Origin: a bacterium
GTDB taxonomy: Bacteria; Oederibacteriota; PGYV01; Palsa-1178
Length of the DNA stretch: 64,000 nucleotides
Assembly (NCBI GenBank): GCA_037138355.1
Contig: JBAXIL010000003.1
Location: 13,065 to 77,064 of the forward strand
Direction of reading: 5' to 3'
The notes beneath the pieces were generated by a model, which had not been told where the DNA came from, searched no databases, and saw nothing but the letters and a program-made list of their open reading frames with translations. A program made the translations under genes and the position numbers. The stretch's first letter is position 1. Each line of letters starts with the position of its first letter. Shown in pieces: positions 1 through 64,000 of the stretch.

Positions 1-152
1 GTTTTTATATCTTTTTTTCCATCTCCAAAATATGACTTGACCCTATTACGAAGTACTTTGGCCTTTCCTATGTAGATAACTTTTCCTGTCAAATCTCTAT
101 ATATGTAAACGCCTGGTTTTTCAGGCAACGAGCTTATCTTATCTTTATCCAT
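1..152 (-). CDS. uvrC: Excinuclease ABC subunit C, N-terminal fragment; the gene continues beyond the window start. It is absent from the ORF track because only about 51 codons are in view.
   Basis: The reverse-strand translation from the ATG at 152..150 reads [42 protein letters not shown]. This fits the GIY-YIG nuclease N-terminus of UvrC (PGVYxxxDxxGxVIYVGKAKNLxNRVxSYF). A GGAG RBS lies 8 nt upstream (revcomp CTTGGAGTTGAAAATG). Confidence 0.75.
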
Positions 153-249
153 TTTCAACTCCAAGATTTTTACCTCAAGTAACCAGTACCAAAACTATAT
201 CTTCATAAGAATTAGCTATTTTTTCATTAAACATTTATTACGCTTTTCT

Positions 250-543
250 TTATGCTAAATATGGTTTTATCTTTTCAAATACTTCATTAGCAATTTTCTG
301 TCCTTCTTCTTCTGTTTCTTGTCCAGTTACTTCCACACGAAGTGAAAATATATTATTCACACTTGTAAGATTTACCATGAGTCCCATAGCTCCTTTTGTT
401 GTTTCCTCTCCATTGAAGAAATACTTAACCTGCCTCTTTTTCTTTTCATATGAATCTACTATCTTTGCCATGGCTGCGCAAAACTCCATTGCTTTTGCTA
501 ATGATATGTTTTTTTCAACTATTACTTTGCTATGTTCACTCAT
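250..543 (-). CDS. Small hypothetical cytoplasmic protein (97 aa), family not recognised.
   Basis: ORF with coding-like composition sitting between uvrC and an upstream membrane protein on the same strand. No motif I can name with confidence. Confidence 0.45.
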   Translation of the reverse strand: MSEHSKVIVEKNISLAKAMEFCAAMAKIVDSYEKKKRQVKYFFNGEETTKGAMGLMVNLTSVNNIFSLRVEVTGQETEEEGQKIANEVFEKIKPYLA

Positions 544-577
544 TGAAATCTCCTTTTTTATAATGGATTTTTTAATT

Positions 578-1156
578 TTATTTATTAACTCGAAATGCCT
601 TTTCCGGAAGCACTTTTTTCATTTCTGTTAATACAAATTCCGCATCTTTTTTATCAGCACTCATACAAAATCTGTTTACTTTTCCTTCATAAAAAAAATT
701 TATAAGGCCTATACCTACAAATTTTCTTTTATCAGTCCTAAAATCTGCCTTTACTTCAAATAGTTTGGCACCAATTGTTACATTTATCTGCATATCATTA
801 ATGTTATTTACATAAAATATTCTTGGCTTGCCTATACCTACTATATCATTTTTGATTTTTACTATACCTTGATTTATAGTTATTATTTCTCTTCCAAAAA
901 TACCCCAAACCAGAATACCTATCATAATTATCTCACCAACAAACCAAATAATTGCCAATACTAAAAGTAAAACTATTTTTACTGTATCAACTGGATTACT
1001 TCCAATATCAATAAACATTTTCAGCAGCATATATCCAGCATAAGTCCAACCAAATAACCAAATTACCAATAAACCTGCAATAATACCAATATTACCTGAC
1101 TTAATCACAATTTCATGACCAGCAACTGTTTCTTTTGAAGTAATATTATTGTTCAT
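578..1156 (-). CDS. Hypothetical membrane protein with two N-terminal TM helices and a soluble C-terminal domain (192 aa).
   Basis: Two hydrophobic segments (IGIIAGLLVIWLFGW and IVLLLVLAIIWFVGEIIMIGILVW) followed by a charged region. No family recognised. Confidence 0.5.
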   Translation of the reverse strand: MNNNITSKETVAGHEIVIKSGNIGIIAGLLVIWLFGWTYAGYMLLKMFIDIGSNPVDTVKIVLLLVLAIIWFVGEIIMIGILVWGIFGREIITINQGIVKIKNDIVGIGKPRIFYVNNINDMQINVTIGAKLFEVKADFRTDKRKFVGIGLINFFYEGKVNRFCMSADKKDAEFVLTEMKKVLPEKAFRVNK

Positions 1157-1341
1157 TCAAACCTTTCATTATCATTGAATTTAAATTCATGCCTACCAGT
1201 AATTTGATAATCAGTATTATAAGTCAAATACCCCAGTGTTTCAATATGTATTTCCTAAAAGCATAAAACCACCACAAAATGCTCTTTCTTTTTTTAAATT
1301 ATGAGGTTATAATTGATATATGAAGCTACAGGAGGTGCCTT

Positions 1342-1524
1342 ATGGCAGATGAAAAGAAAATTGAGTTAAAACCTGATACAGCCCCAGAAGTTCCAGGAGA
1401 AGAGAAAAAACCTGTTTTTAAACAAGTGAAACCTTGGGAACAGTTCAAGCAATCATCGCATTTTAAGAACGCCAACAAGCGTGGTAATTTTTCACAAAGA
1501 AAAATGGGTGGAAAAGGCGGCTAA
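1342..1524 (+). CDS. Small lysine-rich basic protein (60 aa) ending in a KGG-like tail (RKMGGKGG).
   Basis: Strong RBS (ACAGGAGGTGCCTTATG, AGGAGG 7 nt upstream). Immediately followed by the strong intrinsic terminator at 1571..1603. Composition is K/E-rich with low hydrophobicity. Confidence 0.45.
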   Translation: MADEKKIELKPDTAPEVPGEEKKPVFKQVKPWEQFKQSSHFKNANKRGNFSQRKMGGKGG

Positions 1525-1570
1525 GCGCTTTATTTATTAATACTTTTAAAAATATATTTCAAATGAAAAT

Positions 1571-1603
1571 AAAAAGAGCGATCCAAAGGATCGCTCTTTT
1601 TTC
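1571..1603. terminator. Bidirectional intrinsic terminator between the convergent small-protein gene (+) and the DEAD-box helicase gene (-).
   Basis: AAAAAGAGCGATCC-AAAG-GGATCGCTCTTTTTT: a perfect 9-bp GC-containing stem with a 4-nt loop. It is flanked by an A-tract upstream and a T-tract downstream, so it can act on either strand. Confidence 0.75.
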
Positions 1604-1638
1604 ATTACTTTACTATTAAATAAATATCTTTAAAATTC

Positions 1639-3330
1639 TTATTTTTTTGCAACTTCTGCAAATATTCTAACACCTTTTATCTTTTTATTCTTTAATGCAT
1701 CTATAACATCATTTACAACCGTTGTATCTATCTGCACAAAAGTATATTTATCAAAAAGATCTATTCTTCCTATTTTTTCTCCTCTTATACCTGATTCACC
1801 TGTAATAGCTCCCAGTATGTCGCGAACCATAACGCCTTGACCTTTTCCTGCATTGATAAATACTCTGGTCATATCGCCATCAGCCATTCTTTCACTTTTG
1901 CCGTGGCTTTCACTTCTGTCACCCCTGTCACTTCTACTTCCTCTATCTCCACGGTCACCACGGTCGCCTCTTTCATTTCTATCATACTTTTTGTAAACAG
2001 GAGCATTCAAATCATTCTCTGCACCTATTTGGGCATTTTCTTCATCTGTCATTATTAATTTAACAAGTGCTGCGGCTATATCCATTGATGATAAATCTTC
2101 TTCCATAAGTTTTTCTATTACCTTTGTCTGTGTTTCAAGTCCTCCTGCTTCTATCTGAGTCTTAACTTTTACCATAAAGTTTTTTATTCTTTTTTCTTCT
2201 ATGTCATCCCTTGAAGGTATAACACCTGGTTTAATTTTTATCTTAGCATATCTTTGTATATCACGCAGTTTGTGCATTTCATTTCCATATACAAAAGTAT
2301 ATGCAGTGCCTGCTTTTCCAGCTCTACCTGTTCTTCCTATCCTATGCACATAATACTCTTCGTCTGACGGCACATCATAATTTACTACTGCCTCTATATC
2401 ATCTACATCTATACCGCGAGCAGCTACATCTGTGGCAATAAGAATGTCACACTTTGCAGCGCGAAATTTTTCCATTACTTTATCTCTCTGCTGTTGAGTC
2501 TTGTCTCCATGAAGACATTCTGAAAGATAACCACGCGAACGCATTTGGTCTGCAAGTTCATCCACCATTTTTTTAGTATTACAAAATATAAGCGTTGCTT
2601 TATAATTATTTGAATCAAGCACGCGCGTTAATGCCTCAATCTTTTTTCCATGCTTTACTTCAAAATAAAACTGTTCTATATTTGGGGCAGTAAGAACTTC
2701 ATGTGTGATTTTGACATATTTTGGATCCTTTTGATAATGTTTGGTTAGATCAAGTATCGGCTTAGGCATAGTCGCTGAAAATAAAACTGTCTGCCTATCT
2801 GCCGGTGCTGATTTTAATATGAGCTGTATATCTTCAATAAATCCCATATTTAGCATTTCATCTGCTTCGTCCAAAACAACTATTTTACAAGAATCAAGCT
2901 TAGCTGTCCGTCTTTCGATATGGTCAATCAGTCTCCCAGGAGTACCGATTACTACCTGAACACCTGCTCTAAGTGCCCTTATCTGTCTGTCTATAGGCTG
3001 TCCACCATATACTGCGAGCACATTAAAGCCCTTTATATATTTTCCAAGCTGTCTTATTTCCTCTGCAACTTGAACTGCAAGCTCTCTCGTAGGACACATA
3101 ACAAGCGCTTGTATATACTTCACTTTTGGGTCTATCATTTCCAAAAGTGGTATTCCAAAAGCCGCTGTCTTACCTGTTCCTGTTTGTGCCTGTCCAATTA
3201 AATCCACACCTGTCTTCATAAGCGGTATTGTGGCTGTCTGTATGTGGGTGGCTTCTTCAAACCCCATATCAGTTACTGCTTTCAGTATTTCTGGTGATAA
3301 ATCTAATTCTGTAAATTTAAGCTTATTCAT
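1639..3330 (-). CDS. DEAD-box ATP-dependent RNA helicase (CshA/DeaD-like) with a C-terminal DbpA-type RNA-binding domain and an RGD/RGS-rich low-complexity linker. The start is reassigned to the ATG at 3330 (MNKLKFTELDLS...), not the track start at 3420.
   Basis: Motifs AQTGTGKT (Walker A/motif I), PTRELA, VLDEADEM (DEAD), SAT, HRIGRTGRAG (motif VI). Q-motif context (F..ATHIQ). C-terminal DbpA-like domain (MTRVFINAGKGQGV...RIDLFDKYTFV). RBS GAGGT 7 nt upstream of the ATG at 3330. The longer track ORF would add 30 residues with no RBS. Confidence 0.9.
   Translation of the reverse strand: MNKLKFTELDLSPEILKAVTDMGFEEATHIQTATIPLMKTGVDLIGQAQTGTGKTAAFGIPLLEMIDPKVKYIQALVMCPTRELAVQVAEEIRQLGKYIKGFNVLAVYGGQPIDRQIRALRAGVQVVIGTPGRLIDHIERRTAKLDSCKIVVLDEADEMLNMGFIEDIQLILKSAPADRQTVLFSATMPKPILDLTKHYQKDPKYVKITHEVLTAPNIEQFYFEVKHGKKIEALTRVLDSNNYKATLIFCNTKKMVDELADQMRSRGYLSECLHGDKTQQQRDKVMEKFRAAKCDILIATDVAARGIDVDDIEAVVNYDVPSDEEYYVHRIGRTGRAGKAGTAYTFVYGNEMHKLRDIQRYAKIKIKPGVIPSRDDIEEKRIKNFMVKVKTQIEAGGLETQTKVIEKLMEEDLSSMDIAAALVKLIMTDEENAQIGAENDLNAPVYKKYDRNERGDRGDRGDRGSRSDRGDRSESHGKSERMADGDMTRVFINAGKGQGVMVRDILGAITGESGIRGEKIGRIDLFDKYTFVQIDTTVVNDVIDALKNKKIKGVRIFAEVAKK
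1915..1977 (-). repeat. Coding tandem low-complexity repeat (RGDRGDRGDRGSRSDRGDRSE) within the helicase C-terminal linker.
   Basis: DNA shows reiterated cacggtc/cctctatc units. The protein shows about 7 R-G-D/S triplets. Confidence 0.55.
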
Positions 3331-3611
3331 TGTTAACCTCGTTTTTATGGACATATAAATATGACCAAAAGTTTTTTGTGATTTTTTAGTGGTAATTGCG
3401 TTTGCAGGGGTAAAGCTCACCTGATCTAACTCTCACCGGATCCATAATGGCTATCCACACATAAATCACACGGCCAGTTAAACTGGCAGAAATTCTCACA
3501 ACTTATTATTACATTTATAATGTTTATTAGCAAGGGCAATCTTTCCTTGAGTATTTAGCTGTTTTGCCAAAATAGAGTAGCACAAATTGCTTGTTTTACG
3601 CAGTTTTCATT

Positions 3612-5615
3612 CTAAAACTTATATTTTTTCTTTTTTTGTTTCCTTACACCTACTTCTTTTATATCTTCTATCTTGTCCCTGAGTTTTGCTGCCTCTTCAA
3701 AGTTTAAAGCCTTTGCGTGCTTTACCATTTCAGTTTCCATTTGCCTAATTAAATCTTCTGTATTTTTATATGTAAATTCCGCATCTTCCTCGGCAAGAGG
3801 TACTGTAAAATAATCCATTTCAAAAACGCTATGCATTATATTTTTTATTTCCTTTTTAATTGAGGTAGGGGTGATATTATGTTTTTTATTATATGCAGTT
3901 TGTTTTTCGCGCCTACGGGATGTTTCATCTATAGCTCTGCGCATAGAATCTGTTATCTTGTCTGCATACATTATTACTTTTCCTTCTACATTTCTTGCAG
4001 CACGGCCTACAGTTTGAACCAAAGCTGTTGTAGAGCGCAAAAATCCTTCTTTATCAGCATCAAGTATAGCTACCAATGAAACTTCTGGAATATCAAGACC
4101 TTCCCTAAGGAGATTTATTCCTATGAGTGCAGTAAATTTTCCTTCACGCAATTCTCTAATTATTTGTATTCTCTCTAAAGTATCTATATCAGAGTGCAAA
4201 TACCTGCACTTCACATTCTTATCTTTTAAAAAAGAAGCCAAACTTTCTGCCATTTTTTTAGTTAATGTGGTAACAAGTACGCGTTCATTTTTTTCAGCCC
4301 GAATTTTTATTTCAGTCATAATGTCATCAACTTGATTTTTTGTCGGTTTAACTATTATTTCAGGATCCACAAGTCCTGTCGGTCTGACTATCTGCTCAGC
4401 TATATTAGTTTTACCACTTAAATCTAATTCATAAACATTTGGAGTTGCAGATACATATATCGCTTGATTTATCTTTTTTTCAAATTCATTAAACTTAAGT
4501 GGTCTATTATCATAAGCTGCTGGTAATCTAAAACCATAATCTATTAAATTTTTCTTTCTTGAAAAATCACCTGCCTGCATACCATGTATCTGAGGTATGG
4601 TCACATGCGATTCATCAATAAACATAAGATAGTCCGTTGGAAAATAATCAAGTAAAGTAAAAGGAGCAGTACCCGCAGCTCTGCCTTCTATGATTCTTGA
4701 ATAATTTTCTATTCCTTTGCAGTATCCCATTTCCTGAAGCATTTCAATATCATATCCTGTGCGAGCTTTTAAGCGTTCATATTCAACAGGTCTTCCAGCA
4801 AGTTCCTTAAGCCTTATTTCAAGTTCTTTTTGTATATCCTTTACAACTCTTTTTATTGTATTCTCTGGCATAACATAATGCGTAGCAGCAAAAATTGCAG
4901 TACTTTTTACTTTTGTTATTGAATTTTTACTGACTGGGTCTATCTCAACTATTGCCTCCACTTCATCCCCAAGCATTTCTATCCTTATAGCTGTTGTATC
5001 ATAAGCAGGATATATTTCCACTACATCGCCTTTTATTCTAAATATTCCCTGACTGAATTCAAATTCATTTCTTTTATACTGAAGCAAGACCAACTGCTCT
5101 GCTATGGAATTTATGGATATTTTATCCCCTACTTCCAGATATAATCTCATACTTTTGTATGTTTCAGGAGAACCAACACCATATATACACGATACACTCG
5201 CAACTATAATCACATCGCGTCTTGTCATAAGCTTATGTGTTGCAGACAAACGCAATCGTTCAAGTTCTGCATTGATTGCAGAATCTTTTTCTATAAACAT
5301 GTCCCTATGTGGTATATATGCTTCGGGTTGGTAATAATCATAATATGATACAAAATACTCCACAGCATTGTCAGGAAAAAACTCTTTAAACTCCATATAT
5401 AACTGAGCCGCAAGCGTTTTATTATGGGAAATTATAATTGCAGGTTTATTTACACTTTCTATAACCTTTGCCATGGTAAAAGTCTTTCCAGAGCCAGTTA
5501 CACCAAGCAAGGTTTGATTTTTTTCACCTTTGATTATAGCTTTAGCCAGTTTATCAATGGCTTCTGGCTGATCTCCGGCTGGTTGATATTTTGTATTTAT
5601 TTTGAACTTGTCCAT
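3612..5615 (-). CDS. uvrB: Excinuclease ABC subunit B.
   Basis: N-terminal YQPAGDQPEAI...GVTGSGKTF, helicase motifs, YVSYYDYYQPEAYIP beta-hairpin region, and a C-terminal UvrB/UvrC interaction helix (NFEEAAKLRDKI). Full length, 667 aa. Confidence 0.97.
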   Translation of the reverse strand: MDKFKINTKYQPAGDQPEAIDKLAKAIIKGEKNQTLLGVTGSGKTFTMAKVIESVNKPAIIISHNKTLAAQLYMEFKEFFPDNAVEYFVSYYDYYQPEAYIPHRDMFIEKDSAINAELERLRLSATHKLMTRRDVIIVASVSCIYGVGSPETYKSMRLYLEVGDKISINSIAEQLVLLQYKRNEFEFSQGIFRIKGDVVEIYPAYDTTAIRIEMLGDEVEAIVEIDPVSKNSITKVKSTAIFAATHYVMPENTIKRVVKDIQKELEIRLKELAGRPVEYERLKARTGYDIEMLQEMGYCKGIENYSRIIEGRAAGTAPFTLLDYFPTDYLMFIDESHVTIPQIHGMQAGDFSRKKNLIDYGFRLPAAYDNRPLKFNEFEKKINQAIYVSATPNVYELDLSGKTNIAEQIVRPTGLVDPEIIVKPTKNQVDDIMTEIKIRAEKNERVLVTTLTKKMAESLASFLKDKNVKCRYLHSDIDTLERIQIIRELREGKFTALIGINLLREGLDIPEVSLVAILDADKEGFLRSTTALVQTVGRAARNVEGKVIMYADKITDSMRRAIDETSRRREKQTAYNKKHNITPTSIKKEIKNIMHSVFEMDYFTVPLAEEDAEFTYKNTEDLIRQMETEMVKHAKALNFEEAAKLRDKIEDIKEVGVRKQKKKKYKF

Positions 5616-5682
5616 GGTTTTTCCTTATAGGACTTTGGTTTTAAAGATTAATTATTTTCCTTCTTCTCTTTTTGTTTCAGTT

Positions 5683-5719
5683 AAAAAAAAAGCCCGGGTA
5701 AAACACCCGGGCTTTTTAT
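5683..5719 (-). terminator. Intrinsic terminator downstream of hup (minus strand). The stem is symmetric and A/T-flanked on both sides.
   Basis: AAAAAAAAAGCCCGGGT-AAAAC-ACCCGGGCTTTTTAT. A 9-bp GC-rich stem followed by a T-tract on the relevant strand. Confidence 0.75.
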
Positions 5720-5732
5720 AACAATCTTTATT

Positions 5733-6005
5733 CTAGAGAACGGAAGCCTTTAAGTCCTTCGCAATTCTCATCTTAACTACTTTTTTTGCCGGTATGTTGA
5801 TGCTTGCACCCGTGGCTGGATTTCTTCCTATTCTTGCTTTGCGGTGCTTTACTGCAAGAATTCCGAGTCCTGGGAGTTTAACCTTTTTTTCTTTCTTAAG
5901 TGTTGCTATTACAACTTCTGTGAAAGCCTCTACTGTCTTCTTTACATCTTTCTTTGCTACTCCTGCTTTTAGTGCAATTGCTTCAATCATTTCTGTTTTC
6001 TTCAT
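5733..6005 (-). CDS. hup: HU family nucleoid-associated DNA-binding protein.
   Basis: 90 aa. Carries the HU signature arm RIGRNPATGASINIPAKKVVKMRIAKDLK and MKKTEMIEAIA (MNKTELI-like N-terminus). AGGAGG RBS 8 nt upstream. Confidence 0.93.
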   Translation of the reverse strand: MKKTEMIEAIALKAGVAKKDVKKTVEAFTEVVIATLKKEKKVKLPGLGILAVKHRKARIGRNPATGASINIPAKKVVKMRIAKDLKASVL

Positions 6006-6047
6006 TCTCTAACCTCCTGTTTTTATTTGACAAAAACTTGTGTTAAA

Positions 6048-6653
6048 TTAAAATGCCCAACCAATTGCTGCATCAAAACATGGTAATGTTCCTGGTAAAG
6101 CAGCTATTGTTGTAGATGATGTACCTGCTGACACTGAATTAACTATATTAAGCTGTACTCCAAGACCTATCTGTGTAGTAAATCCATTTGCAATTACTAT
6201 ATTATATCCAGCCATTACGCCTATGAAGTGCATCATTCCTGTGTATCCTGTTGAACTTGCAATCCAAGCATCATATCTTGGTCCGAAATACCAACCCTCT
6301 ATTCCTTTTTGTAAAGGATGCCAAAAAAGATCTACTCCAAGTCCAAAAAAGTTTACTCCATATCCAGAAACTCCAACCCATGTACCTCTTGGTCTAATAC
6401 TAAGGTTTGGACCTATCATTCTTTCATAACCAATATTATAAATCATTGCAAGCCAAGGCCAAACATTTGTTACTAACATATTTTCATAAATCTCTCCTGT
6501 TGCTGGAGCTACTGAAACAGCCTTTGTTACTGGTGCTACTGCTACAGCCTTTGTTACTGGGGCTACTACGCTTGCTTTTTTTGTTGATGCTGCAAATAGA
6601 CTTGCAGAAAAAGCCAACACTACTACTAATACCAATGACATCATTTTTTTCAT
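6048..6653 (-). CDS. Putative outer-membrane beta-barrel protein with signal peptide, an N-terminal K/A/V/T repeat linker and a C-terminal aromatic residue (…AAIGWAF).
   Basis: Sec signal MKKMMSLVLVVVLAFSASLFA. Three copies of VAPVTKAV-like 9-mers. Alternating hydrophobic, Gly/aromatic-rich strands and a terminal Phe typical of OMP barrels. AAAGGAG RBS. Confidence 0.5.
   Translation of the reverse strand: MKKMMSLVLVVVLAFSASLFAASTKKASVVAPVTKAVAVAPVTKAVSVAPATGEIYENMLVTNVWPWLAMIYNIGYERMIGPNLSIRPRGTWVGVSGYGVNFFGLGVDLFWHPLQKGIEGWYFGPRYDAWIASSTGYTGMMHFIGVMAGYNIVIANGFTTQIGLGVQLNIVNSVSAGTSSTTIAALPGTLPCFDAAIGWAF
6508..6570 (-). repeat. 27-nt coding tandem repeat (2 full copies plus 1 partial) encoding VAPVTKAV(A/S) in the OMP-like gene.
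   Basis: gctactg(a/c)(a/t)acagcctttgttactgg is reiterated with period 27 nt. Confidence 0.6.
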
Positions 6654-6859
6654 TTTTCAATCTCCTTTATCAAATTTAACTACTTTTCTAAGTCAATTTA
6701 TACCATATATTGTATTATATGAACTTATAGCACACAACACTCATTCTGTCAATTAAATAATGCTATTATTAAAGGCTTTTATTACTATTTTCATTTTAAT
6801 CTCGTTATTTGCCTTTAAATTGTGCTATTTTCAATATTATTGCCCTTATTGCTTACTTA

Positions 6860-7528
6860 TTATTTGTTTTTATTTCCATTATTTACAAAAACTTCTTTCA
6901 TTGTAATTTTTTCCTGCGATTCTTTTTGCAATAGAAATATAGCTTCTTCAGCAAATATATTTTCAAGTCCCATTTTGTTATTTGTTTTTGTTTCTCTTCC
7001 AACAAGGTATATTTCTTTTAATAGTTTAATATTATTGTTTTTGCAAAATTTTTTAAAATCTTTGATTGTGAGTTGATGTACATTAGGAGTACTAAACCAT
7101 TCAAATGGCAGTACTTCTGATTTGGGCATTTCGCCATTGAAAAGGAATTTAAATCTAAGCTTATAATAGGCAAAGTTTGGAAAAGTGACAATAACCTTTT
7201 TACCAACACGAGCTATCTGATTTAGCATAAAATCAGGCCTTTTAACAGCCTGCAATGTTTCCGAAAGTATTACATAATCAAAAGACTGATCCTTATAATT
7301 ATATATACCTGCTTCTATATCTTCCTGTATTACAGACACTCCCCGCTTAATGCACTTTAAAACTTCATCTGTATTAATATCTACTCCGAGTCCATATACA
7401 TTTCTTCTATTATATAGAAGTTCAAGAAGTTCCCCATCTCCGCAGCCCAAATCAAGAACGCGTGAATTATCCTCAATCATATTCACAATTTCTTCATATG
7501 TATGCTTTAAGTAAACTTCTTTTAACAT
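6860..7528 (-). CDS. metW: Methionine biosynthesis protein MetW (class I SAM-dependent methyltransferase-like partner of MetX).
   Basis: VLDLGCGDGELL methyltransferase-fold motif I. Size 222 aa. Lies immediately downstream of metX, the canonical metXW arrangement. AAGGAG RBS. Confidence 0.75.
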   Translation of the reverse strand: MLKEVYLKHTYEEIVNMIEDNSRVLDLGCGDGELLELLYNRRNVYGLGVDINTDEVLKCIKRGVSVIQEDIEAGIYNYKDQSFDYVILSETLQAVKRPDFMLNQIARVGKKVIVTFPNFAYYKLRFKFLFNGEMPKSEVLPFEWFSTPNVHQLTIKDFKKFCKNNNIKLLKEIYLVGRETKTNNKMGLENIFAEEAIFLLQKESQEKITMKEVFVNNGNKNK

Positions 7529-7626
7529 TTCAAACTCCTTTAAGTCAAGTTGTAAGTTTTAAACTACAAGTTTTAAGATGTTTCTACAAACTCAAAACTT
7601 TAAACTGCCCTTATCTGCCTTTCTCT

Positions 7627-8817
7627 TCATTTAATGTGTATTAAAAAGTTTTTAAAAGCCATTCCAAGTATTTTATTTTCTGCAACTGTCTTTTTTTCAA
7701 GTAAAAAGGCATCGTGCCCATGTATTGATTCTATTTCTATATAAGATACATCTTTATTATTAAGAGTTAAGGCCTGCACTATTTGTTTTGCTTGCGCTGG
7801 AGAGAATAACCAATCAGAAGTAAAAGATACCATGAGGACTTCCGCTTTTACCCTTTTCATTGCTTTATTAAGATTTCCTCCGCCATACTTTTCATCTACA
7901 TCGAAATAATCCATGGCTTTTGTTACATAAAGGTATGCATTTGCATCAAATCTGTCTACAAATTTTTTACCCTGATGTGCAAGATAACCTTCAACTGCAA
8001 ATCCATTTTCAAACTCTTTTTCAAAAGGAGTCATGGATTCAGCCATCTCACGATCCTCAAGCTTGCGTCCAAACTTAATTTCCATCCCTTGTTCACTCAA
8101 ATATGATATATGTCCTATCATTCTTGCTACAGCCAGTCCTTTTAACTTTGAATTCTTTCCATAATAATTTCCATTTTCCCACTTACTATCCATTTTTATC
8201 GCATTTCTACCCACAGCATCCAAAGCTATTTCCTGTGCTGATAAAGCAGCAGAAGCAGCTATCACTATTACGCTTTTAGGAATGTCAGGAAACTGCAGTG
8301 CCCATTCAAGTGCCTGCATGCCGCCCATAGATCCACCAATAGCACTAACAAGTTTTTCTATACCGAGATAATCTAAAAGATTTTTTTGAACTTTAACCAT
8401 ATCAGGAATAGTAATTTCAGGAAATTTCATGCCGTATTCTTTTTTTGTTGTAGGGTCAATTGAAGCTGGACCAGTAGTACCATAACAGCTTCCAAGGATA
8501 TTAGAACATATAACAAAATATTTATTAGTATCCATTGGCTTGCCAGGACCAATCATAAGATCCCACCAACCAGTATTTTTTTTTGGCCCTTTTATATCTT
8601 CATCAGTATAATATCCGGCAGCATGCGCACTTCCTGATAAAGCATGACATATAAGCAGTACATTTGATTTATCTTTATTGAGTGTGCCATAGGTTTCATA
8701 GGCCACAGTGATAGGGCCAAGCTTACCGCCTTTTTCAAGCAGCATTTCATTAGGAGATTCAGCGAAGGTATAATATTGCGTTTTAACAATCCCTACTGAA
8801 TCGGGGGGTTTTTCCAT
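7627..8817 (-). CDS. metX: Homoserine O-acetyltransferase (alpha/beta hydrolase fold).
   Basis: GGSMGGMQALEWA nucleophile elbow. N-terminal LGPITVAYETYG...LICHALSG. Size 396 aa. Confidence 0.9.
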   Translation of the reverse strand: MEKPPDSVGIVKTQYYTFAESPNEMLLEKGGKLGPITVAYETYGTLNKDKSNVLLICHALSGSAHAAGYYTDEDIKGPKKNTGWWDLMIGPGKPMDTNKYFVICSNILGSCYGTTGPASIDPTTKKEYGMKFPEITIPDMVKVQKNLLDYLGIEKLVSAIGGSMGGMQALEWALQFPDIPKSVIVIAASAALSAQEIALDAVGRNAIKMDSKWENGNYYGKNSKLKGLAVARMIGHISYLSEQGMEIKFGRKLEDREMAESMTPFEKEFENGFAVEGYLAHQGKKFVDRFDANAYLYVTKAMDYFDVDEKYGGGNLNKAMKRVKAEVLMVSFTSDWLFSPAQAKQIVQALTLNNKDVSYIEIESIHGHDAFLLEKKTVAENKILGMAFKNFLIHIK

Positions 8818-8937
8818 TTCTGCTTTTTATCTCCTTCTATTTTATTTGCTTTTTAAATTATAACACAATGACAAAAAAATGATAATACTTTTTTATAGTT
8901 TTTCATTTAACCTGTGTTATTTTATGTTCTTCTTTTA

Positions 8938-9876
8938 TTATCCCACGACATCCTTAAATAACCAAGTTGACAAATATCTTTCCCCAGTATCAGGCAATAT
9001 CACTACAATTGTCTTACCTTTGTTTTCTGGTCTTTTAGCAATTTCAATTGCCCCCCATAGTGCAGCGCCACTTGATATGCCAGCTAAAATTCCTTCTTGT
9101 TTTGCCAAGTTTCTCGCCGTCTCACCAGCATCAACTTCTTTTACTCTTATTATCTCGTCAATAACACTTTTATCAAGCACAGAAGGAATAAAATTTGCCC
9201 CTATGCCTTGTATTTTGTGTGACCCTGCCTGTCCAGCTGATAATAATGGAGAATCATCTGGTTCTACCGCAATTATTTTTATGTTTTTATTTTTTTTCTT
9301 TAATGTTTCTCCTACTCCAGTAATTGTCCCACCCGTTCCTATTCCTGATACAAATATATCCACTTTTCCATCTGTATCTTTCCATATCTCTTCGGCAGTG
9401 GTTTTTCTGTGTATTTCCGGATTTGCTGGATTATCAAACTGGCCCATAACTATAGATCCTTTTATTTCTTTACTCAAACTTTCAGCTTTTGCAACTGCAC
9501 CTTTCATACCTTCTACTCCTGGAGTTAAAACAAGCTGTGCGCCCAATATTGCAAGAAGTTGTCTGCGTTCCACACTCATAGTATCAGGCATAGTAAGTAT
9601 AAGTTTGTATCCTTTTGCTGCTGCCGTAAAAGCCAATGCCACTCCTGTATTTCCACTTGTAGGTTCTATAAGAGTGTCTCCTGGTTTTATTCTTCCTTTT
9701 ATTTCAGCATCCTCTATCATTGCTACGCCGATTCTATCTTTTACGCTTGATAAAGGATTAAAGGACTCAATCTTTACAAGTACCTGTGTGCCTGACTGTA
9801 TTCCTACTGTTAATTTATTTATTTTTACTAACGGAGTGTTTCCAACTGTCTGAGTGATATCATTAAATATTTTCAT
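8938..9876 (-). CDS. cysK: Cysteine synthase A (O-acetylserine sulfhydrylase, PLP-dependent). Start reassigned to the ATG at 9876 ([17 protein letters not shown]...).
   Basis: PLP-lysine motif [17 protein letters not shown]. Gly-rich PLP-phosphate loop [21 protein letters not shown] 5 nt upstream of the ATG at 9876, which lies inside the track's 7-codon N-terminal extension. Confidence 0.9.
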
Positions 9877-9952
9877 AAATCCTCCTTTTGTAGCCAAAGC
9901 CTAAACCCCAGTGGCATTTCTGCCACTTAGGGCATAAGTTATTAGCCAAAAA

Positions 9953-11245
9953 TTATATTTTACTCAGTGCCTGATCTATGTCTACCTTTATATCTTCTAT
10001 ATTTTCCAATCCTATTGAAAGTCTGATAAAATCATCAGTTACTCCTGTTGCCAACCTTTCGTCAGCCGTTAACTGTTGATGAGTTGTTGTGGCTGGATGT
10101 ATAGCAAGCGTTTTTGCATCTCCTATATTTGCTACATGTGCTATCAGCTGAAGAGAGTTAATAAACTTCTTACCTGCTTCTATTCCACCTTTTATACCAA
10201 ATCCAATAATACCACCAGCTCCGTGTTTTAAATATTTCTTAACTTTTTCTTTTTCTGGACTGTTGTCAAGTCCAGGATAATTTACCCATGCAACTTTAGG
10301 ATGCTTTTCAAGATACTTTGCAATTGCAAGTGCATTTTCAGAATGCTTTTCATATCTTAAATGTAGGGTTTCAATACCTTGTAATATCTGAAAAGCATTA
10401 AAAGGAGAAAGTGCTGGTCCTAAATCTCTCAAAAGAACAACTCTGGCTTTAATTATATATGCTATATTTCCTATCGGCTTTAGTGCCTGAACAAAATCCA
10501 AATTATGATAACTTGGATCTGGTCCTGAAATAAGTGGGAACTTACCATTTGTCCAATCAAATTTTCCTGAATCAACTATCACTCCACCAAGTGAAGTTCC
10601 GTGTCCACCAAGAAATTTTGTAGCGGAATAAACTACAATATCAACTCCAAAATCAATTGGTCTTAAAGTGTATGGGGTAGAAGTGTTATCAAGTATAAGC
10701 GGTATTCCATTTTTATGTGCTATCTTTGCTAAGGCTTCTAAATCTGCTACATCAAGTTTTGGATTTCCTACTGACTCGGCATATATGGCTTTTGTCTTAG
10801 GAGTAATTGCCTTTTCAAATCCTGCAAGGTCCGTTGATTTCACAAACTTAACATTGATACCAAACTTTTTGAAAGTGTAATGAAATAGATTGTATGTTCC
10901 TCCGTAAAGATTATCTGCCGATACAATCTCATCTCCGTTCTGTGCAATATTTAGCAAAGCGATTGTGATAGCAGATTGTCCGCTTGCAACTGCGAGTGCA
11001 GCAGCTCCTCCATCTAATAGTGCCACTCTTTTTTCTAATACATCAGTAGTCGGATTCATTAGTCTGGTGTAAATGTTTCCAAATTCTGCAAGTGCAAATA
11101 AATTTGCAGCATGCTCTGTGGAATTAAACTGATACGAAGTTGTCTGATAAATCGGGACTGCCAAAGACCCTGTAGTAGGATCTGCCGACTGTCCTCCATG
11201 AACTGCGAGTGTTTCTGATTTTAAATTTTTGTCGATTTTACTCAT
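9953..11245 (-). CDS. metY: O-acetylhomoserine sulfhydrylase / aminocarboxypropyltransferase (PLP-dependent, Cys/Met metabolism family). Start reassigned to MSKIDKN... at 11245.
   Basis: LAVHGGQ...PIYQTTSY N-terminal signature. [13 protein letters not shown]-lysine region. About 430 aa. AAGGAG RBS 8 nt upstream of the ATG at 11245. Confidence 0.88.
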
Positions 11246-11405
11246 TTCACTTTCTCCTTTTTTTATTTTTGTATTTTTAAATTTCAATTTTTTTATATTT
11301 TCTTTCTCCTAACTTTTTTCTCCTTTCTTTATTTTTTGCTTTCGCATGAAATCATCTTTTACCCAAATAACATACTCCTGAATTTTTCTCATTTTTTGGC
11401 TCCTC

Positions 11406-11876
11406 TTATATTTGATAAACAAATTGTTCTACTGACTTTTTCTTCCTTGCTTGTTCCATTTCAACCAGGTTTCTAAAACTAATATTATCTACTATATTTG
11501 ATATTGCTTCATTTACATTTTCCCAAATAGGTTTCAACACGCATCTTGCTTCAAAATCACAGGATTGATATGCTGACCGTGATACACATGCTATAGGAGC
11601 CAATGGTCCATCAATTAACCTTATGATCTCCCCGAGCTTTATAGACTCTGGCTTTTTTGCTATGGTGTAGCCGCCATTTTTTCCTCTTAGACTTTTTACA
11701 AAACCCGCATTTTTCAAAGTAAGCAGTATCTGCTCTAAAAACTTTTCAGGAATATCCTGATCCTTTGATATTTCATGTATTTGACTATACGAATCAGTTC
11801 CGTTTTCCCTGATATATCTTGCAGCAAGATATAACAACGATTTGATTGCATAATCTCCTTTATATGTTATCTTCAT
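11406..11876 (-). CDS. Rrf2 family transcriptional regulator (IscR/CymR-like) with a three-Cys cluster, likely Fe-S or redox sensing.
   Basis: N-terminal wHTH (ITYKGDYAIKSLLYLA...HEISKDQDIPEKFLEQILLTLKNAGFVKSLRGKNGGYTIA). C-terminal Cys residues (IACVS...SCDFEARC). Leads the metY-cysK-metX-metW string. AAGGAG RBS. Confidence 0.85.
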   Translation of the reverse strand: MKITYKGDYAIKSLLYLAARYIRENGTDSYSQIHEISKDQDIPEKFLEQILLTLKNAGFVKSLRGKNGGYTIAKKPESIKLGEIIRLIDGPLAPIACVSRSAYQSCDFEARCVLKPIWENVNEAISNIVDNISFRNLVEMEQARKKKSVEQFVYQI

Positions 11877-12117
11877 TTTGTCACTCCTTTTCTATATATT
11901 GTCTATCGCCTTTGTCGGCAAGATAAATATAACAAAGTCCATAGATTTTGTCAACAAGTATTTTAAGATATTTTGAAGTATTTTATATGCATTAAAAGTC
12001 TATGGCAGCATGTATTAAATGACATTATATATAATAAAACAATATTTTTTCTGTATTGCTCATCAATTCATTCAATAATATATGTTATACTAATTCATAA
12101 ATTCATAGGAGTATTAA

Positions 12118-12690
12118 ATGAAAAATAAAATTTTACTTAATGTATGCTGTGCACCTGATGCAACACATACTATCAATGCTCTCCGCGAAGAAGGTTTTGA
12201 ACCTGTGACATTTTTTTATAATCCAAATATACATCCAAAAAATGAATATTATAAACGCGTGGAAGATATGAAAAAACTTGCAGCACACACACACACAGAA
12301 AATATAGAAGACCTTGCTTATGATATTGAGGAATGGTTTAGTTTATGTAAACCATTTGCCAAAGAACCTGAACGGGGAAAACGCTGTGAAGTTTGTTTTG
12401 ATATGAGAATGGACAAAAGCGCAGAAAAAGCCAAAGAACTTGGAATTGAGATATTTGCTACCACCCTTACTATCTCTCCACATAAAGATACTGCTCTCAT
12501 CAACAAGCTTGGAAATAATGCTGCAAAAAAATATGGAATTAAATATTATGAATCAAATTTCAAGAAAAAAGATGGTTTTAAAAAATCAATCGTATTATCA
12601 AAAGAACACGACTTATATAGACAGGACTACTGCGGATGTTCATATTCATTACTTGATAGATTAAAACAGAAACGAAAAGATATTATTTAA
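12118..12690 (+). CDS. queH: Epoxyqueuosine reductase QueH (DUF208 family).
   Basis: LLNVCCAPDAT and CEVCF...YCGCSYS cysteine motifs characteristic of QueH. 190 aa. AGGAG RBS. Confidence 0.8.
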   Translation: MKNKILLNVCCAPDATHTINALREEGFEPVTFFYNPNIHPKNEYYKRVEDMKKLAAHTHTENIEDLAYDIEEWFSLCKPFAKEPERGKRCEVCFDMRMDKSAEKAKELGIEIFATTLTISPHKDTALINKLGNNAAKKYGIKYYESNFKKKDGFKKSIVLSKEHDLYRQDYCGCSYSLLDRLKQKRKDII

Positions 12691-15600
12691 TGTCACTTCT
12701 GTTTTTTCTTTTTCCTTCTACTGCCTCATAAACTACTGGTATTACAACAAGCGTTAAAAATGTTGATGTAATCAAACCACCTATGACAGCTATCGGCATC
12801 GTCTTTGCCATAATTATTGACTCACCAAAACCAAAGGCAAGTGGCAACATACCAAAAATCATAGAGAATGTAGTCATTAAAATTGGTCTTAACCTTATAG
12901 GACCCGCATGAATAAGAGCTTCTCTGGCATTCATTCCTTCTGCCCTTTTTTGATTTGTAAAATCTATTAACAAAATACCGTTTTTTGCCACAAGTCCAAG
13001 CACCATTAATAATCCTATCATAGCCATAATATCAAGCTGCTGCCCTGTCATTAGTAGAGCAAGAAAAGCCCCTATAACAGCCAATGGTACAGAAATCATA
13101 AGTATTAAAGGTTGAGTGAGCGAATTATATAATGATGCAAGTATCATATACATAAAAAGTAATGCCAGCAACATAGCAGCCCCCATTTGAAAAACTGTTT
13201 CATTAAGTTGTGAAGCTTGTCCTCCAAAACTATAATCATACCCATAAGGTATTTTTACTTTTTTCTTTATTGATTGTTTCAATGCATTAATTACATCACC
13301 TAAAGCATAATTTTGCTTTATATTGCCTGTCACTTTTATTATGCGTTTTTTATTTTCTCTTTTTATTTCAACCGGTCCTGCTCCATAACTCAAATTAGCC
13401 ACTGCAGCCAAAGGGACTTTAAGCCCATTATTACTTGTTAACATTATTCCTTTTAGTGATGCTATTGTTTTTTTCTCAGTTGCAGAAAGTTCCATTATTA
13501 TAGGATACTCTTTTTCGCCTTTTCTAAATCGTGATATTTCTTTTCCATTTACAAGTAGATTTATTACTGCTCCAATATCATAAGTCGATATTCCGAGTTT
13601 TGAAGCCTTAACTCTATCAGCTATTATTGAAATCTCAGGTTTTCCTGGCCTGTAAGTTGAATTCATATCTGCTACCCCTTGAGTTTCTTCAGCTGCTTTT
13701 TTTATTTGAGTGGCAATAGCTTCAATCACTTTTATATCTTTGCCTGTTACATTAATGGTAATTGCAAAACTATCACCACCACCTGATAAGACAGCTCCAG
13801 ATCCTGTATCCTGTAAAATCAAAAGTACATCTTTTCCAAGCACTGCACTTAATTTTTTATATTCTTCCATACTTGCAACAGTAGATTTTCTCCCACCTTT
13901 TTTTAGCTTTGCATATATACTTCCGAGATTTTTTGCTGCAGTGCCCCTACTACCTTCTCCTCCTGATACAACATAATACTTTTCTATATCATGTACTGTT
14001 TTCAAATATGCTTCCACAAGTTTCATTTTTTCATCAACAACTTTAATAGTTGCATCTGGTCTACATTCTATACTATATTCAATATCTCCATAATCTGAAT
14101 CCGGCATAAAAGCAATACCTATAAAAAATACCGCCATTATTGAAAGTATCATTAATCCAAGAGTTCCTGTAATAACTGTTTTTTTATGATTTAAAGCCCA
14201 AACCAAAATTTGCTCATATAGTTCTTTTACATTTTGATAAAAAGCTTCCCACTTTTCATGTATGATATCAAGAATCTTTAATATTCCAGTTCTTTGTTTT
14301 TTTACTTCTTCTTTTTTCCACCAGTAAGCCGATAACATAGGTGCCGTTGTAAAAGCATCTACAAGAGATATTAGCAGTGCAAAAGCTATCGTGAGCCCAA
14401 ATTGTTTAAAGAACTGACCAACCACACCATTTAAAAATGATATGGGTATAAATACGGCCATGATAGTGGCAGTTGTAGCTATAACAGCAAGAGCGACCTC
14501 ATTTGTTCCTTTTATAGCTGCTTCCTTAGGACTCATCCCTTTTTCTAAATATCTAAAAATATTCTCACGCACAACTATAGAATCGTCAATTAACAGTCCA
14601 ATAGAAAGGGAAAGAGCAAGCAGCACCATCATGTTTATTGTAAAACCTGCAATATGAATAAAAAAGAATGCCCCCAACAATGAATTTGGTAGAGCAATTG
14701 CAGTTATCATAGTTGACCTAAAGGAACCTAAAAATAACCAAACAATTAACATGGCACAAAGAGCACCAAGAAATATATCACCTTGAAGCCCGTCTATTGA
14801 CTGTTCCACATACTTTGTTGGATCTCTAAAAATTTCAAAATTAACATCTGCAGGAAGTTTTTTATTTATGTCTTTTACCTTATTTTTAACAAGTCTTGCT
14901 ATTTCTACGCTGTTTTCTCCAGATTGTTTGTAAACTCCAAATATCAACGCATTCTCCCCATTTACACGCGAACGCCTAACTTCATCCTTTAATCCAAAAG
15001 TCACCTTTGCTATATCTTTTATTCTCACAGTACTTTCACCATAGGTTTTAACAACTGTATTTTCTATTTCAGACAATGAATCAAACCTTCCTTTTATTCT
15101 CACATCAATACTACTATTAACCTTGTCAATATTTCCAGCCGGGATATTAATATTTTCTTTATTTATGGCCTCCATGACTTGATTAAAAGAAATCATTCGA
15201 GCTGACAGTGCTGCTTTATCAATAGTTATTTTTACTGCTCTGTCTTGACCTCCCCACAAATCTACTCTTCCAACTCCCTTTATTTTTTCTATATCTGGTT
15301 TAATTGAATCTTCAACAATTTCTTTTAATTCTGCTAAATCTTTTTTCCCCTTAATAGACATAGAAACTACTGGTATCCATTCTGCCGCAGAAAATCGATC
15401 TACAGATGGTTCCTGTGCATCATCTGGCAATTTCCATTTTGCTTTGTTTACTGCATCACGCACCCTTGTTTCTGCATATTTCACATCTGCTCCAAGAGAA
15501 AATCTCGCTGTTATTACCGATATCGATTCGGCTGAAGTCGATGATAAAGTATCGAGCCCTTCTACAACTGCAAGAGCATCTTCCAGAGGTTTTGTTACAA

Positions 15601-15784
15601 GATTTTCAATTTCTTCAGCTGAGGAACCAGCATATATAGTAGTAACTGATAAGGTAGGATATTCTATATCAGGCAACATATCTACACCCATTGATTTATA
15701 ACCAATTAAGCCAAGAACAATTATGGAAACTACTATCATAATCACAAAGATAGGTCTCTTTATTGCTAATTCTGATATATTCAT
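12683..15784 (-). CDS. RND family multidrug efflux transporter, inner-membrane component (AcrB/HAE1-like), copy 1.
   Basis: 1033 aa, 12-TM RND topology with two large periplasmic loops. Motifs IAIALPNSLLGAFFF..., AFALLISLVDAFT, and a GxSxxxGF..E C-terminal region. Confidence 0.95.
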   Translation of the reverse strand: MNISELAIKRPIFVIMIVVSIIVLGLIGYKSMGVDMLPDIEYPTLSVTTIYAGSSAEEIENLVTKPLEDALAVVEGLDTLSSTSAESISVITARFSLGADVKYAETRVRDAVNKAKWKLPDDAQEPSVDRFSAAEWIPVVSMSIKGKKDLAELKEIVEDSIKPDIEKIKGVGRVDLWGGQDRAVKITIDKAALSARMISFNQVMEAINKENINIPAGNIDKVNSSIDVRIKGRFDSLSEIENTVVKTYGESTVRIKDIAKVTFGLKDEVRRSRVNGENALIFGVYKQSGENSVEIARLVKNKVKDINKKLPADVNFEIFRDPTKYVEQSIDGLQGDIFLGALCAMLIVWLFLGSFRSTMITAIALPNSLLGAFFFIHIAGFTINMMVLLALSLSIGLLIDDSIVVRENIFRYLEKGMSPKEAAIKGTNEVALAVIATTATIMAVFIPISFLNGVVGQFFKQFGLTIAFALLISLVDAFTTAPMLSAYWWKKEEVKKQRTGILKILDIIHEKWEAFYQNVKELYEQILVWALNHKKTVITGTLGLMILSIMAVFFIGIAFMPDSDYGDIEYSIECRPDATIKVVDEKMKLVEAYLKTVHDIEKYYVVSGGEGSRGTAAKNLGSIYAKLKKGGRKSTVASMEEYKKLSAVLGKDVLLILQDTGSGAVLSGGGDSFAITINVTGKDIKVIEAIATQIKKAAEETQGVADMNSTYRPGKPEISIIADRVKASKLGISTYDIGAVINLLVNGKEISRFRKGEKEYPIIMELSATEKKTIASLKGIMLTSNNGLKVPLAAVANLSYGAGPVEIKRENKKRIIKVTGNIKQNYALGDVINALKQSIKKKVKIPYGYDYSFGGQASQLNETVFQMGAAMLLALLFMYMILASLYNSLTQPLILMISVPLAVIGAFLALLMTGQQLDIMAMIGLLMVLGLVAKNGILLIDFTNQKRAEGMNAREALIHAGPIRLRPILMTTFSMIFGMLPLAFGFGESIIMAKTMPIAVIGGLITSTFLTLVVIPVVYEAVEGKRKNRSDIK

Positions 15785-15829
15785 GTCTTTCTCCCCGATC
15801 GATTATATTAATAATAAAATAACAATTTT

Positions 15830-16723
15830 TTACTGAGTACTTACTTTCGTTCCATCACTTAACTTAAAATTACCTTCTACTATCACATTTGTGCCTTCCA
15901 TAAGTCCGTTTCTAATTTCTACTTCTGCCCCTGCCATATAGCCTAATTCAACATCCACTCTTTTTGCTACATTATTAGAAACTATATACACATAAGTTTT
16001 TCCATCTCCCATTAAAACTGCATTTTCTGGAAGCATGATTCCTTTTCTTTTTCCTGCATATACAGTTACTTCTACTGAGGAACCAGGTTTAATAATTCTA
16101 TCAACATTCATTCCCTTTACTATTACAGTTCCTGACATAGTATCCTTATCTATAAATGGAGTTAAAGAATATACTTTTGCTTTAATTTCTGCTAATTTAC
16201 CATAAACTGTTTTAATAGATGCTTCCATGCCATTTTTGAGCTTTGCCATATCCTCTTCACCAATATTCAAAACTACTTTTATATGCTCTGGATCTGCTAC
16301 TTCAGCTACTGGATATTGAGTTGAAACAGCCATTCCATTATCAAAGTAATATATTCTTGTCACAATACCACTTACTGGAGACTTTATTGGTACCAATTTA
16401 TATTTCATACCAACAATATCGCGATTGATATATAGAATTACATCATTTTTCTTAACAGAAGTACCTTCTCTCATTTTGGTTCTTTCAAATTTTCCTGATA
16501 CAACTGGATATATTTTTATTTGCGGATCGCCTTCTGCTACACCTTGCATGACAACACTTTCATTTATTTCCTTTAGTTCAGCTTGAATTACGGAAACACG
16601 AATTACACTTTCTTCTACCTTCGTGCCTGACTTAAGTATTTTAAAAGTTATTTGAAATACTATTATTACTAATATTATGCCAAAAAATATTAAAGAACCT
16701 TTTTTTACTTTTGAAATATTCAT
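15830..16723 (-). CDS. RND efflux periplasmic adaptor (membrane fusion protein, HlyD/AcrA family), copy 1.
   Basis: N-terminal TM anchor, lipoyl/beta-barrel repeats (ILYINRDIVGMKYKLVPIKSPVSGIV) and a C-terminal MP domain. Positioned directly upstream of the RND pump. Confidence 0.85.
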   Translation of the reverse strand: MNISKVKKGSLIFFGIILVIIVFQITFKILKSGTKVEESVIRVSVIQAELKEINESVVMQGVAEGDPQIKIYPVVSGKFERTKMREGTSVKKNDVILYINRDIVGMKYKLVPIKSPVSGIVTRIYYFDNGMAVSTQYPVAEVADPEHIKVVLNIGEEDMAKLKNGMEASIKTVYGKLAEIKAKVYSLTPFIDKDTMSGTVIVKGMNVDRIIKPGSSVEVTVYAGKRKGIMLPENAVLMGDGKTYVYIVSNNVAKRVDVELGYMAGAEVEIRNGLMEGTNVIVEGNFKLSDGTKVSTQ

Positions 16724-16754
16724 AAAAATCCTCCTGTTTTATTAACATTAGAAA

Positions 16755-17204
16755 TTACAGCTTAAACCTTTTAGTAACAATCTCTTTTGTTCTATTGACT
16801 ATGGTCGTTGCAAGTTTTCTCTCGAGTACACCAAGATTTGAAAGATATTTATTAATATATTCTATTCCTATCAACCTATTATAATTTACAAGTTTTTTTC
16901 CTTTTTCTGTTATTGTCATAATCACCTTGCGCCTATCATTCTGTGCACTTTTTCTTGAAGCGTAGCCTTTCCCCACAAGCACTGATATAGTATCCGTCAT
17001 TGTTGGCATTTTAACTCCTGCCAGCTTTGATAAGATCCCCATAGTCATTTCTTCGCCATCATAAAGATAATACAATGCTGTTATCTGTGAAAAGTTAAGT
17101 TTTTCCATACCTCCCTGAAATATTTCTATTTCACGGTTTGAACGCACAGCGCGGACAATATCAACTATATCTGAAAATATCTTTTCAGCATCTCTTGTAC
17201 TCAT
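16755..17204 (-). CDS. MarR family transcriptional regulator (heads efflux operon 1).
   Basis: wHTH with MarR wing (GKGYASRKSAQNDRRKVIMTITEKGKKLV). 149 aa. Confidence 0.85.
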   Translation of the reverse strand: MSTRDAEKIFSDIVDIVRAVRSNREIEIFQGGMEKLNFSQITALYYLYDGEEMTMGILSKLAGVKMPTMTDTISVLVGKGYASRKSAQNDRRKVIMTITEKGKKLVNYNRLIGIEYINKYLSNLGVLERKLATTIVNRTKEIVTKRFKL

Positions 17205-17250
17205 TTTGTATCTCCTTTATTTAGTCATATATAATATTTAGGCAGTCCTA

Positions 17251-17283
17251 AGTATATAATACATTATTATTTTGTCAAGACAA
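17251..17283 (-). promoter_or_regulatory. Sigma70-like promoter of MarR-efflux operon 1 (minus strand: TTGACA-16nt-TATACT). An imperfect palindrome TTGTC-aa-GACAA overlaps the -35.
   Basis: Minus-strand reading gives cTTGACAaaataataatgtattaTATACTtagg. The plus strand reads ttgtcaagacaa, which is an IR with 5-bp arms. Confidence 0.4.
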
Positions 17284-17300
17284 TATTGATAGGGGAAAAT

Positions 17301-17334
17301 AAAAAAGCGCGGTTTCCCGCGCTTTTTTATTTTA
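17301..17334. terminator. Bidirectional intrinsic terminator separating efflux operon 2 (upstream on minus strand) from the MarR operon 1 promoter.
   Basis: AAAAAAGCGCGG-TTTC-CCGCGCTTTTTTATTTT: perfect 6-bp GC stem, with an A-tract and a T-tract flanking. Confidence 0.75.
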
Positions 17335-17344
17335 GCATTTTTTA

Positions 17345-20300
17345 TTATTTAATTTCGTTTAGCTTCTGCTTTTGTTGAGCTTTTTTTAAGATTCGAGTTT
17401 CAAAATATTCATAAACAACAGGAACTACTACTAAGGTTAAGAATGTAGAAGTTAACAAGCCCCCAATAACAACCGTAGCAAGTCCTTCCCTTCCTTTAGA
17501 CCCTTCACCGAGTGACATGGCAATAGGAAGCATACCAAAAATCATTGCAAATGTTGTCATCAAGATAGGTCTTAAACGCACTGGTCCAGCATGAAGTAAA
17601 GCTTCTCTCATAGACATACCCTGAGCACGCATTTTATTAGTGAAATCAAGCAACAATATTCCATTTTTGGCAACAAGTCCTAAGACCATTAGCATTCCAA
17701 TAAACCCAAACAAATCCAAATTATAACCTGTCAAAAGAAGAGCTAAAAATGCACCTATCATAGCTAAAGGAACAGCCACCATGATATACAGTGGTTGCAC
17801 AAAAGAATTGTAAAGAGATGCCAAAATCATATACATAAATAATATTGCCAAAAGCATGGCTTTGCCCATTTCAATTCCAATCGAAGCAAACTCTTTTGAT
17901 TGTCCGCCAAAAGTGTAACTATATCCCTTTGGAAATTTAATATCTTTTTCAATTGCTGCTTTTATCTTTGAATTCACCATGCCTATACTGGCTCCTGGTG
18001 CTACATTGGCAGAAACTTTTACTATTCTTACTTTATTTTCCCTGCGTATTTCTGATGGTCCTGAACTATATTTAAAATCTACCACAGAAGATAAAGGTAT
18101 TTTCTTTCCAGTTTTTGTAGTAATAACCAAGTTCTTTAAATCATCAACCTTTCTTCTATTTGTTTTATCCATTTGCATTGTTATATCATACTGCTTTTCA
18201 GCTTTTTTATAATTCGTAATTTTTGTTCCCTGCATAAGCGTTCTCATCAACCCGCCGATTTCTGCTGTGGATATACCCATTTTTTCCGACTTTATCGGAT
18301 CAACTTTCAGTACTACTTCAGGAAGACCTGGTTTTAATGAAACATCCGCATCCGCAGCTCCTGGAGTTTCCTGAACTATCTTCTTAATCTGTCCAGAAAG
18401 GTTTTCAAGCACTCTAAGATCATCTCCTGTTAAGCTAATCAACACAGGCATATATGAATCATCTCCGCCGCCCATACCACTTACTATATTCACATTTATA
18501 TATTTGTCCAATTTGCTTTTATTAACAAAATCTCTTACCTTCTGTGCTTCATTATCTGTTGTGATTTTTCTCTTATTTAATGGCTTCATTGAGACAAGTA
18601 AAGATCCTATATTACTTGCAGCAGTACCACCCATATCTGCTCCAGCCATTACAAAATATGAATCAATATCTTTTTCATTTGCTATAAAGGTTTCCAATTC
18701 TGCTATATATTGCGATGTTTTTTCAAGTGGTGCTCCTGAGTATGTTTGAATATTCGCACTAAACATACCTCTATCAGAGTTCATAAAACTTTTTCCTAAA
18801 AACGGCACTATAAAAAAGCTTGCAATAAAAAGACCCACAGCAGATGCTATAACCGTTTTTTTATGATTAAGTGCCCATTCTAATATTTCTCCATACCATT
18901 TTGCCATATCATTATAGAACTCATTCCATTTATCAGACACAGCATATGCTGCCTTTAATAAACCTTTTTTCTCTTTCTTATCTTCTTTTTTATACCAGTA
19001 TGCTGATAGCATAGGAGCTGTTGTGAAAGCATCCAAAAGAGATATGGCCAAAGCAAAAGCTACCGTAAGTCCAAATTGTTTGAAGAACTGTCCGATAATC
19101 CCAGAAAGAAAAGATATAGGAAGAAAAACTGCCATGATTGACAAAGTAGTGGATATTACAGCAAGAGATACTTCGTTCGTACCTACTTCAGCCGCTTCTT
19201 TTGGGCTCATACCCGCTTCTATATGCCTAAATATATTTTCTCGAACAACTATAGAATCATCTATAAGCAAACCTACTGCCAGTGATAAAGAAAGTAAGGT
19301 TATAGTATTTATTGAGAAACCCGCTATCATCATAATAAAGAAGGAACCTATTATAGAATTAGGAAGCGCCACTGCAGTAATAATTGCAGATCTAAAATTC
19401 CCTAAAAAGAGCCATACTATAAGAATAGCAAGTATGGCACCAATTATTATATTTTCAAGTATGCCCTCAACACTTCTTTTTATTCCGGTAGTTGTATCGC
19501 CTGCTGAAGCAAGCTTAATATCTGAAGGCAAAGTCTTTTGTATTTCTTTAACTTGTTTCATAACATCCGCCGCTACTTTCACGGAATTTGAGCCACTCTG
19601 TTTTAAGACACTAAACATAACTGCAGGAACTTGATTAACCCTTACTTTTACAGTTTCGTCTTCTAATGTAAAAGATACTTTTGCAATATCTTTAATCCTT
19701 AACATTTTTCCCGTATTAGATGTAAGTGGCATATTAGCAATATCATCAACATTTTGAAACTCTCCAACTATCCTAACCGTAATATTTTTTTCTGTTCCTT
19801 CCACGGTCCCAACTGGATAATTAAGATTTCTTGCATTAATAGCATTAGTTATCTGGCTTGTAGTAATACCTTTTGCCAACAATAAAGCTTTATTTACTTC
19901 TACCTTCACTATTTTCTTCTGTCCACCAAATATATTTATAGAGGCAACTCCTGGAATTCTTTCAAGCTGTGGTTTTATATCATCTTCGAGAAGTTCACGA
20001 AGATCTGATGATTGTTTTTTTCCTGAAAGAGACATAAACTGTATAGGAATATCAGAAAAACTAAATTTTTGAATTATAGGTTCTAACATGTCCGTTGGTA
20101 ATATTGGTTTTGTTGATGCAACTTTATCTCGCACTTTTATTTCTGCAAATTTTACATCTGTGCCCAGCGTAAAAGCAATATTTATCATTGCTAAACCTTC
20201 CCTGCAAGAACTCGTTACTTTATCCAATCCTTCAAGAGTTGCAAAAGCATCTTCAAGCGGTTTGGCTACTATTGTTTCCATTTCTTCAGCAGATGCTCCT

Positions 20301-20455
20301 GGATAATATACTATAACTGACACAGTTGGAAAATCTACATTTGGCATTAAATCCCACGGAAGACTTGAGTAGCCGAGCCAACCAAGTGTAATAATTGATA
20401 AAACTATCATTACAACAAATACAGGCTTTTTTATGGCTAATCCTGCTATATTCAT
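17345..20455 (-). CDS. RND family multidrug efflux transporter (AcrB/HAE1-like), copy 2, a paralog of 12683..15784.
   Basis: 1036 aa. Colinear similarity to copy 1 throughout (e.g. MNIAGLAIKKPVFVVMIV vs MNISELAIKRPIFVIMIV). 12-TM RND architecture. Confidence 0.95.
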   Translation of the reverse strand: MNIAGLAIKKPVFVVMIVLSIITLGWLGYSSLPWDLMPNVDFPTVSVIVYYPGASAEEMETIVAKPLEDAFATLEGLDKVTSSCREGLAMINIAFTLGTDVKFAEIKVRDKVASTKPILPTDMLEPIIQKFSFSDIPIQFMSLSGKKQSSDLRELLEDDIKPQLERIPGVASINIFGGQKKIVKVEVNKALLLAKGITTSQITNAINARNLNYPVGTVEGTEKNITVRIVGEFQNVDDIANMPLTSNTGKMLRIKDIAKVSFTLEDETVKVRVNQVPAVMFSVLKQSGSNSVKVAADVMKQVKEIQKTLPSDIKLASAGDTTTGIKRSVEGILENIIIGAILAILIVWLFLGNFRSAIITAVALPNSIIGSFFIMMIAGFSINTITLLSLSLAVGLLIDDSIVVRENIFRHIEAGMSPKEAAEVGTNEVSLAVISTTLSIMAVFLPISFLSGIIGQFFKQFGLTVAFALAISLLDAFTTAPMLSAYWYKKEDKKEKKGLLKAAYAVSDKWNEFYNDMAKWYGEILEWALNHKKTVIASAVGLFIASFFIVPFLGKSFMNSDRGMFSANIQTYSGAPLEKTSQYIAELETFIANEKDIDSYFVMAGADMGGTAASNIGSLLVSMKPLNKRKITTDNEAQKVRDFVNKSKLDKYINVNIVSGMGGGDDSYMPVLISLTGDDLRVLENLSGQIKKIVQETPGAADADVSLKPGLPEVVLKVDPIKSEKMGISTAEIGGLMRTLMQGTKITNYKKAEKQYDITMQMDKTNRRKVDDLKNLVITTKTGKKIPLSSVVDFKYSSGPSEIRRENKVRIVKVSANVAPGASIGMVNSKIKAAIEKDIKFPKGYSYTFGGQSKEFASIGIEMGKAMLLAILFMYMILASLYNSFVQPLYIMVAVPLAMIGAFLALLLTGYNLDLFGFIGMLMVLGLVAKNGILLLDFTNKMRAQGMSMREALLHAGPVRLRPILMTTFAMIFGMLPIAMSLGEGSKGREGLATVVIGGLLTSTFLTLVVVPVVYEYFETRILKKAQQKQKLNEIK

Positions 20456-20513
20456 ACCAATCTCCTTATTATTAGCTTGAAACCGCGATGCTTAAATATT
20501 GCCGCAACGCCGC

Positions 20514-21443
20514 TTATTTGCCGTTTTTTATTTTTAAATTTTGTTTTGAGTTTCCGTTATCTACTATGGCCCCTTCAAAAAGCCTAAAATTTCCGTCAGT
20601 AATTACATTGTCGCCATCTGCTAATAAGCCATCTACTTCAATATTGTCATTAATTCTAAATCCTGTAATTACTTTTACCTGAGAAGCTTTTCCATTTCTG
20701 TTTACATAAACATATGCTCCATCTTCTCCTAAAAGAACAGCTTTTTCTGGAACAACATAACTTTCTTTATTTTCAGTTAATATATCTACATTTACAGACA
20801 TTCCTATTTTTAAAATTTTTCCTTTATTAGCCGCTTTTGCTACTACCGTCCCTGCCATAATATCCTTATCTACAACTGGTGGAACAGAAGCCACAATTGC
20901 ATTTAATGATATGGTCTTGTCATTGGCATAATATATCTGAGCACTTTGTCCTTTTTGAACTTTTAATAAATCATCTTGTCCAAGATTAAAAACTACCTTA
21001 ATTTTATTTTCATTAGCCACTTCAGCCACAGGCATTTGTGGAGATACTGTATCACCCTTGTCCATATAATAAAGTTTTGTAATCATACCTGACACAGGAG
21101 CCTTCACAGGTGCCAGTTCAAAAGTGGCACCTACTATATCGCGGTCTATGTAAGCAATAATATCACCACGCTTAACCATCTGTCCTTCTACTGTATTATT
21201 TTTAGCAAACTTTCCAGCCACTTGAGGATATACCTTCACCTGTGGATCTCCTTCAAGTATTCCTTGAACCGAAAGTACATGTGGGACATTTTGCTTTACA
21301 AGTTTCACATCAGAAATATTAAAGACTACTTCTTTTTGCTTTTTTAAACCATTTGTTACAGAAGTCCCTATCCTATAAATAATAAGAGCAGCTATAACAA
21401 TGCCCAACAAAATTAAAATTCTCTTTACAAGGTTCCTATTCAT
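20514..21443 (-). CDS. RND efflux periplasmic adaptor (MFP), copy 2.
   Basis: TM anchor plus a lipoyl/beta-barrel region (IIAYIDRDIVGATFELAPVKAPVSGMI) paralogous to copy 1. Confidence 0.85.
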   Translation of the reverse strand: MNRNLVKRILILLGIVIAALIIYRIGTSVTNGLKKQKEVVFNISDVKLVKQNVPHVLSVQGILEGDPQVKVYPQVAGKFAKNNTVEGQMVKRGDIIAYIDRDIVGATFELAPVKAPVSGMITKLYYMDKGDTVSPQMPVAEVANENKIKVVFNLGQDDLLKVQKGQSAQIYYANDKTISLNAIVASVPPVVDKDIMAGTVVAKAANKGKILKIGMSVNVDILTENKESYVVPEKAVLLGEDGAYVYVNRNGKASQVKVITGFRINDNIEVDGLLADGDNVITDGNFRLFEGAIVDNGNSKQNLKIKNGK

Positions 21444-21463
21444 TTTTTTGCCTCCAAATTATT

Positions 21464-22900
21464 TTAATTTATAAAATCCTTAAGTTTTTGTGCAGTTGTA
21501 ATATAATTAAACATAGCACTCAAATAATTCATTTTTGCTTTTAATAAACCATTTTCTGCATTTAATAAATCCACTGACTGTATAAGCCCATTTTTATAGG
21601 ACTCCTTTGCTATTCTATAACCTTCCTGGGCAGTTTTAATAAGATCATCTGCAGCTTCTATGACCTGTCTATTTTGTTCAAGAGAAGTGTAAAGCTGCTC
21701 AAGCTGTATAGCGAGCATATTGTCAATATTTTCTTTGTTAAGATCTGCTTTCTCAGTATTTGCCTCTGCTTCTTTTAATGATGCAACATTTTTAAAAGAA
21801 TCAAATACTGTCCACTGGAAACCTATAGTGACATCCCATGAATTCTGCCAATATGCGCTTTCTGTATGAAATGCTTTTTCCGTTGAGTAATAATTGTAAT
21901 TTGCATTCAATGCTATATTTGGCAAAAACATAGCTGCTTGGAGATTTCTGTTAAGCTTTGCTATGTTTGCAACTGATTCCACTATCTCTTTGTCATCATT
22001 TTTTTCCTTAAACTGTTTTAACATATCTTTATATGTAAAATCAAATTTTTTATATTCGGCCACACCCGATAATTTGATGTTTTCATCAAGTGGAATGCCT
22101 ATGGTATTTTTTAACATTTGAAGTGATAGCTTAGCTCCATCATCTGCTTTTTGTGCATCTGGCACAGAATTTGAAAACTGAACCTGCGCCTGTAAAACAT
22201 CAAAGTTTGATGCTTGTCCATTAGCATATTTGGTCTTAGTTATTCTGTAGTATTCTTCATTACTTTTTAATGTTTCTTGCATTGTTTTTGCCATTTCCTG
22301 AGCAATTAAGGCTCCATAAAACGAATTAATAACATCTAAATTTAATTTCTCTGCTGCCTTTTTATAGTTTATCCGAGCAATATTATAACTTTCTTCCGCC
22401 ATTTTCACTCCAAAAAATGTTTTTCCAAAAGTAAAGATCGGTTGTGTCAAAGATACTCTTGCTGAATAATAATTTTGTGGCATAAGCGCTAAAGCTGTAT
22501 CTGATGCAGGAAAACCAGGTCCAAAAGAATTTGCAGGAAGCAATGTACTTGCTAATTTACTGAATGGCTCATAACCACCAGCAATTACAATGGTTGGTCC
22601 AAAAGACCCTGTGGCTTTTGAAAGTTGAGCTTCTGCAGCAGTCTTATCAAGCCCTGCTATTTTATAATCTCTATTCTTTTCAGCTGCCATTTTATAGCAA
22701 TCATCAAAACTCATAACAGTTTTTGTTTGGGTGCTTTCAACTTCAGGAACTAAAGTCGCCTGAATTGTCGGTATTTGTTTTACTACAACTACTTTTTTTG
22801 GTGTTGCTTTTGCAGCAAATATCCCACTCGCTAAAATTAAGCCAACAAACAGAATAATGTTAATTCTCTTCATAATTAATTGCATTGTATTTTCCTCCAT
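21464..22900 (-). CDS. TolC-like outer membrane efflux protein (outer membrane factor).
   Basis: Signal peptide. Two repeated coiled-coil/beta-strand halves with conserved LxxAxxxYxxGxxxxxDVLxA-type motifs (YKNGLIQSVDLLNAENGL, YANGQASNFDVLQAQ). 478 aa. Confidence 0.85.
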   Translation of the reverse strand: MEENTMQLIMKRINIILFVGLILASGIFAAKATPKKVVVVKQIPTIQATLVPEVESTQTKTVMSFDDCYKMAAEKNRDYKIAGLDKTAAEAQLSKATGSFGPTIVIAGGYEPFSKLASTLLPANSFGPGFPASDTALALMPQNYYSARVSLTQPIFTFGKTFFGVKMAEESYNIARINYKKAAEKLNLDVINSFYGALIAQEMAKTMQETLKSNEEYYRITKTKYANGQASNFDVLQAQVQFSNSVPDAQKADDGAKLSLQMLKNTIGIPLDENIKLSGVAEYKKFDFTYKDMLKQFKEKNDDKEIVESVANIAKLNRNLQAAMFLPNIALNANYNYYSTEKAFHTESAYWQNSWDVTIGFQWTVFDSFKNVASLKEAEANTEKADLNKENIDNMLAIQLEQLYTSLEQNRQVIEAADDLIKTAQEGYRIAKESYKNGLIQSVDLLNAENGLLKAKMNYLSAMFNYITTAQKLKDFIN

Positions 22901-23481
22901 TAGTATAATATTTTCCAGGCAAAGCCTGTTTTAATAATCTGTAATTCTCCATAAGACACATTTAGATTTGAATAAGTTGGTCTTTCAATCCTGAGTGACA
23001 AAACTGATGTGTCATTCACATTCCAATTAAGCCCAAATCCAAAATTATAATAATCAGCAAGCCAAGTATTATCTCTATCACCGTTATATCCAGGAATTAT
23101 TTCATACTGACTATGTCTATTAGCAAATGCCCTACCATACTCAAAACATATATCAGGGTAAACTAATAAATTTGGACATATATTAACCCTGATACCTGCA
23201 AAGACAGGATAAAAAGTATAATATTCCTGAGAATTGCTCCTATCGACAAAAAACTGAAAACCTGCTCCAGCATATAGGTCCACCCACTTCGCAATAGTGC
23301 CACCTAACTTAGCATCAAAGACCGCCGTATCATAAGAACCAGTACTATTATTTTCCAGAGTACGCGGCGTAATTAATGATGCGTAGGAAACTCCAAACTC
23401 ACTGAAAATAATTTTTTCAGCCATAAGTGGACTCAAAACTGTTAAAAACATAAACAAAACTAAAATTAATATTTTTTTCAT
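22900..23481 (-). CDS. Small outer-membrane beta-barrel-like protein (193 aa) embedded in efflux operon 2.
   Basis: Signal peptide MKKILILVLFMFLTVLSPLMA. Alternating aromatic/Gly beta-strands. Terminal aromatic (…AWKILY). Stop overlaps the start of the TolC-like gene (22900). Confidence 0.5.
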   Translation of the reverse strand: MKKILILVLFMFLTVLSPLMAEKIIFSEFGVSYASLITPRTLENNSTGSYDTAVFDAKLGGTIAKWVDLYAGAGFQFFVDRSNSQEYYTFYPVFAGIRVNICPNLLVYPDICFEYGRAFANRHSQYEIIPGYNGDRDNTWLADYYNFGFGLNWNVNDTSVLSLRIERPTYSNLNVSYGELQIIKTGFAWKILY

Positions 23482-23483
23482 TT

Positions 23484-23921
23484 TTACTCCCTTTCCATTT
23501 TCTTCTGAATTTTCTTCAGTATATTTAATGCCTGCTTTTTCTCCTGATTCGACAAAACCCCTAAAATCTCAACAAACTGTTTTTTCTTTGTTTCTATATG
23601 ACTGCAGACCATTTGCTCCACATTTTTAGTCACATGTACCCACACCGTGCGCCTATCCGACTCATTATGTTCCCTTTTTAATACACCAAAAGAAACAAGT
23701 TTATTGACTGTTTCTGTCATAGACGGTAATTTGACTCCAGCATGTTTTGCCAAATCACTCATTTTTACTTTTTTATGCTTATAAAGATAAGCCATAAGAT
23801 CAAGCTGGGACAAGGTAAGATCTTTTACGCCACTTTTCATAAAGTGCGTATTTTTTTGATTTCTCATAAAACCTGATAATGTTTCAATACATTCTGTAAT
23901 TTGTTTCATCGTTTCTTCCAT
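23484..23921 (-). CDS. MarR family transcriptional regulator (heads efflux operon 2).
   Basis: MarR wHTH with wing (REHNESDRRTVWVHVTKNVEQ). 145 aa. Confidence 0.85.
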   Translation of the reverse strand: MEETMKQITECIETLSGFMRNQKNTHFMKSGVKDLTLSQLDLMAYLYKHKKVKMSDLAKHAGVKLPSMTETVNKLVSFGVLKREHNESDRRTVWVHVTKNVEQMVCSHIETKKKQFVEILGVLSNQEKKQALNILKKIQKKMERE

Positions 23922-23947
23922 AGTTCAAACCTCGAATAATTTATATT

Positions 23948-23996
23948 CCTAATAGTTAGGTATCCTTAATATAAACAAAAAATGTTTATTTGTCAA
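23948..23996 (-). promoter_or_regulatory. Sigma70-like promoter of efflux operon 2 (minus strand TTGACA-17nt-TATATT), with an inverted repeat CCTAA-N3-TTAGG immediately downstream in the leader.
   Basis: Minus-strand reading gives cTTGACAaataaacattttttgttTATATTaagg. Palindrome cctaatagttagg at 23948..23960. Confidence 0.4.
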
Positions 23997-24071
23997 GTTT
24001 TTATTAATATTTTTTTGCCCAATTCCATATAACCAGATATTGGCTATATATATAGGTTTAAAAGATTATCC

Positions 24072-24446
24072 TTATTCGAAGTATTCCATAAATTTATCAC
24101 TTGTCATAATTTTCATAAAGTGTTTTGTTGCAAAATTGGTTATCTCTCTATCTGATGAAACTATAAGATGTGTCTTTGCTTTACCTGTCCGCTTTTCAAT
24201 CATTTCCATTATATACTCATCCGCCGTTTCACCCTGTGCCGAATAAAATATTTTTATTCCATGTTTGACTTCTTTACCGCGTTGTTTGGAAGGATTATTT
24301 TTGCCATCAAAGACAACTATCATATCAGCAGGATTGACTGTTAAAAATTCAGCTAAAGCCTCAAGTAATTTTTCACGCTTTTGTTCTAAAGTACCTGTCA
24401 CTTCCATTCTGTACATTAAATTATAACCATCTATGATGACCTTCAT
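24072..24446 (-). CDS. YacP-like NYN-domain protein (putative ribonuclease, PIN-like fold).
   Basis: MKVIIDGYNLMY... and VVFDG...IKIFYSAQGETADEYI...LIVSSDREI match the YacP/Rae1 NYN family layout. 124 aa. Confidence 0.7.
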   Translation of the reverse strand: MKVIIDGYNLMYRMEVTGTLEQKREKLLEALAEFLTVNPADMIVVFDGKNNPSKQRGKEVKHGIKIFYSAQGETADEYIMEMIEKRTGKAKTHLIVSSDREITNFATKHFMKIMTSDKFMEYFE

Positions 24447-24466
24447 AAATACCTCATCTTTTTTAT

Positions 24467-26089
24467 TTACATATTATCTTTTACTATTTTTTTCTTAACT
24501 CCACTTGATGCCAATATCACATGATAAGCAGATAAGGCTGGCATTTCTAAAGTGAATGTATTATTAATTATTTTGTCTATATCCTGTCTCCGTGTTATTT
24601 TAGCCTGACTTAACTTATCAAAGCCATAAGCCTTTCCTGTTTGATATATTTGGTCCGATTTGATTACAATTCTAACCATTGTTGTATTTATTAAATCTTT
24701 ATTTATGATTATGATATGAAGATTTGTTTCGTCGTTACCTTCTATTGAAGCATAAGTTGTTATTTTTGCTACATCAGAAGTATCTGCTTTTATATTTGTA
24801 TCACCATACTTGCCGCTATTTCCGTCATAATTTCTGTATAATCTAAAACCTGCCAAAGTATATGCTCCAAGTTCTGCCATCCAATAATTAGCCATATACA
24901 CTCCATATTTACCAAATATTCCCAATACATCTGCCTCTGCAATACCGCCCGATGGATGATAACCTGCTCCATATTCATATTCCGTAAAAGCAAGCTTGGT
25001 TCCTGGATAATATTTATCAATCATTTCATTTAGCTTTGGAATTAAGCGTATAGGACAATGTCCTGACGCGCATATCCAACTTGTTTCAATATAATTTGGA
25101 TCCCATAAAGACCTCGGGGCTTGAACTCTCGCCTCTGCTGTTTCTTCCGCCACACCTGCGGCCTGTGTGAATACTATTCTTTTTCCATTGGTTGAAGCTT
25201 CTGGATACCAGTGAACATCAAGCGCATCCAGCAAACGCATTCCTTTTGCTTTTGAGGCTTCATTTAACTTTTCTAAATAATACGCCAGATACCAACCGTA
25301 AACATAATAAGGTTTAATGTAATCAGGAGCATCCTGAAAAGTTCTGAATCCATTAAAACCATATGAGGCTGGTCCGTAGATTTCGGCGCTTGGATCTATT
25401 TTTTTCACAGCGCTTGCCGCATCAATAGAAAGCTGAACATACTCTTGTGCCCCAACTTTATTTTGGTGCAACCTTGGATGTGTGGTGGACCAAATATCAG
25501 GTTCATTATCAAGTGAATAACCCTTAACACCTGTTGACGTATCTGCTTTTCCGTATTTATTCACCAGAAAATTTACTTCTTCATCTACATAAACAAACCC
25601 ATCATTTTTATCAGGTTCTAATGATAATTCTTTTCCTTTAGTAAATATTACTTTTGCCCATCTGTCAGATGGTGCTATTTCTTTTACTCCAACAGGTCCA
25701 TTCTTATCTTTTGACACATAACCAGCAAGAGGTAGAGTTATTATAGAATACGCATTTAATGTAAGTGATTTATCGTGAAATGTAGTCAATACAGCACCAG
25801 CTTTATCTTGATCACCTGTCACATTTGCCCAATCTGCCAAATAATTATCAGAAGATTGCTGCCAATCACTACCAGCATTTGAAGCATTATTTTCCCAATT
25901 GTAACCAGTCATTCTATTACCACCTAAACGCCTCGCCGTGTAATTTGTATCCCTCGCAATATCTTGATTGACACCGTATATATAAGGAGAGATTTTTGTT
26001 CTGTCTTTTGATGTATCAATTGTTACATCAACAGCAAAAAGCAATGAAGCATTCAGAAATAATAGTAAGCCAGTCAGTATCCTTTTCAC
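24467..26089 (-). CDS. Secreted glycoside hydrolase, clan GH-A TIM-barrel. Family uncertain, possibly GH44-like.
   Basis: Signal peptide. RLGGNRMTGYNWENNASNAG block. NEP acid/base motif (YSLDNEPDIW) and a TEYE-type nucleophile motif (LAFTEYEYG), as in clan GH-A retaining glycosidases. Confidence 0.55.
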   Translation of the reverse strand: MKRILTGLLLFLNASLLFAVDVTIDTSKDRTKISPYIYGVNQDIARDTNYTARRLGGNRMTGYNWENNASNAGSDWQQSSDNYLADWANVTGDQDKAGAVLTTFHDKSLTLNAYSIITLPLAGYVSKDKNGPVGVKEIAPSDRWAKVIFTKGKELSLEPDKNDGFVYVDEEVNFLVNKYGKADTSTGVKGYSLDNEPDIWSTTHPRLHQNKVGAQEYVQLSIDAASAVKKIDPSAEIYGPASYGFNGFRTFQDAPDYIKPYYVYGWYLAYYLEKLNEASKAKGMRLLDALDVHWYPEASTNGKRIVFTQAAGVAEETAEARVQAPRSLWDPNYIETSWICASGHCPIRLIPKLNEMIDKYYPGTKLAFTEYEYGAGYHPSGGIAEADVLGIFGKYGVYMANYWMAELGAYTLAGFRLYRNYDGNSGKYGDTNIKADTSDVAKITTYASIEGNDETNLHIIIINKDLINTTMVRIVIKSDQIYQTGKAYGFDKLSQAKITRRQDIDKIINNTFTLEMPALSAYHVILASSGVKKKIVKDNM

Positions 26090-26239
26090 AATTCACCTCG
26101 TTTTATTGTATTAATCCTATAAAAGAAGAAACATCTGTGATTTGAATCAAGTAATTGTCTTTAAGTCCCTATAACTATAACGCAAATAAAGCCAAAATGT
26201 TGCTTTTGGGGAGTATGTTTTAGATTTAAGGTATTATGA

Positions 26240-27883
26240 TCAGACTTTATATTTATAAAATGTCTTTATTGCTTCATATAATGTTAGATTGGCGTATGGT
26301 TCAAAAGGCGCACGCAAGGCTTTCATCATTAAAGGACTATGCAATATATAACGATAATTTGCGGAGAATTTTACTCCTGTATGTCCGTCCAATTCATCAG
26401 TGGTATAAGGAAGGTTTAATACCCAAACCGTGCTTCCTTTTATCTTATATCCAGTAATTAATGAGTAAGCATTATTAACAAGCGCTATTCTCTTTCCATT
26501 TTGTATTTCCCTACTAATAAATATATTGTCATCAAGCATTTCTTCCGCACCGCGAAAAGTTATGGTCTCTACCTGTATGTGGTCTTCTAATTCTTCTATT
26601 TCAAAATATTTTTTTAAACATTTAGCGGCTTCCACAGTTAAAACAATATTTTTTCTATTTTTGATAAGGAAGGCAAAAAGTGCTGGAAAATCTTCTTTGC
26701 GTGCTGACTGAGCTGTTAGAATTACTATCTTTTCCTTTACATTTCTTTTATCCGTAAGATAAGCAGGGATTCCTGCCATTAAAAAATATTGTGCAAGCAG
26801 TTCATCTCCATAAGTATTTGCTTCTCTTATCATAGGTATAGTAAATATCTTTCCAAAAGATGACAAGCGTCCCATCTTATCAGTTTTTTCTATAAGTTCT
26901 TCTACTAAAGGTCTCATTATAGGTTGAGGCATAATACCTGCACAGAACAATATAATTTCTTCTGCTCCACCCAAGACAGACTGAAAAGCTTGTTCTGTGT
27001 ATATTTCTTTATTGCACTGGTATATGTCAAACCATGCCTTTTTAACCTTACCTGGAGCAATTTGTTTTATATATTTAAAGAACATTGAACCATAAGCAGG
27101 CAAAAACCTTGCTTGTTTAAAATCACGGGTTTCCGTTCCAACGCCTATCTCATCATATATATCAATAAGCTTTGTGAGATCATAACCACGATCATAAAAA
27201 CGCTCATACCACTGAGGAAGCTTAAGTATAATATTCACATTTGGATTTACTTTTTTTGCTGGTTCAATAATAAATTTCTTTGAAACATCAAAAAGTAATT
27301 TAGACCTATACTCCTGCCATGTCTTTTTTCCTTTACCTTTTTTACATTCAGTACATTCACAAGAAGTAAAAAACCAATCATCTATTATTATCTCATCAAA
27401 TAGACCTGCTGTTATTTCAAAAACTTTCTTCATTTTTTTATTTGCTTCTTTATCAGAAAAACAACCTGAAGCTGTTGGAGTTTCATTTTTCACTTTGTCA
27501 GAAAAATGCGTAGGTGTAACAGCCCCAGAAACTTCGTATCCCTCTTCTATTAATTCGGCTTTCATAGCTTCTATTACAGGTATGTCTACCGTGTAACCAT
27601 CTCTATATGTTTCAAGATATACTTTCTTAATAGATAAAGGAGAAAAAATACCCATAAATTTTTTAATAATAGGTCCATAATCGCGTACATCAAAAGCAGT
27701 AAAGAAAAGTGCATAATAAAAATTCTTAGGGGATATGGTTTTTCCTTTAAAAGGCGTAAAATCATTTATAAGGGGGTCTTTTGGAACTGAAATAGGCCAC
27801 TTAGCAAGCGGCCTTAAGTTCTTAGCGGGGTAATTCAAACTTTCTACAAATTCAATCTGTTTTTGTTTAATCTTTTCGGTCAT
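26240..27883 (-). CDS. Uncharacterised cytoplasmic protein (547 aa) with a CxCxxC motif. Possibly a glycoside-hydrolase-like enzyme functionally linked to the adjacent secreted GH.
   Basis: No signal peptide. TSCECTEC cysteine triad (GH42 beta-galactosidases carry a CxCxxC zinc site, but the rest does not clearly match). Sits between the GH gene and the divergent MarR-emrAB promoter region. Confidence 0.4.
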   Translation of the reverse strand: MTEKIKQKQIEFVESLNYPAKNLRPLAKWPISVPKDPLINDFTPFKGKTISPKNFYYALFFTAFDVRDYGPIIKKFMGIFSPLSIKKVYLETYRDGYTVDIPVIEAMKAELIEEGYEVSGAVTPTHFSDKVKNETPTASGCFSDKEANKKMKKVFEITAGLFDEIIIDDWFFTSCECTECKKGKGKKTWQEYRSKLLFDVSKKFIIEPAKKVNPNVNIILKLPQWYERFYDRGYDLTKLIDIYDEIGVGTETRDFKQARFLPAYGSMFFKYIKQIAPGKVKKAWFDIYQCNKEIYTEQAFQSVLGGAEEIILFCAGIMPQPIMRPLVEELIEKTDKMGRLSSFGKIFTIPMIREANTYGDELLAQYFLMAGIPAYLTDKRNVKEKIVILTAQSARKEDFPALFAFLIKNRKNIVLTVEAAKCLKKYFEIEELEDHIQVETITFRGAEEMLDDNIFISREIQNGKRIALVNNAYSLITGYKIKGSTVWVLNLPYTTDELDGHTGVKFSANYRYILHSPLMMKALRAPFEPYANLTLYEAIKTFYKYKV

Positions 27884-28002
27884 TTAGTACTCCCTTTTCT
27901 ATAAATAAATTATACTACTAATAATTTTTTATTACAAGAAGTATAAACACTTGCATTTCATTAAAACTTTAATAACTTGACTACTATAAACATAAATGGT
28001 AT

Positions 28003-28039
28003 AACTGTTGAACTTGGAACAGTTCCATTTGGAACAATT
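28003..28039. promoter_or_regulatory. Candidate MarR operator: overlapping palindromes AACTGTT-N8-AACAGTT and GGAACAGTTCC, followed by a third GGAACA half-site. Lies about 23 nt upstream of the marR-emrAB start codon.
   Basis: Sequence ataACTGTTgaactTGGAACAGTTCCatttGGAACAattat. GGAACAGTTCC is a perfect 11-bp palindrome. RBS AGGAG at 28051..28055. Confidence 0.45.
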
Positions 28040-28061
28040 ATAATAGTTTTAGGAGTTTTAA

Positions 28062-28502
28062 GTGAAAAAGCATAAAAACATGAAATCACAGGTGAGTAGT
28101 TCTCGTCGCATTATAGGTTTAATAAGAGATGCCCATGCCCTTCTCCGTAGTCGCTTTATGTCAAAAGCGCAGAATATGGGTTATAGTATGCCACAATTCA
28201 TGGTAATGTATGAATTAACTTCAGCCGGTGATATGACAATGCACGAACTTAATGGAAGACTGAAGCTTCCTAAATCCACAGTTTCAAGAATAGTTGACCA
28301 GCTCGTGGACAAAAAAATGTTAAAACGAATTAGGCCTGAAAATAACCGTCGAGTAGTTATGTTAAAAGCCACTCCAAGTTATATAAAGGGAAAAATGGCT
28401 ATTAGGAATCTTGTGGTTGAAGATATAGATAAAGTATTAAGCCACAGCAAAGCAAAGATATTATTACAAGCTCTCGAAGAACTTGTAGAATCAATCAAAT
28501 AA
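28062..28502 (+). CDS. MarR family transcriptional regulator (GTG start) heading the EmrAB-type operon.
   Basis: MarR wHTH (LPKSTVSRIVDQLVDKKMLKRIRPENNRRVVMLKATP). AGGAG RBS 6 nt before GTG. Confidence 0.8.
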   Translation: MKKHKNMKSQVSSSRRIIGLIRDAHALLRSRFMSKAQNMGYSMPQFMVMYELTSAGDMTMHELNGRLKLPKSTVSRIVDQLVDKKMLKRIRPENNRRVVMLKATPSYIKGKMAIRNLVVEDIDKVLSHSKAKILLQALEELVESIK

Positions 28503-28535
28503 CTAATTTTAATATAACATCAATGAGGTGAACAA

Positions 28536-29402
28536 ATGACTGAGAAAAACTTGCAACATCACGAAACGATCCATGAACCAAAAGTAGCTAAGCAACCATG
28601 GTGGAAAAACAAAAGGACAATAATAACTGCCCAAATTATGGGAGCTTTATTTGTAGCCATTTTTGTATTTTGGTTTATTTATTTAATGCCTTTTGTTTCA
28701 ACCGACGATGCCAGAATTGATGCCGATACAATAAAAATTGCCAATCTCGGTACTACTGGGCAAATTATAAAAGTTTTTGTAAAAGAAGGCGACAAAGTTG
28801 AAGCCGGTACCATACTGGCAGAGCTTGACCACGCCTCAGCAGAAGCCCAACTTTCAAGAGTGCAAGCTGCGTCACATTTTGCTAAAATTGACTTAAAAAG
28901 AACAAAAGCCATTGCTTCACAACAAGGTTTAAGCCAACAATCTGTGGATAAAACCATTCAAATGAATACCATAACACAAGCAGACTTAAAGCTTGCAGAA
29001 ATAGCGCTTGATAGAACTTACATAAAAAGTCCTGTTTCCGGTATAGTTGTTCAAAAGTCAGCTCAAGAAGGCAATATTCTTGAAAGCAATCAAACTGCAT
29101 TTATGGTAGCAGACATAGAACATGCAAGTATTTCAGCAAACATACTTGAAAAATCAGTTGGGGTTGTAAAAAATGGACAAGTGGTTTTTATTAAAATAGA
29201 TGAAGGTGGTAAATTAAAAGGTAAAGTTGTAGATGTACGCAGAGCAGCTGCTTCTGTTTTTGCTTTGATTCCATCTGATAATGCTTCTGGTAATTTTGTA
29301 AAAGTTGAACAACGCATCCCTATCAAAATAGAACTTGAACCAAACCATACAAAAAACTTAAGAGTTGGACAGTCCGTTGAAATTAAAATAAAAGTAAGAT
29401 AG
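28536..29402 (+). CDS. EmrA-like membrane fusion protein (HlyD family secretion protein) for an MFS pump.
   Basis: Single N-terminal TM. Biotinyl/lipoyl-like GDKVEAGTILAELD motif. YIKSPVSGIV beta-barrel motif. 288 aa. Confidence 0.85.
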   Translation: MTEKNLQHHETIHEPKVAKQPWWKNKRTIITAQIMGALFVAIFVFWFIYLMPFVSTDDARIDADTIKIANLGTTGQIIKVFVKEGDKVEAGTILAELDHASAEAQLSRVQAASHFAKIDLKRTKAIASQQGLSQQSVDKTIQMNTITQADLKLAEIALDRTYIKSPVSGIVVQKSAQEGNILESNQTAFMVADIEHASISANILEKSVGVVKNGQVVFIKIDEGGKLKGKVVDVRRAAASVFALIPSDNASGNFVKVEQRIPIKIELEPNHTKNLRVGQSVEIKIKVR

Positions 29403-29438
29403 TTTTTTTTACTTATGCAAAAAAATAAAAGGTGAATA

Positions 29439-31034
29439 ATGGATCGTAATCTACACGAAACTTTTCCTCCTGGCTATAAATGGAAAGTACTGGCCATTAT
29501 AATGATAGGCACAATGATGGCGACCCTTGACTCATCCATCGTAAATGTTTCTATCCCAGCAATCATGTCAGATTTTGGATCAAACTTAGAAGACATAGAA
29601 TGGATTATGACTGGTTATATGCTCGCTTTTGCAGCGCTTATGCCATTAACGGGTTGGCTCAGAGAAAGAATTGGTTACAAAAATATTCTAATCAGTTCTC
29701 TTATTTTATTTACTGTGGGTTCCCTATTGTGCGGTATGGCATGGAATCTTCCATCTCTCATTACAGCCAGAATCTTACAGGCTATAGGCGGTGGTGCCAT
29801 AATGCCCACTGGTATGGCTATGCTTTTTGAAGTTTTTCCACTTAAAGAAAGAGGAAAAGCCATGGGTTTTTGGGGCATGGGCATTATAGTTGGTCCTGCG
29901 ATAGGACCTACTCTCGGAGGTTATCTAACACACTCTTTCGGCTGGCGTTCTATATTTCTTGTCAACCTTCCTATAGGAATAATTGCTGTTATGATGGCAG
30001 CTGAAATGTTATTAAAAGATAATCTTCTTTCCAAAATAAAAAAATCATTTGATTTTTGGGGTTTTGCTTTTCTTACAATATTTCTTGTATCGTTTCTTTT
30101 AGGCATGTCAAAAGGCGAAAAAGAAGGTTGGCTATCTGTTTTTATTATTTCATGTTTTATATTAGCCATAACCAGTTTTGTTGGATTTATGCTTGTAGAA
30201 CTGCATTTAAAAGAAGGTCACGGAATTGTTGATTTATCACTTTTCAAATCCCCTGTATTTTCCATAGCGGCAATAATAGCTGTTGTCAGATCTATAGGTT
30301 TATTTGGGGGTGTATTTTTAATTCCTTTATTTTTGCAACAGCAAATGGGCTACAATGAATTGCAAAGTGGACTTATTATGCTTCCAAGTTCCCTACTTAT
30401 GGCCTTTGTCCTTCCTTTTGTAGGCCGTATGGCAGACAAAGTTGGGCCAAAAATACCTTCACTTATTGGTTTAGTCCTCATGGCATATAGTTTAATTGTC
30501 TATAAAACCATTGATGTCAATACCAGCCTATGGGATTTAATAAATCCTATGTTAATCAGAAGTTTTGGTATGGCTCTTTTAATGGCTCCTATTACTACAG
30601 CTGCCATGAATTCCGTGCCTTCAAGAAAAGCAGGTATGGCATCTTCACTAATGAATATTATACAGCAAGTAGGTGGATCTATAGGTATTGCCTTTTTCGC
30701 TACTGCTCTTTCCAACCGCGCACATTATCATATAAGCATAGTAAGCGAATCAGCAAAAAGTACTAACCCTGCTTTTATAGAAGCAGCTTCAAAAATAATG
30801 CAACATGTACACACCATGGGATTTTCATATTCACAATCCATGACTGCAGCAAAAATCGCCATTGTAAAAACAATGACAAAAGCCGCTATGGTCATGTCAT
30901 TTCAAGATGCTTTTATTATAGGCGGTATTATCGTTGCCTTAGCCATACCTATGGCAATTTTTCTTCCAAGCAAGGCCGTTCACCATGTTCATGGAGAATC
31001 AAAAGAAGGCGGGAGAGCAATTATAATAGATTGA
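29439..31034 (+). CDS. DHA2-family major facilitator superfamily drug:H+ antiporter (EmrB/QacA-like, 14 TM).
   Basis: MFS motif A (GWLRERIGYKNIL), motif C (GPAIGPTLGGYL), 14 predicted TM segments. 531 aa. Confidence 0.9.
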   Translation: MDRNLHETFPPGYKWKVLAIIMIGTMMATLDSSIVNVSIPAIMSDFGSNLEDIEWIMTGYMLAFAALMPLTGWLRERIGYKNILISSLILFTVGSLLCGMAWNLPSLITARILQAIGGGAIMPTGMAMLFEVFPLKERGKAMGFWGMGIIVGPAIGPTLGGYLTHSFGWRSIFLVNLPIGIIAVMMAAEMLLKDNLLSKIKKSFDFWGFAFLTIFLVSFLLGMSKGEKEGWLSVFIISCFILAITSFVGFMLVELHLKEGHGIVDLSLFKSPVFSIAAIIAVVRSIGLFGGVFLIPLFLQQQMGYNELQSGLIMLPSSLLMAFVLPFVGRMADKVGPKIPSLIGLVLMAYSLIVYKTIDVNTSLWDLINPMLIRSFGMALLMAPITTAAMNSVPSRKAGMASSLMNIIQQVGGSIGIAFFATALSNRAHYHISIVSESAKSTNPAFIEAASKIMQHVHTMGFSYSQSMTAAKIAIVKTMTKAAMVMSFQDAFIIGGIIVALAIPMAIFLPSKAVHHVHGESKEGGRAIIID

Positions 31035-31039
31035 TTTTT

Positions 31040-32434
31040 TTATTTAACATCAATTAATGTTATCTTTCCTTCTACTCTTTTCCCTGAATGATAATCTACA
31101 TAAACAATTGTCTTAAAATTTTTATATTTTCTATTTAAAAAAAGTGCCGTTTTTTCAGCATCAGGATTTTTAATATACACCGGATAAATACCATGATAGA
31201 TTGCCATTTGATAGTAGAGATTTCTCTTTTCCGTTATAGCTATAACTGGTTTTTCAGGTCTATAATCAGACATATAAGTTATGTCATGAAGTTCTTTTGT
31301 TTTTATTGCAATTCCGCAATTTTTCAGAACTCTCGGCATACACGCCGCTGCATACGACAAAGCATTTTCACTTTTATTTTCTTTTATCATAATATTTAAA
31401 TCAGGTTTTCTATTTTTTATCATATCTGCTTCTGCTTTTTTTATTATTTCAGACATACTCTTAACTGTTTTTTCAGGATACTTTCCTATAGATGTTTCTC
31501 CAGACAACATAAGAGTATCAGCTCCGTCTAAAACTGCATTATATACGTCAGTAACTTCCGCTCTTTCAGGATAGGGATTATTTGTCATTGATTCTAACAT
31601 TTGAGTGGCGACTATTACAAGTTTTCCTGTTTCATTAGCTTTTAAAATCATTTTTTTCTGCATTTGAGGTACATTCATATAACCAGCTTCTACAGCCAAG
31701 TCACCGCGTGCTACCATAATCCCATCTGAAACCTTTAAAATAGCATCTATATCTTTAACAGCTTCAGGTTTTTCTATCTTGGCTATTACCAAAGGAGAAC
31801 AATTTTTATGTTTTAAAATTATTTTCTTTAGTGCAGTCATATCATCAGCAGAACGAACAAATGACAAGCACACTATATCAACTTTATTTTTAAGTCCGTA
31901 TTTTAAATTAACACTGTCCCGCTTTGTTAGAGAGTTAACAGGCAATTTTGCGCCAGGAAGATTGACGCCCTTTCTTCCAGCTATATCACCACCAGCAATT
32001 ACCAAACATAATATTTTATCATTTTTTATTTTATTTACCTTAAGCTCTACTAATCCATCATTTATCATTATTTTTTGTCCGACAGTTATGTGTTTGTATA
32101 AATTTTTTATATCAATTGCTATAGTTTTATTGCTATCGTCCGTAAAGTGCTTTTCATTACATATAGTAATGATTTCACCCTTTTTTACAGTTACTATGTT
32201 TTCCATAGCGATAGTCCTTATTTTAGGTCCTTGCAAGTCCTGCATTATAGCCACTGCTTCGCCACTATTTTCTCTGGCTTTTTTTATATTTTTAATCACC
32301 TTGTCGAAGAAATTCATATCCCCATGTGAAAAATTAAGCCGGAAAACATTTACTCCAGCCTTAATCAACGCAACAATTTTTAAATACCCAGCAGTAGCAG
32401 GTCCGAGTGTCGCTATAATCTTTGTTTTTTTCAT
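31040..32434 (-). CDS. pyk: Pyruvate kinase.
   Basis: TKIIATLGP...NFSHG. K+/substrate site MVARGDLAVE. C-terminal allosteric domain. 464 aa. Confidence 0.93.
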   Translation of the reverse strand: MKKTKIIATLGPATAGYLKIVALIKAGVNVFRLNFSHGDMNFFDKVIKNIKKARENSGEAVAIMQDLQGPKIRTIAMENIVTVKKGEIITICNEKHFTDDSNKTIAIDIKNLYKHITVGQKIMINDGLVELKVNKIKNDKILCLVIAGGDIAGRKGVNLPGAKLPVNSLTKRDSVNLKYGLKNKVDIVCLSFVRSADDMTALKKIILKHKNCSPLVIAKIEKPEAVKDIDAILKVSDGIMVARGDLAVEAGYMNVPQMQKKMILKANETGKLVIVATQMLESMTNNPYPERAEVTDVYNAVLDGADTLMLSGETSIGKYPEKTVKSMSEIIKKAEADMIKNRKPDLNIMIKENKSENALSYAAACMPRVLKNCGIAIKTKELHDITYMSDYRPEKPVIAITEKRNLYYQMAIYHGIYPVYIKNPDAEKTALFLNRKYKNFKTIVYVDYHSGKRVEGKITLIDVK

Positions 32435-32524
32435 TTATGTACTTCCTCCATTTTTTACCATATACATGACCATATTTCTATTTAATTGATTATAACACAA
32501 AAAATGTTTTAAGGCCTATTTTGA

Positions 32525-32590
32525 ACAAAAAAAACAGGCACACCCTGCGCTATGACCCGTATTACTACGGTCCGGTGTGCCTGTTTTGAA
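32525..32590 (-). terminator. Intrinsic terminator for the small secreted-protein genes (minus strand): 12-bp perfect stem with a long structured loop and a T8 tract.
   Basis: AACAGGCACACC...GGTGTGCCTGTT at 32533..32544 and 32574..32585. Inner hairpin CCGTA-ttac-TACGG. The minus strand continues TTTTTTTTGTTC. Confidence 0.6.
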
Positions 32591-32605
32591 ATATCTTAAA
32601 GTAAA

Positions 32606-32821
32606 TTACTTTGCTGCAACTGGTGTTACTACTACTGTTGCTACTACTGCTGCTTTTGCTTTCTTTGCTTTTCTTACTTTTTTTACTTTTACTACTTTAG
32701 CTGTTTCTGTTGTTGATACTGGTACCACTGCTGTTGTTACTGCTGCTACTTTTGTTTCTGCTGCAAATACCATTGTTGAAGCTAATGCCAATGCCATAAC
32801 GATTACTACGAACTTTTTCAT
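32606..32821 (-). CDS. Small secreted cationic protein (71 aa precursor), A/V/T-rich with a central lysine cluster. Paralog of 32874..33089.
   Basis: Sec signal MKKFVVIVMALALASTMVFA/AE. Mature region is ...KVVKVKKVRKAKKAKAAVV... Consensus AGGAGG RBS 6 nt upstream. Confidence 0.6.
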   Translation of the reverse strand: MKKFVVIVMALALASTMVFAAETKVAAVTTAVVPVSTTETAKVVKVKKVRKAKKAKAAVVATVVVTPVAAK

Positions 32822-32873
32822 GCTGTTCCTCCTGAGTTTTTTTGTCTTTCTATTGCGCAGTTTTTTTATTTTA

Positions 32874-33089
32874 TTACTGTGCTACTGTCGTTGCTACTTT
32901 GTGCAAAGCTGCTTTCTTTTTGTGATGATTTCTTTTTTTACTCTTTGTTTTCTTTACTTTTACTGGAGCAGTGACTACAGCAGTTGTTGAATCTACTCCT
33001 GCAGTATTCTCAACTGGTTTGCTCTCCGCAGCAAAAATCATTGTAGTTGCAAACGCAAACGCTAAAACTAAAATAAATACTTTTTTCAT
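32874..33089 (-). CDS. Small secreted cationic protein, paralog. Start reassigned to MKKVFIL... at 33089.
   Basis: Sec signal MKKVFILVLAFAFATTMIFA/AE. Lysine/His cluster KVKKTKSKKRNHHKKK. AAGGAGG RBS lies inside the track's MKEDF extension, 6 nt before the second ATG. Confidence 0.6.
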   Translation of the reverse strand: MKKVFILVLAFAFATTMIFAAESKPVENTAGVDSTTAVVTAPVKVKKTKSKKRNHHKKKAALHKVATTVAQ

Positions 33090-33172
33090 AAAATCCTCCT
33101 TCATTTTTTTTAATATAAAAATATAATAAATGTAATTATCAAGATAGAGGGGGAAAATAAAACAGGGGATGT

Positions 33173-33538
33173 TTATTTACGGGTTCTAATTATAGTAAGA
33201 TTTACCTTTGTTTTATAAATAGCATCTGTATTTACACTTGAATATGCAGGTGCAGTTTCATATTTAAAATCAGTTCTGTGAATAAACGTATTATTTTCAA
33301 ATCCAAACTTATTATTTTCTTCAGCTGTAAACGATACAATACTCCTGGAATTAGTTGAATGTCTATGATTATGTTTCTTATGTATTGCTTGTTTGAATCC
33401 AGAATTTGTAATAGTTTCTTGTGAAATGCCAGTCAAAATATCTGTTTTATGATATTGATTAACTATTTCAGGTTGTATTTGTGCATATGCAACTGTAATA
33501 ATTGCAAGCAAAATTGCTATTATCATTGCTTTTTTCAC
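33173..33538 (-). CDS. Small secreted hypothetical protein (121 aa, GTG start).
   Basis: Sec signal (V/M)KKAMIIAILLAIITVAYA/Q. AGGAGG RBS 6 nt before GTG. No family recognised. Confidence 0.5.
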   Translation of the reverse strand: MKKAMIIAILLAIITVAYAQIQPEIVNQYHKTDILTGISQETITNSGFKQAIHKKHNHRHSTNSRSIVSFTAEENNKFGFENNTFIHRTDFKYETAPAYSSVNTDAIYKTKVNLTIIRTRK

Positions 33539-33786
33539 AATATACCTCCTGAAATTGTATTTTATTTAAACAACAGCAATTAGACGATTGCAAATACCTT
33601 AAAGTTCCATTTACTTTGGATTTTTTCCGCATTATTCACCAATCATATTTCAACTCTATTGATATGCAGCAATGCTTATCAAAATGTAAAAATAGAATTA
33701 ATTATCTTTGTTTAAGATGCTTTCTTGAATAATAAAACATTATATCTTTAAAAAAAGCTAAAAAACGCCATAAACACCTTTAATTC

Positions 33787-33815
33787 TTGACATACCCATT
33801 AATCCTTGTTAGAAT
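33787..33815 (+). promoter_or_regulatory. Near-consensus sigma70 promoter for the lipoprotein-UbiA-kinase operon (TTGACA-17nt-TAGAAT).
   Basis: TTGACA at 33787..33792. 17-nt spacer. TAGAAT at 33810..33815. About 37 nt upstream of the TTG start with GGAGGA RBS. Confidence 0.5.
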
Positions 33816-33852
33816 AATTTGATTTTACAACATAATTTCATGGAGGAAAATT

Positions 33853-34476
33853 TTGAAAAAAACTACTTTTTTGAGCTTATTTGGTGTATTGTTGCTATCT
33901 TCCCTATTCTTAATCTCAGGTTGTGGTACAGATGTAAAAAGAGCAAGAAAAGATGCAGCTCTATTAAATAGCTTTGAAACATTACAATCTGAACTCTCCA
34001 TAGGTGACTTTAACTTAGACACAAACGGATATGTTAATTTAGAACAAATAAAGAAATATGCTTCGCAAGGTAAGTTCTCAGCTAAAGCGGTTTTTTCCGT
34101 ACCTGTAGATTTTCTCACTACAACACAGGCTGCTAAAGCCAAAACATGGATTTCTTCCTTATCTATGGGTATTAATACTCTTACAAAACTAAAAACAACG
34201 GATTGGCAATATTATAAGAAATTTTCTATTGATATATATGTAGCCGATCCGACAGCACCAGATATTTTCATAAAGTTAGTAGATATGTACGGAAATGAGT
34301 ATTTAACACAAAGAGTTCTTAAAAACGGAAGAAACAAACTTGAGATAATTTTAGAAGATGTAAAAAATTCCAGAGTAAGTATATCTGCAATTACATCATT
34401 TTCAATATATATGGATACAATAAACCAACCAAAAGATATCACACTTTATCTTGATAATATAAGATTGGTTTTATAA
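33853..34476 (+). CDS. Hypothetical lipoprotein (207 aa, TTG start).
   Basis: Lipobox LFLISGC following an n/h-region. GGAGGA RBS. A 5-nt gap to the next gene suggests co-transcription. Confidence 0.55.
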   Translation: MKKTTFLSLFGVLLLSSLFLISGCGTDVKRARKDAALLNSFETLQSELSIGDFNLDTNGYVNLEQIKKYASQGKFSAKAVFSVPVDFLTTTQAAKAKTWISSLSMGINTLTKLKTTDWQYYKKFSIDIYVADPTAPDIFIKLVDMYGNEYLTQRVLKNGRNKLEIILEDVKNSRVSISAITSFSIYMDTINQPKDITLYLDNIRLVL

Positions 34477-34481
34477 GTTTT

Positions 34482-35351
34482 ATGAAATCAATCGGTGTAC
34501 TTTTTGACCTACTCAGGGTTAAACAGTGGACAAAAAATCTTTTAATTTACGCCGCCCTTGTTTTTACCAGCAATCTTTTTAATCCTATTTATTTTCGCAG
34601 TGTTACTATAGGATTTTTTCTTCTTTGTTTTGCGGCAAGCTCTCTTTATATCTTTAACGACTTAGCTGATTACGAATCAGACCGACTTCACCCCCAAAAG
34701 AGAAATAGACCTATTGCCTCAAATAAAGTTAATAAAATTTTTGCGTTGAGCTTAGCCATTCTTTTAATGTCATTTTCCTTAATTGGTGCTTATTTTCTTA
34801 ACTTTAGTTTTTTCATCCTAATTATATGCTATCTCACTATGACTACACTTTATACTTTATTTTTAAAACATATTGTTATAGTTGATGTCTTCATATTATC
34901 TATAGGTTTCGTTTTAAGAGCGATTGCAGGTGCCCTTGTGTTATCTGTTTCCATATCACCTTGGTTATTAATTTGTACCCTTTTATTGGCACTCTTTTTG
35001 GCTTTAGCAAAAAGAAGAAACGAACTCACCATACCAGATGCTCACAAACACAGAAAAATTTTAGAAGAATACTCCATACCACTTTTGGATGAAATGATAT
35101 CAGTAGTTACAGCTTCTACAGTTATTGCCTATTCGCTTTATACCTTTTATTCTCCAACAGCAGTCAAACATAGCTATCTTATGCTAACCATACCTTTTGT
35201 ATTATACGGAATTTTCAGATATTTGTATTTAATACACAAAAAAAATATGGGCGGAAGTCCTGAAGCAATTCTTCTTAAAGATTTACCAATAATGATAAAT
35301 GTAATTCTTTTTGTCTTGACCACAATAATAATTGTTTATTTTGTTAAATGA
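34482..35351 (+). CDS. UbiA-family prenyltransferase, most similar in motif to decaprenyl-phosphate phosphoribosyltransferase (DPPR synthase) class.
   Basis: About 8 TM helices. First Asp-rich motif NDLADYESDRLHPQKRNRPIASNKV (cf. NDxxDxExDRxHPxKRxRPIAxG of DPPR synthases). Second DxxxD-like region later. 289 aa. Confidence 0.75.
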   Translation: MKSIGVLFDLLRVKQWTKNLLIYAALVFTSNLFNPIYFRSVTIGFFLLCFAASSLYIFNDLADYESDRLHPQKRNRPIASNKVNKIFALSLAILLMSFSLIGAYFLNFSFFILIICYLTMTTLYTLFLKHIVIVDVFILSIGFVLRAIAGALVLSVSISPWLLICTLLLALFLALAKRRNELTIPDAHKHRKILEEYSIPLLDEMISVVTASTVIAYSLYTFYSPTAVKHSYLMLTIPFVLYGIFRYLYLIHKKNMGGSPEAILLKDLPIMINVILFVLTTIIIVYFVK

Positions 35352-36286
35352 TTCTTGCAGTTACTTTAAACTCCACCATAGACATTGTAATCCCTGTAAA
35401 TAATCTAAAACCTGGCTCTGTTTCTCGAACTAAAGCCATATACACCTACCCCGGTGGTAAAGCAACTAATGTTGCCCGCGCCTTAAAACAACTCGGTGCC
35501 ACTGCCCACGCTATTGGATTTGTAGGTATTAGGGATTCTCGCGAAACAGAACATTTTCTTAAACACCACGGCGTTACTTCGTCTTATATCCCATGTACTG
35601 GTTCAAATAGAATATGCCTTCTTTTAACCGAAACTAAGGATGTCCCGAGAGAAACGGTAATAAACAGCGAATCTGACATAGACATAACAAAAAAAGAAAT
35701 AGACATATTTTTACAACAACTTAAAACACTATCAATTAAAGCTTCACACATTATCTTTTCAGGCAGTTTACCCTTATCATTGCCATCAAACTTTTATGAA
35801 ACAGCCTTAAAAGTGGTAGATAAAAATTGTATCTCCATACTTGACACTTCGGCCAAATATCTATTTCATGGTATAAAAGCATCCCCTAAAATAATAAAAC
35901 AGAATCTAAGTGAGCTTGAATCAGCTTTTCATGTAAAACTAACAAATCCATCCAAAATTAAAAAATTTGTATCAGCACTTTCAATAAAATATAAGGTACC
36001 CATAATTATAGTAACTATGGATAAAAAGGGTTCGCTTGTGTTTGATAATGGAAGTTTTTATTTTTATCCAGCCATAAAAGTTAAAAAAATTATATCTCCT
36101 GTTGGTTCTGGTGATGCTTTTTCGGCAGGTTTAGTTTATGGATTATCAAAAGGATATAGCGTAAAAAACTCATGTAAATGGGCTGCCTCAGCTGCTTCTG
36201 CAAATTTGTCGCACTTGGGTTCGTGTTTTATTAGTAGGAAGAATGTATTAAAATATCTTGCCAATGCTAAAATTACTAATTATTGA
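35348..36286 (+). CDS. PfkB-family sugar kinase of the FruK/LacC (1-phosphofructokinase / tagatose-6-phosphate kinase) subfamily.
   Basis: N-terminal ILAVTLNSTIDIV...YPGGKATNVARAL. C-terminal anion hole PVGSGDAFSAGLVYG. ATGA overlap with the upstream gene indicates translational coupling. Confidence 0.78.
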   Translation: MILAVTLNSTIDIVIPVNNLKPGSVSRTKAIYTYPGGKATNVARALKQLGATAHAIGFVGIRDSRETEHFLKHHGVTSSYIPCTGSNRICLLLTETKDVPRETVINSESDIDITKKEIDIFLQQLKTLSIKASHIIFSGSLPLSLPSNFYETALKVVDKNCISILDTSAKYLFHGIKASPKIIKQNLSELESAFHVKLTNPSKIKKFVSALSIKYKVPIIIVTMDKKGSLVFDNGSFYFYPAIKVKKIISPVGSGDAFSAGLVYGLSKGYSVKNSCKWAASAASANLSHLGSCFISRKNVLKYLANAKITNY

Positions 36287-36310
36287 TTTTAAAAATTAGT
36301 TTTAGTAAAA

Positions 36311-37210
36311 TTAATGTTTATAAAAAGGTTCAATGTGAATTAAAACATTCACTTCCCCATATAATTCAGCAATCTTTGTTTCTATTTTTTTTGTAAGTTC
36401 ATGTGAGGCTTCTACTGTCATATTTCTATCTACTTTAACATGCATATCCACAAATATGGTTGAACCACTCTGCCGAGTTCTAATCTTATGGTAATCCCTA
36501 ACCTCAGTAAAACATGCCAACATTTCATATATTTTAATAAGTTCATTTTCATTTAAACCTTTATCAATTATCTGGTGCGTAAGTTTGTAAGACAACCTTA
36601 TAAATATACCAATTACCCAAACTCCAACAAATATGGCACCAATCGGATCTATCTGCCAAATTTTCGTAAACTGCATAATAATAAGTGCACCTGCTATACC
36701 AAAAGATGTAACCACATCCGCACGCAAATGTTCTCCATCTACCTCTATACCCACTGAACGAAGCTCTTTACCTTTTTTTATAAGATAATTAGAAACAAAC
36801 AAATTTACTACACCAGATATCAACATCACAATAATACCTGGAATAATGATTTCTGCGTGTGTCCCTTTCATAAATTTTCTATAACCTTCGTGTACAATTC
36901 CTACACCTATAATAAGAATGAGCACATTTTCTATCCAACCAGTTATAATTTCTACTTTACCATGTCCATATGGATGTTCTCTGTCCGGAGGACGTAAGGA
37001 ACCCTTTACTCCAAAATAAGCAATCAATGACGCGAGGAGATCATTTGCCGAATGAAGCGCTTCTGCCACAACACTAACTAAACCTGTTAATAGTCCTACT
37101 ACAAGCTTTAAAATAACTAAAACTATATTTGAAATTACTGAAAGCATTATTATTTTTTCTTTTTCTTTTTTTACTTTTTCAGCCATTCCTTCATAATTTT
37201 CAGTACTCAT
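36311..37210 (-). CDS. Cation diffusion facilitator family divalent metal efflux transporter (CzcD/FieF-like).
   Basis: 6 TM. HSANDLLASL and HPYGHGKVE motifs. C-terminal cytoplasmic domain. 299 aa. Confidence 0.88.
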   Translation of the reverse strand: MSTENYEGMAEKVKKEKEKIIMLSVISNIVLVILKLVVGLLTGLVSVVAEALHSANDLLASLIAYFGVKGSLRPPDREHPYGHGKVEIITGWIENVLILIIGVGIVHEGYRKFMKGTHAEIIIPGIIVMLISGVVNLFVSNYLIKKGKELRSVGIEVDGEHLRADVVTSFGIAGALIIMQFTKIWQIDPIGAIFVGVWVIGIFIRLSYKLTHQIIDKGLNENELIKIYEMLACFTEVRDYHKIRTRQSGSTIFVDMHVKVDRNMTVEASHELTKKIETKIAELYGEVNVLIHIEPFYKH

Positions 37211-37234
37211 TTAATTCCTCTTTTAAAATTTTAT

Positions 37235-38926
37235 TTATTCCCTATATTTATTTGTTATTGGCATTCTTCTATCTCTACCAAAAGCTTTTGGTGTAATCTT
37301 TATACCTGGAGGGGCTTGTCTTCTCTTATATTCGTTAATATCAATCAAGCGTATAACTCTACGAAGAATCTCATCATCATATTTTCCTTTTAAATCACCA
37401 TAAGTCTTATCATTTTCCACATAATCTTCAATTATTTTATCTAACACTTCGTATTCCGGTAATGAATCAGAATCTTTTTGATTAAATTTAAGCTCCGCTG
37501 TTGGGGCTTTATTTATTATATTTTCTGGAATAAGTTGCTTTCCTGCTTTATTATTTATCATTTTTGATATTCTATAAACAAGTGTTTTAGGAACATCCTT
37601 TATAACCGCAAATCCACCTGCCATATCTCCGTATAAAGTAGCATAGCCAGTTGACATTTCACTTTTATTCCCAGTTGTTAGTACAAGCCAGTTAAATTTA
37701 TTAGATAAAGCCATATTTATATTTCCGCGTATTCTTGCCTGAAGATTTTCTTCCGTAGTATCTGTTTTGGTGTTTTTGAACTCATGTTTTAAGTGTCCAA
37801 GCAGTGTGTCCACAGTTTCCTGTATGTCTATATTTTTCATTTTAATTTTAAGATTATTTGATAATTGTTCAGCATCATCATGAGATTCCACTGAAGAAAA
37901 CTTAGACGGCATAAAAACGAGATTTACATTTTCTGCCCCTAAAGCATCTGCCGCTATAACAGCCACAAGTGCTGAATCAATTCCACCGCTCAAACCCAAT
38001 ACCACCTTTTTGAAACCATTCTTTTTCACATAATCATGCGTACCCATAACTAATGCTTCATACACTTCCTCTTCCAAAGAAAAAGGTTCATATTTTTCTG
38101 GTTGTAATATTTTTGTTTTTTCCACACTAACTTGCAGCTTCTCTTTTTTTATCTTATTGTTTGAAGGAAGTTCAAAAACCATATCTTTTTCCTTAAACTG
38201 CGATCCGTGTAATAGTATAGAACCTTTTTCATTTATAACGAGACTATGACCATCAAATACAAGTTCATCCTGTCCGCCTACTAAATTACAATAAACAATA
38301 ATAACCCCATATTTTTTAGCTTGTTTTTTAAAAACATCTGTCCTTTCTTTCCATTTTTCCATATGATAAGGAGAAGCGCTCATATTTATCAAAAAATCCA
38401 TTTTCCTTTTTTGCTTTTCAAGAACAGCACATGGCTGCCATAAATCCTCGCATATAGAAAGTCCCATATTGGTACCTTTCACCTTGAAAATAAGTCCTTT
38501 ATTACCTGCCTTAAAATATCTTTTTTCATCAAAGACACCATAATTAGGAAGATTTATCTTGTCATAAGATGCCAGTATTTTACCATCTGCCAATACAGCT
38601 GCAGAATTATATAGACCATCTTTTTTTGAATTAACATACCCCACTACGGCTGTAATACCCCTTGTTTCATAAGCTATTTCCTTAAGTGCCTTTAAATTGC
38701 TATCAACGAACCTTTTTTTATGCAGAAGATCTTCAGGGGGATACCCCGTAATCGTCATTTCTGGAAATATTATTATATCCGCTCCAGCGCGCGAAGCTTC
38801 TTTTATTTTGTGTATAATAAGATTTTTATTGCCGCTTATATCTCCAACGGTTATATTCAGCTGCGCAAGAAAAAACCTTATTTTATTTTTTTTATCTTTC
38901 AACAAACTTTCTCCTTTTATTACCAC
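37235..38926 (-). CDS. nadE: Glutamine-dependent NAD+ synthetase (N-terminal CN-hydrolase/nitrilase domain plus C-terminal NAD synthetase domain).
   Basis: CN hydrolase (IIFPEMTITGYPPEDL, catalytic Cys in GLSICEDLW). PP-loop GLSGGIDS. 563 aa. Confidence 0.9.
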   Translation of the reverse strand: MVIKGESLLKDKKNKIRFFLAQLNITVGDISGNKNLIIHKIKEASRAGADIIIFPEMTITGYPPEDLLHKKRFVDSNLKALKEIAYETRGITAVVGYVNSKKDGLYNSAAVLADGKILASYDKINLPNYGVFDEKRYFKAGNKGLIFKVKGTNMGLSICEDLWQPCAVLEKQKRKMDFLINMSASPYHMEKWKERTDVFKKQAKKYGVIIVYCNLVGGQDELVFDGHSLVINEKGSILLHGSQFKEKDMVFELPSNNKIKKEKLQVSVEKTKILQPEKYEPFSLEEEVYEALVMGTHDYVKKNGFKKVVLGLSGGIDSALVAVIAADALGAENVNLVFMPSKFSSVESHDDAEQLSNNLKIKMKNIDIQETVDTLLGHLKHEFKNTKTDTTEENLQARIRGNINMALSNKFNWLVLTTGNKSEMSTGYATLYGDMAGGFAVIKDVPKTLVYRISKMINNKAGKQLIPENIINKAPTAELKFNQKDSDSLPEYEVLDKIIEDYVENDKTYGDLKGKYDDEILRRVIRLIDINEYKRRQAPPGIKITPKAFGRDRRMPITNKYRE

Positions 38927-38960
38927 ATCAAATCATTTTTCCAAAAGCTATTACAATACG

Positions 38961-40163
38961 CTAAACTTTTTCATAAGGATCAAATAGTTTTTTATATTCT
39001 TCAAGTATAAACCTGTCCGTCATACCAGCAATATAATCGCAAATGACGCGTCTTATAGAATCTTTTCCAAGCCTTTTTCTGGCTTCAGGTGGAAGTATGG
39101 ACGACTCAACTCCTCTTTTGTCAATTACAGAACCACGCTTGTCATATATCATAAATAGTTCTTCTATTATTTTTTCTGCCTTATATTCCATTCTTATAAC
39201 CTTGTAGTGCTTGTAAAAATTTTTATACAAAAACTCCTTTAAATTTTTGTGTGTTTTTACCATATCATCATCAAACTCAACTAAACTTTTTTTATGAGCT
39301 CTCACTTTTTCAACAGAATCTATCTCATATTTTTTTATATTTGATAAGGTATTTTCAACTAAGTTTGTAATTTGAAGGTTTATTAAAGCTCTACATATAT
39401 TATATTTTTTCATATCAAGTGGAAGGCTATCAAATTTATTCTTATCTAAAGTCTTTTCTATTTTTCCCCAGATTACTGTTTCTTTTAACATTTCCACACT
39501 TAGTATTCCTGATGTAATTCCGTCATCCATATCATGTGAGTTATAAGCTATCTCATCTGCTAAGTTTACTATTTGTGCTTCCATAGTTGGAGATAGGTGT
39601 GGATCATAATCTTTACATGCTGGATTATCATACTCTGTAGAATGTTTTATTATTCCTTCTTTTGTTTCCCATGTAAGGTTTATACCATCAAAATCAGGAT
39701 ATTTTTGTTCTAATTCATGTAGGACTCTCAAGCTCTGCTTATTATGCTCAAATCCGCCATCTTCTTTCATTAATCTATTTAATACCGTTTCTCCAGAGTG
39801 TCCAAACGGGGTATGTCCAATATCATGTGCAAGTGCGATTGACTCAGTTAATTCTTCATTCAAACGAAGCGTTTTTGCTACACTTCTCGCAATCTGTGCT
39901 ACTTCACTTGTGTGAGTTAACCTCGTCCGGTAATAATCGCCTTCAAGATTTACAAATACCTGCGTTTTATATTCAAGCCTTCTAAAAGCAGTGGAGTGTA
40001 TTATTCTATCCCTATCTCTCTGATATACTGATCGAAATGGGTGTTCTTCTTCTTTATAGGTACGCCCTTTGGTCTGTGAGCTTTTCATGGCATAATTGGC
40101 AAGAGTATTTTCTTCAAACTCTTCAAGTTTTTTTCTTGTAAGCAGATACTGATTTTCTTTCAT
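38961..40163 (-). CDS. dgt: dGTP triphosphohydrolase-like HD-domain protein.
   Basis: SVYQRDRDRIIHSTAFRRLEYKTQVF and HTRLTHTSEVAQIAR...HDIGHTPFGH HD motifs. 400 aa. Confidence 0.85.
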   Translation of the reverse strand: MKENQYLLTRKKLEEFEENTLANYAMKSSQTKGRTYKEEEHPFRSVYQRDRDRIIHSTAFRRLEYKTQVFVNLEGDYYRTRLTHTSEVAQIARSVAKTLRLNEELTESIALAHDIGHTPFGHSGETVLNRLMKEDGGFEHNKQSLRVLHELEQKYPDFDGINLTWETKEGIIKHSTEYDNPACKDYDPHLSPTMEAQIVNLADEIAYNSHDMDDGITSGILSVEMLKETVIWGKIEKTLDKNKFDSLPLDMKKYNICRALINLQITNLVENTLSNIKKYEIDSVEKVRAHKKSLVEFDDDMVKTHKNLKEFLYKNFYKHYKVIRMEYKAEKIIEELFMIYDKRGSVIDKRGVESSILPPEARKRLGKDSIRRVICDYIAGMTDRFILEEYKKLFDPYEKV

Positions 40164-40352
40164 TTTGACTCCTAATAAACGAGGTTTGAACTATCCCCTA
40201 TGTAATAAATCAATCGATAATATATTGATTATACACTGCTCACTTCCTGCTTGCAAGTTGTAAATGTCCATATATGTAAGTATTAACCTATAAAAAATTC
40301 AAGTGAAGTATAATTTATTATTTTTTTTTAATACAATTGAAAAACTAATGAA

Positions 40353-42557
40353 CTATAATTTTTCCAGGTTTGCTAATTTTGCTGACAAAAGTTTTTTTCC
40401 ATCATGACGGAATAAAATCGTGACATATACATCATCTCCGCGTAGTTCCGCCTTCAATATGGTACCTTGTCCATATTTTTTGTGTTTTACTTTTTGGCCT
40501 GGTATATATTGTGCTTCTGCCGGTTCATCATCATAAATAATTGTCGAGTCTGTATTTTGATTAGAAACCAGCGTCTCGTCATCTGGGCCATTTCCATAAT
40601 ATTTTTCATGCGTTTGTTTTACAGGCAATCTACCTTTGCGTTCTAAAATATCCTCAGGTATCTCATCTACAAATCTTGATATTTTCGCCCTATTTGTTTC
40701 TCCAAACTGCTTACGAGATACTGCACTCATTATATATAATTTTTTTCTCGCCCTTGTTATAGCCACATACGCCAACCTGCGTTCTTCTTCTATCCCACCT
40801 GGTTCATCTATGGAATTTCTGTGTGGAAATATACCTTCGTCCATACCTGTCAAAAATACAAGGTCAAATTCAAGACCTTTTGCACTATGTATAGTCATGA
40901 GTGTGACGGCCTCTTCATTTTCATCAAGTTTGTCCACTTGAGACATTAGAGCCACCTGCTGAAGAAAGTCATCTAAAGTTGCGTCCTTTTTTTCGTCTTC
41001 ATATTCTGCCATAGCTGAGACAAGTTCCTTTACATTCTCAATTCTTTCTTTTGCCTTAGGAGTATGATCGCTTTCCCAATGGCTTATGTAACCTGTCTCC
41101 GTTAATATCCTTGCCATTATTTCTTTTAACCTAATAGTATCTTTATGTTTATTCATTGACATCATAAAATCATGAAAACTTTTCAATGCAGTTTTTGCAG
41201 CACCTTTCACATCCACCATTGCATCTGATTTTTCCATAGCCTCAAAAAATGATAAATTATGTTGAAAAGCAAAAGCTTCGAGCTTATCAACTGTAGTATC
41301 ACTAATTCCACGCGGTGGAACATTTATTATTCGTTTTGTTGACAAAACATCACGGGGATTTGAAATAACCCGCAAATATGCAAGCATATCTTTTATTTCC
41401 ATTCTGCCATAAAAAGACAGGCCACCAATTAACTTATATCTGACACCAGCTCTGATAAACCGTTCTTCAATAACTCGTGACTGCGCATTAGTTCTATAAA
41501 ACACTGCTATATCTTTCAATTTTATATCATTATTATTGATAGTTTTATATATTTCTTTTATCACAGTCTCTGCTTCCATAACTTCATTCTCTAAATAATA
41601 AAATGTTATTTTTTCACCTATATCATTCTCTGTCCAAAGTTCTTTACCTTTTCTTCCTTCATTATTTTTGATAACAGCATGCGCAGCTTTTAGTATAGTT
41701 TTAGTAGAACGATAATTTTGTTCCAACCTTATTACTTTAGTATTCTTATAATCTTCTTCAAATTCCAATATATTGGTTATGTCTGCTCCGCGAAAACGAT
41801 ATATTGACTGGTCGTCATCTCCAACAACACAAATATTTTTATATTTCTCAGCTAACATTGATATGAGTGTGTATTGAGAATTATTGATATCTTGATACTC
41901 ATCTATTAATATATATTTAAATTTTTCCCTATAGGCCTCGAGAATACTTGGATTTTTCTTAAGTAATTCAATTGGTTTAGATATCAAATCATCAAAATCC
42001 ACAGCATTATTTTTAGCAAGCTTGAATTCGCTTAAAGCATACACCCTTGCTATGGCTTTGGATTCATAATCATCTGCATATAAATCTTCAAACTGTTTTG
42101 GGGATAAAAGTTCGTTTTTAATTGAGGATATGCGTTTTATAATTTCATATGGTCGCATTTCTTTATCTGAAACTTTTACCTCATGCATGCATTCCTTAAT
42201 AAGTCTTTCCCTGTCATCCTCATCATATATGGAAAAACTTTTTGTATAACCAAGTCGTTCTGCGTGAGCCCTTAGTATTCTACATCCCAAAGAATGAAAA
42301 GTTGACATAAATATCTTGTCTGCCTCTTTGCCCACTGCTTTTTTGATACGCAGCTTCATTTCCTGAGCGGCCTTATTGGTAAATGTAACAGCAAGAATAT
42401 TTTCAGGTTTTACACTATGTTCTTTAAGTAAGTTTGCTATGCGATAAGTAATTACCCTGGTTTTGCCACTACCTGCACCAGCAAGTATCAGTATAGGACC
42501 ATCTTTATGGCACACAGCTTCGTATTGTTCTTTATTCATTATTTTTTTTATATCCAT
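40353..42557 (-). CDS. pcrA: ATP-dependent DNA helicase PcrA/UvrD (superfamily 1).
   Basis: AGAGSGKTRVITYRIA (motif I), VDEYQDIN (II), TNYRS, IHSAKGLEFD, VAITRARKKLY. 734 aa. Confidence 0.93.
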   Translation of the reverse strand: MDIKKIMNKEQYEAVCHKDGPILILAGAGSGKTRVITYRIANLLKEHSVKPENILAVTFTNKAAQEMKLRIKKAVGKEADKIFMSTFHSLGCRILRAHAERLGYTKSFSIYDEDDRERLIKECMHEVKVSDKEMRPYEIIKRISSIKNELLSPKQFEDLYADDYESKAIARVYALSEFKLAKNNAVDFDDLISKPIELLKKNPSILEAYREKFKYILIDEYQDINNSQYTLISMLAEKYKNICVVGDDDQSIYRFRGADITNILEFEEDYKNTKVIRLEQNYRSTKTILKAAHAVIKNNEGRKGKELWTENDIGEKITFYYLENEVMEAETVIKEIYKTINNNDIKLKDIAVFYRTNAQSRVIEERFIRAGVRYKLIGGLSFYGRMEIKDMLAYLRVISNPRDVLSTKRIINVPPRGISDTTVDKLEAFAFQHNLSFFEAMEKSDAMVDVKGAAKTALKSFHDFMMSMNKHKDTIRLKEIMARILTETGYISHWESDHTPKAKERIENVKELVSAMAEYEDEKKDATLDDFLQQVALMSQVDKLDENEEAVTLMTIHSAKGLEFDLVFLTGMDEGIFPHRNSIDEPGGIEEERRLAYVAITRARKKLYIMSAVSRKQFGETNRAKISRFVDEIPEDILERKGRLPVKQTHEKYYGNGPDDETLVSNQNTDSTIIYDDEPAEAQYIPGQKVKHKKYGQGTILKAELRGDDVYVTILFRHDGKKLLSAKLANLEKL

Positions 42558-42650
42558 GATTTCCTTTTTCTTGTATGAGTATTTTAAGTAGATTAAATAT
42601 TTTTTTGAAAATATAACTTGAATGATTATATAAGTGTTTTGGCTTTTGTC

Positions 42651-42683
42651 AATAAAAGAAAAAGAGCGGCAATGTCCGCTCTC
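42651..42683 (-). terminator. Intrinsic terminator downstream of the small HTH protein gene (minus strand).
   Basis: Minus strand reads GAGCGG-ACATTG-CCGCTC followed by TTTTTCTTTTATT. Confidence 0.65.
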
Positions 42684-42704
42684 CTTACAAAATTGAATAT
42701 AATA

Positions 42705-42902
42705 TTATTGTTTAATTGATTTTAGTTTTAGCACGCCAGAGTGAACTAATGACATAATAGTAACTGTAGATACGCCTGTTTTTAAAGAGACATCCATAAC
42801 CGAAGCCATAGGATTCTTATTTAAATATTCTTTTACCTTTTTAATATCAGGTAAATTATTTTCCTGTATGAATTTCCTAACTTTATCCCTGTCATTATTC
42901 AT
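42705..42902 (-). CDS. Small hypothetical protein (65 aa) with a possible helix-turn-helix (SVMDVSLKTGVSTVTIMSLVHSG).
   Basis: Last gene before a terminator at the end of the long minus-strand operon. No family recognised. Confidence 0.4.
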   Translation of the reverse strand: MNNDRDKVRKFIQENNLPDIKKVKEYLNKNPMASVMDVSLKTGVSTVTIMSLVHSGVLKLKSIKQ

Positions 42903-42949
42903 TATTTACCCTTTCAAATTATTTGAGCCTTGTTGTTCATTACAAAAAC

Positions 42950-43510
42950 TTAAAATATTTTCAAATGCTCAATTAATATCTTAACACCTATTCCTATCAA
43001 AATCAACCCTCCAAGAATTTCAGCACGCCTACCAAACATTTGACCTACTTTTTTACCAATTGCCCCACCTAAAAGCGTAAATGCAAATGAAACCGATCCA
43101 ATTAAAACAACTGGTATTAACATATCATATTTCATTACAGAAAAACTTACACCCACTGCCAGTGCATCTATGCTCGTTGCAAAAGACAACCATATGAGTG
43201 CTTTTCCAGTAGTATAATCACTTTTTCCCTCACTGTTTTTTTCTAAACCCTCTTTTAACATTTTAGTTCCTATTAGTACAAGCAAACCAAAGGCAATCCA
43301 ATGATCAAAGTTTTTTATCAGTGCTATAAAACTATTTCCAGCCAACCACCCAAATAAAGTCATGAGTGACTGGAAAATACCAAATAATAAACCCATAGAT
43401 AAAAGATTATTTAACTTAAAACCCTTTCCCGTTGTGCCTGCTGATATTGCTACCGCAAAACAATCCATAGCAAGTCCAATTGAAATAAGAATCATTGTAA
43501 GTAAGTCCAT
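42950..43510 (-). CDS. mntP: Manganese efflux pump MntP (DUF204/LysE-like).
   Basis: MDLLTMILISIGLAMDCFAVAISAG... with the duplicated DxxAV(G) motif (SIDALAVGVSF). 6 TM. 186 aa. Confidence 0.85.
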   Translation of the reverse strand: MDLLTMILISIGLAMDCFAVAISAGTTGKGFKLNNLLSMGLLFGIFQSLMTLFGWLAGNSFIALIKNFDHWIAFGLLVLIGTKMLKEGLEKNSEGKSDYTTGKALIWLSFATSIDALAVGVSFSVMKYDMLIPVVLIGSVSFAFTLLGGAIGKKVGQMFGRRAEILGGLILIGIGVKILIEHLKIF

Positions 43511-43525
43511 TAATACCTCTCTTCA

Positions 43526-44479
43526 TTAATTGGCGAGTTTCACCGTCTTCGAAAGTTCGCCTAAATCATTTGTATTAAGCGAGCGTTTTCCGCTATCACG
43601 CTTTCTTGACATGCGTGATAAAAATGTCCCTGGCCCTATTTCTACAAATGTATTAACTGCATTTTTTAACATAGTTTCCAAACTTAAATCTATTCGTGAA
43701 GGTTTGAAAATATAATCAGTAAACTTCTCTTTGATTTCCTGTACATTATCATAATAATTTCCTGTTGTTTGGCAAATTATACGCTGCTTTGGTTTGTCCA
43801 TAGGTATTTTTTTAAAAACTTCCTTTAATCTATCTGCTATTGGCTTTAATATAGAAAAACAAGCCGACTCTTCATGTGGTATATTAATAACTGATCCGTT
43901 TAATTTTTTAAATAATTCAGTTAATTTATCCTTATCCTTAGTCTCACAAACTATAATGGTAGAATCTTTTCCATTGTATGATACTATTTCTGCCTTAACT
44001 GTGTTTTTCAACTCTGAGATAACCTTTTCAACCTGCATTACCTGCACAGTATTTATGAGCAAATGTTGAAAAAAACCTTTACCCACTTCATCACTAATCA
44101 TTTGTTTTTTAACAAAAAGAAAATCAATGGCATTATCAAAAGATATTGCTTCGGAACACACAAGAGCCATTAGCTCTCCAGCTTTATACCCAAACATTTG
44201 TTCAGGCATAACTTTGTAATCTTTTAAAATATCAAAAATACCTCTCTGATAAACAGCATTTATTATGATTCCATTTTCTTCAAGCATAAGCTCTTCCACA
44301 GGTCCTAAAAATGAGAGTTTATTTATCTTAAAATCACTATATTTTTTTTCTACTTTATCGTAGTACTGCCTCATAATCCAAGATGAATCATATGCTTTTT
44401 TGCCGAGGCTCACATACTGATATCCAGCGCCAGTAAACATATAACCTATAGCTGCCAAAATATACCTCCTAAAATGCAC
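43526..44479 (-). CDS. FabD-fold (malonyl-CoA:ACP transacylase-like) protein with a substituted active site: the GHSxG nucleophile elbow reads GYKAG.
   Basis: Colinear with FabD. FTGAGYQ vs FPGQGSQ. MFGYKAGELMALVCSEAISFDNAI vs MAGHSLGEYSALVCAGVIDFADAV. EIGPGTFLSRM vs EVGPGKVLTGL. Ser92-equivalent is Lys, Arg117-equivalent is Lys. Confidence 0.65.
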   Translation of the reverse strand: MHFRRYILAAIGYMFTGAGYQYVSLGKKAYDSSWIMRQYYDKVEKKYSDFKINKLSFLGPVEELMLEENGIIINAVYQRGIFDILKDYKVMPEQMFGYKAGELMALVCSEAISFDNAIDFLFVKKQMISDEVGKGFFQHLLINTVQVMQVEKVISELKNTVKAEIVSYNGKDSTIIVCETKDKDKLTELFKKLNGSVINIPHEESACFSILKPIADRLKEVFKKIPMDKPKQRIICQTTGNYYDNVQEIKEKFTDYIFKPSRIDLSLETMLKNAVNTFVEIGPGTFLSRMSRKRDSGKRSLNTNDLGELSKTVKLAN

Positions 44480-44482
44480 CTT

Positions 44483-45160
44483 CTATTTTTTAGTTATGAC
44501 TACCATTCCAAAATCACCTAAAGGAAGATTTATCTTTTCTAATACATCATCCGCAAATGGAAATAAATAACCAACCGTAATAGGCATATAAAGCGTATAT
44601 TTTACAGTATATTTATAACTGATATCCTTAACTCCCAAAGCTTCCTTTATTATGGTTGTTATTTCAGTCCCTGATAAAGGTGCCGAATCATTATAAACAG
44701 CCCTACGCTCTCTCACTTTAAATATTTTTGAAAGAGAGTTTTTATTCAGAAAACCTATTGCCACTTTTTTTGCTGCTACCCGAAAAGCTTCTTTTAAAGC
44801 GGCTTTTTTATCAAACGCAAATCCAAAAGTGTTCATAAATATAACATTATCAAAAGAACCGTTTCCAAGAGGCAATTTTTCATACGGACACCTAATAAGC
44901 TGTTCATTTTTTATAGTGGATTTCTGTCGAGCTTTTTTTATAAGTTCTTCAACTGGTTCTACTCCTACTGCTTCAAGACCTAAATCACACAAATATTCAA
45001 GGTTTCTTCCTGTGCCGCAGCCTATTTCTAATACACGCTCACTTCTTTTAAAACGAATACTATTAATAAGCAATTCTTTTTCTTTGTCATCTGTGTACAT
45101 CCCTGCAGGTGACAAAAACCATCTCTCATAATTTGAAACTATATCGCGTTCTACAACCAT
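44483..45160 (-). CDS. Class I SAM-dependent methyltransferase (Methyltransf_11/UbiE-like).
   Basis: VLEIGCGTGRNLEYL motif I. GSFDNVIFMNTF post-II. 225 aa. Confidence 0.8.
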   Translation of the reverse strand: MVVERDIVSNYERWFLSPAGMYTDDKEKELLINSIRFKRSERVLEIGCGTGRNLEYLCDLGLEAVGVEPVEELIKKARQKSTIKNEQLIRCPYEKLPLGNGSFDNVIFMNTFGFAFDKKAALKEAFRVAAKKVAIGFLNKNSLSKIFKVRERRAVYNDSAPLSGTEITTIIKEALGVKDISYKYTVKYTLYMPITVGYLFPFADDVLEKINLPLGDFGMVVITKK

Positions 45161-45174
45161 GTATTGTCTCCTGT

Positions 45175-46140
45175 CTATTTTGTTTCCTTAGCCCAGTTAA
45201 TAACATCTCTCAGTCCGTCTTTAAATTGTATCATTGGTTTCCATTTCAACAATTTGGCAGTTTTTGATATATCCGCTTGCATGTGCCTCTGATCGCCAGG
45301 CCGTGCAGTTTTATAAATTACTTTATTTGTTTTTCTGGTTTTTCCAAAACTTTTCAAAGTAATGTCTATTAATTGATTAACCGATACCCTTATACCAGAA
45401 CCTAAATTAAATACTTCATTAAAAGATTTTTTATTATCTATGGCACCAATCCAAGCTTTTGCAACATCACTAATGTGCACATAGTCACGAGATTGTAAAC
45501 CATCACCAAATACTGTAACTGCTTCACCACGCAGTACATTACCTATAAATATTGAAACAACTCCCTGATAAGGATTAGTCAGCGACTGTCTGCGCCCATA
45601 TACATTAAACATTCTAAAAGCAGTAGTATTTAATTTAAACCCCATATCTGTTCTTAAACCTGTGGCTAATACATATCTCTCGCCTGCATATTTTGTAATA
45701 CCATAATATGCAATCGGCCTGGTGCCCATTGTTTCTTTTACTGGTATAGCATCAGGTACTCCATACGAGGTCATGGAAGAAGCATATAATAACCTATTCA
45801 CTTTATACTTTATCGCATAATTAATAATATTTATAGTTCCCAAGACATTTGTATTGAGATCCGCTGCTGGGTCATCAAATGATTTAATTGTTGAAGCACA
45901 ACCAGCTATGTGAAAAATAGCATCTATTTTATTTTTAAATACTTTGTCCAAATCTTTTGGATTCCTAACATCTCCTTTGATAAAGAGAGCTTTGGAATTA
46001 ATATTTTCCTTAAGACCAGTGGAAAGATTATCAACTACAATAACCTTATAACCACTATCTAATAAAGCATCTGTCATATTTGAACCAATAAAACCCGCCC
46101 CACCTGTAACCAATACTGTTTTTTCCATGTTTGCCTCCAT
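45175..46140 (-). CDS. NAD-dependent nucleotide-sugar epimerase (GalE-like SDR; UDP-hexose or UDP-pentose 4-epimerase).
   Basis: VLVTGGAGFIGSN Rossmann. YxxxK (YGITKYAGE). 321 aa. Confidence 0.85.
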   Translation of the reverse strand: MEANMEKTVLVTGGAGFIGSNMTDALLDSGYKVIVVDNLSTGLKENINSKALFIKGDVRNPKDLDKVFKNKIDAIFHIAGCASTIKSFDDPAADLNTNVLGTINIINYAIKYKVNRLLYASSMTSYGVPDAIPVKETMGTRPIAYYGITKYAGERYVLATGLRTDMGFKLNTTAFRMFNVYGRRQSLTNPYQGVVSIFIGNVLRGEAVTVFGDGLQSRDYVHISDVAKAWIGAIDNKKSFNEVFNLGSGIRVSVNQLIDITLKSFGKTRKTNKVIYKTARPGDQRHMQADISKTAKLLKWKPMIQFKDGLRDVINWAKETK

Positions 46141-46160
46141 ATATTAGTAAATATATTAAC

Positions 46161-46859
46161 TCATAACTTAAGTTTTAACTTCCATACTATCCACGCGGCT
46201 TCTAAAATCACTTTTCTTGACATTTTGGAAGACCCTGAGTGGCGGTCAACAAATATTATTGGTATCTCTTTAATTTTGAATGATCTTTCCCATGCTTTAT
46301 AGTGCATTTCTATCTGAAAAGCATAACCATCAGAATGTATTTTATCGAGATCAATTGCTTTTAAAACACTACTTTTATAACACTTAAAACCACTTGTTAA
46401 ATCAGTAAGCGGAAGACCTGTTATTATTTTAGCATATAAGTTCGCAAGTTTTGAAAGCACAAGTCGCCTAAGCGGCCAGTTAACTACTGATAGTCCGTTG
46501 ATATACCTTGAACCTATTACCAAATCATTGGTTTTAAGTGTTTCTATAAAAACAGGTAGATAATTTGGATCATGAGAAAAATCAGCATCCATTTCAAATA
46601 TAATGTCATATTTTTTGGCTAAAGCATACTTAAATCCTTCAACATAAGCAGTTCCCAAACCGAGTTTTTTTGCTCTTTCTATGAGCTTTACTCTTTTATT
46701 TTTTTCCATTATTACTTTTACTGCTGCTCCAGTACCATCAGGAGATTTGTCATCCACAATAAGTATGTCAGCAGCAGGCAGAGTTTTCATTATCATTGGA
46801 ATAAGTTTTTTTATATTATCTTTTTCATTAAAAGTAGGTATTACTATAAGTATTCTCAT
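46161..46859 (-). CDS. GT2-family polyprenol-phosphate glycosyltransferase (Dpm1/ArnC/CsbB-like).
   Basis: ILIVIPTFNEKDNI. DDKSPDGTG. DxD (FEMDADFSHDP). 232 aa soluble GT-A domain, typical of Und-P-sugar synthases. Confidence 0.82.
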   Translation of the reverse strand: MRILIVIPTFNEKDNIKKLIPMIMKTLPAADILIVDDKSPDGTGAAVKVIMEKNKRVKLIERAKKLGLGTAYVEGFKYALAKKYDIIFEMDADFSHDPNYLPVFIETLKTNDLVIGSRYINGLSVVNWPLRRLVLSKLANLYAKIITGLPLTDLTSGFKCYKSSVLKAIDLDKIHSDGYAFQIEMHYKAWERSFKIKEIPIIFVDRHSGSSKMSRKVILEAAWIVWKLKLKL

Positions 46860-49150
46860 TTATCACCTTTATGTATTTTCCTTTCTCTAAAATATATTAT
46901 CACATAAAATAATATACCAATTAAGGTCAAAAGTAAACCTAAGTAAAACCCATCCTTTGAATAATAAAGTTCTATGTCATGCGTTCCGGTTTTTAAAGGT
47001 ATCCCCATAAAAGCATAATTTACATTATAAATTTTATTTAATTTATTATCAACTTTAGCTTTCCACTCAGGATAGTAAGAATTCTTTACCACCAACATTC
47101 CATCTTTTTCTGTTTCAACAATCATCTTAATCCTATTAGGAGTATATGATTGAATGCCTATCTTATATGATAAAAGATCTGGTGACGGCATCAAATCAAT
47201 GTCATCTTTTATCAAAACTCCCTTAAAATCATAAGTCCCACTTTTCATGTAATTTAATATCTCTTCATTTGTATTATACTTAAATATTTTATCAGTAAAA
47301 ACGATTCTTGGAGAAACAGCTTTGTTACTATAAACTTTAACCTTTCCATCTAACAACTTATATAAACCTGGTATATTTATGTCCTCAGACATTAAGAAAT
47401 ACTTAATATTAAAATAACTATCTGCAGCCAAAATATTGAAAAGTCCTGCTTTCTCAAGTGCTAAATATGATTTAGGTATTAAACCATGTATCCCTTTTAA
47501 CCCTTCTATATCATAGTATATATTTCTATTAGGCGACCAAGAGAACGAGAAATCTGTCATCCTATAGATATCTTTATCCTGCTTTATTGCTATGGCTACT
47601 GGATCAATAACGGGTACATAATTTTTGTATTCCTCATAAATAATAAATTTATTATCAATTCTATGCATATCCACAAAGTTAATAGATGCCAATATTATTG
47701 ATACGAGAAAAATATTCTTTATTTTTTTTGAAATAAAAGCATAAATAATAGCAAGACCAGCTGCTGACACAAAAATAAAATATACTACATCCTGTCTTAT
47801 GCCAGCTAATATATTTCCTAATATTTGCGGTGATATCTGTGTTTTCTTAATAGTCATATATAAGCTACTGACTATCTGTGTTAAGTTATTGCCAATAAAC
47901 ATTATAGATAAGGTAATAAATATAATTCCCATAATGACTGAAATACCAGTCAGAATCTTTAACATAGTATTTTTACTTGCCTGTCCAAAATTAAATATAT
48001 TATTAAGTCCTACTGCTGACAGTGCCATAATAAAAAAAGTAAATACATATAGGAACCGTGATGGATTTCTAAATTGATTAAAAACTGGAATATAATAAAA
48101 TAGCTTGTATATTGGAGTAAAACCACCAAACGAAAGAATAAGAAATAATATAGAGGAAAAAGTCAAAAACTTAGCAAAAGAAGAGAGTTTTTTATCTACA
48201 AAAGCAAAAGGAACAAGCAAAAATGAAATGATTCCAAAATAATAGGTGGTTAGATTAAACGGCATAAACCCATAATAGTTTTCTGCCCTTAAACCGAAAA
48301 ATCGCGGAAGAAAAAATGTCAGTGTTTCAATTGGGTGAAATGACCATGAAACAAAATCACTATAAGTAAAACTCCCTCTCCAAGAATAATCAGTATAAGG
48401 AATAGAAGGTATAAGCTGGAGGGACGCATATATAATAATAGCCAAGGTGCTCAACATAAACAATCCAATTGGTTTTATATAATTAATTTTATTTCTGGCT
48501 TCTATCCAAATTTTGTAAATAGCAAGCATAAGAACTCCCAGATATGTATAGGCCATGATCTGCATACCAGTTGCAAGTATTTGCAAAGCCATAAGCACTG
48601 CTGCATTTAAAAATGGAAGCATTTTTTTATTATCAAAACCCCTTGCTGTAAAATAAAATATAAATGGTATAAGTGCTCCTGCCTTAATATTATTCCAGTG
48701 ACCAACATAAATATACGAAAGCATGAATCCACTTATGGTGAAAGCAACAGCAGAGAAAAAAGCCGCCTCTCTTCTGATACTAAACTGTCTCAAAAATAAA
48801 AACATACCAAGAAATGAAACCAACAGATGAATTAATAGATCAATAGTGTAGGTAAACTGCAGGGGAATAGGTAAAAACATAAACAATAAATCAGTCGGGT
48901 AATAATATAAAAGACTTGAAGAGCCTATCAGTGGCATTCCAAAAAACAAATGTGGCATCCAAAGTGGCAAATCGTGATATTTTACAGCCATTTCCTGAGC
49001 AAATAATTTGAATGGTAAATAAATAGTAAAAAAATCAGTTCCAAATAATATTTTTCCTGGCTGAAGTGCCCCATTAAAAAAAATTAATCCTGTTATAAAA
49101 AGAAATAAACCAATTAACCAGTTTTGTATCTTCTTATTGTCCATCAGCAA
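46856..49150 (-). CDS. YfhO-family GT-C membrane glycosyltransferase (polytopic N-domain plus C-terminal extracytoplasmic domain and final TM).
   Basis: 764 aa, more than 12 TM. C-terminal signature ...NSYYPEWKAKVDNK...VNYAFMGIPLKTGTHDIELYY...LLLTLIGILFYVIIYF matches the YfhO family ending. ATGA overlap with the downstream GT2 and a 17-nt overlap with the upstream UXS-like gene. Confidence 0.72.
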   Translation of the reverse strand: MLMDNKKIQNWLIGLFLFITGLIFFNGALQPGKILFGTDFFTIYLPFKLFAQEMAVKYHDLPLWMPHLFFGMPLIGSSSLLYYYPTDLLFMFLPIPLQFTYTIDLLIHLLVSFLGMFLFLRQFSIRREAAFFSAVAFTISGFMLSYIYVGHWNNIKAGALIPFIFYFTARGFDNKKMLPFLNAAVLMALQILATGMQIMAYTYLGVLMLAIYKIWIEARNKINYIKPIGLFMLSTLAIIIYASLQLIPSIPYTDYSWRGSFTYSDFVSWSFHPIETLTFFLPRFFGLRAENYYGFMPFNLTTYYFGIISFLLVPFAFVDKKLSSFAKFLTFSSILFLILSFGGFTPIYKLFYYIPVFNQFRNPSRFLYVFTFFIMALSAVGLNNIFNFGQASKNTMLKILTGISVIMGIIFITLSIMFIGNNLTQIVSSLYMTIKKTQISPQILGNILAGIRQDVVYFIFVSAAGLAIIYAFISKKIKNIFLVSIILASINFVDMHRIDNKFIIYEEYKNYVPVIDPVAIAIKQDKDIYRMTDFSFSWSPNRNIYYDIEGLKGIHGLIPKSYLALEKAGLFNILAADSYFNIKYFLMSEDINIPGLYKLLDGKVKVYSNKAVSPRIVFTDKIFKYNTNEEILNYMKSGTYDFKGVLIKDDIDLMPSPDLLSYKIGIQSYTPNRIKMIVETEKDGMLVVKNSYYPEWKAKVDNKLNKIYNVNYAFMGIPLKTGTHDIELYYSKDGFYLGLLLTLIGILFYVIIYFRERKIHKGDK

Positions 49151-50075
49151 ACCATTTAATGGTATGGCTTAACCCTTCACGAAGTTTTATTCTTGGTTCC
49201 CAACCAAGCAGTTTTTTTGCCTTTGTTATATCAGGTTTTCTGCGAGTGGGATCATCAGTAGGTAATTTTTTATACACTATTTTTGACTTTGAACCCGTCA
49301 TTTCCTTTATTATTACGGCTGCTTCCTTCACCGTAAACTCATCTGGGTTGCCTATGTTAATAACTTCTCCTGCTAATCCATCTTTAAGCATTGCCGTAAT
49401 TAAACCTTTAACTTGATCAGAAACATAACAAAAACTTCTTGTCTGAGAACCATCCCCATATATAGTCAAATCCAGATTATGCTGGGCCTGCCAAATAAAG
49501 TTTGATATAACTCTTCCATCATCTTTTTGTAACCGTGGTCCATAAGTGTTAAATATCCTAATTATTCTGGCATCTACCTTATGTTTTCTAACAAATTCCA
49601 TAGTTAGAGCCTCAGCAAATCTTTTGGCTTCATCATAACAAGACCTTATACCCACTGGATTTACATTTCCCCAGTAAGTTTCTTTTTGCGGGTGTTCTTT
49701 TGGATCTCCATATGTTTCAGAAGTAGAAGTAATTAAATAACGCGCCTTTTTTGCTCTACAAAATTCAAGTATATTATATGTACCTAAAGAATTTGTAAGC
49801 AAGGTTTCTATAGACTTTGCCTGATAGTACGGTGGTGAAGCATATGAAGCCAAATGAAATACATAATCCACGGCACCTTTTATTTTTATTGTTTTTTGAA
49901 CATCATGTTTAATAAATTTAAAATTTCTATTTTTAATAATTGTTTTTAGATTTGACATTCTACCAGTTCCTAAATTATCAAGGCATATTACCCTGTATCC
50001 TTTTTCAATAAGGTTTTCACATAAATGTGAACCTATAAACCCTGCTCCACCAGCCACAACAACAGTTTTATTCAT
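49134..50075 (-). CDS. UDP-glucuronate decarboxylase (UDP-xylose synthase, UXS/ArnA-C-terminal-like SDR).
   Basis: VVVAGGAGFIGSHLCENLIEKGYRVICLDNLGTGR. YDEAKR catalytic motif. 313 aa. Closely resembles eukaryotic/bacterial UXS. Confidence 0.8.
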   Translation of the reverse strand: MNKTVVVAGGAGFIGSHLCENLIEKGYRVICLDNLGTGRMSNLKTIIKNRNFKFIKHDVQKTIKIKGAVDYVFHLASYASPPYYQAKSIETLLTNSLGTYNILEFCRAKKARYLITSTSETYGDPKEHPQKETYWGNVNPVGIRSCYDEAKRFAEALTMEFVRKHKVDARIIRIFNTYGPRLQKDDGRVISNFIWQAQHNLDLTIYGDGSQTRSFCYVSDQVKGLITAMLKDGLAGEVINIGNPDEFTVKEAAVIIKEMTGSKSKIVYKKLPTDDPTRRKPDITKAKKLLGWEPRIKLREGLSHTIKWFADGQ

Positions 50076-50126
50076 TTTTGCTCCTCATATCATTATGTTA
50101 GATATTTTATTCCAAAAAAAATATTT

Positions 50127-51323
50127 CTAAACAATTTTTAAAATGGCTCCTTTAAGATAAAATGTTTCTGGTATCTGAGTTGAATAAGGATGGTCCTTAG
50201 CCTGAAATAGTTGGGCCTTTAATTCCACTTTGTGATGAAGTTTTCTTGCGGCATCCTTTGCAGATTGTATAAGTTCTGCCATAGAAATGTTTTGTGAACA
50301 CGAAAAAGTAAAAATAACACCATCTTTATTAAGGAGTCTCATAGCTTTCAAATGCAAGTCAAAATAGCCTTTGAGCCCACCTTTTTTTTCTGTTTTACCT
50401 CTAGAAAAAGGAGGTGGATCAATTATGATGACATTATATTTTTCAGCTGCAGCATTTAAGTTCTTCAGTTCATCAAACACATCTGCCTTTACGAGACAAT
50501 AATCTTTTAAATTATTCAATTCCATATTTTTTTCTGCCATTTCTATGGCTTCTGCGGATGAATCTACTCCCTTAACTGATGCCGCCCCAAAATGTAAAGC
50601 GCTCGCGGCAAAACCGCCTGTGTAACAAAATAGATCTAATACATTTTTATCTTTTACATAATTTTTAAGCTTTTCCCTATTATCTCTTTGGTCAAGATAA
50701 AAGCCAGTTTTCGAACCACCTGCTGGATCTACATAATATTGAATATCGTTTTCTGTTATTATAACTGGTTTTATACTTCCTTTAATTGACTTTTCAACCT
50801 TTTCCAGCCCTTCCTTTATTCTTGAGGAAGAAATAGATTTCTCATAAATATGTTTTGGCTTTAATTTTTCATCTATTATTTTAACTATAATATCTTTCAA
50901 TTTATCCATTCCTAAAGTAGTTATCTGAATTACTGCTGTTTTTCCATACATATCCACCACTAACCCAGCTAAAGAATCAGCTTCTGAGTAAATATACCTT
51001 ATAGCATCAGTATTTTTTATCTTATCGCGTTTTAATATTGCTTTACTAATTTTGTCTTCTAAAAGTGCTTCCACACTGCTATATTTATCATATACTTCTG
51101 CAGGAGTCTTTAAGACATCTAACAGTCTGCCTGTAATAACAGACTTTTCATTCATGTAACCTACACCAAGACACAAATTTTCTGAGGTTTTAAAAACGAA
51201 CATGCCTCCATTTTCATACTCTTCTGATATTTCAGCTATTTCATTATCATATACCCATGGATGTCCTTTTAATATTCTATCTTCTTCTTTTGGCTTAAGT
51301 ATTATAATCGGAAGGTTTTGCAT
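50127..51323 (-). CDS. PUA-domain class I SAM-dependent rRNA methyltransferase (RlmI/RlmK-like 23S rRNA m5C methyltransferase).
   Basis: N-terminal PUA (ILKGHPWVYDNEI). VLDLFCYTGGFA motif I. DPPPFS motif IV. 398 aa. Confidence 0.78.
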   Translation of the reverse strand: MQNLPIIILKPKEEDRILKGHPWVYDNEIAEISEEYENGGMFVFKTSENLCLGVGYMNEKSVITGRLLDVLKTPAEVYDKYSSVEALLEDKISKAILKRDKIKNTDAIRYIYSEADSLAGLVVDMYGKTAVIQITTLGMDKLKDIIVKIIDEKLKPKHIYEKSISSSRIKEGLEKVEKSIKGSIKPVIITENDIQYYVDPAGGSKTGFYLDQRDNREKLKNYVKDKNVLDLFCYTGGFAASALHFGAASVKGVDSSAEAIEMAEKNMELNNLKDYCLVKADVFDELKNLNAAAEKYNVIIIDPPPFSRGKTEKKGGLKGYFDLHLKAMRLLNKDGVIFTFSCSQNISMAELIQSAKDAARKLHHKVELKAQLFQAKDHPYSTQIPETFYLKGAILKIV

Positions 51324-51366
51324 TTTTCACCATTTCTTTTTTTTTATTTAAAATCTCTATCATTGG

Positions 51367-53181
51367 CTATTCTACAGTTACCGATTTCGCCAGATTTCTT
51401 GGCTTATCTACATCTATTCCTTTTTTTATACCTATGTAATAAGCCAACAACTGCAGTGGTATAGCAGCGAGCAAAGGATAGTAATCTTCATCTATATCAG
51501 GAATATATATAATATCATCTGCAAATTTTTTCATGGTTTTATTAGATTTGTTTGTTATCGCAATTATTGTACCTGAACGCGCTTTTATTTCCTGTATATT
51601 GCTTATTATTTTTTCATATAACTTGTTTTCTGGCGCCAAAAAAACATTTGGAGTTTTATCATCAACCAAAGCAATAGGGCCATGCTTCATTTCTCCGGCT
51701 GCATATCCTTCAGCATGTATGTATGATATTTCTTTTAACTTCAAAGCACCTTCTAATGCCATTGGATAGTTTATATTTCTGCCGTAATATAGAAAATCTC
51801 TTTGCTTTGCGTATTTAGTAGCTATTTTTTCCACTTTTGCTTTATCTTTTAATATCACTTTAATCAAAGCCGGTACTTTTCTTAAACTCCTCAAACTTTT
51901 TTTCATTTCTTCAGATCTTATTTTTCCATGAATTTTTCCCAAATGAAGACTTAATAAATATAAAACAGCAAGTTGACTAATAAATGTTTTTGTAGCAGCC
52001 ACTCCAATCTCGGGCCCTGCATATGTATAAATGACTCCGTCAAGCATTCTACTTAAAGTGGAACCTACAACATTTACTATGGCAAGTGAATATCCGGCCT
52101 TGTTCTGCATATTTTTAAAAGCTTCTATAGTATCTATGGTCTCCCCTGACTGCGAAACCGCTATCAAGAGTGTATTTTTATCCACAACTGGATTACCATA
52201 TCGTATTTCCGAAGCCACATCAACATAAGTATTTATTCCTGCATGTTTTTCAATTAGATACTTAGCCGTATATGCAGCATGATAAGATGTGCCGCAAGCT
52301 ATAATTCTAATATTATTTATTTTTTTTAATTTATTATCATCTATGCTTTCAAATTTTACGGTATTACCTTCTATTCTTCCTATTATGGTGTCCTCAAAAG
52401 CCTGAGCCTCTTCAGATATTTCCTTTAACATGAAGTGCGGATATCCTGATTTTTCAGCCTGTTCAGCAGTCCATTTAATATCTTTAACCTGTCTTGAAAC
52501 TATTTTACCGTTATTAAATATTTTTACATCTTTTTTTGTAATTATCGCAGCATCTCCATCTTCAAGAAACATTGCTTTTTTTGTATATTTTAAAAATGAA
52601 GGCACATCTGATGCTATAAAATTTTCACATTTTCCTATTCCTATTACGAGTGGAGAACCCTGTCTTGCCGCTATAAGCTTATCAGGCTCACCTGAATAAA
52701 GTATGACCATGGCATACATTCCGCGTATCTGCTTTAAGGCTGCAAATACAGCTTTTTCAAAACCATTTTTTATATTGTCTTCTATAAGATGGGCAAATAT
52801 TTCCGTATCAGTTTCCGAAGCAAACCTGTGATGTTTCTTTTTAAGTTCTTCTTTTAGTTCAAAATAATTTTCTATAATTCCATTGTGGATTATGGTTATT
52901 TTTCCTGAACAATCTATATGTGGATGTGCGTTCTCTTCAGAAGGTTTACCGTGTGTAGCCCAGCGTGTATGACCTATCCCTATTGAACCATTTAAGGCCT
53001 CATTTTCTATTTTAGTTTTTAGATTTTCAAGTTTTCCTTTGCTACGAAAACGAATAAGCTTTCCATTGTCAATAATAGCAATCCCTGCTGAATCATAACC
53101 ACGGTATTCAAGTTTTGAAAGCCCATAAATAATTCTTTCCGAGGCATTCTCTTCTCCTATATAACCTATAATCCCGCACAT
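51367..53181 (-). CDS. glmS: Glutamine--fructose-6-phosphate aminotransferase (isomerizing).
   Basis: MCGIIGYIG N-terminal nucleophile. Two SIS domains. C-terminal ...VDKPRNLAKSVTVE. 604 aa. Confidence 0.96.
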   Translation of the reverse strand: MCGIIGYIGEENASERIIYGLSKLEYRGYDSAGIAIIDNGKLIRFRSKGKLENLKTKIENEALNGSIGIGHTRWATHGKPSEENAHPHIDCSGKITIIHNGIIENYFELKEELKKKHHRFASETDTEIFAHLIEDNIKNGFEKAVFAALKQIRGMYAMVILYSGEPDKLIAARQGSPLVIGIGKCENFIASDVPSFLKYTKKAMFLEDGDAAIITKKDVKIFNNGKIVSRQVKDIKWTAEQAEKSGYPHFMLKEISEEAQAFEDTIIGRIEGNTVKFESIDDNKLKKINNIRIIACGTSYHAAYTAKYLIEKHAGINTYVDVASEIRYGNPVVDKNTLLIAVSQSGETIDTIEAFKNMQNKAGYSLAIVNVVGSTLSRMLDGVIYTYAGPEIGVAATKTFISQLAVLYLLSLHLGKIHGKIRSEEMKKSLRSLRKVPALIKVILKDKAKVEKIATKYAKQRDFLYYGRNINYPMALEGALKLKEISYIHAEGYAAGEMKHGPIALVDDKTPNVFLAPENKLYEKIISNIQEIKARSGTIIAITNKSNKTMKKFADDIIYIPDIDEDYYPLLAAIPLQLLAYYIGIKKGIDVDKPRNLAKSVTVE

Positions 53182-53256
53182 TTTTAAATCCTCCAGAAAA
53201 CCTTTAATTTTAATGCTATTTCAGCACTACTCTCACATAAAAAATTAACTATTACT

Positions 53257-54093
53257 TTAAGAATTATACAGCAAGTCCGCAAGTTTTGCAAAACTTAATA
53301 TGGAAACAGCTTCTGCTCGTGCTTTTATGTCAATGTTTGCTATTTCAAAGGCCTTTTTTAATACTGGCTCACTCATCTCCAGAGTCCGTTTTAAATTATT
53401 CATAAGCATTTTTCTGCGCTGTGTAAATCCCCCACGCGTCACCTTAAAAAAGAACTCTTCATTTATTACTTTTATAGGCTCTTTTTTTTCAAAATCAATT
53501 TCTATAAAAGCAGAATCCACTTCTGGCACTGGAACAAAGTTTTCTTTACCTATCTTTAATAGAACTTTACAATCTGCATAATACTGACAAAAAATTGAAA
53601 GAGAACCATATATTTTTGAACCTTCTTTTGCGGTAATTCTTTCTGCTACTTCTTTTTGTACCATAAGATATGCCTTACTTATAATTTCCTTATTTTCAAT
53701 AAGTTTTTCTATTATAGGAGTAGTAATATAATAAGGTATGTTTCCTATAACTTTTATCTTTTTTTCAAATGCCTGAGGTCCTGCAATTGTCTTTATATCT
53801 GATTGCATTACATCCGCATTGATAAGTTCAATATTTTCTTTTCCTGTAAATTTTGCCTGTAATATATTAAAAGCTTCTCTATCTATTTCTATGGCATGTA
53901 ACTTTTTCACCTTATCTACAAGTTCTAAAGTTAAAAAGCCAGTTCCAGCACCTATTTCTATATAAGTTTCGTCTTTTGCAGGTGCTATCGCTTCGATAAT
54001 CCGCAAGACTTTTTCCTTCTGATGCAGAAAATTCTGACCAAGGCGCTTTTTGTAATGAAATTTCTCTTTTTTAATCTTTTCTTCGTATTTCAA
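53257..54093 (-). CDS. rsmA: 16S rRNA (adenine1518/1519-N6)-dimethyltransferase.
   Basis: RLGQNFL. EIGAGTGFLT. NIPYYITT motifs. 278 aa. Confidence 0.92.
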   Translation of the reverse strand: MKYEEKIKKEKFHYKKRLGQNFLHQKEKVLRIIEAIAPAKDETYIEIGAGTGFLTLELVDKVKKLHAIEIDREAFNILQAKFTGKENIELINADVMQSDIKTIAGPQAFEKKIKVIGNIPYYITTPIIEKLIENKEIISKAYLMVQKEVAERITAKEGSKIYGSLSIFCQYYADCKVLLKIGKENFVPVPEVDSAFIEIDFEKKEPIKVINEEFFFKVTRGGFTQRRKMLMNNLKRTLEMSEPVLKKAFEIANIDIKARAEAVSILSFAKLADLLYNS

Positions 54094-54151
54094 TGTTTAT
54101 CCTTTTTAATTTCTTTAATAATATATTTTGCTATAAACAATAATATCTATA

Positions 54152-55156
54152 TTACTTTTTCCTATTCTTTGCCATTTCTATAGCCGTATAAAATGCAGCA
54201 AGTATTGATAATTCGCTTGCCTTGCCTGTACCTGCTATATCATATGCTGTACCATGGTCAGGTGATGTCCTAATAATAGGAAGCCCAAGCGTGACATTAA
54301 CTCCTGTATCAAAAGACAAAAGTTTTAATGGGACTAAACCCTGATCATGATACATAGCAATAACAGCATCATGAGTTTTATATCGAACTACTTTATCAAA
54401 TAGCGTATCCGCAGGAAATGGACCTTCTAATTTTATACCTTTTGCTTTTGCTTTTTTTATTGCAGGTATAATTATTTTTTCCTCTTCTTTTCCAAAAGCA
54501 CCTTTTTCACCAGCGTGTGGATTAAGTCCGCAAACTGCAATATTAGGCCTTTTAATACCAAAATCCTTTGAAAGTGACTTATCTGTAAGCTCAAAAAGCG
54601 ATGTTAAACCTTTTGCAGTTAATTTTTGAGGTACATTTTTTAGAGCCGTATGTATTGTTGCAAGAATTACTTTTAGTTTCTCACCCATTAACATCATGGC
54701 GTATTTTTTTGTTTTCGTGTAATGTGCAAATATTTCAGTATGCCCAGGGAAATTAATACCTGCTAAGTGTAAGCTATGTTTGTTAATAGGTGCCGTTACT
54801 ACAGCATCAATCTTATTTGCAAGAGCAAAGGCAATTGATTTCTTTATGTATTCAAAAGAAGCTATGCCTGAAACCTTACCTGTTTCACCCAAACTGTAAT
54901 CCTCTGAATTTATCTTTTCCATATCAAAAAGATTTATTATTCCTGTTTCTTTTGATAAATTATTTATATTTTTTATAGGTCTTATTGATATTTTATTTGA
55001 TATCCTTCTCTGTGCACCAAGCATTGGAAATAAATCGCCAATAACGAAAACATCCGCATATTTATAAATATTATGCTTTGCAAACATTTTCACTATTATT
55101 TCAGGTCCGACTCCAGCAGGGTCCCCCATAGTAATTGCTATCTTAAATCTTTTCAA
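54152..55156 (-). CDS. pdxA: 4-hydroxythreonine-4-phosphate dehydrogenase.
   Basis: ITMGDPAGVGPEI. GHTE. TSPDHGTAYDIAG motifs. 334 aa. Confidence 0.9.
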   Translation of the reverse strand: MKRFKIAITMGDPAGVGPEIIVKMFAKHNIYKYADVFVIGDLFPMLGAQRRISNKISIRPIKNINNLSKETGIINLFDMEKINSEDYSLGETGKVSGIASFEYIKKSIAFALANKIDAVVTAPINKHSLHLAGINFPGHTEIFAHYTKTKKYAMMLMGEKLKVILATIHTALKNVPQKLTAKGLTSLFELTDKSLSKDFGIKRPNIAVCGLNPHAGEKGAFGKEEEKIIIPAIKKAKAKGIKLEGPFPADTLFDKVVRYKTHDAVIAMYHDQGLVPLKLLSFDTGVNVTLGLPIIRTSPDHGTAYDIAGTGKASELSILAAFYTAIEMAKNRKK

Positions 55157-55174
55157 GGACTTCTCCTATGTACT

Positions 55175-56404
55175 TTATTTAACTTCTTTTATAATACTTT
55201 CAAAATTAATATTATGCTGTTCACCATTTGCCATATTTTTCAGTGAGTAAACCCCTGATTTTATCTCTGCTTCCCCTATTATGACAACAAACCTTGATTT
55301 TTTTGACTCTGCTTCCCTAAATTGTGATTTAAAACTATTTCCTTCAAAGTTCATAGCGGTCTTTATACCTTGAGCCCTTAATTTATTTAATAAAGTAAAA
55401 CCCTCATTTAGATATTCCTTATCAGAAACAATAAAAACATCAAGTCCTATAACTTCAACAGCTTTACCTTCCGCTGCTAATACCTCTACCATTCTTTCTA
55501 TACCAAGAGCGAAACCAGTCGCTGCAGTTTTCTTTCCACCAAGCTCTTCCACTAAGTTGTCATATCTTCCGCCAGCAAGTATTGTATTTTGCTGCGGTCC
55601 AAGCTTATCTGTAGTAAATTCAAAAACCGTTCCTGTATAGTAATCAAGTCCTCGTACCATTGTAGGATTTTCTACGAAAGCTGTGCCAGTGGAGGTAAGC
55701 AGTTCTTTTACTTTTAAATAATGCTCTGCTGCTTCTGGTTTTAAATTTTGTGTAATAAGTGGTGCGGCTGCAACTGCTTTTTTACAAGCTTCATTTTTGC
55801 AGTCAAGCACTCTAATTGGTACACGCTCAATTTTATTTAAACAATCCTGGCAAAGTAATGATTTTTTCGTCTCTAAAAACTTTTTCAATTTATCATAATA
55901 ACCATCTGCTGCTGCCAAGCAATTTATATTCAAAATACTTCCCTTTATTCCAATGGCTGTGATAATATCCGCTGCCATATTTATAACTTCAGCATCTTTA
56001 TATGGACTACCATCCCCGAAAGACTCAACTCCTATCTGAAAAAACTCTCTATAACGACCTGCCTGAGGTCTTTCATATCTAAACATTTGACCTGAATAAT
56101 ACAAATTGGCTTTTGGACCTAAATTATTCTCTATAAATGCTCTAACTACTGATGCTGTTCCTTCTGGGCGTAAAACTATATGTCTTCCTTTTTTGTCCTT
56201 AAAATCATACATTTCTTTCATAACTATGTCTGAACTTTCACCTATTCCTCGTGTAAAAAGACCAATTTCTTCTATTGTAGGAGTGATTATTAGCCTGTAG
56301 TCGTAGAGCTTAAAAATACCTGAGGCTATTTTTAAAATATTTTCCCAAGCTGGTGTTATTTCAGGCAATACATCCTTGACTCCGCGTAATCGCTGATATT
56401 TCAT
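55175..56404 (-). CDS. hisS: Histidine--tRNA ligase.
   Basis: Class II aaRS motifs (RGVKDVLP, FRYERPQAGRYREFFQ, GGRYD). C-terminal anticodon-binding domain. 409 aa. Confidence 0.93.
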   Translation of the reverse strand: MKYQRLRGVKDVLPEITPAWENILKIASGIFKLYDYRLIITPTIEEIGLFTRGIGESSDIVMKEMYDFKDKKGRHIVLRPEGTASVVRAFIENNLGPKANLYYSGQMFRYERPQAGRYREFFQIGVESFGDGSPYKDAEVINMAADIITAIGIKGSILNINCLAAADGYYDKLKKFLETKKSLLCQDCLNKIERVPIRVLDCKNEACKKAVAAAPLITQNLKPEAAEHYLKVKELLTSTGTAFVENPTMVRGLDYYTGTVFEFTTDKLGPQQNTILAGGRYDNLVEELGGKKTAATGFALGIERMVEVLAAEGKAVEVIGLDVFIVSDKEYLNEGFTLLNKLRAQGIKTAMNFEGNSFKSQFREAESKKSRFVVIIGEAEIKSGVYSLKNMANGEQHNINFESIIKEVK

Positions 56405-56405
56405 T

Positions 56406-58748
56406 TTATTCCCCCGTAACTTTTTTTAGGAATATCTGATTTTCCTTCCCTGCCTGCATCATATAATATTCTTTTACAGAATCACCATTAGAATCAAAAG
56501 AAAAATTTCCTGTTGCCCCAGGATAATTTTTTACTGAAGCCATTGCATTTCTAAAATTTTCCCTGGAAGTAATCTGTCTGTTTATAATCGAACCAACAAT
56601 CATTAAAGCATCATAAGATGTGGCTGCTATTACTTCAGGAGTATTAGCATATTTATCTTTATATTTTTTTACAAATTCTGACACTGGCACTTCTACATCA
56701 TCAGGATAAAATTCCAATGGATAAATAATTCCTTCTACATTTTCCTTAAAGCTATCTATATAACCAGACGACATGGCAGAACTTCCAAAAACTGGTAAAT
56801 CAAAATCATAGAACTTCAACTGGTCTTTTATTAAAACCATTTTTCTGTCTGTTGCAGGAATATATAAAGCATCTATTGTTATTGGATTTTTTTTCGGATC
56901 TTTAATTTTTCTATAATCTAAAATCAGCTCATCTAATAATGCCTCATCTTTTACTGATATGGTTTGCAATGTAATACTAAATTTCAGATAATCATCTTCA
57001 GTAAAATTATAAACAATACTTGTATTTCCCGTTGCATCTGTCACAACATCAGGCATAAAATTAGCATAAATAGTATTAGATTTTTCCTCAACAATCTTTC
57101 CCCATATCAGCACATCGGCTCCCTGTTTTGAGGCTATATTTAGGGCTGTTTCTCTGTCCAAATCTTCAGCATCAACTCCCATAGAAACCATATCATCATC
57201 TACACTTTTTTGTTTAATCACTTCTGAAGCGCTTGATTTTGCTAAAGTATAACTTAGCTTATTTGTCATATCTTCGTCTATCAAAAGTCTCCTTATATTT
57301 TCCCCATGAGGAGACAAATGAACAAGACAAATACTAATATGTTTTATTTTCGGATCAGGTGTAGGTTTTGGTATAGCATTATCGTTTGGAGGTATTATAT
57401 TCATATAATCATATACTTTTGCCAGCATTTTTTTTCCTGCTGATTCCATTTGTTCATCAAGTTTCATTTTTTCTGTGGCATGTTTTTCTTTAAGCAGTAT
57501 TGTATTAATTCCTCCTAAAAGAACCATTTGGTCCTGAAAATCATTTACCTTTGGATCATACACAACCTGTTTTACTAAATTTCCGCCATGACTTTTTATT
57601 TTTTCTACAAATGAATCATTTAATATTTTTCCATAAGCATTATCGGAATATAAAGTAGCTATATTTCTAAAAGAAGTATTCTCCATAATATATTTGGCTG
57701 TAGAGTAAGCCTGTCCTTTGGCAGTTCCGCAATTTCTAAAGAAATACGAACTTTTCCCAGTTAAATCAGGCTGTCCAGCTGTTGAGGAAAAAAGCACAGT
57801 ATTATATTGATCCATTATCGGGATAAGAGTTTTAACTGTTTTAGAATAAAGTGGTCCCATAAAAGCTATTATACCTTGTGTATCTATGGCACTAATTACT
57901 TGTGCTTTAAGATCTGGGCTTTCTTCATCTATATAAATCAAGTTCAAAGTCATACCCGTCTTGTTTGTTTCATTATAGTCATCCATAGCTATGTCAAAGC
58001 CATTTTTAACCAAACTACCTATATCCATGGATTTACCAGTGAGGGGTATTATCACACCTATTTTATTTGCTTTTAATGGTTTATATTTTAAAGCCGCTTT
58101 ATAGTCGTCAGTTATTTCCTGATAGAAAAGACTATCCCTAAAATCAATTAAGAAAATATTTGCATTAAAATAAAATTCATCAAAACTATTCTCTGTATAA
58201 TCCATTTTGCACAAGTAATATATTGCGTATTCATCAATCATTTGATAAATATGTTTTGCGTATACATTTTTTAAATCTTCTTTTTTCATAGAAGCTATAG
58301 TTGCCTTAAGCCTATCGATTGCCACATCCTGAAAAACTGAGAACTGATGGCGTTTTTCAAGTAATAGCTTAAGCCTCTCGAGTCCTTTATCAATTTCATT
58401 TTGTTCAATATTTATATCAAACAATCTTACTACTGAAAGATAACCCATATCAGTATCGGAATAATATTTTTCATTAAATTCAAAATATTTTATAGCATCA
58501 GAATAATTTTTTTTATTGTAATAATATTGTCCTGACCAAAAGGTCCCGCGTGATCTCTCTATTGAATCTTTTCCATCCTGTGCTGTTTTTTTCCAATAAT
58601 CAAAATCCTCATCAGACACCTGTACGCTTTTATCTATTCCAGAGGCATTAGGTGTTATGGCAATTTTGGCGGTAGCACATCCAGACATGGAGTATGCCAA
58701 AATGCTTAAAATAAAAAACAATGTAAAGAATTTAATAATGTTTTTCAT
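56406..58748 (-). CDS. Lipoprotein with an N-terminal TPR-like helical region and a C-terminal periplasmic-binding-protein type I (LivK-like) domain carrying a large insertion. LpoA-like architecture.
   Basis: Lipobox YSMSGC. Helical repeats with W/Y-rich TPR-like segments. KIGVIIPLTGK...GIIAFMGPLYS and C-lobe ...ATSYDALMIV... of type I PBPs. 780 aa. Confidence 0.55.
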   Translation of the reverse strand: MKNIIKFFTLFFILSILAYSMSGCATAKIAITPNASGIDKSVQVSDEDFDYWKKTAQDGKDSIERSRGTFWSGQYYYNKKNYSDAIKYFEFNEKYYSDTDMGYLSVVRLFDINIEQNEIDKGLERLKLLLEKRHQFSVFQDVAIDRLKATIASMKKEDLKNVYAKHIYQMIDEYAIYYLCKMDYTENSFDEFYFNANIFLIDFRDSLFYQEITDDYKAALKYKPLKANKIGVIIPLTGKSMDIGSLVKNGFDIAMDDYNETNKTGMTLNLIYIDEESPDLKAQVISAIDTQGIIAFMGPLYSKTVKTLIPIMDQYNTVLFSSTAGQPDLTGKSSYFFRNCGTAKGQAYSTAKYIMENTSFRNIATLYSDNAYGKILNDSFVEKIKSHGGNLVKQVVYDPKVNDFQDQMVLLGGINTILLKEKHATEKMKLDEQMESAGKKMLAKVYDYMNIIPPNDNAIPKPTPDPKIKHISICLVHLSPHGENIRRLLIDEDMTNKLSYTLAKSSASEVIKQKSVDDDMVSMGVDAEDLDRETALNIASKQGADVLIWGKIVEEKSNTIYANFMPDVVTDATGNTSIVYNFTEDDYLKFSITLQTISVKDEALLDELILDYRKIKDPKKNPITIDALYIPATDRKMVLIKDQLKFYDFDLPVFGSSAMSSGYIDSFKENVEGIIYPLEFYPDDVEVPVSEFVKKYKDKYANTPEVIAATSYDALMIVGSIINRQITSRENFRNAMASVKNYPGATGNFSFDSNGDSVKEYYMMQAGKENQIFLKKVTGE

Positions 58749-58774
58749 GTTTTCCTTTTCATTTCTTTCAAAAT

Positions 58775-59704
58775 TTACTTAGAAGTATCTTGGTTTACTG
58801 TAACTTTATATTTATTTTTTAATTCGGTAATAGTACTTTCAAATAGTTGCTGTTGCTTTTTTGCCTTTATCATTTTGTTTATTTTATCTTTTGAATCATC
58901 ATATGAATATTTTTTTCTATCCAAAACTTTTATTATATGGTAACCATATACAGATTTTACAGGTTGTGATACTTCTCCGTCTGCTAAAGCAAAAGCTGTG
59001 TCTTCAAATTCTTGAACCATAACTCCTTTTGTAAAAGTTCCAAGATTTCCACCTTTTTCTTTGGTAGTAGTATCCTCAGAATATTTTTTTGCTATTTCAT
59101 CAAAGGCCTCACCGCCTATTATTCTTTTATATAAAGAATCAACAAGCTGTTTGTTTTTTATCAATATATGTTGTGCCTTTAGTTCAACAAAATCTCCTAT
59201 ATGGGCATCATAATAGTTTTTTGCATCTTTTTCTGATACTTGTGATTTTTTTTCTACATTATCTAAATAATACTGATGAGACAATAGCTCATCCATATCC
59301 CAATCATATTTAGCTTTTGTATCTGCTTTTTCTGTATACCCAAGTGACCGTGCTTCCATAGCCATCATTTTTTTATTTATTATATACTGTATAAACTCTT
59401 TTTCTTGTTCATCAGTCAGTTTGTAATCAAACTTTTGTTTCATATAATCAGTGATTACCTTAAACTTTTCTTTTGTTAGGACATAGTCTCCAATTGTGGC
59501 TATTGTCCTTTTATCAAGCTTTTTAAAATCTTCCCCTGCAAAAGAATCCATTTCCTGTTTGTCTGAATCACTTGCTGACGCTTGCATTTGTTCACTTGTG
59601 GTGAGTAAGCTGTTGTCTGGTTTCACTTGCGTAGTTGTTGTATCACAAGCCGACATAAATAAAATCACTGTAGCCACAGCAAAAATAATCATTAATTTTT
59701 TCAT
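58775..59704 (-). CDS. Parvulin-type peptidyl-prolyl cis-trans isomerase lipoprotein (SurA/PrsA-like).
   Basis: Lipobox LFMSAC. SurA-N-like helical domain. Parvulin domain (GGNLGTFTKGVMVQEFEDTAFAL...GYHIIKV). 309 aa. Confidence 0.8.
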   Translation of the reverse strand: MKKLMIIFAVATVILFMSACDTTTTQVKPDNSLLTTSEQMQASASDSDKQEMDSFAGEDFKKLDKRTIATIGDYVLTKEKFKVITDYMKQKFDYKLTDEQEKEFIQYIINKKMMAMEARSLGYTEKADTKAKYDWDMDELLSHQYYLDNVEKKSQVSEKDAKNYYDAHIGDFVELKAQHILIKNKQLVDSLYKRIIGGEAFDEIAKKYSEDTTTKEKGGNLGTFTKGVMVQEFEDTAFALADGEVSQPVKSVYGYHIIKVLDRKKYSYDDSKDKINKMIKAKKQQQLFESTITELKNKYKVTVNQDTSK

Positions 59705-59714
59705 TTTTCTCCTC

Positions 59715-61037
59715 TTATGCTTTATAATATTTTTTGTAATACATTAACGGATTAGGTTTTGTTTCGCACTCAGTTCCTATTAATATCTTAGATATCCTTT
59801 TTTCTCGTCTGGCTTCATGTAATCTTGTAATAATTTTATCCCTCAATTCATAAGGGTTCATAGGATTTATATAAACTTTTGTGCCCCCTTCAAAACCAGC
59901 CGGTGTATTTACCCTGAGCTTTATAAGAATATGTAAAGGCATTACATCTATGGAATCTTTTGGAGTATAGTACCACTCTTCATTAGTTGCTATCTGATTT
60001 GTGATTGCATGATGAACTGCATGAACTATATCCGAGAAGCCGCGTAATTCTTTGTCTGACATTTCGTATGGATAAACAGCTTCACTTTTTGAAAAAATTC
60101 CTATAGTTGGGAACCTGTGTCCTATGTCAGAAAATGCAATTGCATAATCATTTTCCGCCACCACCAGATTAAAATATGTCGCCATATTTGCTCCCATCTC
60201 ATTATATATGTTCGGGTTTTTTCTGATTAGATTTATTTCTCTTTCTATAGAAACGCCCCACTCATCTATAGCCACAAGTTGCTTATGAAGATGATCAAAA
60301 GATGCCCCTGCAGGTTTTAACCAATTTTGAAATATAGAAACATATCTGGCATATTTATTGTATGTATAAATATCCACAAGACCCTTAATAGTGAATTTTA
60401 GATATTGATAGTGTTCTTTTGGTGACATTTCACCTGAACTACACAGTTGAGTTTCAAATTCGGCATCTTTAATATAATGACTCCTGCCTACAATGAGTTC
60501 GTGTCCTCCAGCAAAAAAAGCATCCGACATATCAATCTTTTCTTTTTCTGAGACTTGCGTTGGATCCCTTCCCAAAAGTTGTAATTTCATATTGATTATA
60601 TGCATTACATGTTCATATCCAGCTTTGTCTGCAAGATAATCGTCTTTTCTTTTCTTTACATCTTCTGGATACTGATATCCAAAATTCTTTTTCCAATATT
60701 CCATAGTAACTATTTCAAAAAGGTTTGGAACGCGTCTAAATTCCGCCGTGGTCTGTCTAAGTATTCCTGGTTTTAAACCTTTGATTGCTACATACTTTCC
60801 ACCTATTTTTACAAGTCGTTCTTTTTCAGGTGGTGTATTTTCATATTTTTCCTCACAAAAATTACAATAATCTTCTTTTTTCTTTTTCTCTATTTTTTTT
60901 GCAGTAGTCGGTATAGAGTTTGTAATCGGTTTGCTCGCCCTTCCAGGAACTGTCCAAACTTCTGTTCCTGTAAATGGGTTAATTTGTTTTATAGTACCAT
61001 CTTGCATTCTGATAAAAAACTGATTGTAATTTGACAT
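59715..61037 (-). CDS. GalT-like HIT-superfamily nucleotidyltransferase (galactose-1-phosphate uridylyltransferase family).
   Basis: N-terminal INPFTGTEVWTVPGRASKP... with CxxC (CNFCEE). HxHxQ active-site motif (FDHLHKQLV). 440 aa. Confidence 0.65.
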   Translation of the reverse strand: MSNYNQFFIRMQDGTIKQINPFTGTEVWTVPGRASKPITNSIPTTAKKIEKKKKEDYCNFCEEKYENTPPEKERLVKIGGKYVAIKGLKPGILRQTTAEFRRVPNLFEIVTMEYWKKNFGYQYPEDVKKRKDDYLADKAGYEHVMHIINMKLQLLGRDPTQVSEKEKIDMSDAFFAGGHELIVGRSHYIKDAEFETQLCSSGEMSPKEHYQYLKFTIKGLVDIYTYNKYARYVSIFQNWLKPAGASFDHLHKQLVAIDEWGVSIEREINLIRKNPNIYNEMGANMATYFNLVVAENDYAIAFSDIGHRFPTIGIFSKSEAVYPYEMSDKELRGFSDIVHAVHHAITNQIATNEEWYYTPKDSIDVMPLHILIKLRVNTPAGFEGGTKVYINPMNPYELRDKIITRLHEARREKRISKILIGTECETKPNPLMYYKKYYKA

Positions 61038-61301
61038 AAATCCACCTCTTTCCTTATTATATTTCCTGCTGGATTAGTGAATAGTTTAAATTATATATGA
61101 TTTTAGGTTTTAAGTAAATAGATGAAATTGCTTTATAAATAGGCTATTATCTTGTTTTTTTATTAATAAACCTACCCTATAATCAGTAAATAGATCACAA
61201 CAGAAAGTTATTACATTAATGTTATATAAACATTTATGTATTGCTATTTTTCAGGCATTATTCTAAAATTAATTAGAAACATAAAATTAATGGGGTGTTA
61301 T

Positions 61302-63269
61302 TTGAAAAAACTAACAATAGCATCATTTCTAATAATAAGTTTTTACATGTATATCTTTGGTGCCGCCGACTTTGTCGGGACTACAAGTGCTAATTTTATC
61401 AAAATACCTCCATTTGCCCGTGCAGCAGCTATGGGCGAAGCTTTTACTGCAGTATCTGACGGTACCTACGGGCTTTATTATAATCCTGCCGGAATATCCT
61501 CGGTTTTAGGTTATGAAGTGCAGTTCTCACACATTAACTGGTTTCAAAATATACAGTATGAACATTTAGCGCTGGTTTGTCCTGTGCCTTTTACCGATAC
61601 TGGAAAACTCGGTTTTGCCATTTCCTTATTTCGCGTGGGAGATATGACTCGCACCACAGCATTAGCTTCTTATGATCCTTCTTACTTATCAACTATTGAC
61701 TGGTCCCAATTTTCAAATCGTTTTTCACCTTATGACTTGGGAATTACTATAGGTTATGCCATGGACATTAAAGATTATTTATCTGCTGGAATAACAATCA
61801 AATACATATCACAAAATATTGATACAAATTCTGGTTCAAACATTACTGCCGATATAGGTCTAATGTACAAACAATATTCAAATGGAAATTATCTGAGACT
61901 TGCCGTAGACATGTCAAACTTAGGAACAGAACTAAAAATGCATTTATTATCTTTTGAACCACCACAAATTTTTAAAGTAGGACTATCTGACGAATTTAAA
62001 ATTTGGACAGGCACTCTTTTGATATCATCTCAAGGGCTCATACAACCTGATTATGATCCATTATATTCTATTGGTTTTGAATATTGGTTTAACGAAATAT
62101 TTGCCATTCGTTTTGGTTATGAAACTGGAGCCTTTGACCGTCCTACTTTTGGCTTAGGCTTGCGTTACTGGGGCGCAGAAATAGATTATGCCTTCATTAA
62201 CTACGATGAACTTGGCCCGACACACAGATTTTCAGTTTTATATGCTTGGGGCACACCTTCTGCCAAACTTAAAGTTTACCCAACTATTTTTTCTCCTAAC
62301 AATGATAAATTTTTGGATACCACTGTCTTTACACCAGTGCTTAAATTGCAAGAAAAATTACGCTCAGTGAAGCTTAATATTTATGGAACGGATGGTTTTA
62401 CTTTACTTGCTAAATTTCCACTAAAAGATAAATTACAAAAATCAATTCTCTGGGGAGGAATGGTTACAGGAAAAACACTTCCTGATGGAGTTTATCAAGC
62501 AAGTATCACTGCCGAATATGATAACGGCACTACTGATTCAAACAAGGTTCCAATAGAAATAGACAATACTCCTCCTGAAATACGCGTGGATGCTGACCCA
62601 AAACTACTTAAACCAAATCAAAAAGACGCCCTCATAGTACCTGCCACCTTTACCTTCTTTTCACAGGACAGAAATAAAGTAGTCAAATGGCAATTTGTTA
62701 TTTGGGATTATAATAAAAAATTATTTAACACTATACACGGAGACGGAGAACCCCCTCTGTCATATATATGGGATGGAAAAGGACTAAATAATCAATACAT
62801 TCAAACAGGTGAAGTTTACTACTATAGTTTCATAACTTTTGACTCTGTAGGTAATAAAGCCCAAACCAAAGTAGAAGCCATAGTAGTTTTGCTTAAAGAA
62901 ATAAAACTTACCTTTTCTTCAGATGCCCTTTTTGATCTCGGTAAAGCAGATGTTAAAATTTCCGCCTACTCGGTTTTAAAGACCATAAAAAATGTTATCG
63001 ATAAAAATCCTGAATCAGATATTGTAGTCGCTGGATATACCGATAATAGTCCTCTGCTTGGCCTAAAATATCGTGACAATACTGAACTTTCTAAAGCCCG
63101 TGCGGATGCTGTAAAGTTTTTTATGGTAAACCTACTCGGATATGAAGAAAAAAGGATAAAAACTCAAGGGTATGGGGAGCTCAATCCTATAGCGGATAAC
63201 GGAACAGTTGAAGGTCGTTTAAAAAATAGACGAGTTGAGATAATTATTCAAAGCACCATTTATAAATAA
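61302..63269 (+). CDS. Outer-membrane fusion protein: PorV/UPF0164-like FadL-type beta-barrel, two FlgD-Ig-like (T9SS-CTD-related) domains, and a C-terminal OmpA peptidoglycan-binding domain. Start most likely the TTG at 61302 (MKKLTIASFLIISFYMYIFGA/ADF); the alternative ATG is at 61290.
   Basis: Barrel signature FIKIPPFARAAAMGEAFTAVSDGTYGLYYNPAGI. Ig-like segments starting IFSPNNDKFLDT... and a second copy (ATFTFFSQDRNKVV...). OmpA domain (AGYTDNSPL...LSKARADAV...NRRVEI). Confidence 0.68.
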   Translation: MKKLTIASFLIISFYMYIFGAADFVGTTSANFIKIPPFARAAAMGEAFTAVSDGTYGLYYNPAGISSVLGYEVQFSHINWFQNIQYEHLALVCPVPFTDTGKLGFAISLFRVGDMTRTTALASYDPSYLSTIDWSQFSNRFSPYDLGITIGYAMDIKDYLSAGITIKYISQNIDTNSGSNITADIGLMYKQYSNGNYLRLAVDMSNLGTELKMHLLSFEPPQIFKVGLSDEFKIWTGTLLISSQGLIQPDYDPLYSIGFEYWFNEIFAIRFGYETGAFDRPTFGLGLRYWGAEIDYAFINYDELGPTHRFSVLYAWGTPSAKLKVYPTIFSPNNDKFLDTTVFTPVLKLQEKLRSVKLNIYGTDGFTLLAKFPLKDKLQKSILWGGMVTGKTLPDGVYQASITAEYDNGTTDSNKVPIEIDNTPPEIRVDADPKLLKPNQKDALIVPATFTFFSQDRNKVVKWQFVIWDYNKKLFNTIHGDGEPPLSYIWDGKGLNNQYIQTGEVYYYSFITFDSVGNKAQTKVEAIVVLLKEIKLTFSSDALFDLGKADVKISAYSVLKTIKNVIDKNPESDIVVAGYTDNSPLLGLKYRDNTELSKARADAVKFFMVNLLGYEEKRIKTQGYGELNPIADNGTVEGRLKNRRVEIIIQSTIYK

Positions 63270-63311
63270 AATATTATTTTAATTTTTGAGTTTATCCTTA
63301 TCTAATGTAAA

Positions 63312-64000
63312 TTACTTTATTTTTCTAATTTCAACTCTTCTTATCTTCCCACTAATTGTTTTTGGTAATTCTTTCACAAACTCTATTATGCGTGGATATT
63401 TATATGGAGCGGTTACTTTTTTTACATGCTCCTGCAAGGTTTTTACAAGTTCCTCCGAAGCAATATAATTTTTCGTCAATACTATTGTAGCTTTTACCAC
63501 CAATCCGCGCTCTTCGTCTGGCTCTGCTGTTATCGCACATTCCAACACTGCTGGATGTTCTAAAAGTGCACTCTCTATTTCAAAAGGACCTATGCGGTAG
63601 CCCGAACTTTTAAAACAATCATCAGCCCTGCCAACAAACCAATAATAACCATCTTCATCCTTAAATGCCACATCTCCGGTATAATACATACCATCATGCC
63701 ATGCTTTTTGTGTAAGTTTCTCATCCTTATAATATTCATCAAACATACCTGCTGGTTTATGCTTCGCGGTTCTTATTATTATCTGACCTTCTTCCCCAGC
63801 TTCGCAGGTTTGTCCTTGTTCATCAACTATATCTACATCATATCCTGGCGAGGGTTTTCCCATAGAGCCAGGCTTTGGTACTATCCACGGATAAGTAGCA
63901 ACTGCGATAACAGTTTCGGTCTGTCCAAAACCTTCCATAAGTTTTAGTCCTGTCATTTTTAGAAACTGATTATATACTTCTGGATTAAGGGGTTCACCAG
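63312..64000 (-). CDS. AMP-dependent synthetase/ligase (acyl- or aryl-CoA synthetase family), C-terminal portion. The gene continues beyond the window end.
   Basis: [41 protein letters not shown] (A8 motif/hinge region) and [10 protein letters not shown] (A10 lysine). The reading frame stays open to the window edge. Confidence 0.8.

Follow-up and report, generated by a model that had tools for sequence, protein, structure and literature searches.

Within the 64-kb window (the whole stretch of DNA analysed), the gene for a FabD-like protein forms the 3′ end of a predicted glycosylation cassette, which itself lies in a long series of housekeeping genes read in one direction (Table 1). The GT-C protein encoded behind the leading SDR gene matched the Pfam families YfhO (65.5 bits; cut-off 28.5) and PTPS_related (35.4 bits), while the short GT2 enzyme was recognized by Glycos_transf_2 (97.8 bits), its best named matches (AglJ, PpgS, PgfS and ArnC) being weak and far below cut-off. 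A gene for a GtrA/GtcA-type flippase was not found in the cassette, whose genes abut, so that an ORF for a small membrane protein would not fit in; a flippase gene may lie at another genomic site. The gene order was kept in all 20 related genomes: SDR1, GT-C, GT2, SDR2, methyltransferase and FabD-like gene followed one another unbroken in every locus, including three (L003, L004 and L006) in which both flanks differ, with a LigT-like 2H phosphoesterase inserted between SDR2 and the methyltransferase in many genomes. A consensus scan of the window returned no terminator-like site between SDR1 and orf65, and transcription probably ends at the hairpin after orf65. With its SDR and glycosyltransferase genes, its constant order and no internal terminator-like site, the region thus looks like the sugar-modification operon that a first-pass annotation had taken it for. 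That annotation had further placed the FabD-like gene between a methyltransferase and MntP. On comparison of neighbourhoods, the upstream methyltransferase proved constant but the downstream gene variable, MntP occurring only here and in the close relatives L008, L009 and L014, and genes for Fic, DAGK, an ABC-binding protein or a hypothetical protein in other loci. As the housekeeping flanks (glmS, rlmI, orf65, pcrA) are likewise syntenic and all loci come from one clade, the link to the methyltransferase carries more weight than that to the glycosylation genes, and the adjacency of the FabD-like gene to its neighbours could be partly historical.

Table 1. Predicted genes and sequence features of the cassette and its downstream flank (window coordinates).
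Feature	Coordinates	Strand	Evidence
SDR1, sugar-nucleotide 4,6-dehydratase/decarboxylase-type, first cassette gene	49134..50075	-	Profile matches, synteny
YfhO-like/PTPS-related GT-C membrane glycosyltransferase, 764 aa, ~13 TM-like segments	46856..49150	-	Pfam YfhO, TM estimate, synteny
Short GT2 glycosyltransferase, soluble, putatively of polyprenyl-phosphate sugar synthase type	46161..46859	-	Profile matches, no TM-like segment, synteny
SDR2, NAD-dependent sugar-nucleotide epimerase (GalE/TviC-like)	45175..46140	-	Profile matches, synteny
Class-I SAM methyltransferase, 225 aa, invariable upstream partner	44483..45160	-	Pfam Methyltransf_11/25, synteny, predicted model
Shine-Dalgarno AGGAGG (perfect), 6 nt 5′ of the TTG start	44465..44470	-	Read from sequence
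FabD-fold protein devoid of acyl-transfer residues (TTG to TAA, 310 aa)	43526..44458	-	ORF, Shine-Dalgarno site, homologue N-termini, FabD homology, fold, purifying selection
Former oxyanion loop F8-T-G-A11-G-Y13-Q14 (FabD: FPGQGSQ)	44417..44437	-	Family vs canonical alignment
Former nucleophile elbow G90-Y-K92-A-G-E95; Lys92 codon AAA at 44183-44185	44174..44191	-	Aligns to GHSLGE of solved FabDs
Lys117 codon, position of malonyl-carboxylate-binding Arg117	44108..44110	-	Family vs canonical alignment
Loop P194-H-E196-E197-S-A-C200 in place of FabD S-x-P-F-His201 (motif III)	43859..43879	-	Alignment
MntP manganese exporter, downstream neighbour here, not a conserved partner	42950..43510	-	Pfam Mntp, 165 bits
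Terminator-like hairpin after orf65	42659..42686	-	Consensus scan only
Sigma-70 promoter-like site, 12/12, between hairpin and pcrA	42625-42652		Consensus scan only

The FabD-like open reading frame was verified at 43526..44479 on the minus strand. Its coding part most likely starts at the TTG at 44458, since AGGAGG precedes this codon at the spacing given in Table 1 and the N-termini of homologues (MAAIGY...) coincide with it, and it then comprises 43526-44458. In the window, this gene and that of the methyltransferase share a reading frame, one TAG and eight codons apart; read-through or fusion of the two was ruled out because their spacing and phase differ among the other genomes.

Homology of the protein to FabD is far above chance, with the NCBIfam fabD model (TIGR00128) matching at E=1.2e-26 over positions 3–284 of 290 and the solved FabD 3ptw aligning across residues 9–314 (E=6e-26). 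It holds at the level of the superfamily (Acyl_transf_1 / FabD-lysophospholipase-like): the TIGR00128 score of 93.8 bits is about one third of the curated cut-off of 260.9, and that for Pfam PF00698 (28.1 bits) lies below its cut-off of 32.7. Structure prediction with AlphaFold2 (pLDDT 88.2, pTM 0.88) followed by Foldseek comparison with the FabD structures 5ypv, 3ptw, 1mla and 6u0j (TM 0.84–0.89; E=1e-23) confirmed, for the predicted model, the two-subdomain FabD fold of an α/β-hydrolase-like core and a ferredoxin-like lid, with Lys92 in a short turn joining strand to helix. Profile, pairwise alignment and fold comparison thus agree with the initial reading of the protein as colinear with malonyl-CoA:ACP transacylase over its whole length. 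Alongside length, chain order and fold, it has in common with FabD/MCAT (TIGR00128; PDB 1MLA, 3PTW, 6U0J) the residues G12, Q14, G90, G94-E95 and N162, the VNTFVE-G-G strand and the basic pair 286/287, whereas the catalytic, cleft and docking residues are replaced or lost and the gene does not lie in a fab operon.

The extent of these replacements was determined by aligning 53 family members with 65 canonical FabDs; at the three motifs already singled out in the first-pass annotation, this alignment agreed with four HMMER alignments to solved FabDs. At the nucleophile elbow, GYKAGE aligns with G-H/L-S-L-G-E, so that Ser92, present in 65/65 canonical FabDs, corresponds to Lys in 52/53 and Arg in 1/53 members. 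Arg was seen at this position in three members of separate sub-lineages (P0050, P0287 and P0289). In the oxyanion loop, FTGAGYQ aligns with FPGQGSQ; Gln11 (65/65) gives way to Ala in 47/53 and Ser13 to Tyr in 50/53. VKKQM falls on the Arg117 helix, its position 117 being Lys in 52 members and Arg in one vs Arg in all 65 canonical FabDs. Nor does a shifted alignment hide a nucleophile, as neither Ser nor Cys occupies the elbow: residue 93 is Ser in most members, Ala here and Asn in P0287, and a nucleophile there would be without the small residues needed at –2 and +2.

Several changes had gone unnoticed initially, namely the loss of His201, the replacement of four otherwise invariant residues of the cleft (Gln63, Asn160, Gln166 and Gln250), and the loss of Lys189, Arg190 and Lys279. 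The position of His201 (65/65 in canonical FabDs) is taken by Cys200 here and by Cys, Asn or Gly in 39, 7 and 6 of the 53 members, respectively. In the loop that replaces motif III (xAxH; as defined in PMC12895367), Glu196 and Glu197 are invariant in the family, and His195, near the lost catalytic His, is not conserved. Among the residues that dock ACP and CoA on FabD (Lys189, Arg190, Lys279, Lys286 and Arg287; bioRxiv 10.1101/2020.05.15.098798), Lys189 is deleted, Arg190 changed to Ala, Asn or Ser and Lys279 to Thr or Ser, leaving only 286/287 basic. In all, 14 type-II switch positions separate the family from canonical FabD. Conservation is higher at cleft positions than in the remainder of the protein (0.85 vs 0.77; permutation p=0.009), and the same holds for the replaced cleft positions taken alone (0.81 vs 0.73; p=0.03). 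Ser93 and Cys200 were dropped as substitute nucleophiles, neither being conserved (Ala93 here; Asn or Gly at 200 in others), and a covalent role of Lys92, e.g. in a Schiff base, is disfavoured because Arg takes its place in three members. An elbow that accepts Lys or Arg, combined with invariant Glu196 and Glu197, rather indicates an electrostatic role. The family has a higher pI than FabDs (8.3 vs 5.7); as the proteins encoded nearby in this AT-rich genome are just as basic, net charge is not diagnostic and was dropped as a pointer to nucleic-acid or membrane binding.

Homologue searches recovered about 63 clusters, all from one candidate phylum (Goldbacteria/FCPU426), in which most of the replacements are kept nearly invariant. 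Full-length members scored at least 437 bits; the next matches, at 155 bits, all carry GLSLGE, and no intermediates between the family and ordinary FabD appeared in these searches. When 1.84 billion representatives were scanned, the best 150 listed matches included as family members only P0002 and a fragment (P0146), and the other single-domain matches among these 150 had Ser wherever the elbow could be located. All 15 orthologues compared are intact 930-nt ORFs free of indels, each preceded by its own Shine-Dalgarno site. With pS of 0.61–1.0 (i.e. saturated synonymous sites), pN of 0.08–0.29 and 47 columns invariant in the family down to ~49% identity, sequence comparison shows the gene to be under strong purifying selection.

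The methyltransferase is the one constant companion of the FabD-like gene, adjoining it upstream in 21/21 genomes. In 20 of the 21, the intergenic gap lies between –10 and +92 nt; it is ≤0 nt in six. The methyltransferase family shows the same clade-restricted distribution with nearly equal cluster counts. Its sequence and fold neighbours in the PDB are mostly uncharacterised structural-genomics proteins; the fold neighbours also include 6f5z (Trm112). Its nearest outgroup relatives (from Pseudodesulfovibrio and Thermovibrio) reside in unrelated neighbourhoods that provide no functional lead.

Both JGI and NCBI label family members 'ACP S-malonyltransferase'. No Pfam match to fab or ACP genes was obtained in the 64-kb window, and tblastn searches with a canonical FabD and with Clostridium fab-operon proteins against the window and 27 Goldbacteria loci (~0.49 Mb) matched only the FabD-like gene itself, which, unlike canonical FabD in Clostridium, does not sit within a fab operon. 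An AMP-binding gene lies beside the cassette in a single locus (L001), and two papers on Goldbacteria contain no information on lipids. One might read the public label, together with the failure of tblastn to find a canonical FabD in Goldbacteria DNA, as signs that the protein is still the organism's malonyl-CoA:ACP transacylase, working through an unconventional nucleophile; the latter argument is a weak one, since the DNA searched comprised the flanks of the FabD-like gene only. We regard this as highly improbable: Ser92, His201, Gln11 and Arg117 are all replaced, Ser93 and Cys200 are not conserved as substitutes, contacts to the CoA 3′-phosphate and to ACP are lost, a fab operon context is absent, the 94-bit score contrasts with a 261-bit cut-off, and a Ser-to-Ala exchange inactivates even divergent ATs (PMC12895367). 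Because the acyl-O-Ser intermediate of the established FabD/AT mechanism cannot form, the protein, as judged from its residues, is not a malonyl-CoA:ACP transacylase and almost certainly serves a different function. Acylation of the glycan or acyl-carrier recognition, which the first-pass annotation had suggested from the operon context, likewise appears unlikely, because the residues by which FabD holds CoA and ACP are gone (Arg190, Lys189, Lys279, Asn160 and Gln166; only Lys286/Arg287 keep their character) and no ACP or fab gene is nearby. Loss of catalytic residues is also what a decaying fabD paralogue without function would display, but the constraint seen in 15 intact, equal-length orthologues (low pN at synonymous saturation, invariant columns, own Shine-Dalgarno sites) refutes this idea and leaves it the slimmest of chances.

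The alternatives framed at the outset, a non-catalytic module or an enzyme with a re-engineered mechanism, are still the right ones, and a FabD fold without its nucleophile has been borne out. Our tentative preference is for a non-catalytic protein, whose cleft binds a polar or charged ligand or the methyltransferase, and which presents the substrate or activates methylation. In this model, a cytoplasmic protein has kept the two-subdomain FabD fold while its whole acyl-transfer apparatus was replaced; the old cleft, now lined by cations (Lys/Arg92, Lys117), carboxylates (Glu196, Glu197) and tyrosines (Tyr13, Tyr91, Tyr249), would accommodate a polar or charged pathway ligand, or the methyltransferase itself; and the protein would be the subunit that presents the substrate, or activates the enzyme, when the sugar or lipid-linked sugar made by the cassette is methylated. 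A conserved polar cleft (Lys, Glu, Tyr, Ser) fits a new active site equally well. The cleft could thus be a non-covalent acid/base site for a polar pathway substrate, e.g. a sugar nucleotide, the 4-keto intermediate of SDR1 or a polyprenyl-phosphate sugar, for which speak the near-invariance of the replaced residues in a cleft conserved above the rest of the protein, the typical catalytic inventory of an adjacent invariant Glu pair, two Lys and three Tyr, and probable co-transcription with sugar-nucleotide-modifying enzymes. Such a re-tooled enzyme is possible but rather unlikely, given that the exchange of Lys92 for Arg in three members counts against an obligatory Schiff base or Lys nucleophile, that the cassette has no missing reaction requiring an extra enzyme, and that we know of no enzyme of the FabD fold active without a Ser or Cys nucleophile. 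Also to be weighed is a function unrelated to the cassette, either stand-alone or in a module formed with the methyltransferase (and, in many genomes, LigT), the position merely reflecting clade-wide gene order within the long housekeeping run: glmS, rlmI, orf65 and pcrA are syntenic too, and the LigT insertion divides the cassette into two blocks. Yet the cassette order is unbroken even where both flanks have changed, with no terminator-like site inside it in the window, and we hold this explanation to be unlikely. Returning to the preferred non-catalytic subunit, a broader scenario can be drawn that would also accommodate a catalytic one: in what would be the first known instance, the FabD fold may have been recruited outside acyl transfer to form an obligatory subunit, either catalytic or presenting the substrate, that together with the dedicated methyltransferase modifies a polyprenyl-phosphate- or nucleotide-linked sugar, which the YfhO-type GT-C protein delivers to the Goldbacteria envelope. 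In this specific form, the proposal is speculative and unlikely to hold.

Precedents for the re-use of a nucleophile-bearing scaffold exist. CGI-58/ABHD5, neuroligins and GID1 are non-catalytic proteins of α/β-hydrolase type that lost the elbow nucleophile, and trans-AT PKS modules contain truncated AT-docking remnants; by analogy, the Goldbacteria protein may represent another scaffold re-used for a binding or adaptor role. To our knowledge, a FabD paralogue that is full-length, stands alone and bears a conserved cation at the elbow is not among them; they belong to other folds or families or are truncated. A precedent also exists in Trm112-type activation (PDB 6f5z), in which a small class-I SAM methyltransferase depends on an obligatory non-catalytic partner; Trm112, however, belongs to the small zinc-knuckle proteins and does not have the FabD fold, and a Goldbacteria complex is only proposed. 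Partly similar is the strongly divergent AT PfaB of PUFA synthases, in which the elbow His is likewise Tyr (GYS.G; Goldbacteria GYK.G) and the position of the oxyanion Gln is taken by a residue that is small or hydrophobic (PMC12895367). PfaB is fused to a pseudo-KS and, like the most divergent ATs known, retains the Ser-His dyad; it is active in acyl transfer, its S-to-A mutant being dead (PMC12895367), whereas the Goldbacteria protein stands alone and has neither Ser nor His. As to the cassette, its layout of sugar-nucleotide tailoring SDRs, a GT2 that would load a polyprenyl phosphate and a YfhO-like GT-C follows the logic of the multi-component transmembrane glycosylation systems of GT2 (CsbB/GtrB/PgfS/PpgS/ArnC) and GT-C (YfhO/PgfM/ArnT) enzymes described in the accessible parts of PMC8035078 and PMC7389260. 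The present cassette departs from them in its matches to named equivalogs, all far below threshold, and in having no GtrA/GtcA-type flippase gene, and none of the systems in those parts includes a pair of methyltransferase and FabD-fold protein.

In agreement with the first-pass annotation, which knew of no described precedent for such a gene in this position, none was found in the searchable literature, where queries for a Ser-less FabD or a FabD pseudoenzyme gave zero matches. Few acyl-transfer catalysts have been studied as closely as FabD and AT domains. In the present member, which is full-length and stands alone, all four catalytic residues and most contacts to CoA and ACP have been swapped for a conserved set of Lys/Arg, Lys, Glu-Glu and Tyr; it is a clear natural example of a re-used fold, confined in scope to a single uncultivated phylum. 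Counting this gene as FabD would introduce an error into metabolic reconstructions of Goldbacteria and, if its link to the methyltransferase and the GT2/GT-C pair is functional, the protein would mark an undescribed accessory step in lipid-carrier-dependent glycosylation.

The open reading frame that the first-pass annotation described as a serine-less FabD-fold gene exists, but lies on the minus strand and likely starts at 44458. All homologues begin seven residues inside the longest frame (M-A-[AV]-I-G-Y...), where a TTG codon follows a perfect AGGAGG six bases upstream, so we assign the gene 310 aa; numbered from this TTG, the residues around the nucleophile elbow match E. coli FabD. The fabD equivalog model TIGR00128 aligned over positions 3-284 of 290 (E=1.2e-26), yet its score of 93.8 bits falls well short of the curated threshold (260.9), and Pfam Acyl_transf_1 reached 28.1 bits, under its gathering score of 32.7. 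The best solved-structure sequence match was Clostridium perfringens FabD (3ptw; E=6e-26, residues 9-314).

An AlphaFold2 model built from the family alignment (pLDDT 88.2, pTM 0.88) bears out the predicted FabD fold: Foldseek against the PDB returned exclusively FabDs and PKS AT domains, with query-normalised TM-scores of 0.84-0.89 for 5ypv, 3ptw, 1mla and the FabD-AcpP complex 6u0j. In the model, Lys92 occupies the short strand-to-helix turn of the FabD nucleophile; the loop that contains F-K-I-N-K-L-S-F-x-G-P, a strongly conserved family motif, is the sole poorly modelled stretch. By homology and fold, the protein thus belongs to the FabD/Acyl_transf_1 superfamily.

FabD/AT catalysis proceeds through an acyl-O-Ser intermediate, with His201 as activator, Gln11 and the residue-93 backbone holding the oxyanion and Arg117 the malonyl carboxylate. 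Alignment of 53 family sequences with 65 canonical single-domain FabDs (E. coli reference checked as identical to 1MLA) upheld the three reported substitutions, of elbow Ser, oxyanion Gln and Arg117, which understate the loss because the catalytic His is missing as well; Asn162 is the sole invariant cleft residue retained.

Cleft residues in canonical FabDs (n=65) and the family (n=53), E. coli numbering
Position	Canonical	Family
11	Gln 65/65	Ala 47/53
63	Gln 65/65	Ile/Leu/Val
92	Ser 65/65	Lys 52, Arg 1
93	Leu 57/65	Ser 51; Ala in window protein
117	Arg 65/65	Lys 52, Arg 1
160	Asn 65/65	Ser 46
166	Gln 64/65	Ser 52
197/198	Ser, Gly	Glu-Glu 53/53
201	His 65/65	Cys 39, Asn 7, Gly 6
250	Gln 61/65	Tyr 50

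G-Y-K-A-G-E sits over G-(H/L)-S-L-G-E in all four printed alignments to solved FabDs, and no shift of the alignment rescued a Ser or Cys nucleophile at the elbow. Residue 93 (Ala in the window protein, Asn in family member P0287) and the non-conserved position 200 were likewise rejected as nucleophiles. Among the AcpP- and CoA-docking residues established by experiment, including Arg190, which binds the CoA 3'-phosphate (bioRxiv 10.1101/2020.05.15.098798), Lys189 is deleted, Arg190 is replaced by Ala/Asn/Ser and Lys279 by Thr/Ser; only Lys286/Arg287 are still basic.

The elbows of divergent members read GFRSGE, GFRNGE or GYKSGQ. As Arg stands for Lys in members P0050, P0287 and P0289, a cation rather than specifically a lysine amine is needed, which argues against Schiff-base or Lys-nucleophile chemistry at residue 92. 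This pattern favours an electrostatic role, which may be the binding of an anionic group or pairing with Glu196-Glu197. These glutamates, unchanged in every family member, begin the loop equivalent to the AT loop that carries specificity and the His motif xAxH (PMC12895367).

A word-indexed search recovered 55 clusters at ≥49% identity, nearly all of 310 aa, before the next match, an ordinary FabD (E=5e-4). A family-only profile added eight members (total ~63 clusters) and separated full-length members (≥437 bits) from the next matches (155 bits), the 58 sequences below this gap all having GLSLGE. When 1.84 billion cluster representatives were scanned exhaustively with HMMER, the only family members among the 150 best matches listed were P0002 and the fragment P0146; the other single-domain matches in that list carried Ser wherever the elbow was located. 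Among GTDB species genomes, 20 MAGs encode the family, labelled FCPU426, Goldbacteria, Goldiibacteriota or evidently loosely ('Spirochaetia'). The Spirochaetia, Oligoflexia or Candidatus Methylomirabilis labels of MAGs that hold this Goldbacteria-specific cassette (loci L011-L014, L016, L019-L022 and L024) probably reflect loose or wrong taxonomy, or mis-binned contigs. Ser-less family members (P0004, P0006, P0037, P0038, P0049 and others) are named '[acyl-carrier-protein] S-malonyltransferase' by JGI and NCBI, very probably a propagated mis-annotation.

All 15 orthologues are intact, each exactly 930 nt with zero indels, at saturated synonymous sites (pS 0.61-1.0; pN 0.08-0.29). Across 38 members down to ~49% identity, 47 columns are invariant, and 14 positions have switched from a residue at least 80% conserved in FabD to another that is at least 90% conserved in the family. 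Within the family, conservation is higher at the 28 former cleft positions than over the whole protein (0.85 vs. 0.77; permutation p=0.009), and remains so when only replaced positions are compared (0.81 vs. 0.73; p=0.03). The family has thus undergone neofunctionalisation or domestication, not decay.

The gene lies in a co-directional minus-strand run (in order of transcription, hisS, pdxA, rsmA, glmS, rlmI, then SDR1 and the rest of the glycosylation cassette), and is followed by MntP, orf65, pcrA, an HD phosphohydrolase and nadE. The only good terminator-like hairpin on this strand directly follows orf65, with a sigma-70 promoter-like site (12/12) between it and pcrA; a window scan found nothing comparable from SDR1 to orf65.

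Features of the window and of related loci (window coordinates unless a locus is named)
Feature	Position	Strand	Remark
Longest ORF	43526-44479	minus	GTG start, 317 codons
FabD-like gene	43526-44458	minus	TTG start, 310 aa
SDR1	49134-50075	minus	dehydratase/decarboxylase-type SDR
YfhO-like GT-C	46856-49150	minus	~13 TM-like segments
GT2	46161-46859	minus	short, soluble; family searches
SDR2	45175-46140	minus	GalE/TviC-like
Class-I SAM methyltransferase	44483-45160	minus	family searches
MTase/FabD-like junction	44459-44485	minus	same frame; one TAG, 8 sense codons
orf65	42705-42902	minus	65 aa
Terminator-like hairpin	42659-42686	minus	after orf65
LigT-like 2H phosphoesterase	L001 8594-9127; L006 8758-9297		~550-nt gaps in many other loci
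Tandem YfhO-like GT-C genes	L001/L010 2243-6836		two genes in cassette
MarR/HlyD/RND sets	12683-23921	minus	two consecutive
OmpA	61236-63269
GH44 and neighbour	24467-27883	minus	547-aa ORF at 26240-27883
DUF4921	59715-61037	minus	full length, 601 bits
324-aa ORF	8879-9853	plus
PALP-family gene	8938-9897	minus

The order SDR1, GT-C, GT2, SDR2, (LigT), MTase, FabD-like is unbroken in 27 related loci, as far as contigs reach, and kept down to 48-50% identity. The LigT-like gene (Pfam LigT_PEase, E=1e-20), present in many genomes, is missing from the window, where the SDR2 stop (45175) almost abuts the MTase start (45160); LigT, MTase and FabD-like genes may form a sub-module. As to the reported position between a methyltransferase and MntP, the former side held in 21/21 genomes, but MntP follows in only three close relatives and is replaced elsewhere by Fic, DAGK, an ABC substrate-binding protein or a hypothetical gene; with this variation, MntP is no partner. 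The closest association is with the methyltransferase: -10 to +92 nt separate the two genes in 20/21 genomes (≤0 nt in six), and the MTase family matches the FabD-like family in clade restriction and sharp drop-off (~64 vs. ~63 clusters). The longest FabD-like ORF begins immediately after the MTase TAG stop; programmed read-through or fusion seems unlikely, as spacing and phase vary elsewhere (-10 to +311 nt). The structures nearest to the MTase are TM1293 and TT1324, both uncharacterised, then tRNA, natural-product and sugar O-methyltransferases, 6f5z being among the neighbours; neither these nor the unrelated contexts of outgroup relatives gave a substrate clue.

orf65 is conserved in syntenic position between cassette and pcrA in many Goldbacteria (the window and L008, L009, L010-L012, L015, L017 and L023). 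Its weak matches (TIGR03826 YvyF-like, E=1.6e-4; for the L001 orthologue, a MerR-type HTH) hint that the transcription unit may end with the gene of a small regulator that binds DNA. In the L001/L010 genome (one genome, 1.24-Mb contig), which has two tandem YfhO-like GT-C genes in the cassette, a third lies beyond pcrA, and an AMP-binding (acyl-CoA-ligase-type) gene immediately precedes SDR1. Elsewhere in the window, each of the two pump sets comprises MarR, an HlyD-type adaptor and an AcrB-type RND pump; the second includes an OEP/TolC gene, which together with OmpA indicates a diderm envelope. The GH44 glycoside hydrolase (222 bits), beside an ORF without Pfam match, fits the cellulolytic lifestyle that has been reported for Goldbacteria. 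DUF4921 adjoins a PPIase and a 780-aa periplasmic-binding-domain protein, and the 324-aa plus-strand ORF, which overlaps the minus-strand PALP-family gene almost completely, is most probably a shadow ORF.

The Ser-His pair persists even in PfaB, a very divergent AT that loses transfer activity when Ser is changed to Ala (PMC12895367). Because catalysis needs the acyl-O-Ser intermediate, the FabD-like protein is, on this analysis, very probably not a transacylase. That it is still FabD is highly improbable: it lacks every testable functional hallmark (nucleophile, His, Arg, oxyanion Gln, docking residues, model cut-offs and fab context). A Clostridium locus retrieved by the scan had canonical FabD within fabH-acpP-fabK-fabD-fabG-fabF-accB-fabZ-accCDA, while these proteins had zero matches in the window or ~0.49 Mb of Goldbacteria loci, and the 64-kb window holds no fab or ACP Pfam families. 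A relic, compatible with the lost catalytic residues, is still more improbable given the intact, constrained orthologues.

We tentatively commit, short of calling it probable, to an adaptor or activator of the MTase. The old cleft now appears to be lined by two cationic residues, two carboxylates and three tyrosines, with CoA/ACP recognition largely dismantled. On the adaptor reading, the protein would act as a non-catalytic ligand- or partner-binding subunit of the co-expressed MTase and probably help to methylate the sugar on which the cassette acts. Some class-I methyltransferases are known to depend on a non-catalytic activator, Trm112 (6f5z, among the structural neighbours of this MTase) being the precedent. 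A new acid/base enzyme re-tooled in the old cleft is a less likely contender; that the cleft is conserved above the protein average speaks for it, whereas Arg at the elbow speaks against any lysine-based chemistry. A function unrelated to the glycosylation genes, with position reflecting only conserved gene order, is unlikely. Still, glmS, rlmI, orf65 and pcrA are often syntenic around the cassette too, and with such flanks within a single clade, gene order is weaker proof of coupling than it would be across phyla.

The upstream genes appear to work like the multi-component GT2 + GT-C systems CsbB/YfhO, Pgf and Arn as summarised in abstracts (PMC8035078, PMC7389260), although equivalog matches were all far below cut-off and the locus has no GtrA-type flippase; those abstracts mention no methyltransferase + FabD-fold pair. 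Our literature search found nothing on a Ser-less FabD or FabD pseudoenzyme, inactive or atypical ATs being described as domains within megasynthases. We regard the family as a neofunctionalised or pseudo-enzymatic FabD paralogue restricted to one uncultivated phylum; a Ser-less FabD-fold family comes as a surprise to an AT/FAS specialist and brings a systematic mis-annotation to light.

What the first reader, a model, noticed from the sequence alone, without database searches (positions are those of the whole stretch)
61302..63269. Single polypeptide joining a PorV/UPF0164-like outer-membrane barrel, two FlgD-Ig (T9SS-CTD-like) domains and an OmpA peptidoglycan anchor
The N-terminal 330 aa carry the PorV/PorQ/UPF0164 hallmark (F.KIPP.ARAAAMGEAFTAV.D....YYNPAG). 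The middle has two Ig-like modules beginning with the FSPNNDxxxD-type motif seen in FlgD-Ig and T9SS C-terminal sorting domains. The C-terminus is a canonical OmpA_C domain (TDNxG....N..LSxxRAxAV.....NRRVEI).

PorV proteins normally act as free shuttles that bind T9SS cargo C-terminal domains. Here a PorV-like barrel is covalently tethered to CTD-like Ig domains and to peptidoglycan. That suggests an auto-inhibited or structural variant, or a cell-envelope tether, in an organism outside Bacteroidota with no visible T9SS core genes in this window.
Basis: partly seen in the sequence, partly recalled or inferred. Interest (0 to 1): 0.6.

Follow-up and report, generated by a model that had tools for sequence, protein, structure and literature searches.

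The report
Peptidoglycan-anchored PorV-family outer-membrane barrel
A real, conserved gene of an uncultured Goldbacteria-lineage bacterium encodes one protein joining a 14-stranded PorV/FadL-type outer-membrane barrel, two periplasmic Ig-like domains and an OmpA/MotB-type cell-wall-binding domain; it is most likely an outer-membrane-to-cell-wall tether, not a type IX secretion part.

Summary
Window 61302..63269 (+) is one uninterrupted 655-codon gene, and it matches NCBI's own gene call.

**Architecture**
- Signal peptide.
- PorV-type N-terminal hatch with an invariant NPA motif.
- 14-stranded barrel. NCBIfam PorV/PorQ family scores 165 bits against a cut-off of 90, and the best PDB fold match is the T9SS PorV chain.
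- Two homologous Ig-like domains.
- OmpA/MotB-type peptidoglycan-binding domain with its D and R ligand residues conserved.

**Family**
- More than 70 full-length homologues (34-80% identity) share this architecture, so it is not a frameshift artefact.
- There are often 2-3 paralogues per genome, in MAGs labelled Goldiibacteriota, FCPU426, 'Spirochaetia' or just 'bacterium'.
- The window's UvrB places the organism in the Goldbacteria lineage.

**Interpretation**
- The protein fails the PorV, PorQ and PorV2 equivalog models.
- It carries no type A sorting domain.
- No T9SS gene was found in the 64-kb window or in the paralogue neighbourhoods examined.
- An even strand count and loop asymmetry place the Ig and OmpA domains in the periplasm. 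The Ig domains therefore cannot act as secretion signals or as surface cargo mimics.

**Best reading:** a single-chain tether between outer membrane and cell wall, functionally parallel to OmpA/OprF and to the two-protein PorP-PorE bridge. The strongly conserved hatch suggests the barrel also has a FadL/PorV-type function. This is a new variant of known kinds and of moderate interest.

The parts
61302..63269 (+). Whole gene: 655 codons plus stop, TTG start. In-frame ATGs at 61236 and 61290 are probably not used.
   Evidence: ORF list. NCBI 655-aa call. Homologue N-termini begin MKK. Translation of each part verified.
61293..61298 (+). Shine-Dalgarno-like GGGGTG, five bases before the TTG start
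   Evidence: Sequence read directly; inference.
61031..61060 (+). Best sigma-70-like promoter match (TTGACA, 18 nt, TATTAT; 11 of 12) in the 264-bp divergent intergenic region. Candidate only.
   Evidence: Consensus scan: 16 sites found against 11.8 expected, so not significant on its own.
61302..61364 (+). Sec signal peptide (MKKLTIASFLIISFYMYIFGA), with no lipobox
   Evidence: Sequence. Helix 2-16 followed by a low-pLDDT segment in the model. Similar N-termini across the family. The cleavage site is inferred.
61380..61505 (+). N-terminal hatch/plug segment with the PorV/UPF0164 hallmark (TTSANFIKIPPFARAAAMGEAFTAV...YYNPAG). This is the most conserved part of the protein.
   Evidence: Mean pairwise identity 0.67 against 0.41 for the barrel. 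Aligns to the N-terminus of F. johnsoniae PorV 6h3i_F.
61482..61490 (+). NPA motif (N61-P62-A63), the FadL-type hatch motif
   Evidence: Invariant in 44 of 44 members. [quoted passage not shown]
61512..62249 (+). 14-stranded outer-membrane beta-barrel (residues 71-316). Long loops L2 (32 aa) and L4 (14 aa) lie on one face; turns of 2-6 aa lie on the other.
   Evidence: DSSP of the model. Foldseek: PorV E 6e-15 and 2e-13, FadL 2r89 E 3.5e-7. Loop asymmetry, with indels concentrated in L2.
62256..62576 (+). Ig-like domain 1 (residues 319-425), FlgD_ig/CHU_C-like, begins FSPNNDKFLD
   Evidence: Models. Homologues score FlgD_ig 27.6-47.5 bits and CHU_C 25.6-33.9 bits on this domain. A2 profile against FlgD 3osv gives E 0.008.
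62577..62897 (+). Ig-like domain 2 (residues 426-532), a divergent copy of Ig1
   Evidence: hhalign Ig1 against Ig2: probability 96.5%, E 7.6e-10. Mean pairwise identity 0.50.
62898..63266 (+). OmpA_C / MotB-type peptidoglycan-binding domain (residues 533-655)
   Evidence: Pfam OmpA 58.8 bits. phmmer against PDB: MotB 6ysl E 7e-19, OprF 5u1h E 1e-17. Foldseek TMt 0.7-0.9.
63042..63044 (+). Asp581 of the TDN motif, the putative diaminopimelate-binding residue
   Evidence: D in 43 of 44 members. Aligned to GHTD of OprF and MotB. The ligand role is taken from my knowledge of OmpA-like domains (Park et al. 2012, cited in PMC5053529).
63099..63101 (+). Arg600 of the LSxxRA motif, the putative diaminopimelate-binding residue
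   Evidence: R in 44 of 44 members. Aligned to LSxxRA of OprF and MotB.

Best explanation
The gene encodes a bipartite outer-membrane protein.

**How it is built and placed**
- After Sec export, the N-terminal 300 or so residues insert as a 14-stranded PorV/FadL-superfamily barrel, plugged by a conserved NPA-containing hatch.
- The chain leaves the barrel on the periplasmic face and continues as two tandem Ig-like domains. From typical Ig-domain dimensions, these would form a spacer of roughly 8-9 nm.
- It ends in an OmpA/MotB-type domain that binds peptidoglycan non-covalently.

**What it does**
- The protein staples the outer membrane to the cell wall at a set distance.
- It does in one chain what OmpA/OprF do with an 8-stranded barrel, and what the T9SS PorP barrel plus the PorE lipoprotein do as two proteins.
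- It acts independently of a type IX secretion system.
- Because the hatch is the most conserved segment, the barrel probably also keeps a FadL/PorV-type activity. That could be lateral passage or binding of a hydrophobic or lipid-linked molecule, or docking of a partner.

**Shown:** the architecture, the fold, conservation of the ligand residues, and family and paralogue conservation.
**Inferred:** the topology, peptidoglycan binding, the spacer role, T9SS independence and the barrel function.
For: - **Single conserved ORF:** more than 70 full-length homologues.
- **Barrel:** PorV_fam 165 bits against 90. Model pLDDT 84.6 with 14 strands. PorV is the top PDB fold hit.
- **Topology:** even strand count, and loops of 63 residues on one face against 17 on the other. 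This places the C-terminal modules in the periplasm, where an OmpA_C domain must act.
- **OmpA_C:** Pfam 58.8 bits. MotB and OprF at E 1e-17 to 7e-19. D581 is kept in 43 of 44 members and R600 in 44 of 44.
- **Ig pair:** confident model, pLDDT 90.5. Its best two-domain match is the rod-like SiiE BIg tandem, TMq 0.61.
- **Reusable module:** the Ig-Ig-OmpA_C cassette recurs in barrel-less FlgD-Ig repeat proteins of 1000-5700 aa in Rectinemataceae and Elusimicrobia.
- **No T9SS link found:** none in the window or in the paralogue contexts. Those contexts instead hold envelope-glycan genes, PPIases, an S49 peptidase, a PD40 propeller and a TolC-like OEP.
- **Positive control:** T9SS type A tails were readily detected beside barrel-only relatives in Ignavibacteria.
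- **Precedents:** the PorE-PorP peptidoglycan bridge (PMC9143113); bipartite FadL-like OMPs in T. pallidum (PMC8407342); tether length sets periplasm size (PMC5736177 and PMC8824477).
Against: - There is no experimental or direct computational test of peptidoglycan binding or localisation.
- No PAE or coordinates were available, so the inter-domain geometry (pTM 0.63) and the extended-spacer picture are not verified.
- The Ig domains are as conserved as the barrel (0.42-0.50 against 0.41) and the hatch is more so (0.67). This argues that the protein does more than passive tethering.
- Only 64 kb of the genome and about 20 kb around each paralogue were seen, so a T9SS elsewhere in the genome is not excluded.
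- Whether these genomes also have canonical OmpA, Pal or Lpp is unknown.
- Ig1 does resemble the T9SS type B signal domain at profile level in 24 of 44 members.
Confidence: 0.55

Rival explanations
1. The protein is primarily a FadL-type uptake channel for hydrophobic or poorly soluble substrates. The Ig-OmpA tail only positions or stabilises it, or hands substrate on across the periplasm.
For: - The NPA hatch motif is invariant and the hatch is the most conserved region.
- FadL 2r89 is a significant fold match, E 3.5e-7.
- T. pallidum FadL-like barrels with periplasmic C-terminal extensions have been proposed to shuttle cargo (PMC8407342).
- Multiple paralogues per genome would fit different substrates.
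Against: - There is no Pfam Toluene_X/FadL hit, and the PorV family fits much better than FadL.
- The same hatch motif is present in PorV, which is not known as a transporter.
- FadL-type barrels also serve purely structural roles, for example BamG (PMC12578637).
- No lipid or aromatic catabolic genes are conserved beside the gene.
Confidence: 0.2
2. The protein is a component of a type IX-like secretion or attachment system. It would be a single-chain equivalent of the PorP-PorE anchoring module, or a PorQ/PorV-like docking barrel fixed to the wall.
For: - PorV is the best fold match, and the protein belongs to the PorV/PorQ family.
- Ig1 matches the CHU_C type B signal domain in 24 of 44 members.
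- PorE carries an Ig-like CRD followed by OmpA_C, and bridges the PorP barrel to peptidoglycan (PMC9143113).
- One paralogue group sits just after a 788-aa PD40 beta-propeller protein, and PorE also has a propeller.
Against: - The protein fails the PorV, PorQ and PorV2 equivalogs: 67.6 against 250, 75.5 against 220, and 52.1 against 325.
- No T9SS gene or type A CTD protein was seen in the window or in any paralogue context. Such tails were found at once in Ignavibacteria loci.
- The lineage is Goldbacteria, sister to Elusimicrobia. T9SS is described as Bacteroidota- or FCB-specific (abstracts).
- The nearest barrel-only relatives sit in operons with TonB-dependent-receptor-like genes and unannotated large ORFs, with no PorU-type match among the neighbours tested.
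Confidence: 0.1
3. The protein is a flagellum-associated outer-membrane element. This would follow the 'MotB' name given by JGI and the FlgD-type Ig domains, for example a wall-anchored ring or bushing partner.
For: - JGI names several homologues MotB.
- The OmpA_C domain is closest in sequence to MotB 6ysl.
- There is weak FlgD similarity.
- Goldbacteria carry flagellar genes.
- One paralogue lies about 4 kb from a flgB-fliJ cluster.
Against: - MotB is an inner-membrane protein with one transmembrane helix, whereas this protein has a signal peptide and a 14-stranded barrel.
- MotB equivalog scores are far below their cut-offs: 87.6 against 301 and 92.2 against 283.
- Flagellar linkage appears in one of about ten contexts and is separated by murA and an MCP gene.
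- FlgD_ig is a widespread Ig family.
Confidence: 0.05
4. One reading: the tethered CTD-like Ig domains dock onto the PorV-like barrel and block its cargo site.
For: - Ig1 resembles FlgD_ig and CHU_C.
- The Ig domains are well conserved.
Against: - The Ig domains lie between the periplasmic barrel end and a peptidoglycan-binding domain, so they are periplasmic.
- They are internal, not C-terminal.
- Fold search gives generic tandem Ig/FN3 hits.
- The same Ig-Ig-OmpA cassette occurs without any barrel.
Confidence: 0.04
5. Assembly or annotation artefact: separate genes fused by a sequencing error.
For: None found.
Against: - The identical protein is found on four independent contigs from ENA, NCBI and Logan.
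- More than 70 full-length homologues of 614-710 aa exist down to 34% identity.
- At least 21 clusters at 50% identity span the whole profile.
Confidence: 0.01

Closest known systems
T9SS PorV (F. johnsoniae PorV, PDB 6h3i/8gl6 chain F; P. gingivalis PorV/LptO) and PorQ
   Same: - 14-stranded FadL-superfamily barrel; PorV is the top fold hit, TMt 0.65-0.69.
- Shares the N-terminal hatch motif, TT..F......ARAA.(M/L)G...NPA.
- Passes the NCBIfam PorV/PorQ family model.
   Different: - Fails the PorV, PorQ and PorV2 equivalog models.
- Carries a 340-residue periplasmic extension (Ig-Ig-OmpA_C) that PorV lacks.
- Has no T9SS neighbours, and the lineage is outside Bacteroidota/FCB.
PorP-PorE(-PG1035) complex of the P. 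gingivalis T9SS
   Same: A 14-stranded outer-membrane barrel is linked to peptidoglycan through an Ig-like domain plus an OmpA_C domain. PorE was proposed to bridge the cell wall and PorP (PMC9143113, PMC7192894).
   Different: - There it takes two proteins: the PorP barrel, and the PorE lipoprotein with TPR and propeller domains. Here it is one chain.
- No TPR or propeller is present.
- No PorP/SprF family model appeared among the matches.
- No T9SS context.
OmpA / OprF / Omp38 class of OM-peptidoglycan tethers
   Same: An N-terminal outer-membrane barrel plus a C-terminal OmpA_C domain with the conserved D and R ligand residues. The predicted job is the same.
   Different: - The barrel has 14 strands with a hatch, not 8 strands.
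- Two Ig domains replace the short Pro/Ala-rich hinge.
- The OmpA_C domain is of the MotB-like subtype, with a longer TDN...LS loop.
Treponema pallidum FadL-like/UPF0164 proteins TP0548, TP0859, TP0865
   Same: - Pfam UPF0164 membership is marginal, 22.7 against 21.4.
- 14-stranded barrel with an NPA hatch, and a 'bipartite' topology with a periplasmic C-terminal extension (PMC8407342).
   Different: Their extension is a small TPR-like helical bundle with no peptidoglycan-binding domain. Here it is Ig-Ig-OmpA_C.
FlgD-Ig repeat / OmpA family proteins (Rectinemataceae, Elusimicrobia; Leptospira Lsa66-type)
   Same: - They share the Ig-Ig-OmpA_C cassette, matching profile positions about 320-650 at E down to 1e-188.
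- The Ig region hits NCBIfam Lsa66_OmpA at E 3e-7.
- Lsa66 is described in PMC3130794.
   Different: - Those proteins have 4-17 matched stretches of the Ig-OmpA profile. P0079, the one aligned in detail, shows only Ig repeats where the query has its barrel.
- The Lsa66 equivalog is not met: 29 bits against a cut-off of 700.
BamG of the Bacteroidota BAM complex
   Same: A FadL-family 14-stranded barrel used as a structural subunit rather than a transporter, with a conserved N-terminal segment and PPIase partners (PMC12578637). PPIase genes lie beside two of the paralogue groups here.
   Different: - No BamG model hit was found for this protein.
- BamG has no periplasmic Ig or OmpA extension.
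- The PPIase link here is only adjacency.

Membership tests
PorV/PorQ family (NCBIfam NF033709, subfamily level) | Whole-protein HMM score above the curated cut-off (90 bits) | tested here: met
   162.2 bits for the full protein and 165 bits for the barrel alone, matching profile positions 1-325 of 326.
PorV/PorQ family (NCBIfam NF033709, subfamily level) | 14-stranded FadL-like barrel with an N-terminal plug carrying the ARAxxxG...NPA motif | tested here: met
   14 strands in the model. PorV chains are the top Foldseek hits. The motif aligns to 6h3i_F. NPA is invariant.
T9SS PorV proper (NF033710 equivalog) | Equivalog HMM score of at least 250 bits | tested here: not met
   64-67.6 bits. Pfam PorV scores 16.4 against 27.
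T9SS PorV proper (NF033710 equivalog) | Occurs in a genome with the T9SS core (SprA/Sov, PorK/L/M/N, PorU, PorT) and CTD-bearing cargo | not testable with these tools
   Only 64 kb of the genome is held. None of these genes was found in the window or in about ten paralogue contexts.
T9SS PorQ (NF033711) and PorV2 (NF052325) equivalogs | Equivalog HMM score above the cut-off (220 and 325 bits) | tested here: not met
   75.5 and 52.1 bits.
OmpA_C-like peptidoglycan-binding domain (PF00691) | Pfam score above the gathering threshold, and the beta-alpha-beta-alpha-beta-beta fold | tested here: met
   58.8 bits against 27.2. Foldseek TMt 0.7-0.9 to OprF, AbOmpA, MotB and TagL domains. phmmer E down to 7e-19.
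OmpA_C-like peptidoglycan-binding domain (PF00691) | Conserved Asp and Arg that bind the diaminopimelate of the stem peptide | tested here: met
   D581 in 43 of 44 members and R600 in 44 of 44, aligned with the TD and LSxxRA motifs of OprF and MotB. Actual binding was not tested.
FlgD_ig (PF13860) | Pfam score of at least 27 bits on the Ig domain | tested here: inconclusive
   The window protein scores 13.1 bits, E 0.098. Homologues score 27.6-47.5 bits on Ig1, and 32 of 44 members reach E<=1e-3. Ig2 is never hit directly; it is linked to Ig1 by hhalign.
T9SS type A C-terminal sorting domain (TIGR04183 / PF18962) | HMM match, located at the extreme C-terminus | tested here: not met
   No hit in the window protein at E<=1 (Pfam) or among the NCBIfam matches shown. 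No hit in 44 members at E<=1e-3. The C-terminus is OmpA_C. As a positive control, TIGR04183 was detected in Ignavibacteria neighbours.
T9SS type B C-terminal domain (CHU_C, PF13585) | HMM match above 27 bits | tested here: inconclusive
   No hit in the window protein. In seven homologues tested, scores of 25.6-33.9 bits overlap the FlgD_ig hit on Ig1, covering profile positions 4-80 of 86. 24 of 44 members reach E<=1e-3.
T9SS type B C-terminal domain (CHU_C, PF13585) | Located at the C-terminus of a secreted cargo protein | tested here: not met
   The domain is internal (residues 319-425 of 655) and predicted to be periplasmic.
FadL / Toluene_X transporters (PF03349) | Pfam match, and a hatch with the NPA motif | tested here: inconclusive
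   No Pfam hit in the window protein. The fold match to FadL 2r89 is E 3.5e-7 with TMt 0.51. The NPA motif is present and invariant.
MotB (name given by JGI) | N-terminal transmembrane helix with the plug, pairing with MotA, and an equivalog score | tested here: not met
   MotB and MotD equivalogs score 87.6 against 301 and 92.2 against 283, matching only the C-terminal domain. The N-terminus is a signal peptide plus barrel. No motA gene is adjacent.

The most novel reading that the evidence does not exclude
The family is a single-chain version of the T9SS outer-membrane anchoring module: barrel, Ig-like or type-B-CTD-like domain, and OmpA_C, as in PorP-PG1035-PorE. It would survive in a lineage outside the FCB group. 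It could be a relic or precursor showing how PorV/PorP barrels were first wired to the cell wall. Alternatively it could be the hub of an undescribed Goldbacteria surface-attachment or export system that uses wall-anchored PorV-type barrels.
Probability: 0.08. Interest if true: 0.7.

Novelty: new variant of a known kind. Interest (0 to 1): 0.35.

Why it matters
- **Naming:** PorV/PorQ-family barrels are not confined to type IX secretion. A family name in automatic annotation ('PorV/PorQ family protein', 'MotB') should not be read as evidence for T9SS or for a flagellar stator in candidate phyla.
- **A third tether design:** after lipoprotein tethers (Lpp, Pal) and 8-stranded OmpA-type barrels, this is a 14-stranded hatch-plugged barrel with a rigid two-Ig spacer. 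The spacer could act as a molecular ruler for periplasm width in Goldbacteria.
- **Evolution:** the parallel with PorP-PorE offers a simple model for how barrel-to-wall bridges evolve by fusion or fission.

Tried and rejected
2. **Bacteroidota 'full-length' match (L058).** The tblastn hit turned out to span three separate ORFs, so it is not the same architecture.
3. **Paralogue in the window.** None found; tblastn returned only the gene itself.
4. **PorP-PorE fusion precedent.** I recalled one from memory, but searching three papers for 'fused' or 'fusion' gave nothing relevant. It is not claimed.
5. **Conserved operon partner.** Each paralogue group has its own context, and the window copy is monocistronic between a divergent and a convergent gene. 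No single partner could be named. Envelope-glycan genes recur, but they are common in genomes, so I did not treat this as evidence.
6. **Nearest barrel-only relatives as true PorV next to porU.** Among the neighbours tested, one family is TonB-dependent-receptor-like. The large ORFs directly upstream of the barrel have no NCBIfam match, so no PorU-type match was found.
7. **Promoter and terminator scan.** It gave no more sites than shuffled sequence.


Full report

The region contains one open reading frame, 61236..63269 on the plus strand, with no internal stop. It is the start NCBI uses for the identical protein MEI7541849.1, 655 aa, named 'MAG: PorV/PorQ family protein [bacterium]'. A GGGGTG lies five bases upstream, and the start yields the MKK... 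N-terminus shared by homologues.

The exact protein occurs on four independently assembled contigs from ENA, NCBI MAG GCA_964536475.1 and Logan. A search of 5.8 billion proteins returned more than 70 full-length homologues. They are 614-710 aa long, 34-80% identical, and cover 93-100% of the query. A profile search of 1.84 billion cluster representatives found at least 21 clusters at 50% identity that match the whole profile in a single stretch. A frameshift or fusion artefact is excluded.

**2. Anatomy**

Residue numbers refer to the 655-aa protein; the coordinates were verified. The AlphaFold model built on a 44-sequence alignment has mean pLDDT 84.6.

| Part | Residues | Notes |
|---|---|---|
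| Signal peptide | 1-21 | No lipobox |
| Hatch | 27-68 | TTSANFIKIPPFARAAAMGEAFTAVSDGTYGLYYNPAG |
| Barrel | 71-316 | Fourteen beta-strands |
| Ig1 | 319-425 | Beta-sandwich |
| Ig2 | 426-532 | Beta-sandwich |
| OmpA_C | 533-655 | Alpha/beta domain |

*The barrel*
- NCBIfam's PorV/PorQ family model scores 165 bits against a cut-off of 90, end to end.
- Pfam UPF0164 is just above threshold, while Pfam PorV is below it.
- In Foldseek against the PDB, the two best hits are the PorV chain of the F. johnsoniae translocon: 8gl6_F at E 6e-15 and 6h3i_F at E 2e-13, TMt 0.65-0.69. FadL follows at E 3.5e-7.
- By sequence, PorV is the only solved structure matched, and the match lies in the hatch motif.
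- The hatch is the most conserved part of the family, with mean pairwise identity 0.67 against 0.41 for the barrel.
- Its NPA tripeptide is invariant in 44 of 44 members. In FadL this motif is needed for the substrate-induced hatch movement (PMC8407342).

*The C-terminal domain*
- It passes Pfam OmpA at 58.8 bits against 27.2.
- It matches MotB, OprF, Omp38 and TagL domains by sequence, with E down to 7e-19, and by fold.
- The Asp of TDN is kept in 43 of 44 members, and the Arg of LSxxRA in all 44.
- It carries the longer TDN...LS loop typical of MotB. This probably explains why JGI names several homologues 'MotB'.

*The middle domains*
- Modelled alone, the Ig pair reaches pLDDT 90.5.
- Ig1 and Ig2 are homologous to each other: hhalign probability 96.5%, E 7.6e-10.
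- In the window protein the FlgD_ig match is sub-threshold, 13.1 bits.
- Across the family, FlgD_ig is found in 32 of 44 members (best E 1.7e-12) and CHU_C, the T9SS type B signal domain, in 24 of 44 (best E 3.6e-8).
- Both hits fall on Ig1. FlgD_ig scores 27.6-47.5 bits and CHU_C 25.6-33.9 bits, against cut-offs of 27.
- No type A sorting domain was detected.
- The family profile weakly matches FlgD (3osv, E 0.008) and the C5a-peptidase Fn domain.
- Fold search of the pair returns generic tandem Ig/FN3 rods. The SiiE BIg pair gives TMq 0.61, followed by the Ig domains of PorU and FN3 pairs. No CTD structure appears in the top 50.

**3. Topology**

The barrel has an even number of strands. Connections on one face are long (3, 32, 2, 14, 6, 3 and 3 residues; 63 in all) and hold most of the indels. 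Those on the other face are short (6, 2, 2, 2, 3 and 2; 17 in all).

By the general rule for outer-membrane barrels, the long-loop face is outside. Both chain ends are then periplasmic, which is where a peptidoglycan-binding domain has to be. The Ig pair is therefore periplasmic and internal to the chain. It cannot be a T9SS C-terminal signal. It also cannot mimic cargo at the outer face of a PorV-type barrel. This is inference from the model; no PAE or coordinates were available.

**4. Organism and context**

*Organism*
- The window has about 33% GC, and nearly all genes are on the minus strand.
- Its UvrB has a tight set of relatives at 68-86% identity. Their named members are Candidatus Goldiibacteriota/Goldbacteria and an FCPU426 MAG. 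Identity then drops sharply to about 62% for other phyla.
- FCPU426 and Goldbacteria are the same lineage. It is sister to Firestonebacteria and Elusimicrobia, cellulolytic and flagellated (PMC7031533).
- The window's GH44 fits that lifestyle, and TolC/AcrB sets show a diderm envelope.

*Window genes*
- All 48 window ORFs of 150 aa or more were scanned (47 listed genes plus a shadow ORF). They are housekeeping, efflux, glycan-synthesis or unknown. None is a T9SS component or carries a T9SS tail.
- The gene stands alone between two neighbours. Upstream is a divergent operon: DUF4921, a PrsA/SurA-like parvulin lipoprotein, a 780-aa LpoA/LppC-like lipoprotein, then hisS-pdxA-ksgA-glmS. Downstream is a convergent acyl-CoA synthetase.

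*Paralogues in related genomes*
- A scan of 185,579 species genomes found full-length relatives in 29 loci. The MAGs are labelled FCPU426, Goldiibacteriota, 'uncultured Spirochaetia', 'Methylomirabilis' or just 'bacterium', with two or three paralogues in each of nine MAGs.
- One paralogue group ends an operon of PMT_2+PA14, GT2, LPG_synthase_TM and cyclophilin.
- A second group follows an S49 peptidase and a 788-aa PD40 propeller protein.
- A third lies near Wzy_C, PMT_2, GT4, GT9 and a TolC-like gene.
- Others lie near small FlgD_ig proteins, or 4 kb from a flagellar cluster.
- None of these contexts holds T9SS genes.

*Barrel-only relatives*
- Relatives at about 30% identity occur in Ignavibacteria, Calditrichota, Marinimicrobia, WOR-3, Elusimicrobia, Nitrospira and Leptospirales MAGs.
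- In the first four groups they close an operon with a TonB-dependent-receptor-like gene and large unannotated proteins. No PorU-type match was found among the neighbours tested.
- The relative that was scanned (L045) also fails the PorV equivalog, at 99.7 against 250.
- T9SS type A tails were readily detected in their neighbours, which serves as a positive control for the negative result in the Goldbacteria loci.

*The cassette elsewhere*
- The Ig-Ig-OmpA_C cassette occurs in many copies-per-protein in 1000-5700-aa 'FlgD immunoglobulin-like domain containing' or 'OmpA family' proteins of Rectinemataceae and Elusimicrobia. P0079, the one aligned in detail, has no barrel.
- PorV-type barrels fused to FN3 domains, without OmpA, also exist.
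- The window protein is therefore a shuffle of two widespread modules.

**5. How it most likely works**

After Sec export and barrel insertion, the protein has its barrel in the outer membrane. A two-Ig rod hangs into the periplasm, and the OmpA/MotB-type domain grips the peptidoglycan stem peptide. The result is a non-covalent tether between outer membrane and cell wall.

Two Ig domains would span roughly 8-9 nm. This figure comes from my knowledge of Ig-domain dimensions and was not measured here. Tether length is known to set periplasm dimensions in E. coli (PMC5736177 and PMC8824477).

Two observations suggest more than passive anchoring. The hatch and its NPA motif are extremely conserved, and the Ig domains are as conserved as the barrel. 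The barrel probably retains a FadL/PorV-type activity: lateral handling of a hydrophobic or lipid-linked molecule, or partner docking. FadL-type barrels are known in all three roles: transporter, T9SS shuttle, and BAM subunit BamG.

I give the tether-plus-functional-barrel reading 0.55. The rivals are:

| Rival reading | Confidence |
|---|---|
| Transport as the primary role | 0.2 |
| T9SS-like module | 0.1 |
| Flagellar element | 0.05 |
| Auto-inhibition | 0.04 |
| Artefact | 0.01 |

**6. Comparison with what is known**

It works like OmpA/OprF, and like the PorP-PorE bridge. In that bridge PorE's OmpA_C domain binds peptidoglycan and PorE binds the 14-stranded PorP barrel (PMC9143113, PMC7192894).

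- It is a member of the broad PorV/PorQ family and of the OmpA_C family.
- It is not a PorV, PorQ, PorV2 or MotB orthologue, because the equivalog scores were tested and not met.
- FlgD_ig and CHU_C membership of Ig1 is borderline.
[quoted passage not shown] Theirs is a helical bundle, and the authors found no other such extension in Pfam FadL members.
- Literature searches for 'PorV-like', 'PorV family' and related terms found no description of this architecture.

**7. Verdict**

The tether reading holds, the organism is outside Bacteroidota, and no T9SS genes are in view. The auto-inhibited PorV idea is not supported.
- Novelty: a new variant (domain architecture) of known kinds, already auto-annotated but uncharacterised.
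- Interest is moderate, 0.35.
- The main open points are whether the genome has any T9SS, whether canonical tethers are absent, and what the conserved hatch does.

Noticed in passing
window 56406-61037 (-): An envelope-biogenesis-looking operon lies divergent from the target. It runs DUF4921 (GalT/HIT-like, 601 bits), then a PrsA/SurA-like parvulin lipoprotein, then a 780-aa lipoprotein with LppC/LpoA and split Peripla_BP_6 matches, then hisS-pdxA-ksgA-glmS. The PPIase-pdxA-ksgA linkage recalls the E. coli surA-pdxA-ksgA operon.
   Followed up: partly
window 12683-23481 (-): Two tandem RND efflux sets (AcrB 1033 and 1036 aa, each with a HlyD-type adaptor) plus one TolC-like OEP and a 193-aa ORF with no Pfam hit.
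   Followed up: partly
window 24467-27883 (-): A GH44 glycoside hydrolase (539 aa; only residues 68-297 are covered by Pfam) sits next to a 547-aa ORF with no Pfam match at E<=0.01. Neither carries a detectable T9SS tail.
   Followed up: partly
window 1-64000: GC skew is negative in all but one of the 2-kb bins (cumulative -5.7), and almost all genes are on the minus strand. The target is one of the few plus-strand genes.
   Followed up: no
window 8879-9897: A 324-aa plus-strand ORF almost completely overlaps the minus-strand PALP-enzyme gene (8938-9897). It is most likely a shadow ORF.
   Followed up: no
L023 3929-11848; L024 184-5701: Paralogue-specific operons. In L023: a 406-aa unknown, PMT_2+PA14 (743 aa), GT2, LPG_synthase_TM and cyclophilin precede the barrel gene. 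In L024: an S49 peptidase and a 788-aa PD40 beta-propeller protein precede it. The propeller-then-barrel-OmpA order is reminiscent of PorE's domain content.
   Followed up: partly
P0098 / P0245 (4065 and 5734 aa), P0110 (2249 aa, Rectinemataceae), P0257 (1049 aa, Elusimicrobia): Large to giant proteins built from up to 17 matched stretches of the same Ig-OmpA profile. Where checked (P0104, P0110, P0079), they end in OmpA_C. The N-terminal anchor of these proteins was not examined.
   Followed up: partly
L033-L080 (e.g. L046 3475-6318, L055 6372-9839, L045 9887-10897): In Ignavibacteria, Calditrichota, Marinimicrobia and WOR-3, barrel-only PorV_fam genes close a conserved operon. It holds a TonB-dependent-receptor-like protein (about 950 aa) and unannotated proteins of 700-1190 aa. 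Sometimes a second FadL/BamG-like barrel follows. This is an uncharacterised PorV_fam system distinct from porU-porV.
   Followed up: partly
L085 12064-14920: Two small FlgD_ig-domain proteins (404 and 196 aa) lie immediately downstream of one paralogue. They are possible periplasmic partners.
   Followed up: no
L002, L003, L005, L006, L013, L015, L016, L020, L022 (record titles): MAGs labelled 'uncultured Spirochaetia bacterium', and one labelled 'Methylomirabilis', carry the family. A 'Spirochaetia'-labelled UvrB also falls inside the Goldbacteria cluster at 76% identity. The taxonomic labels of these MAGs look unreliable.
   Followed up: partly
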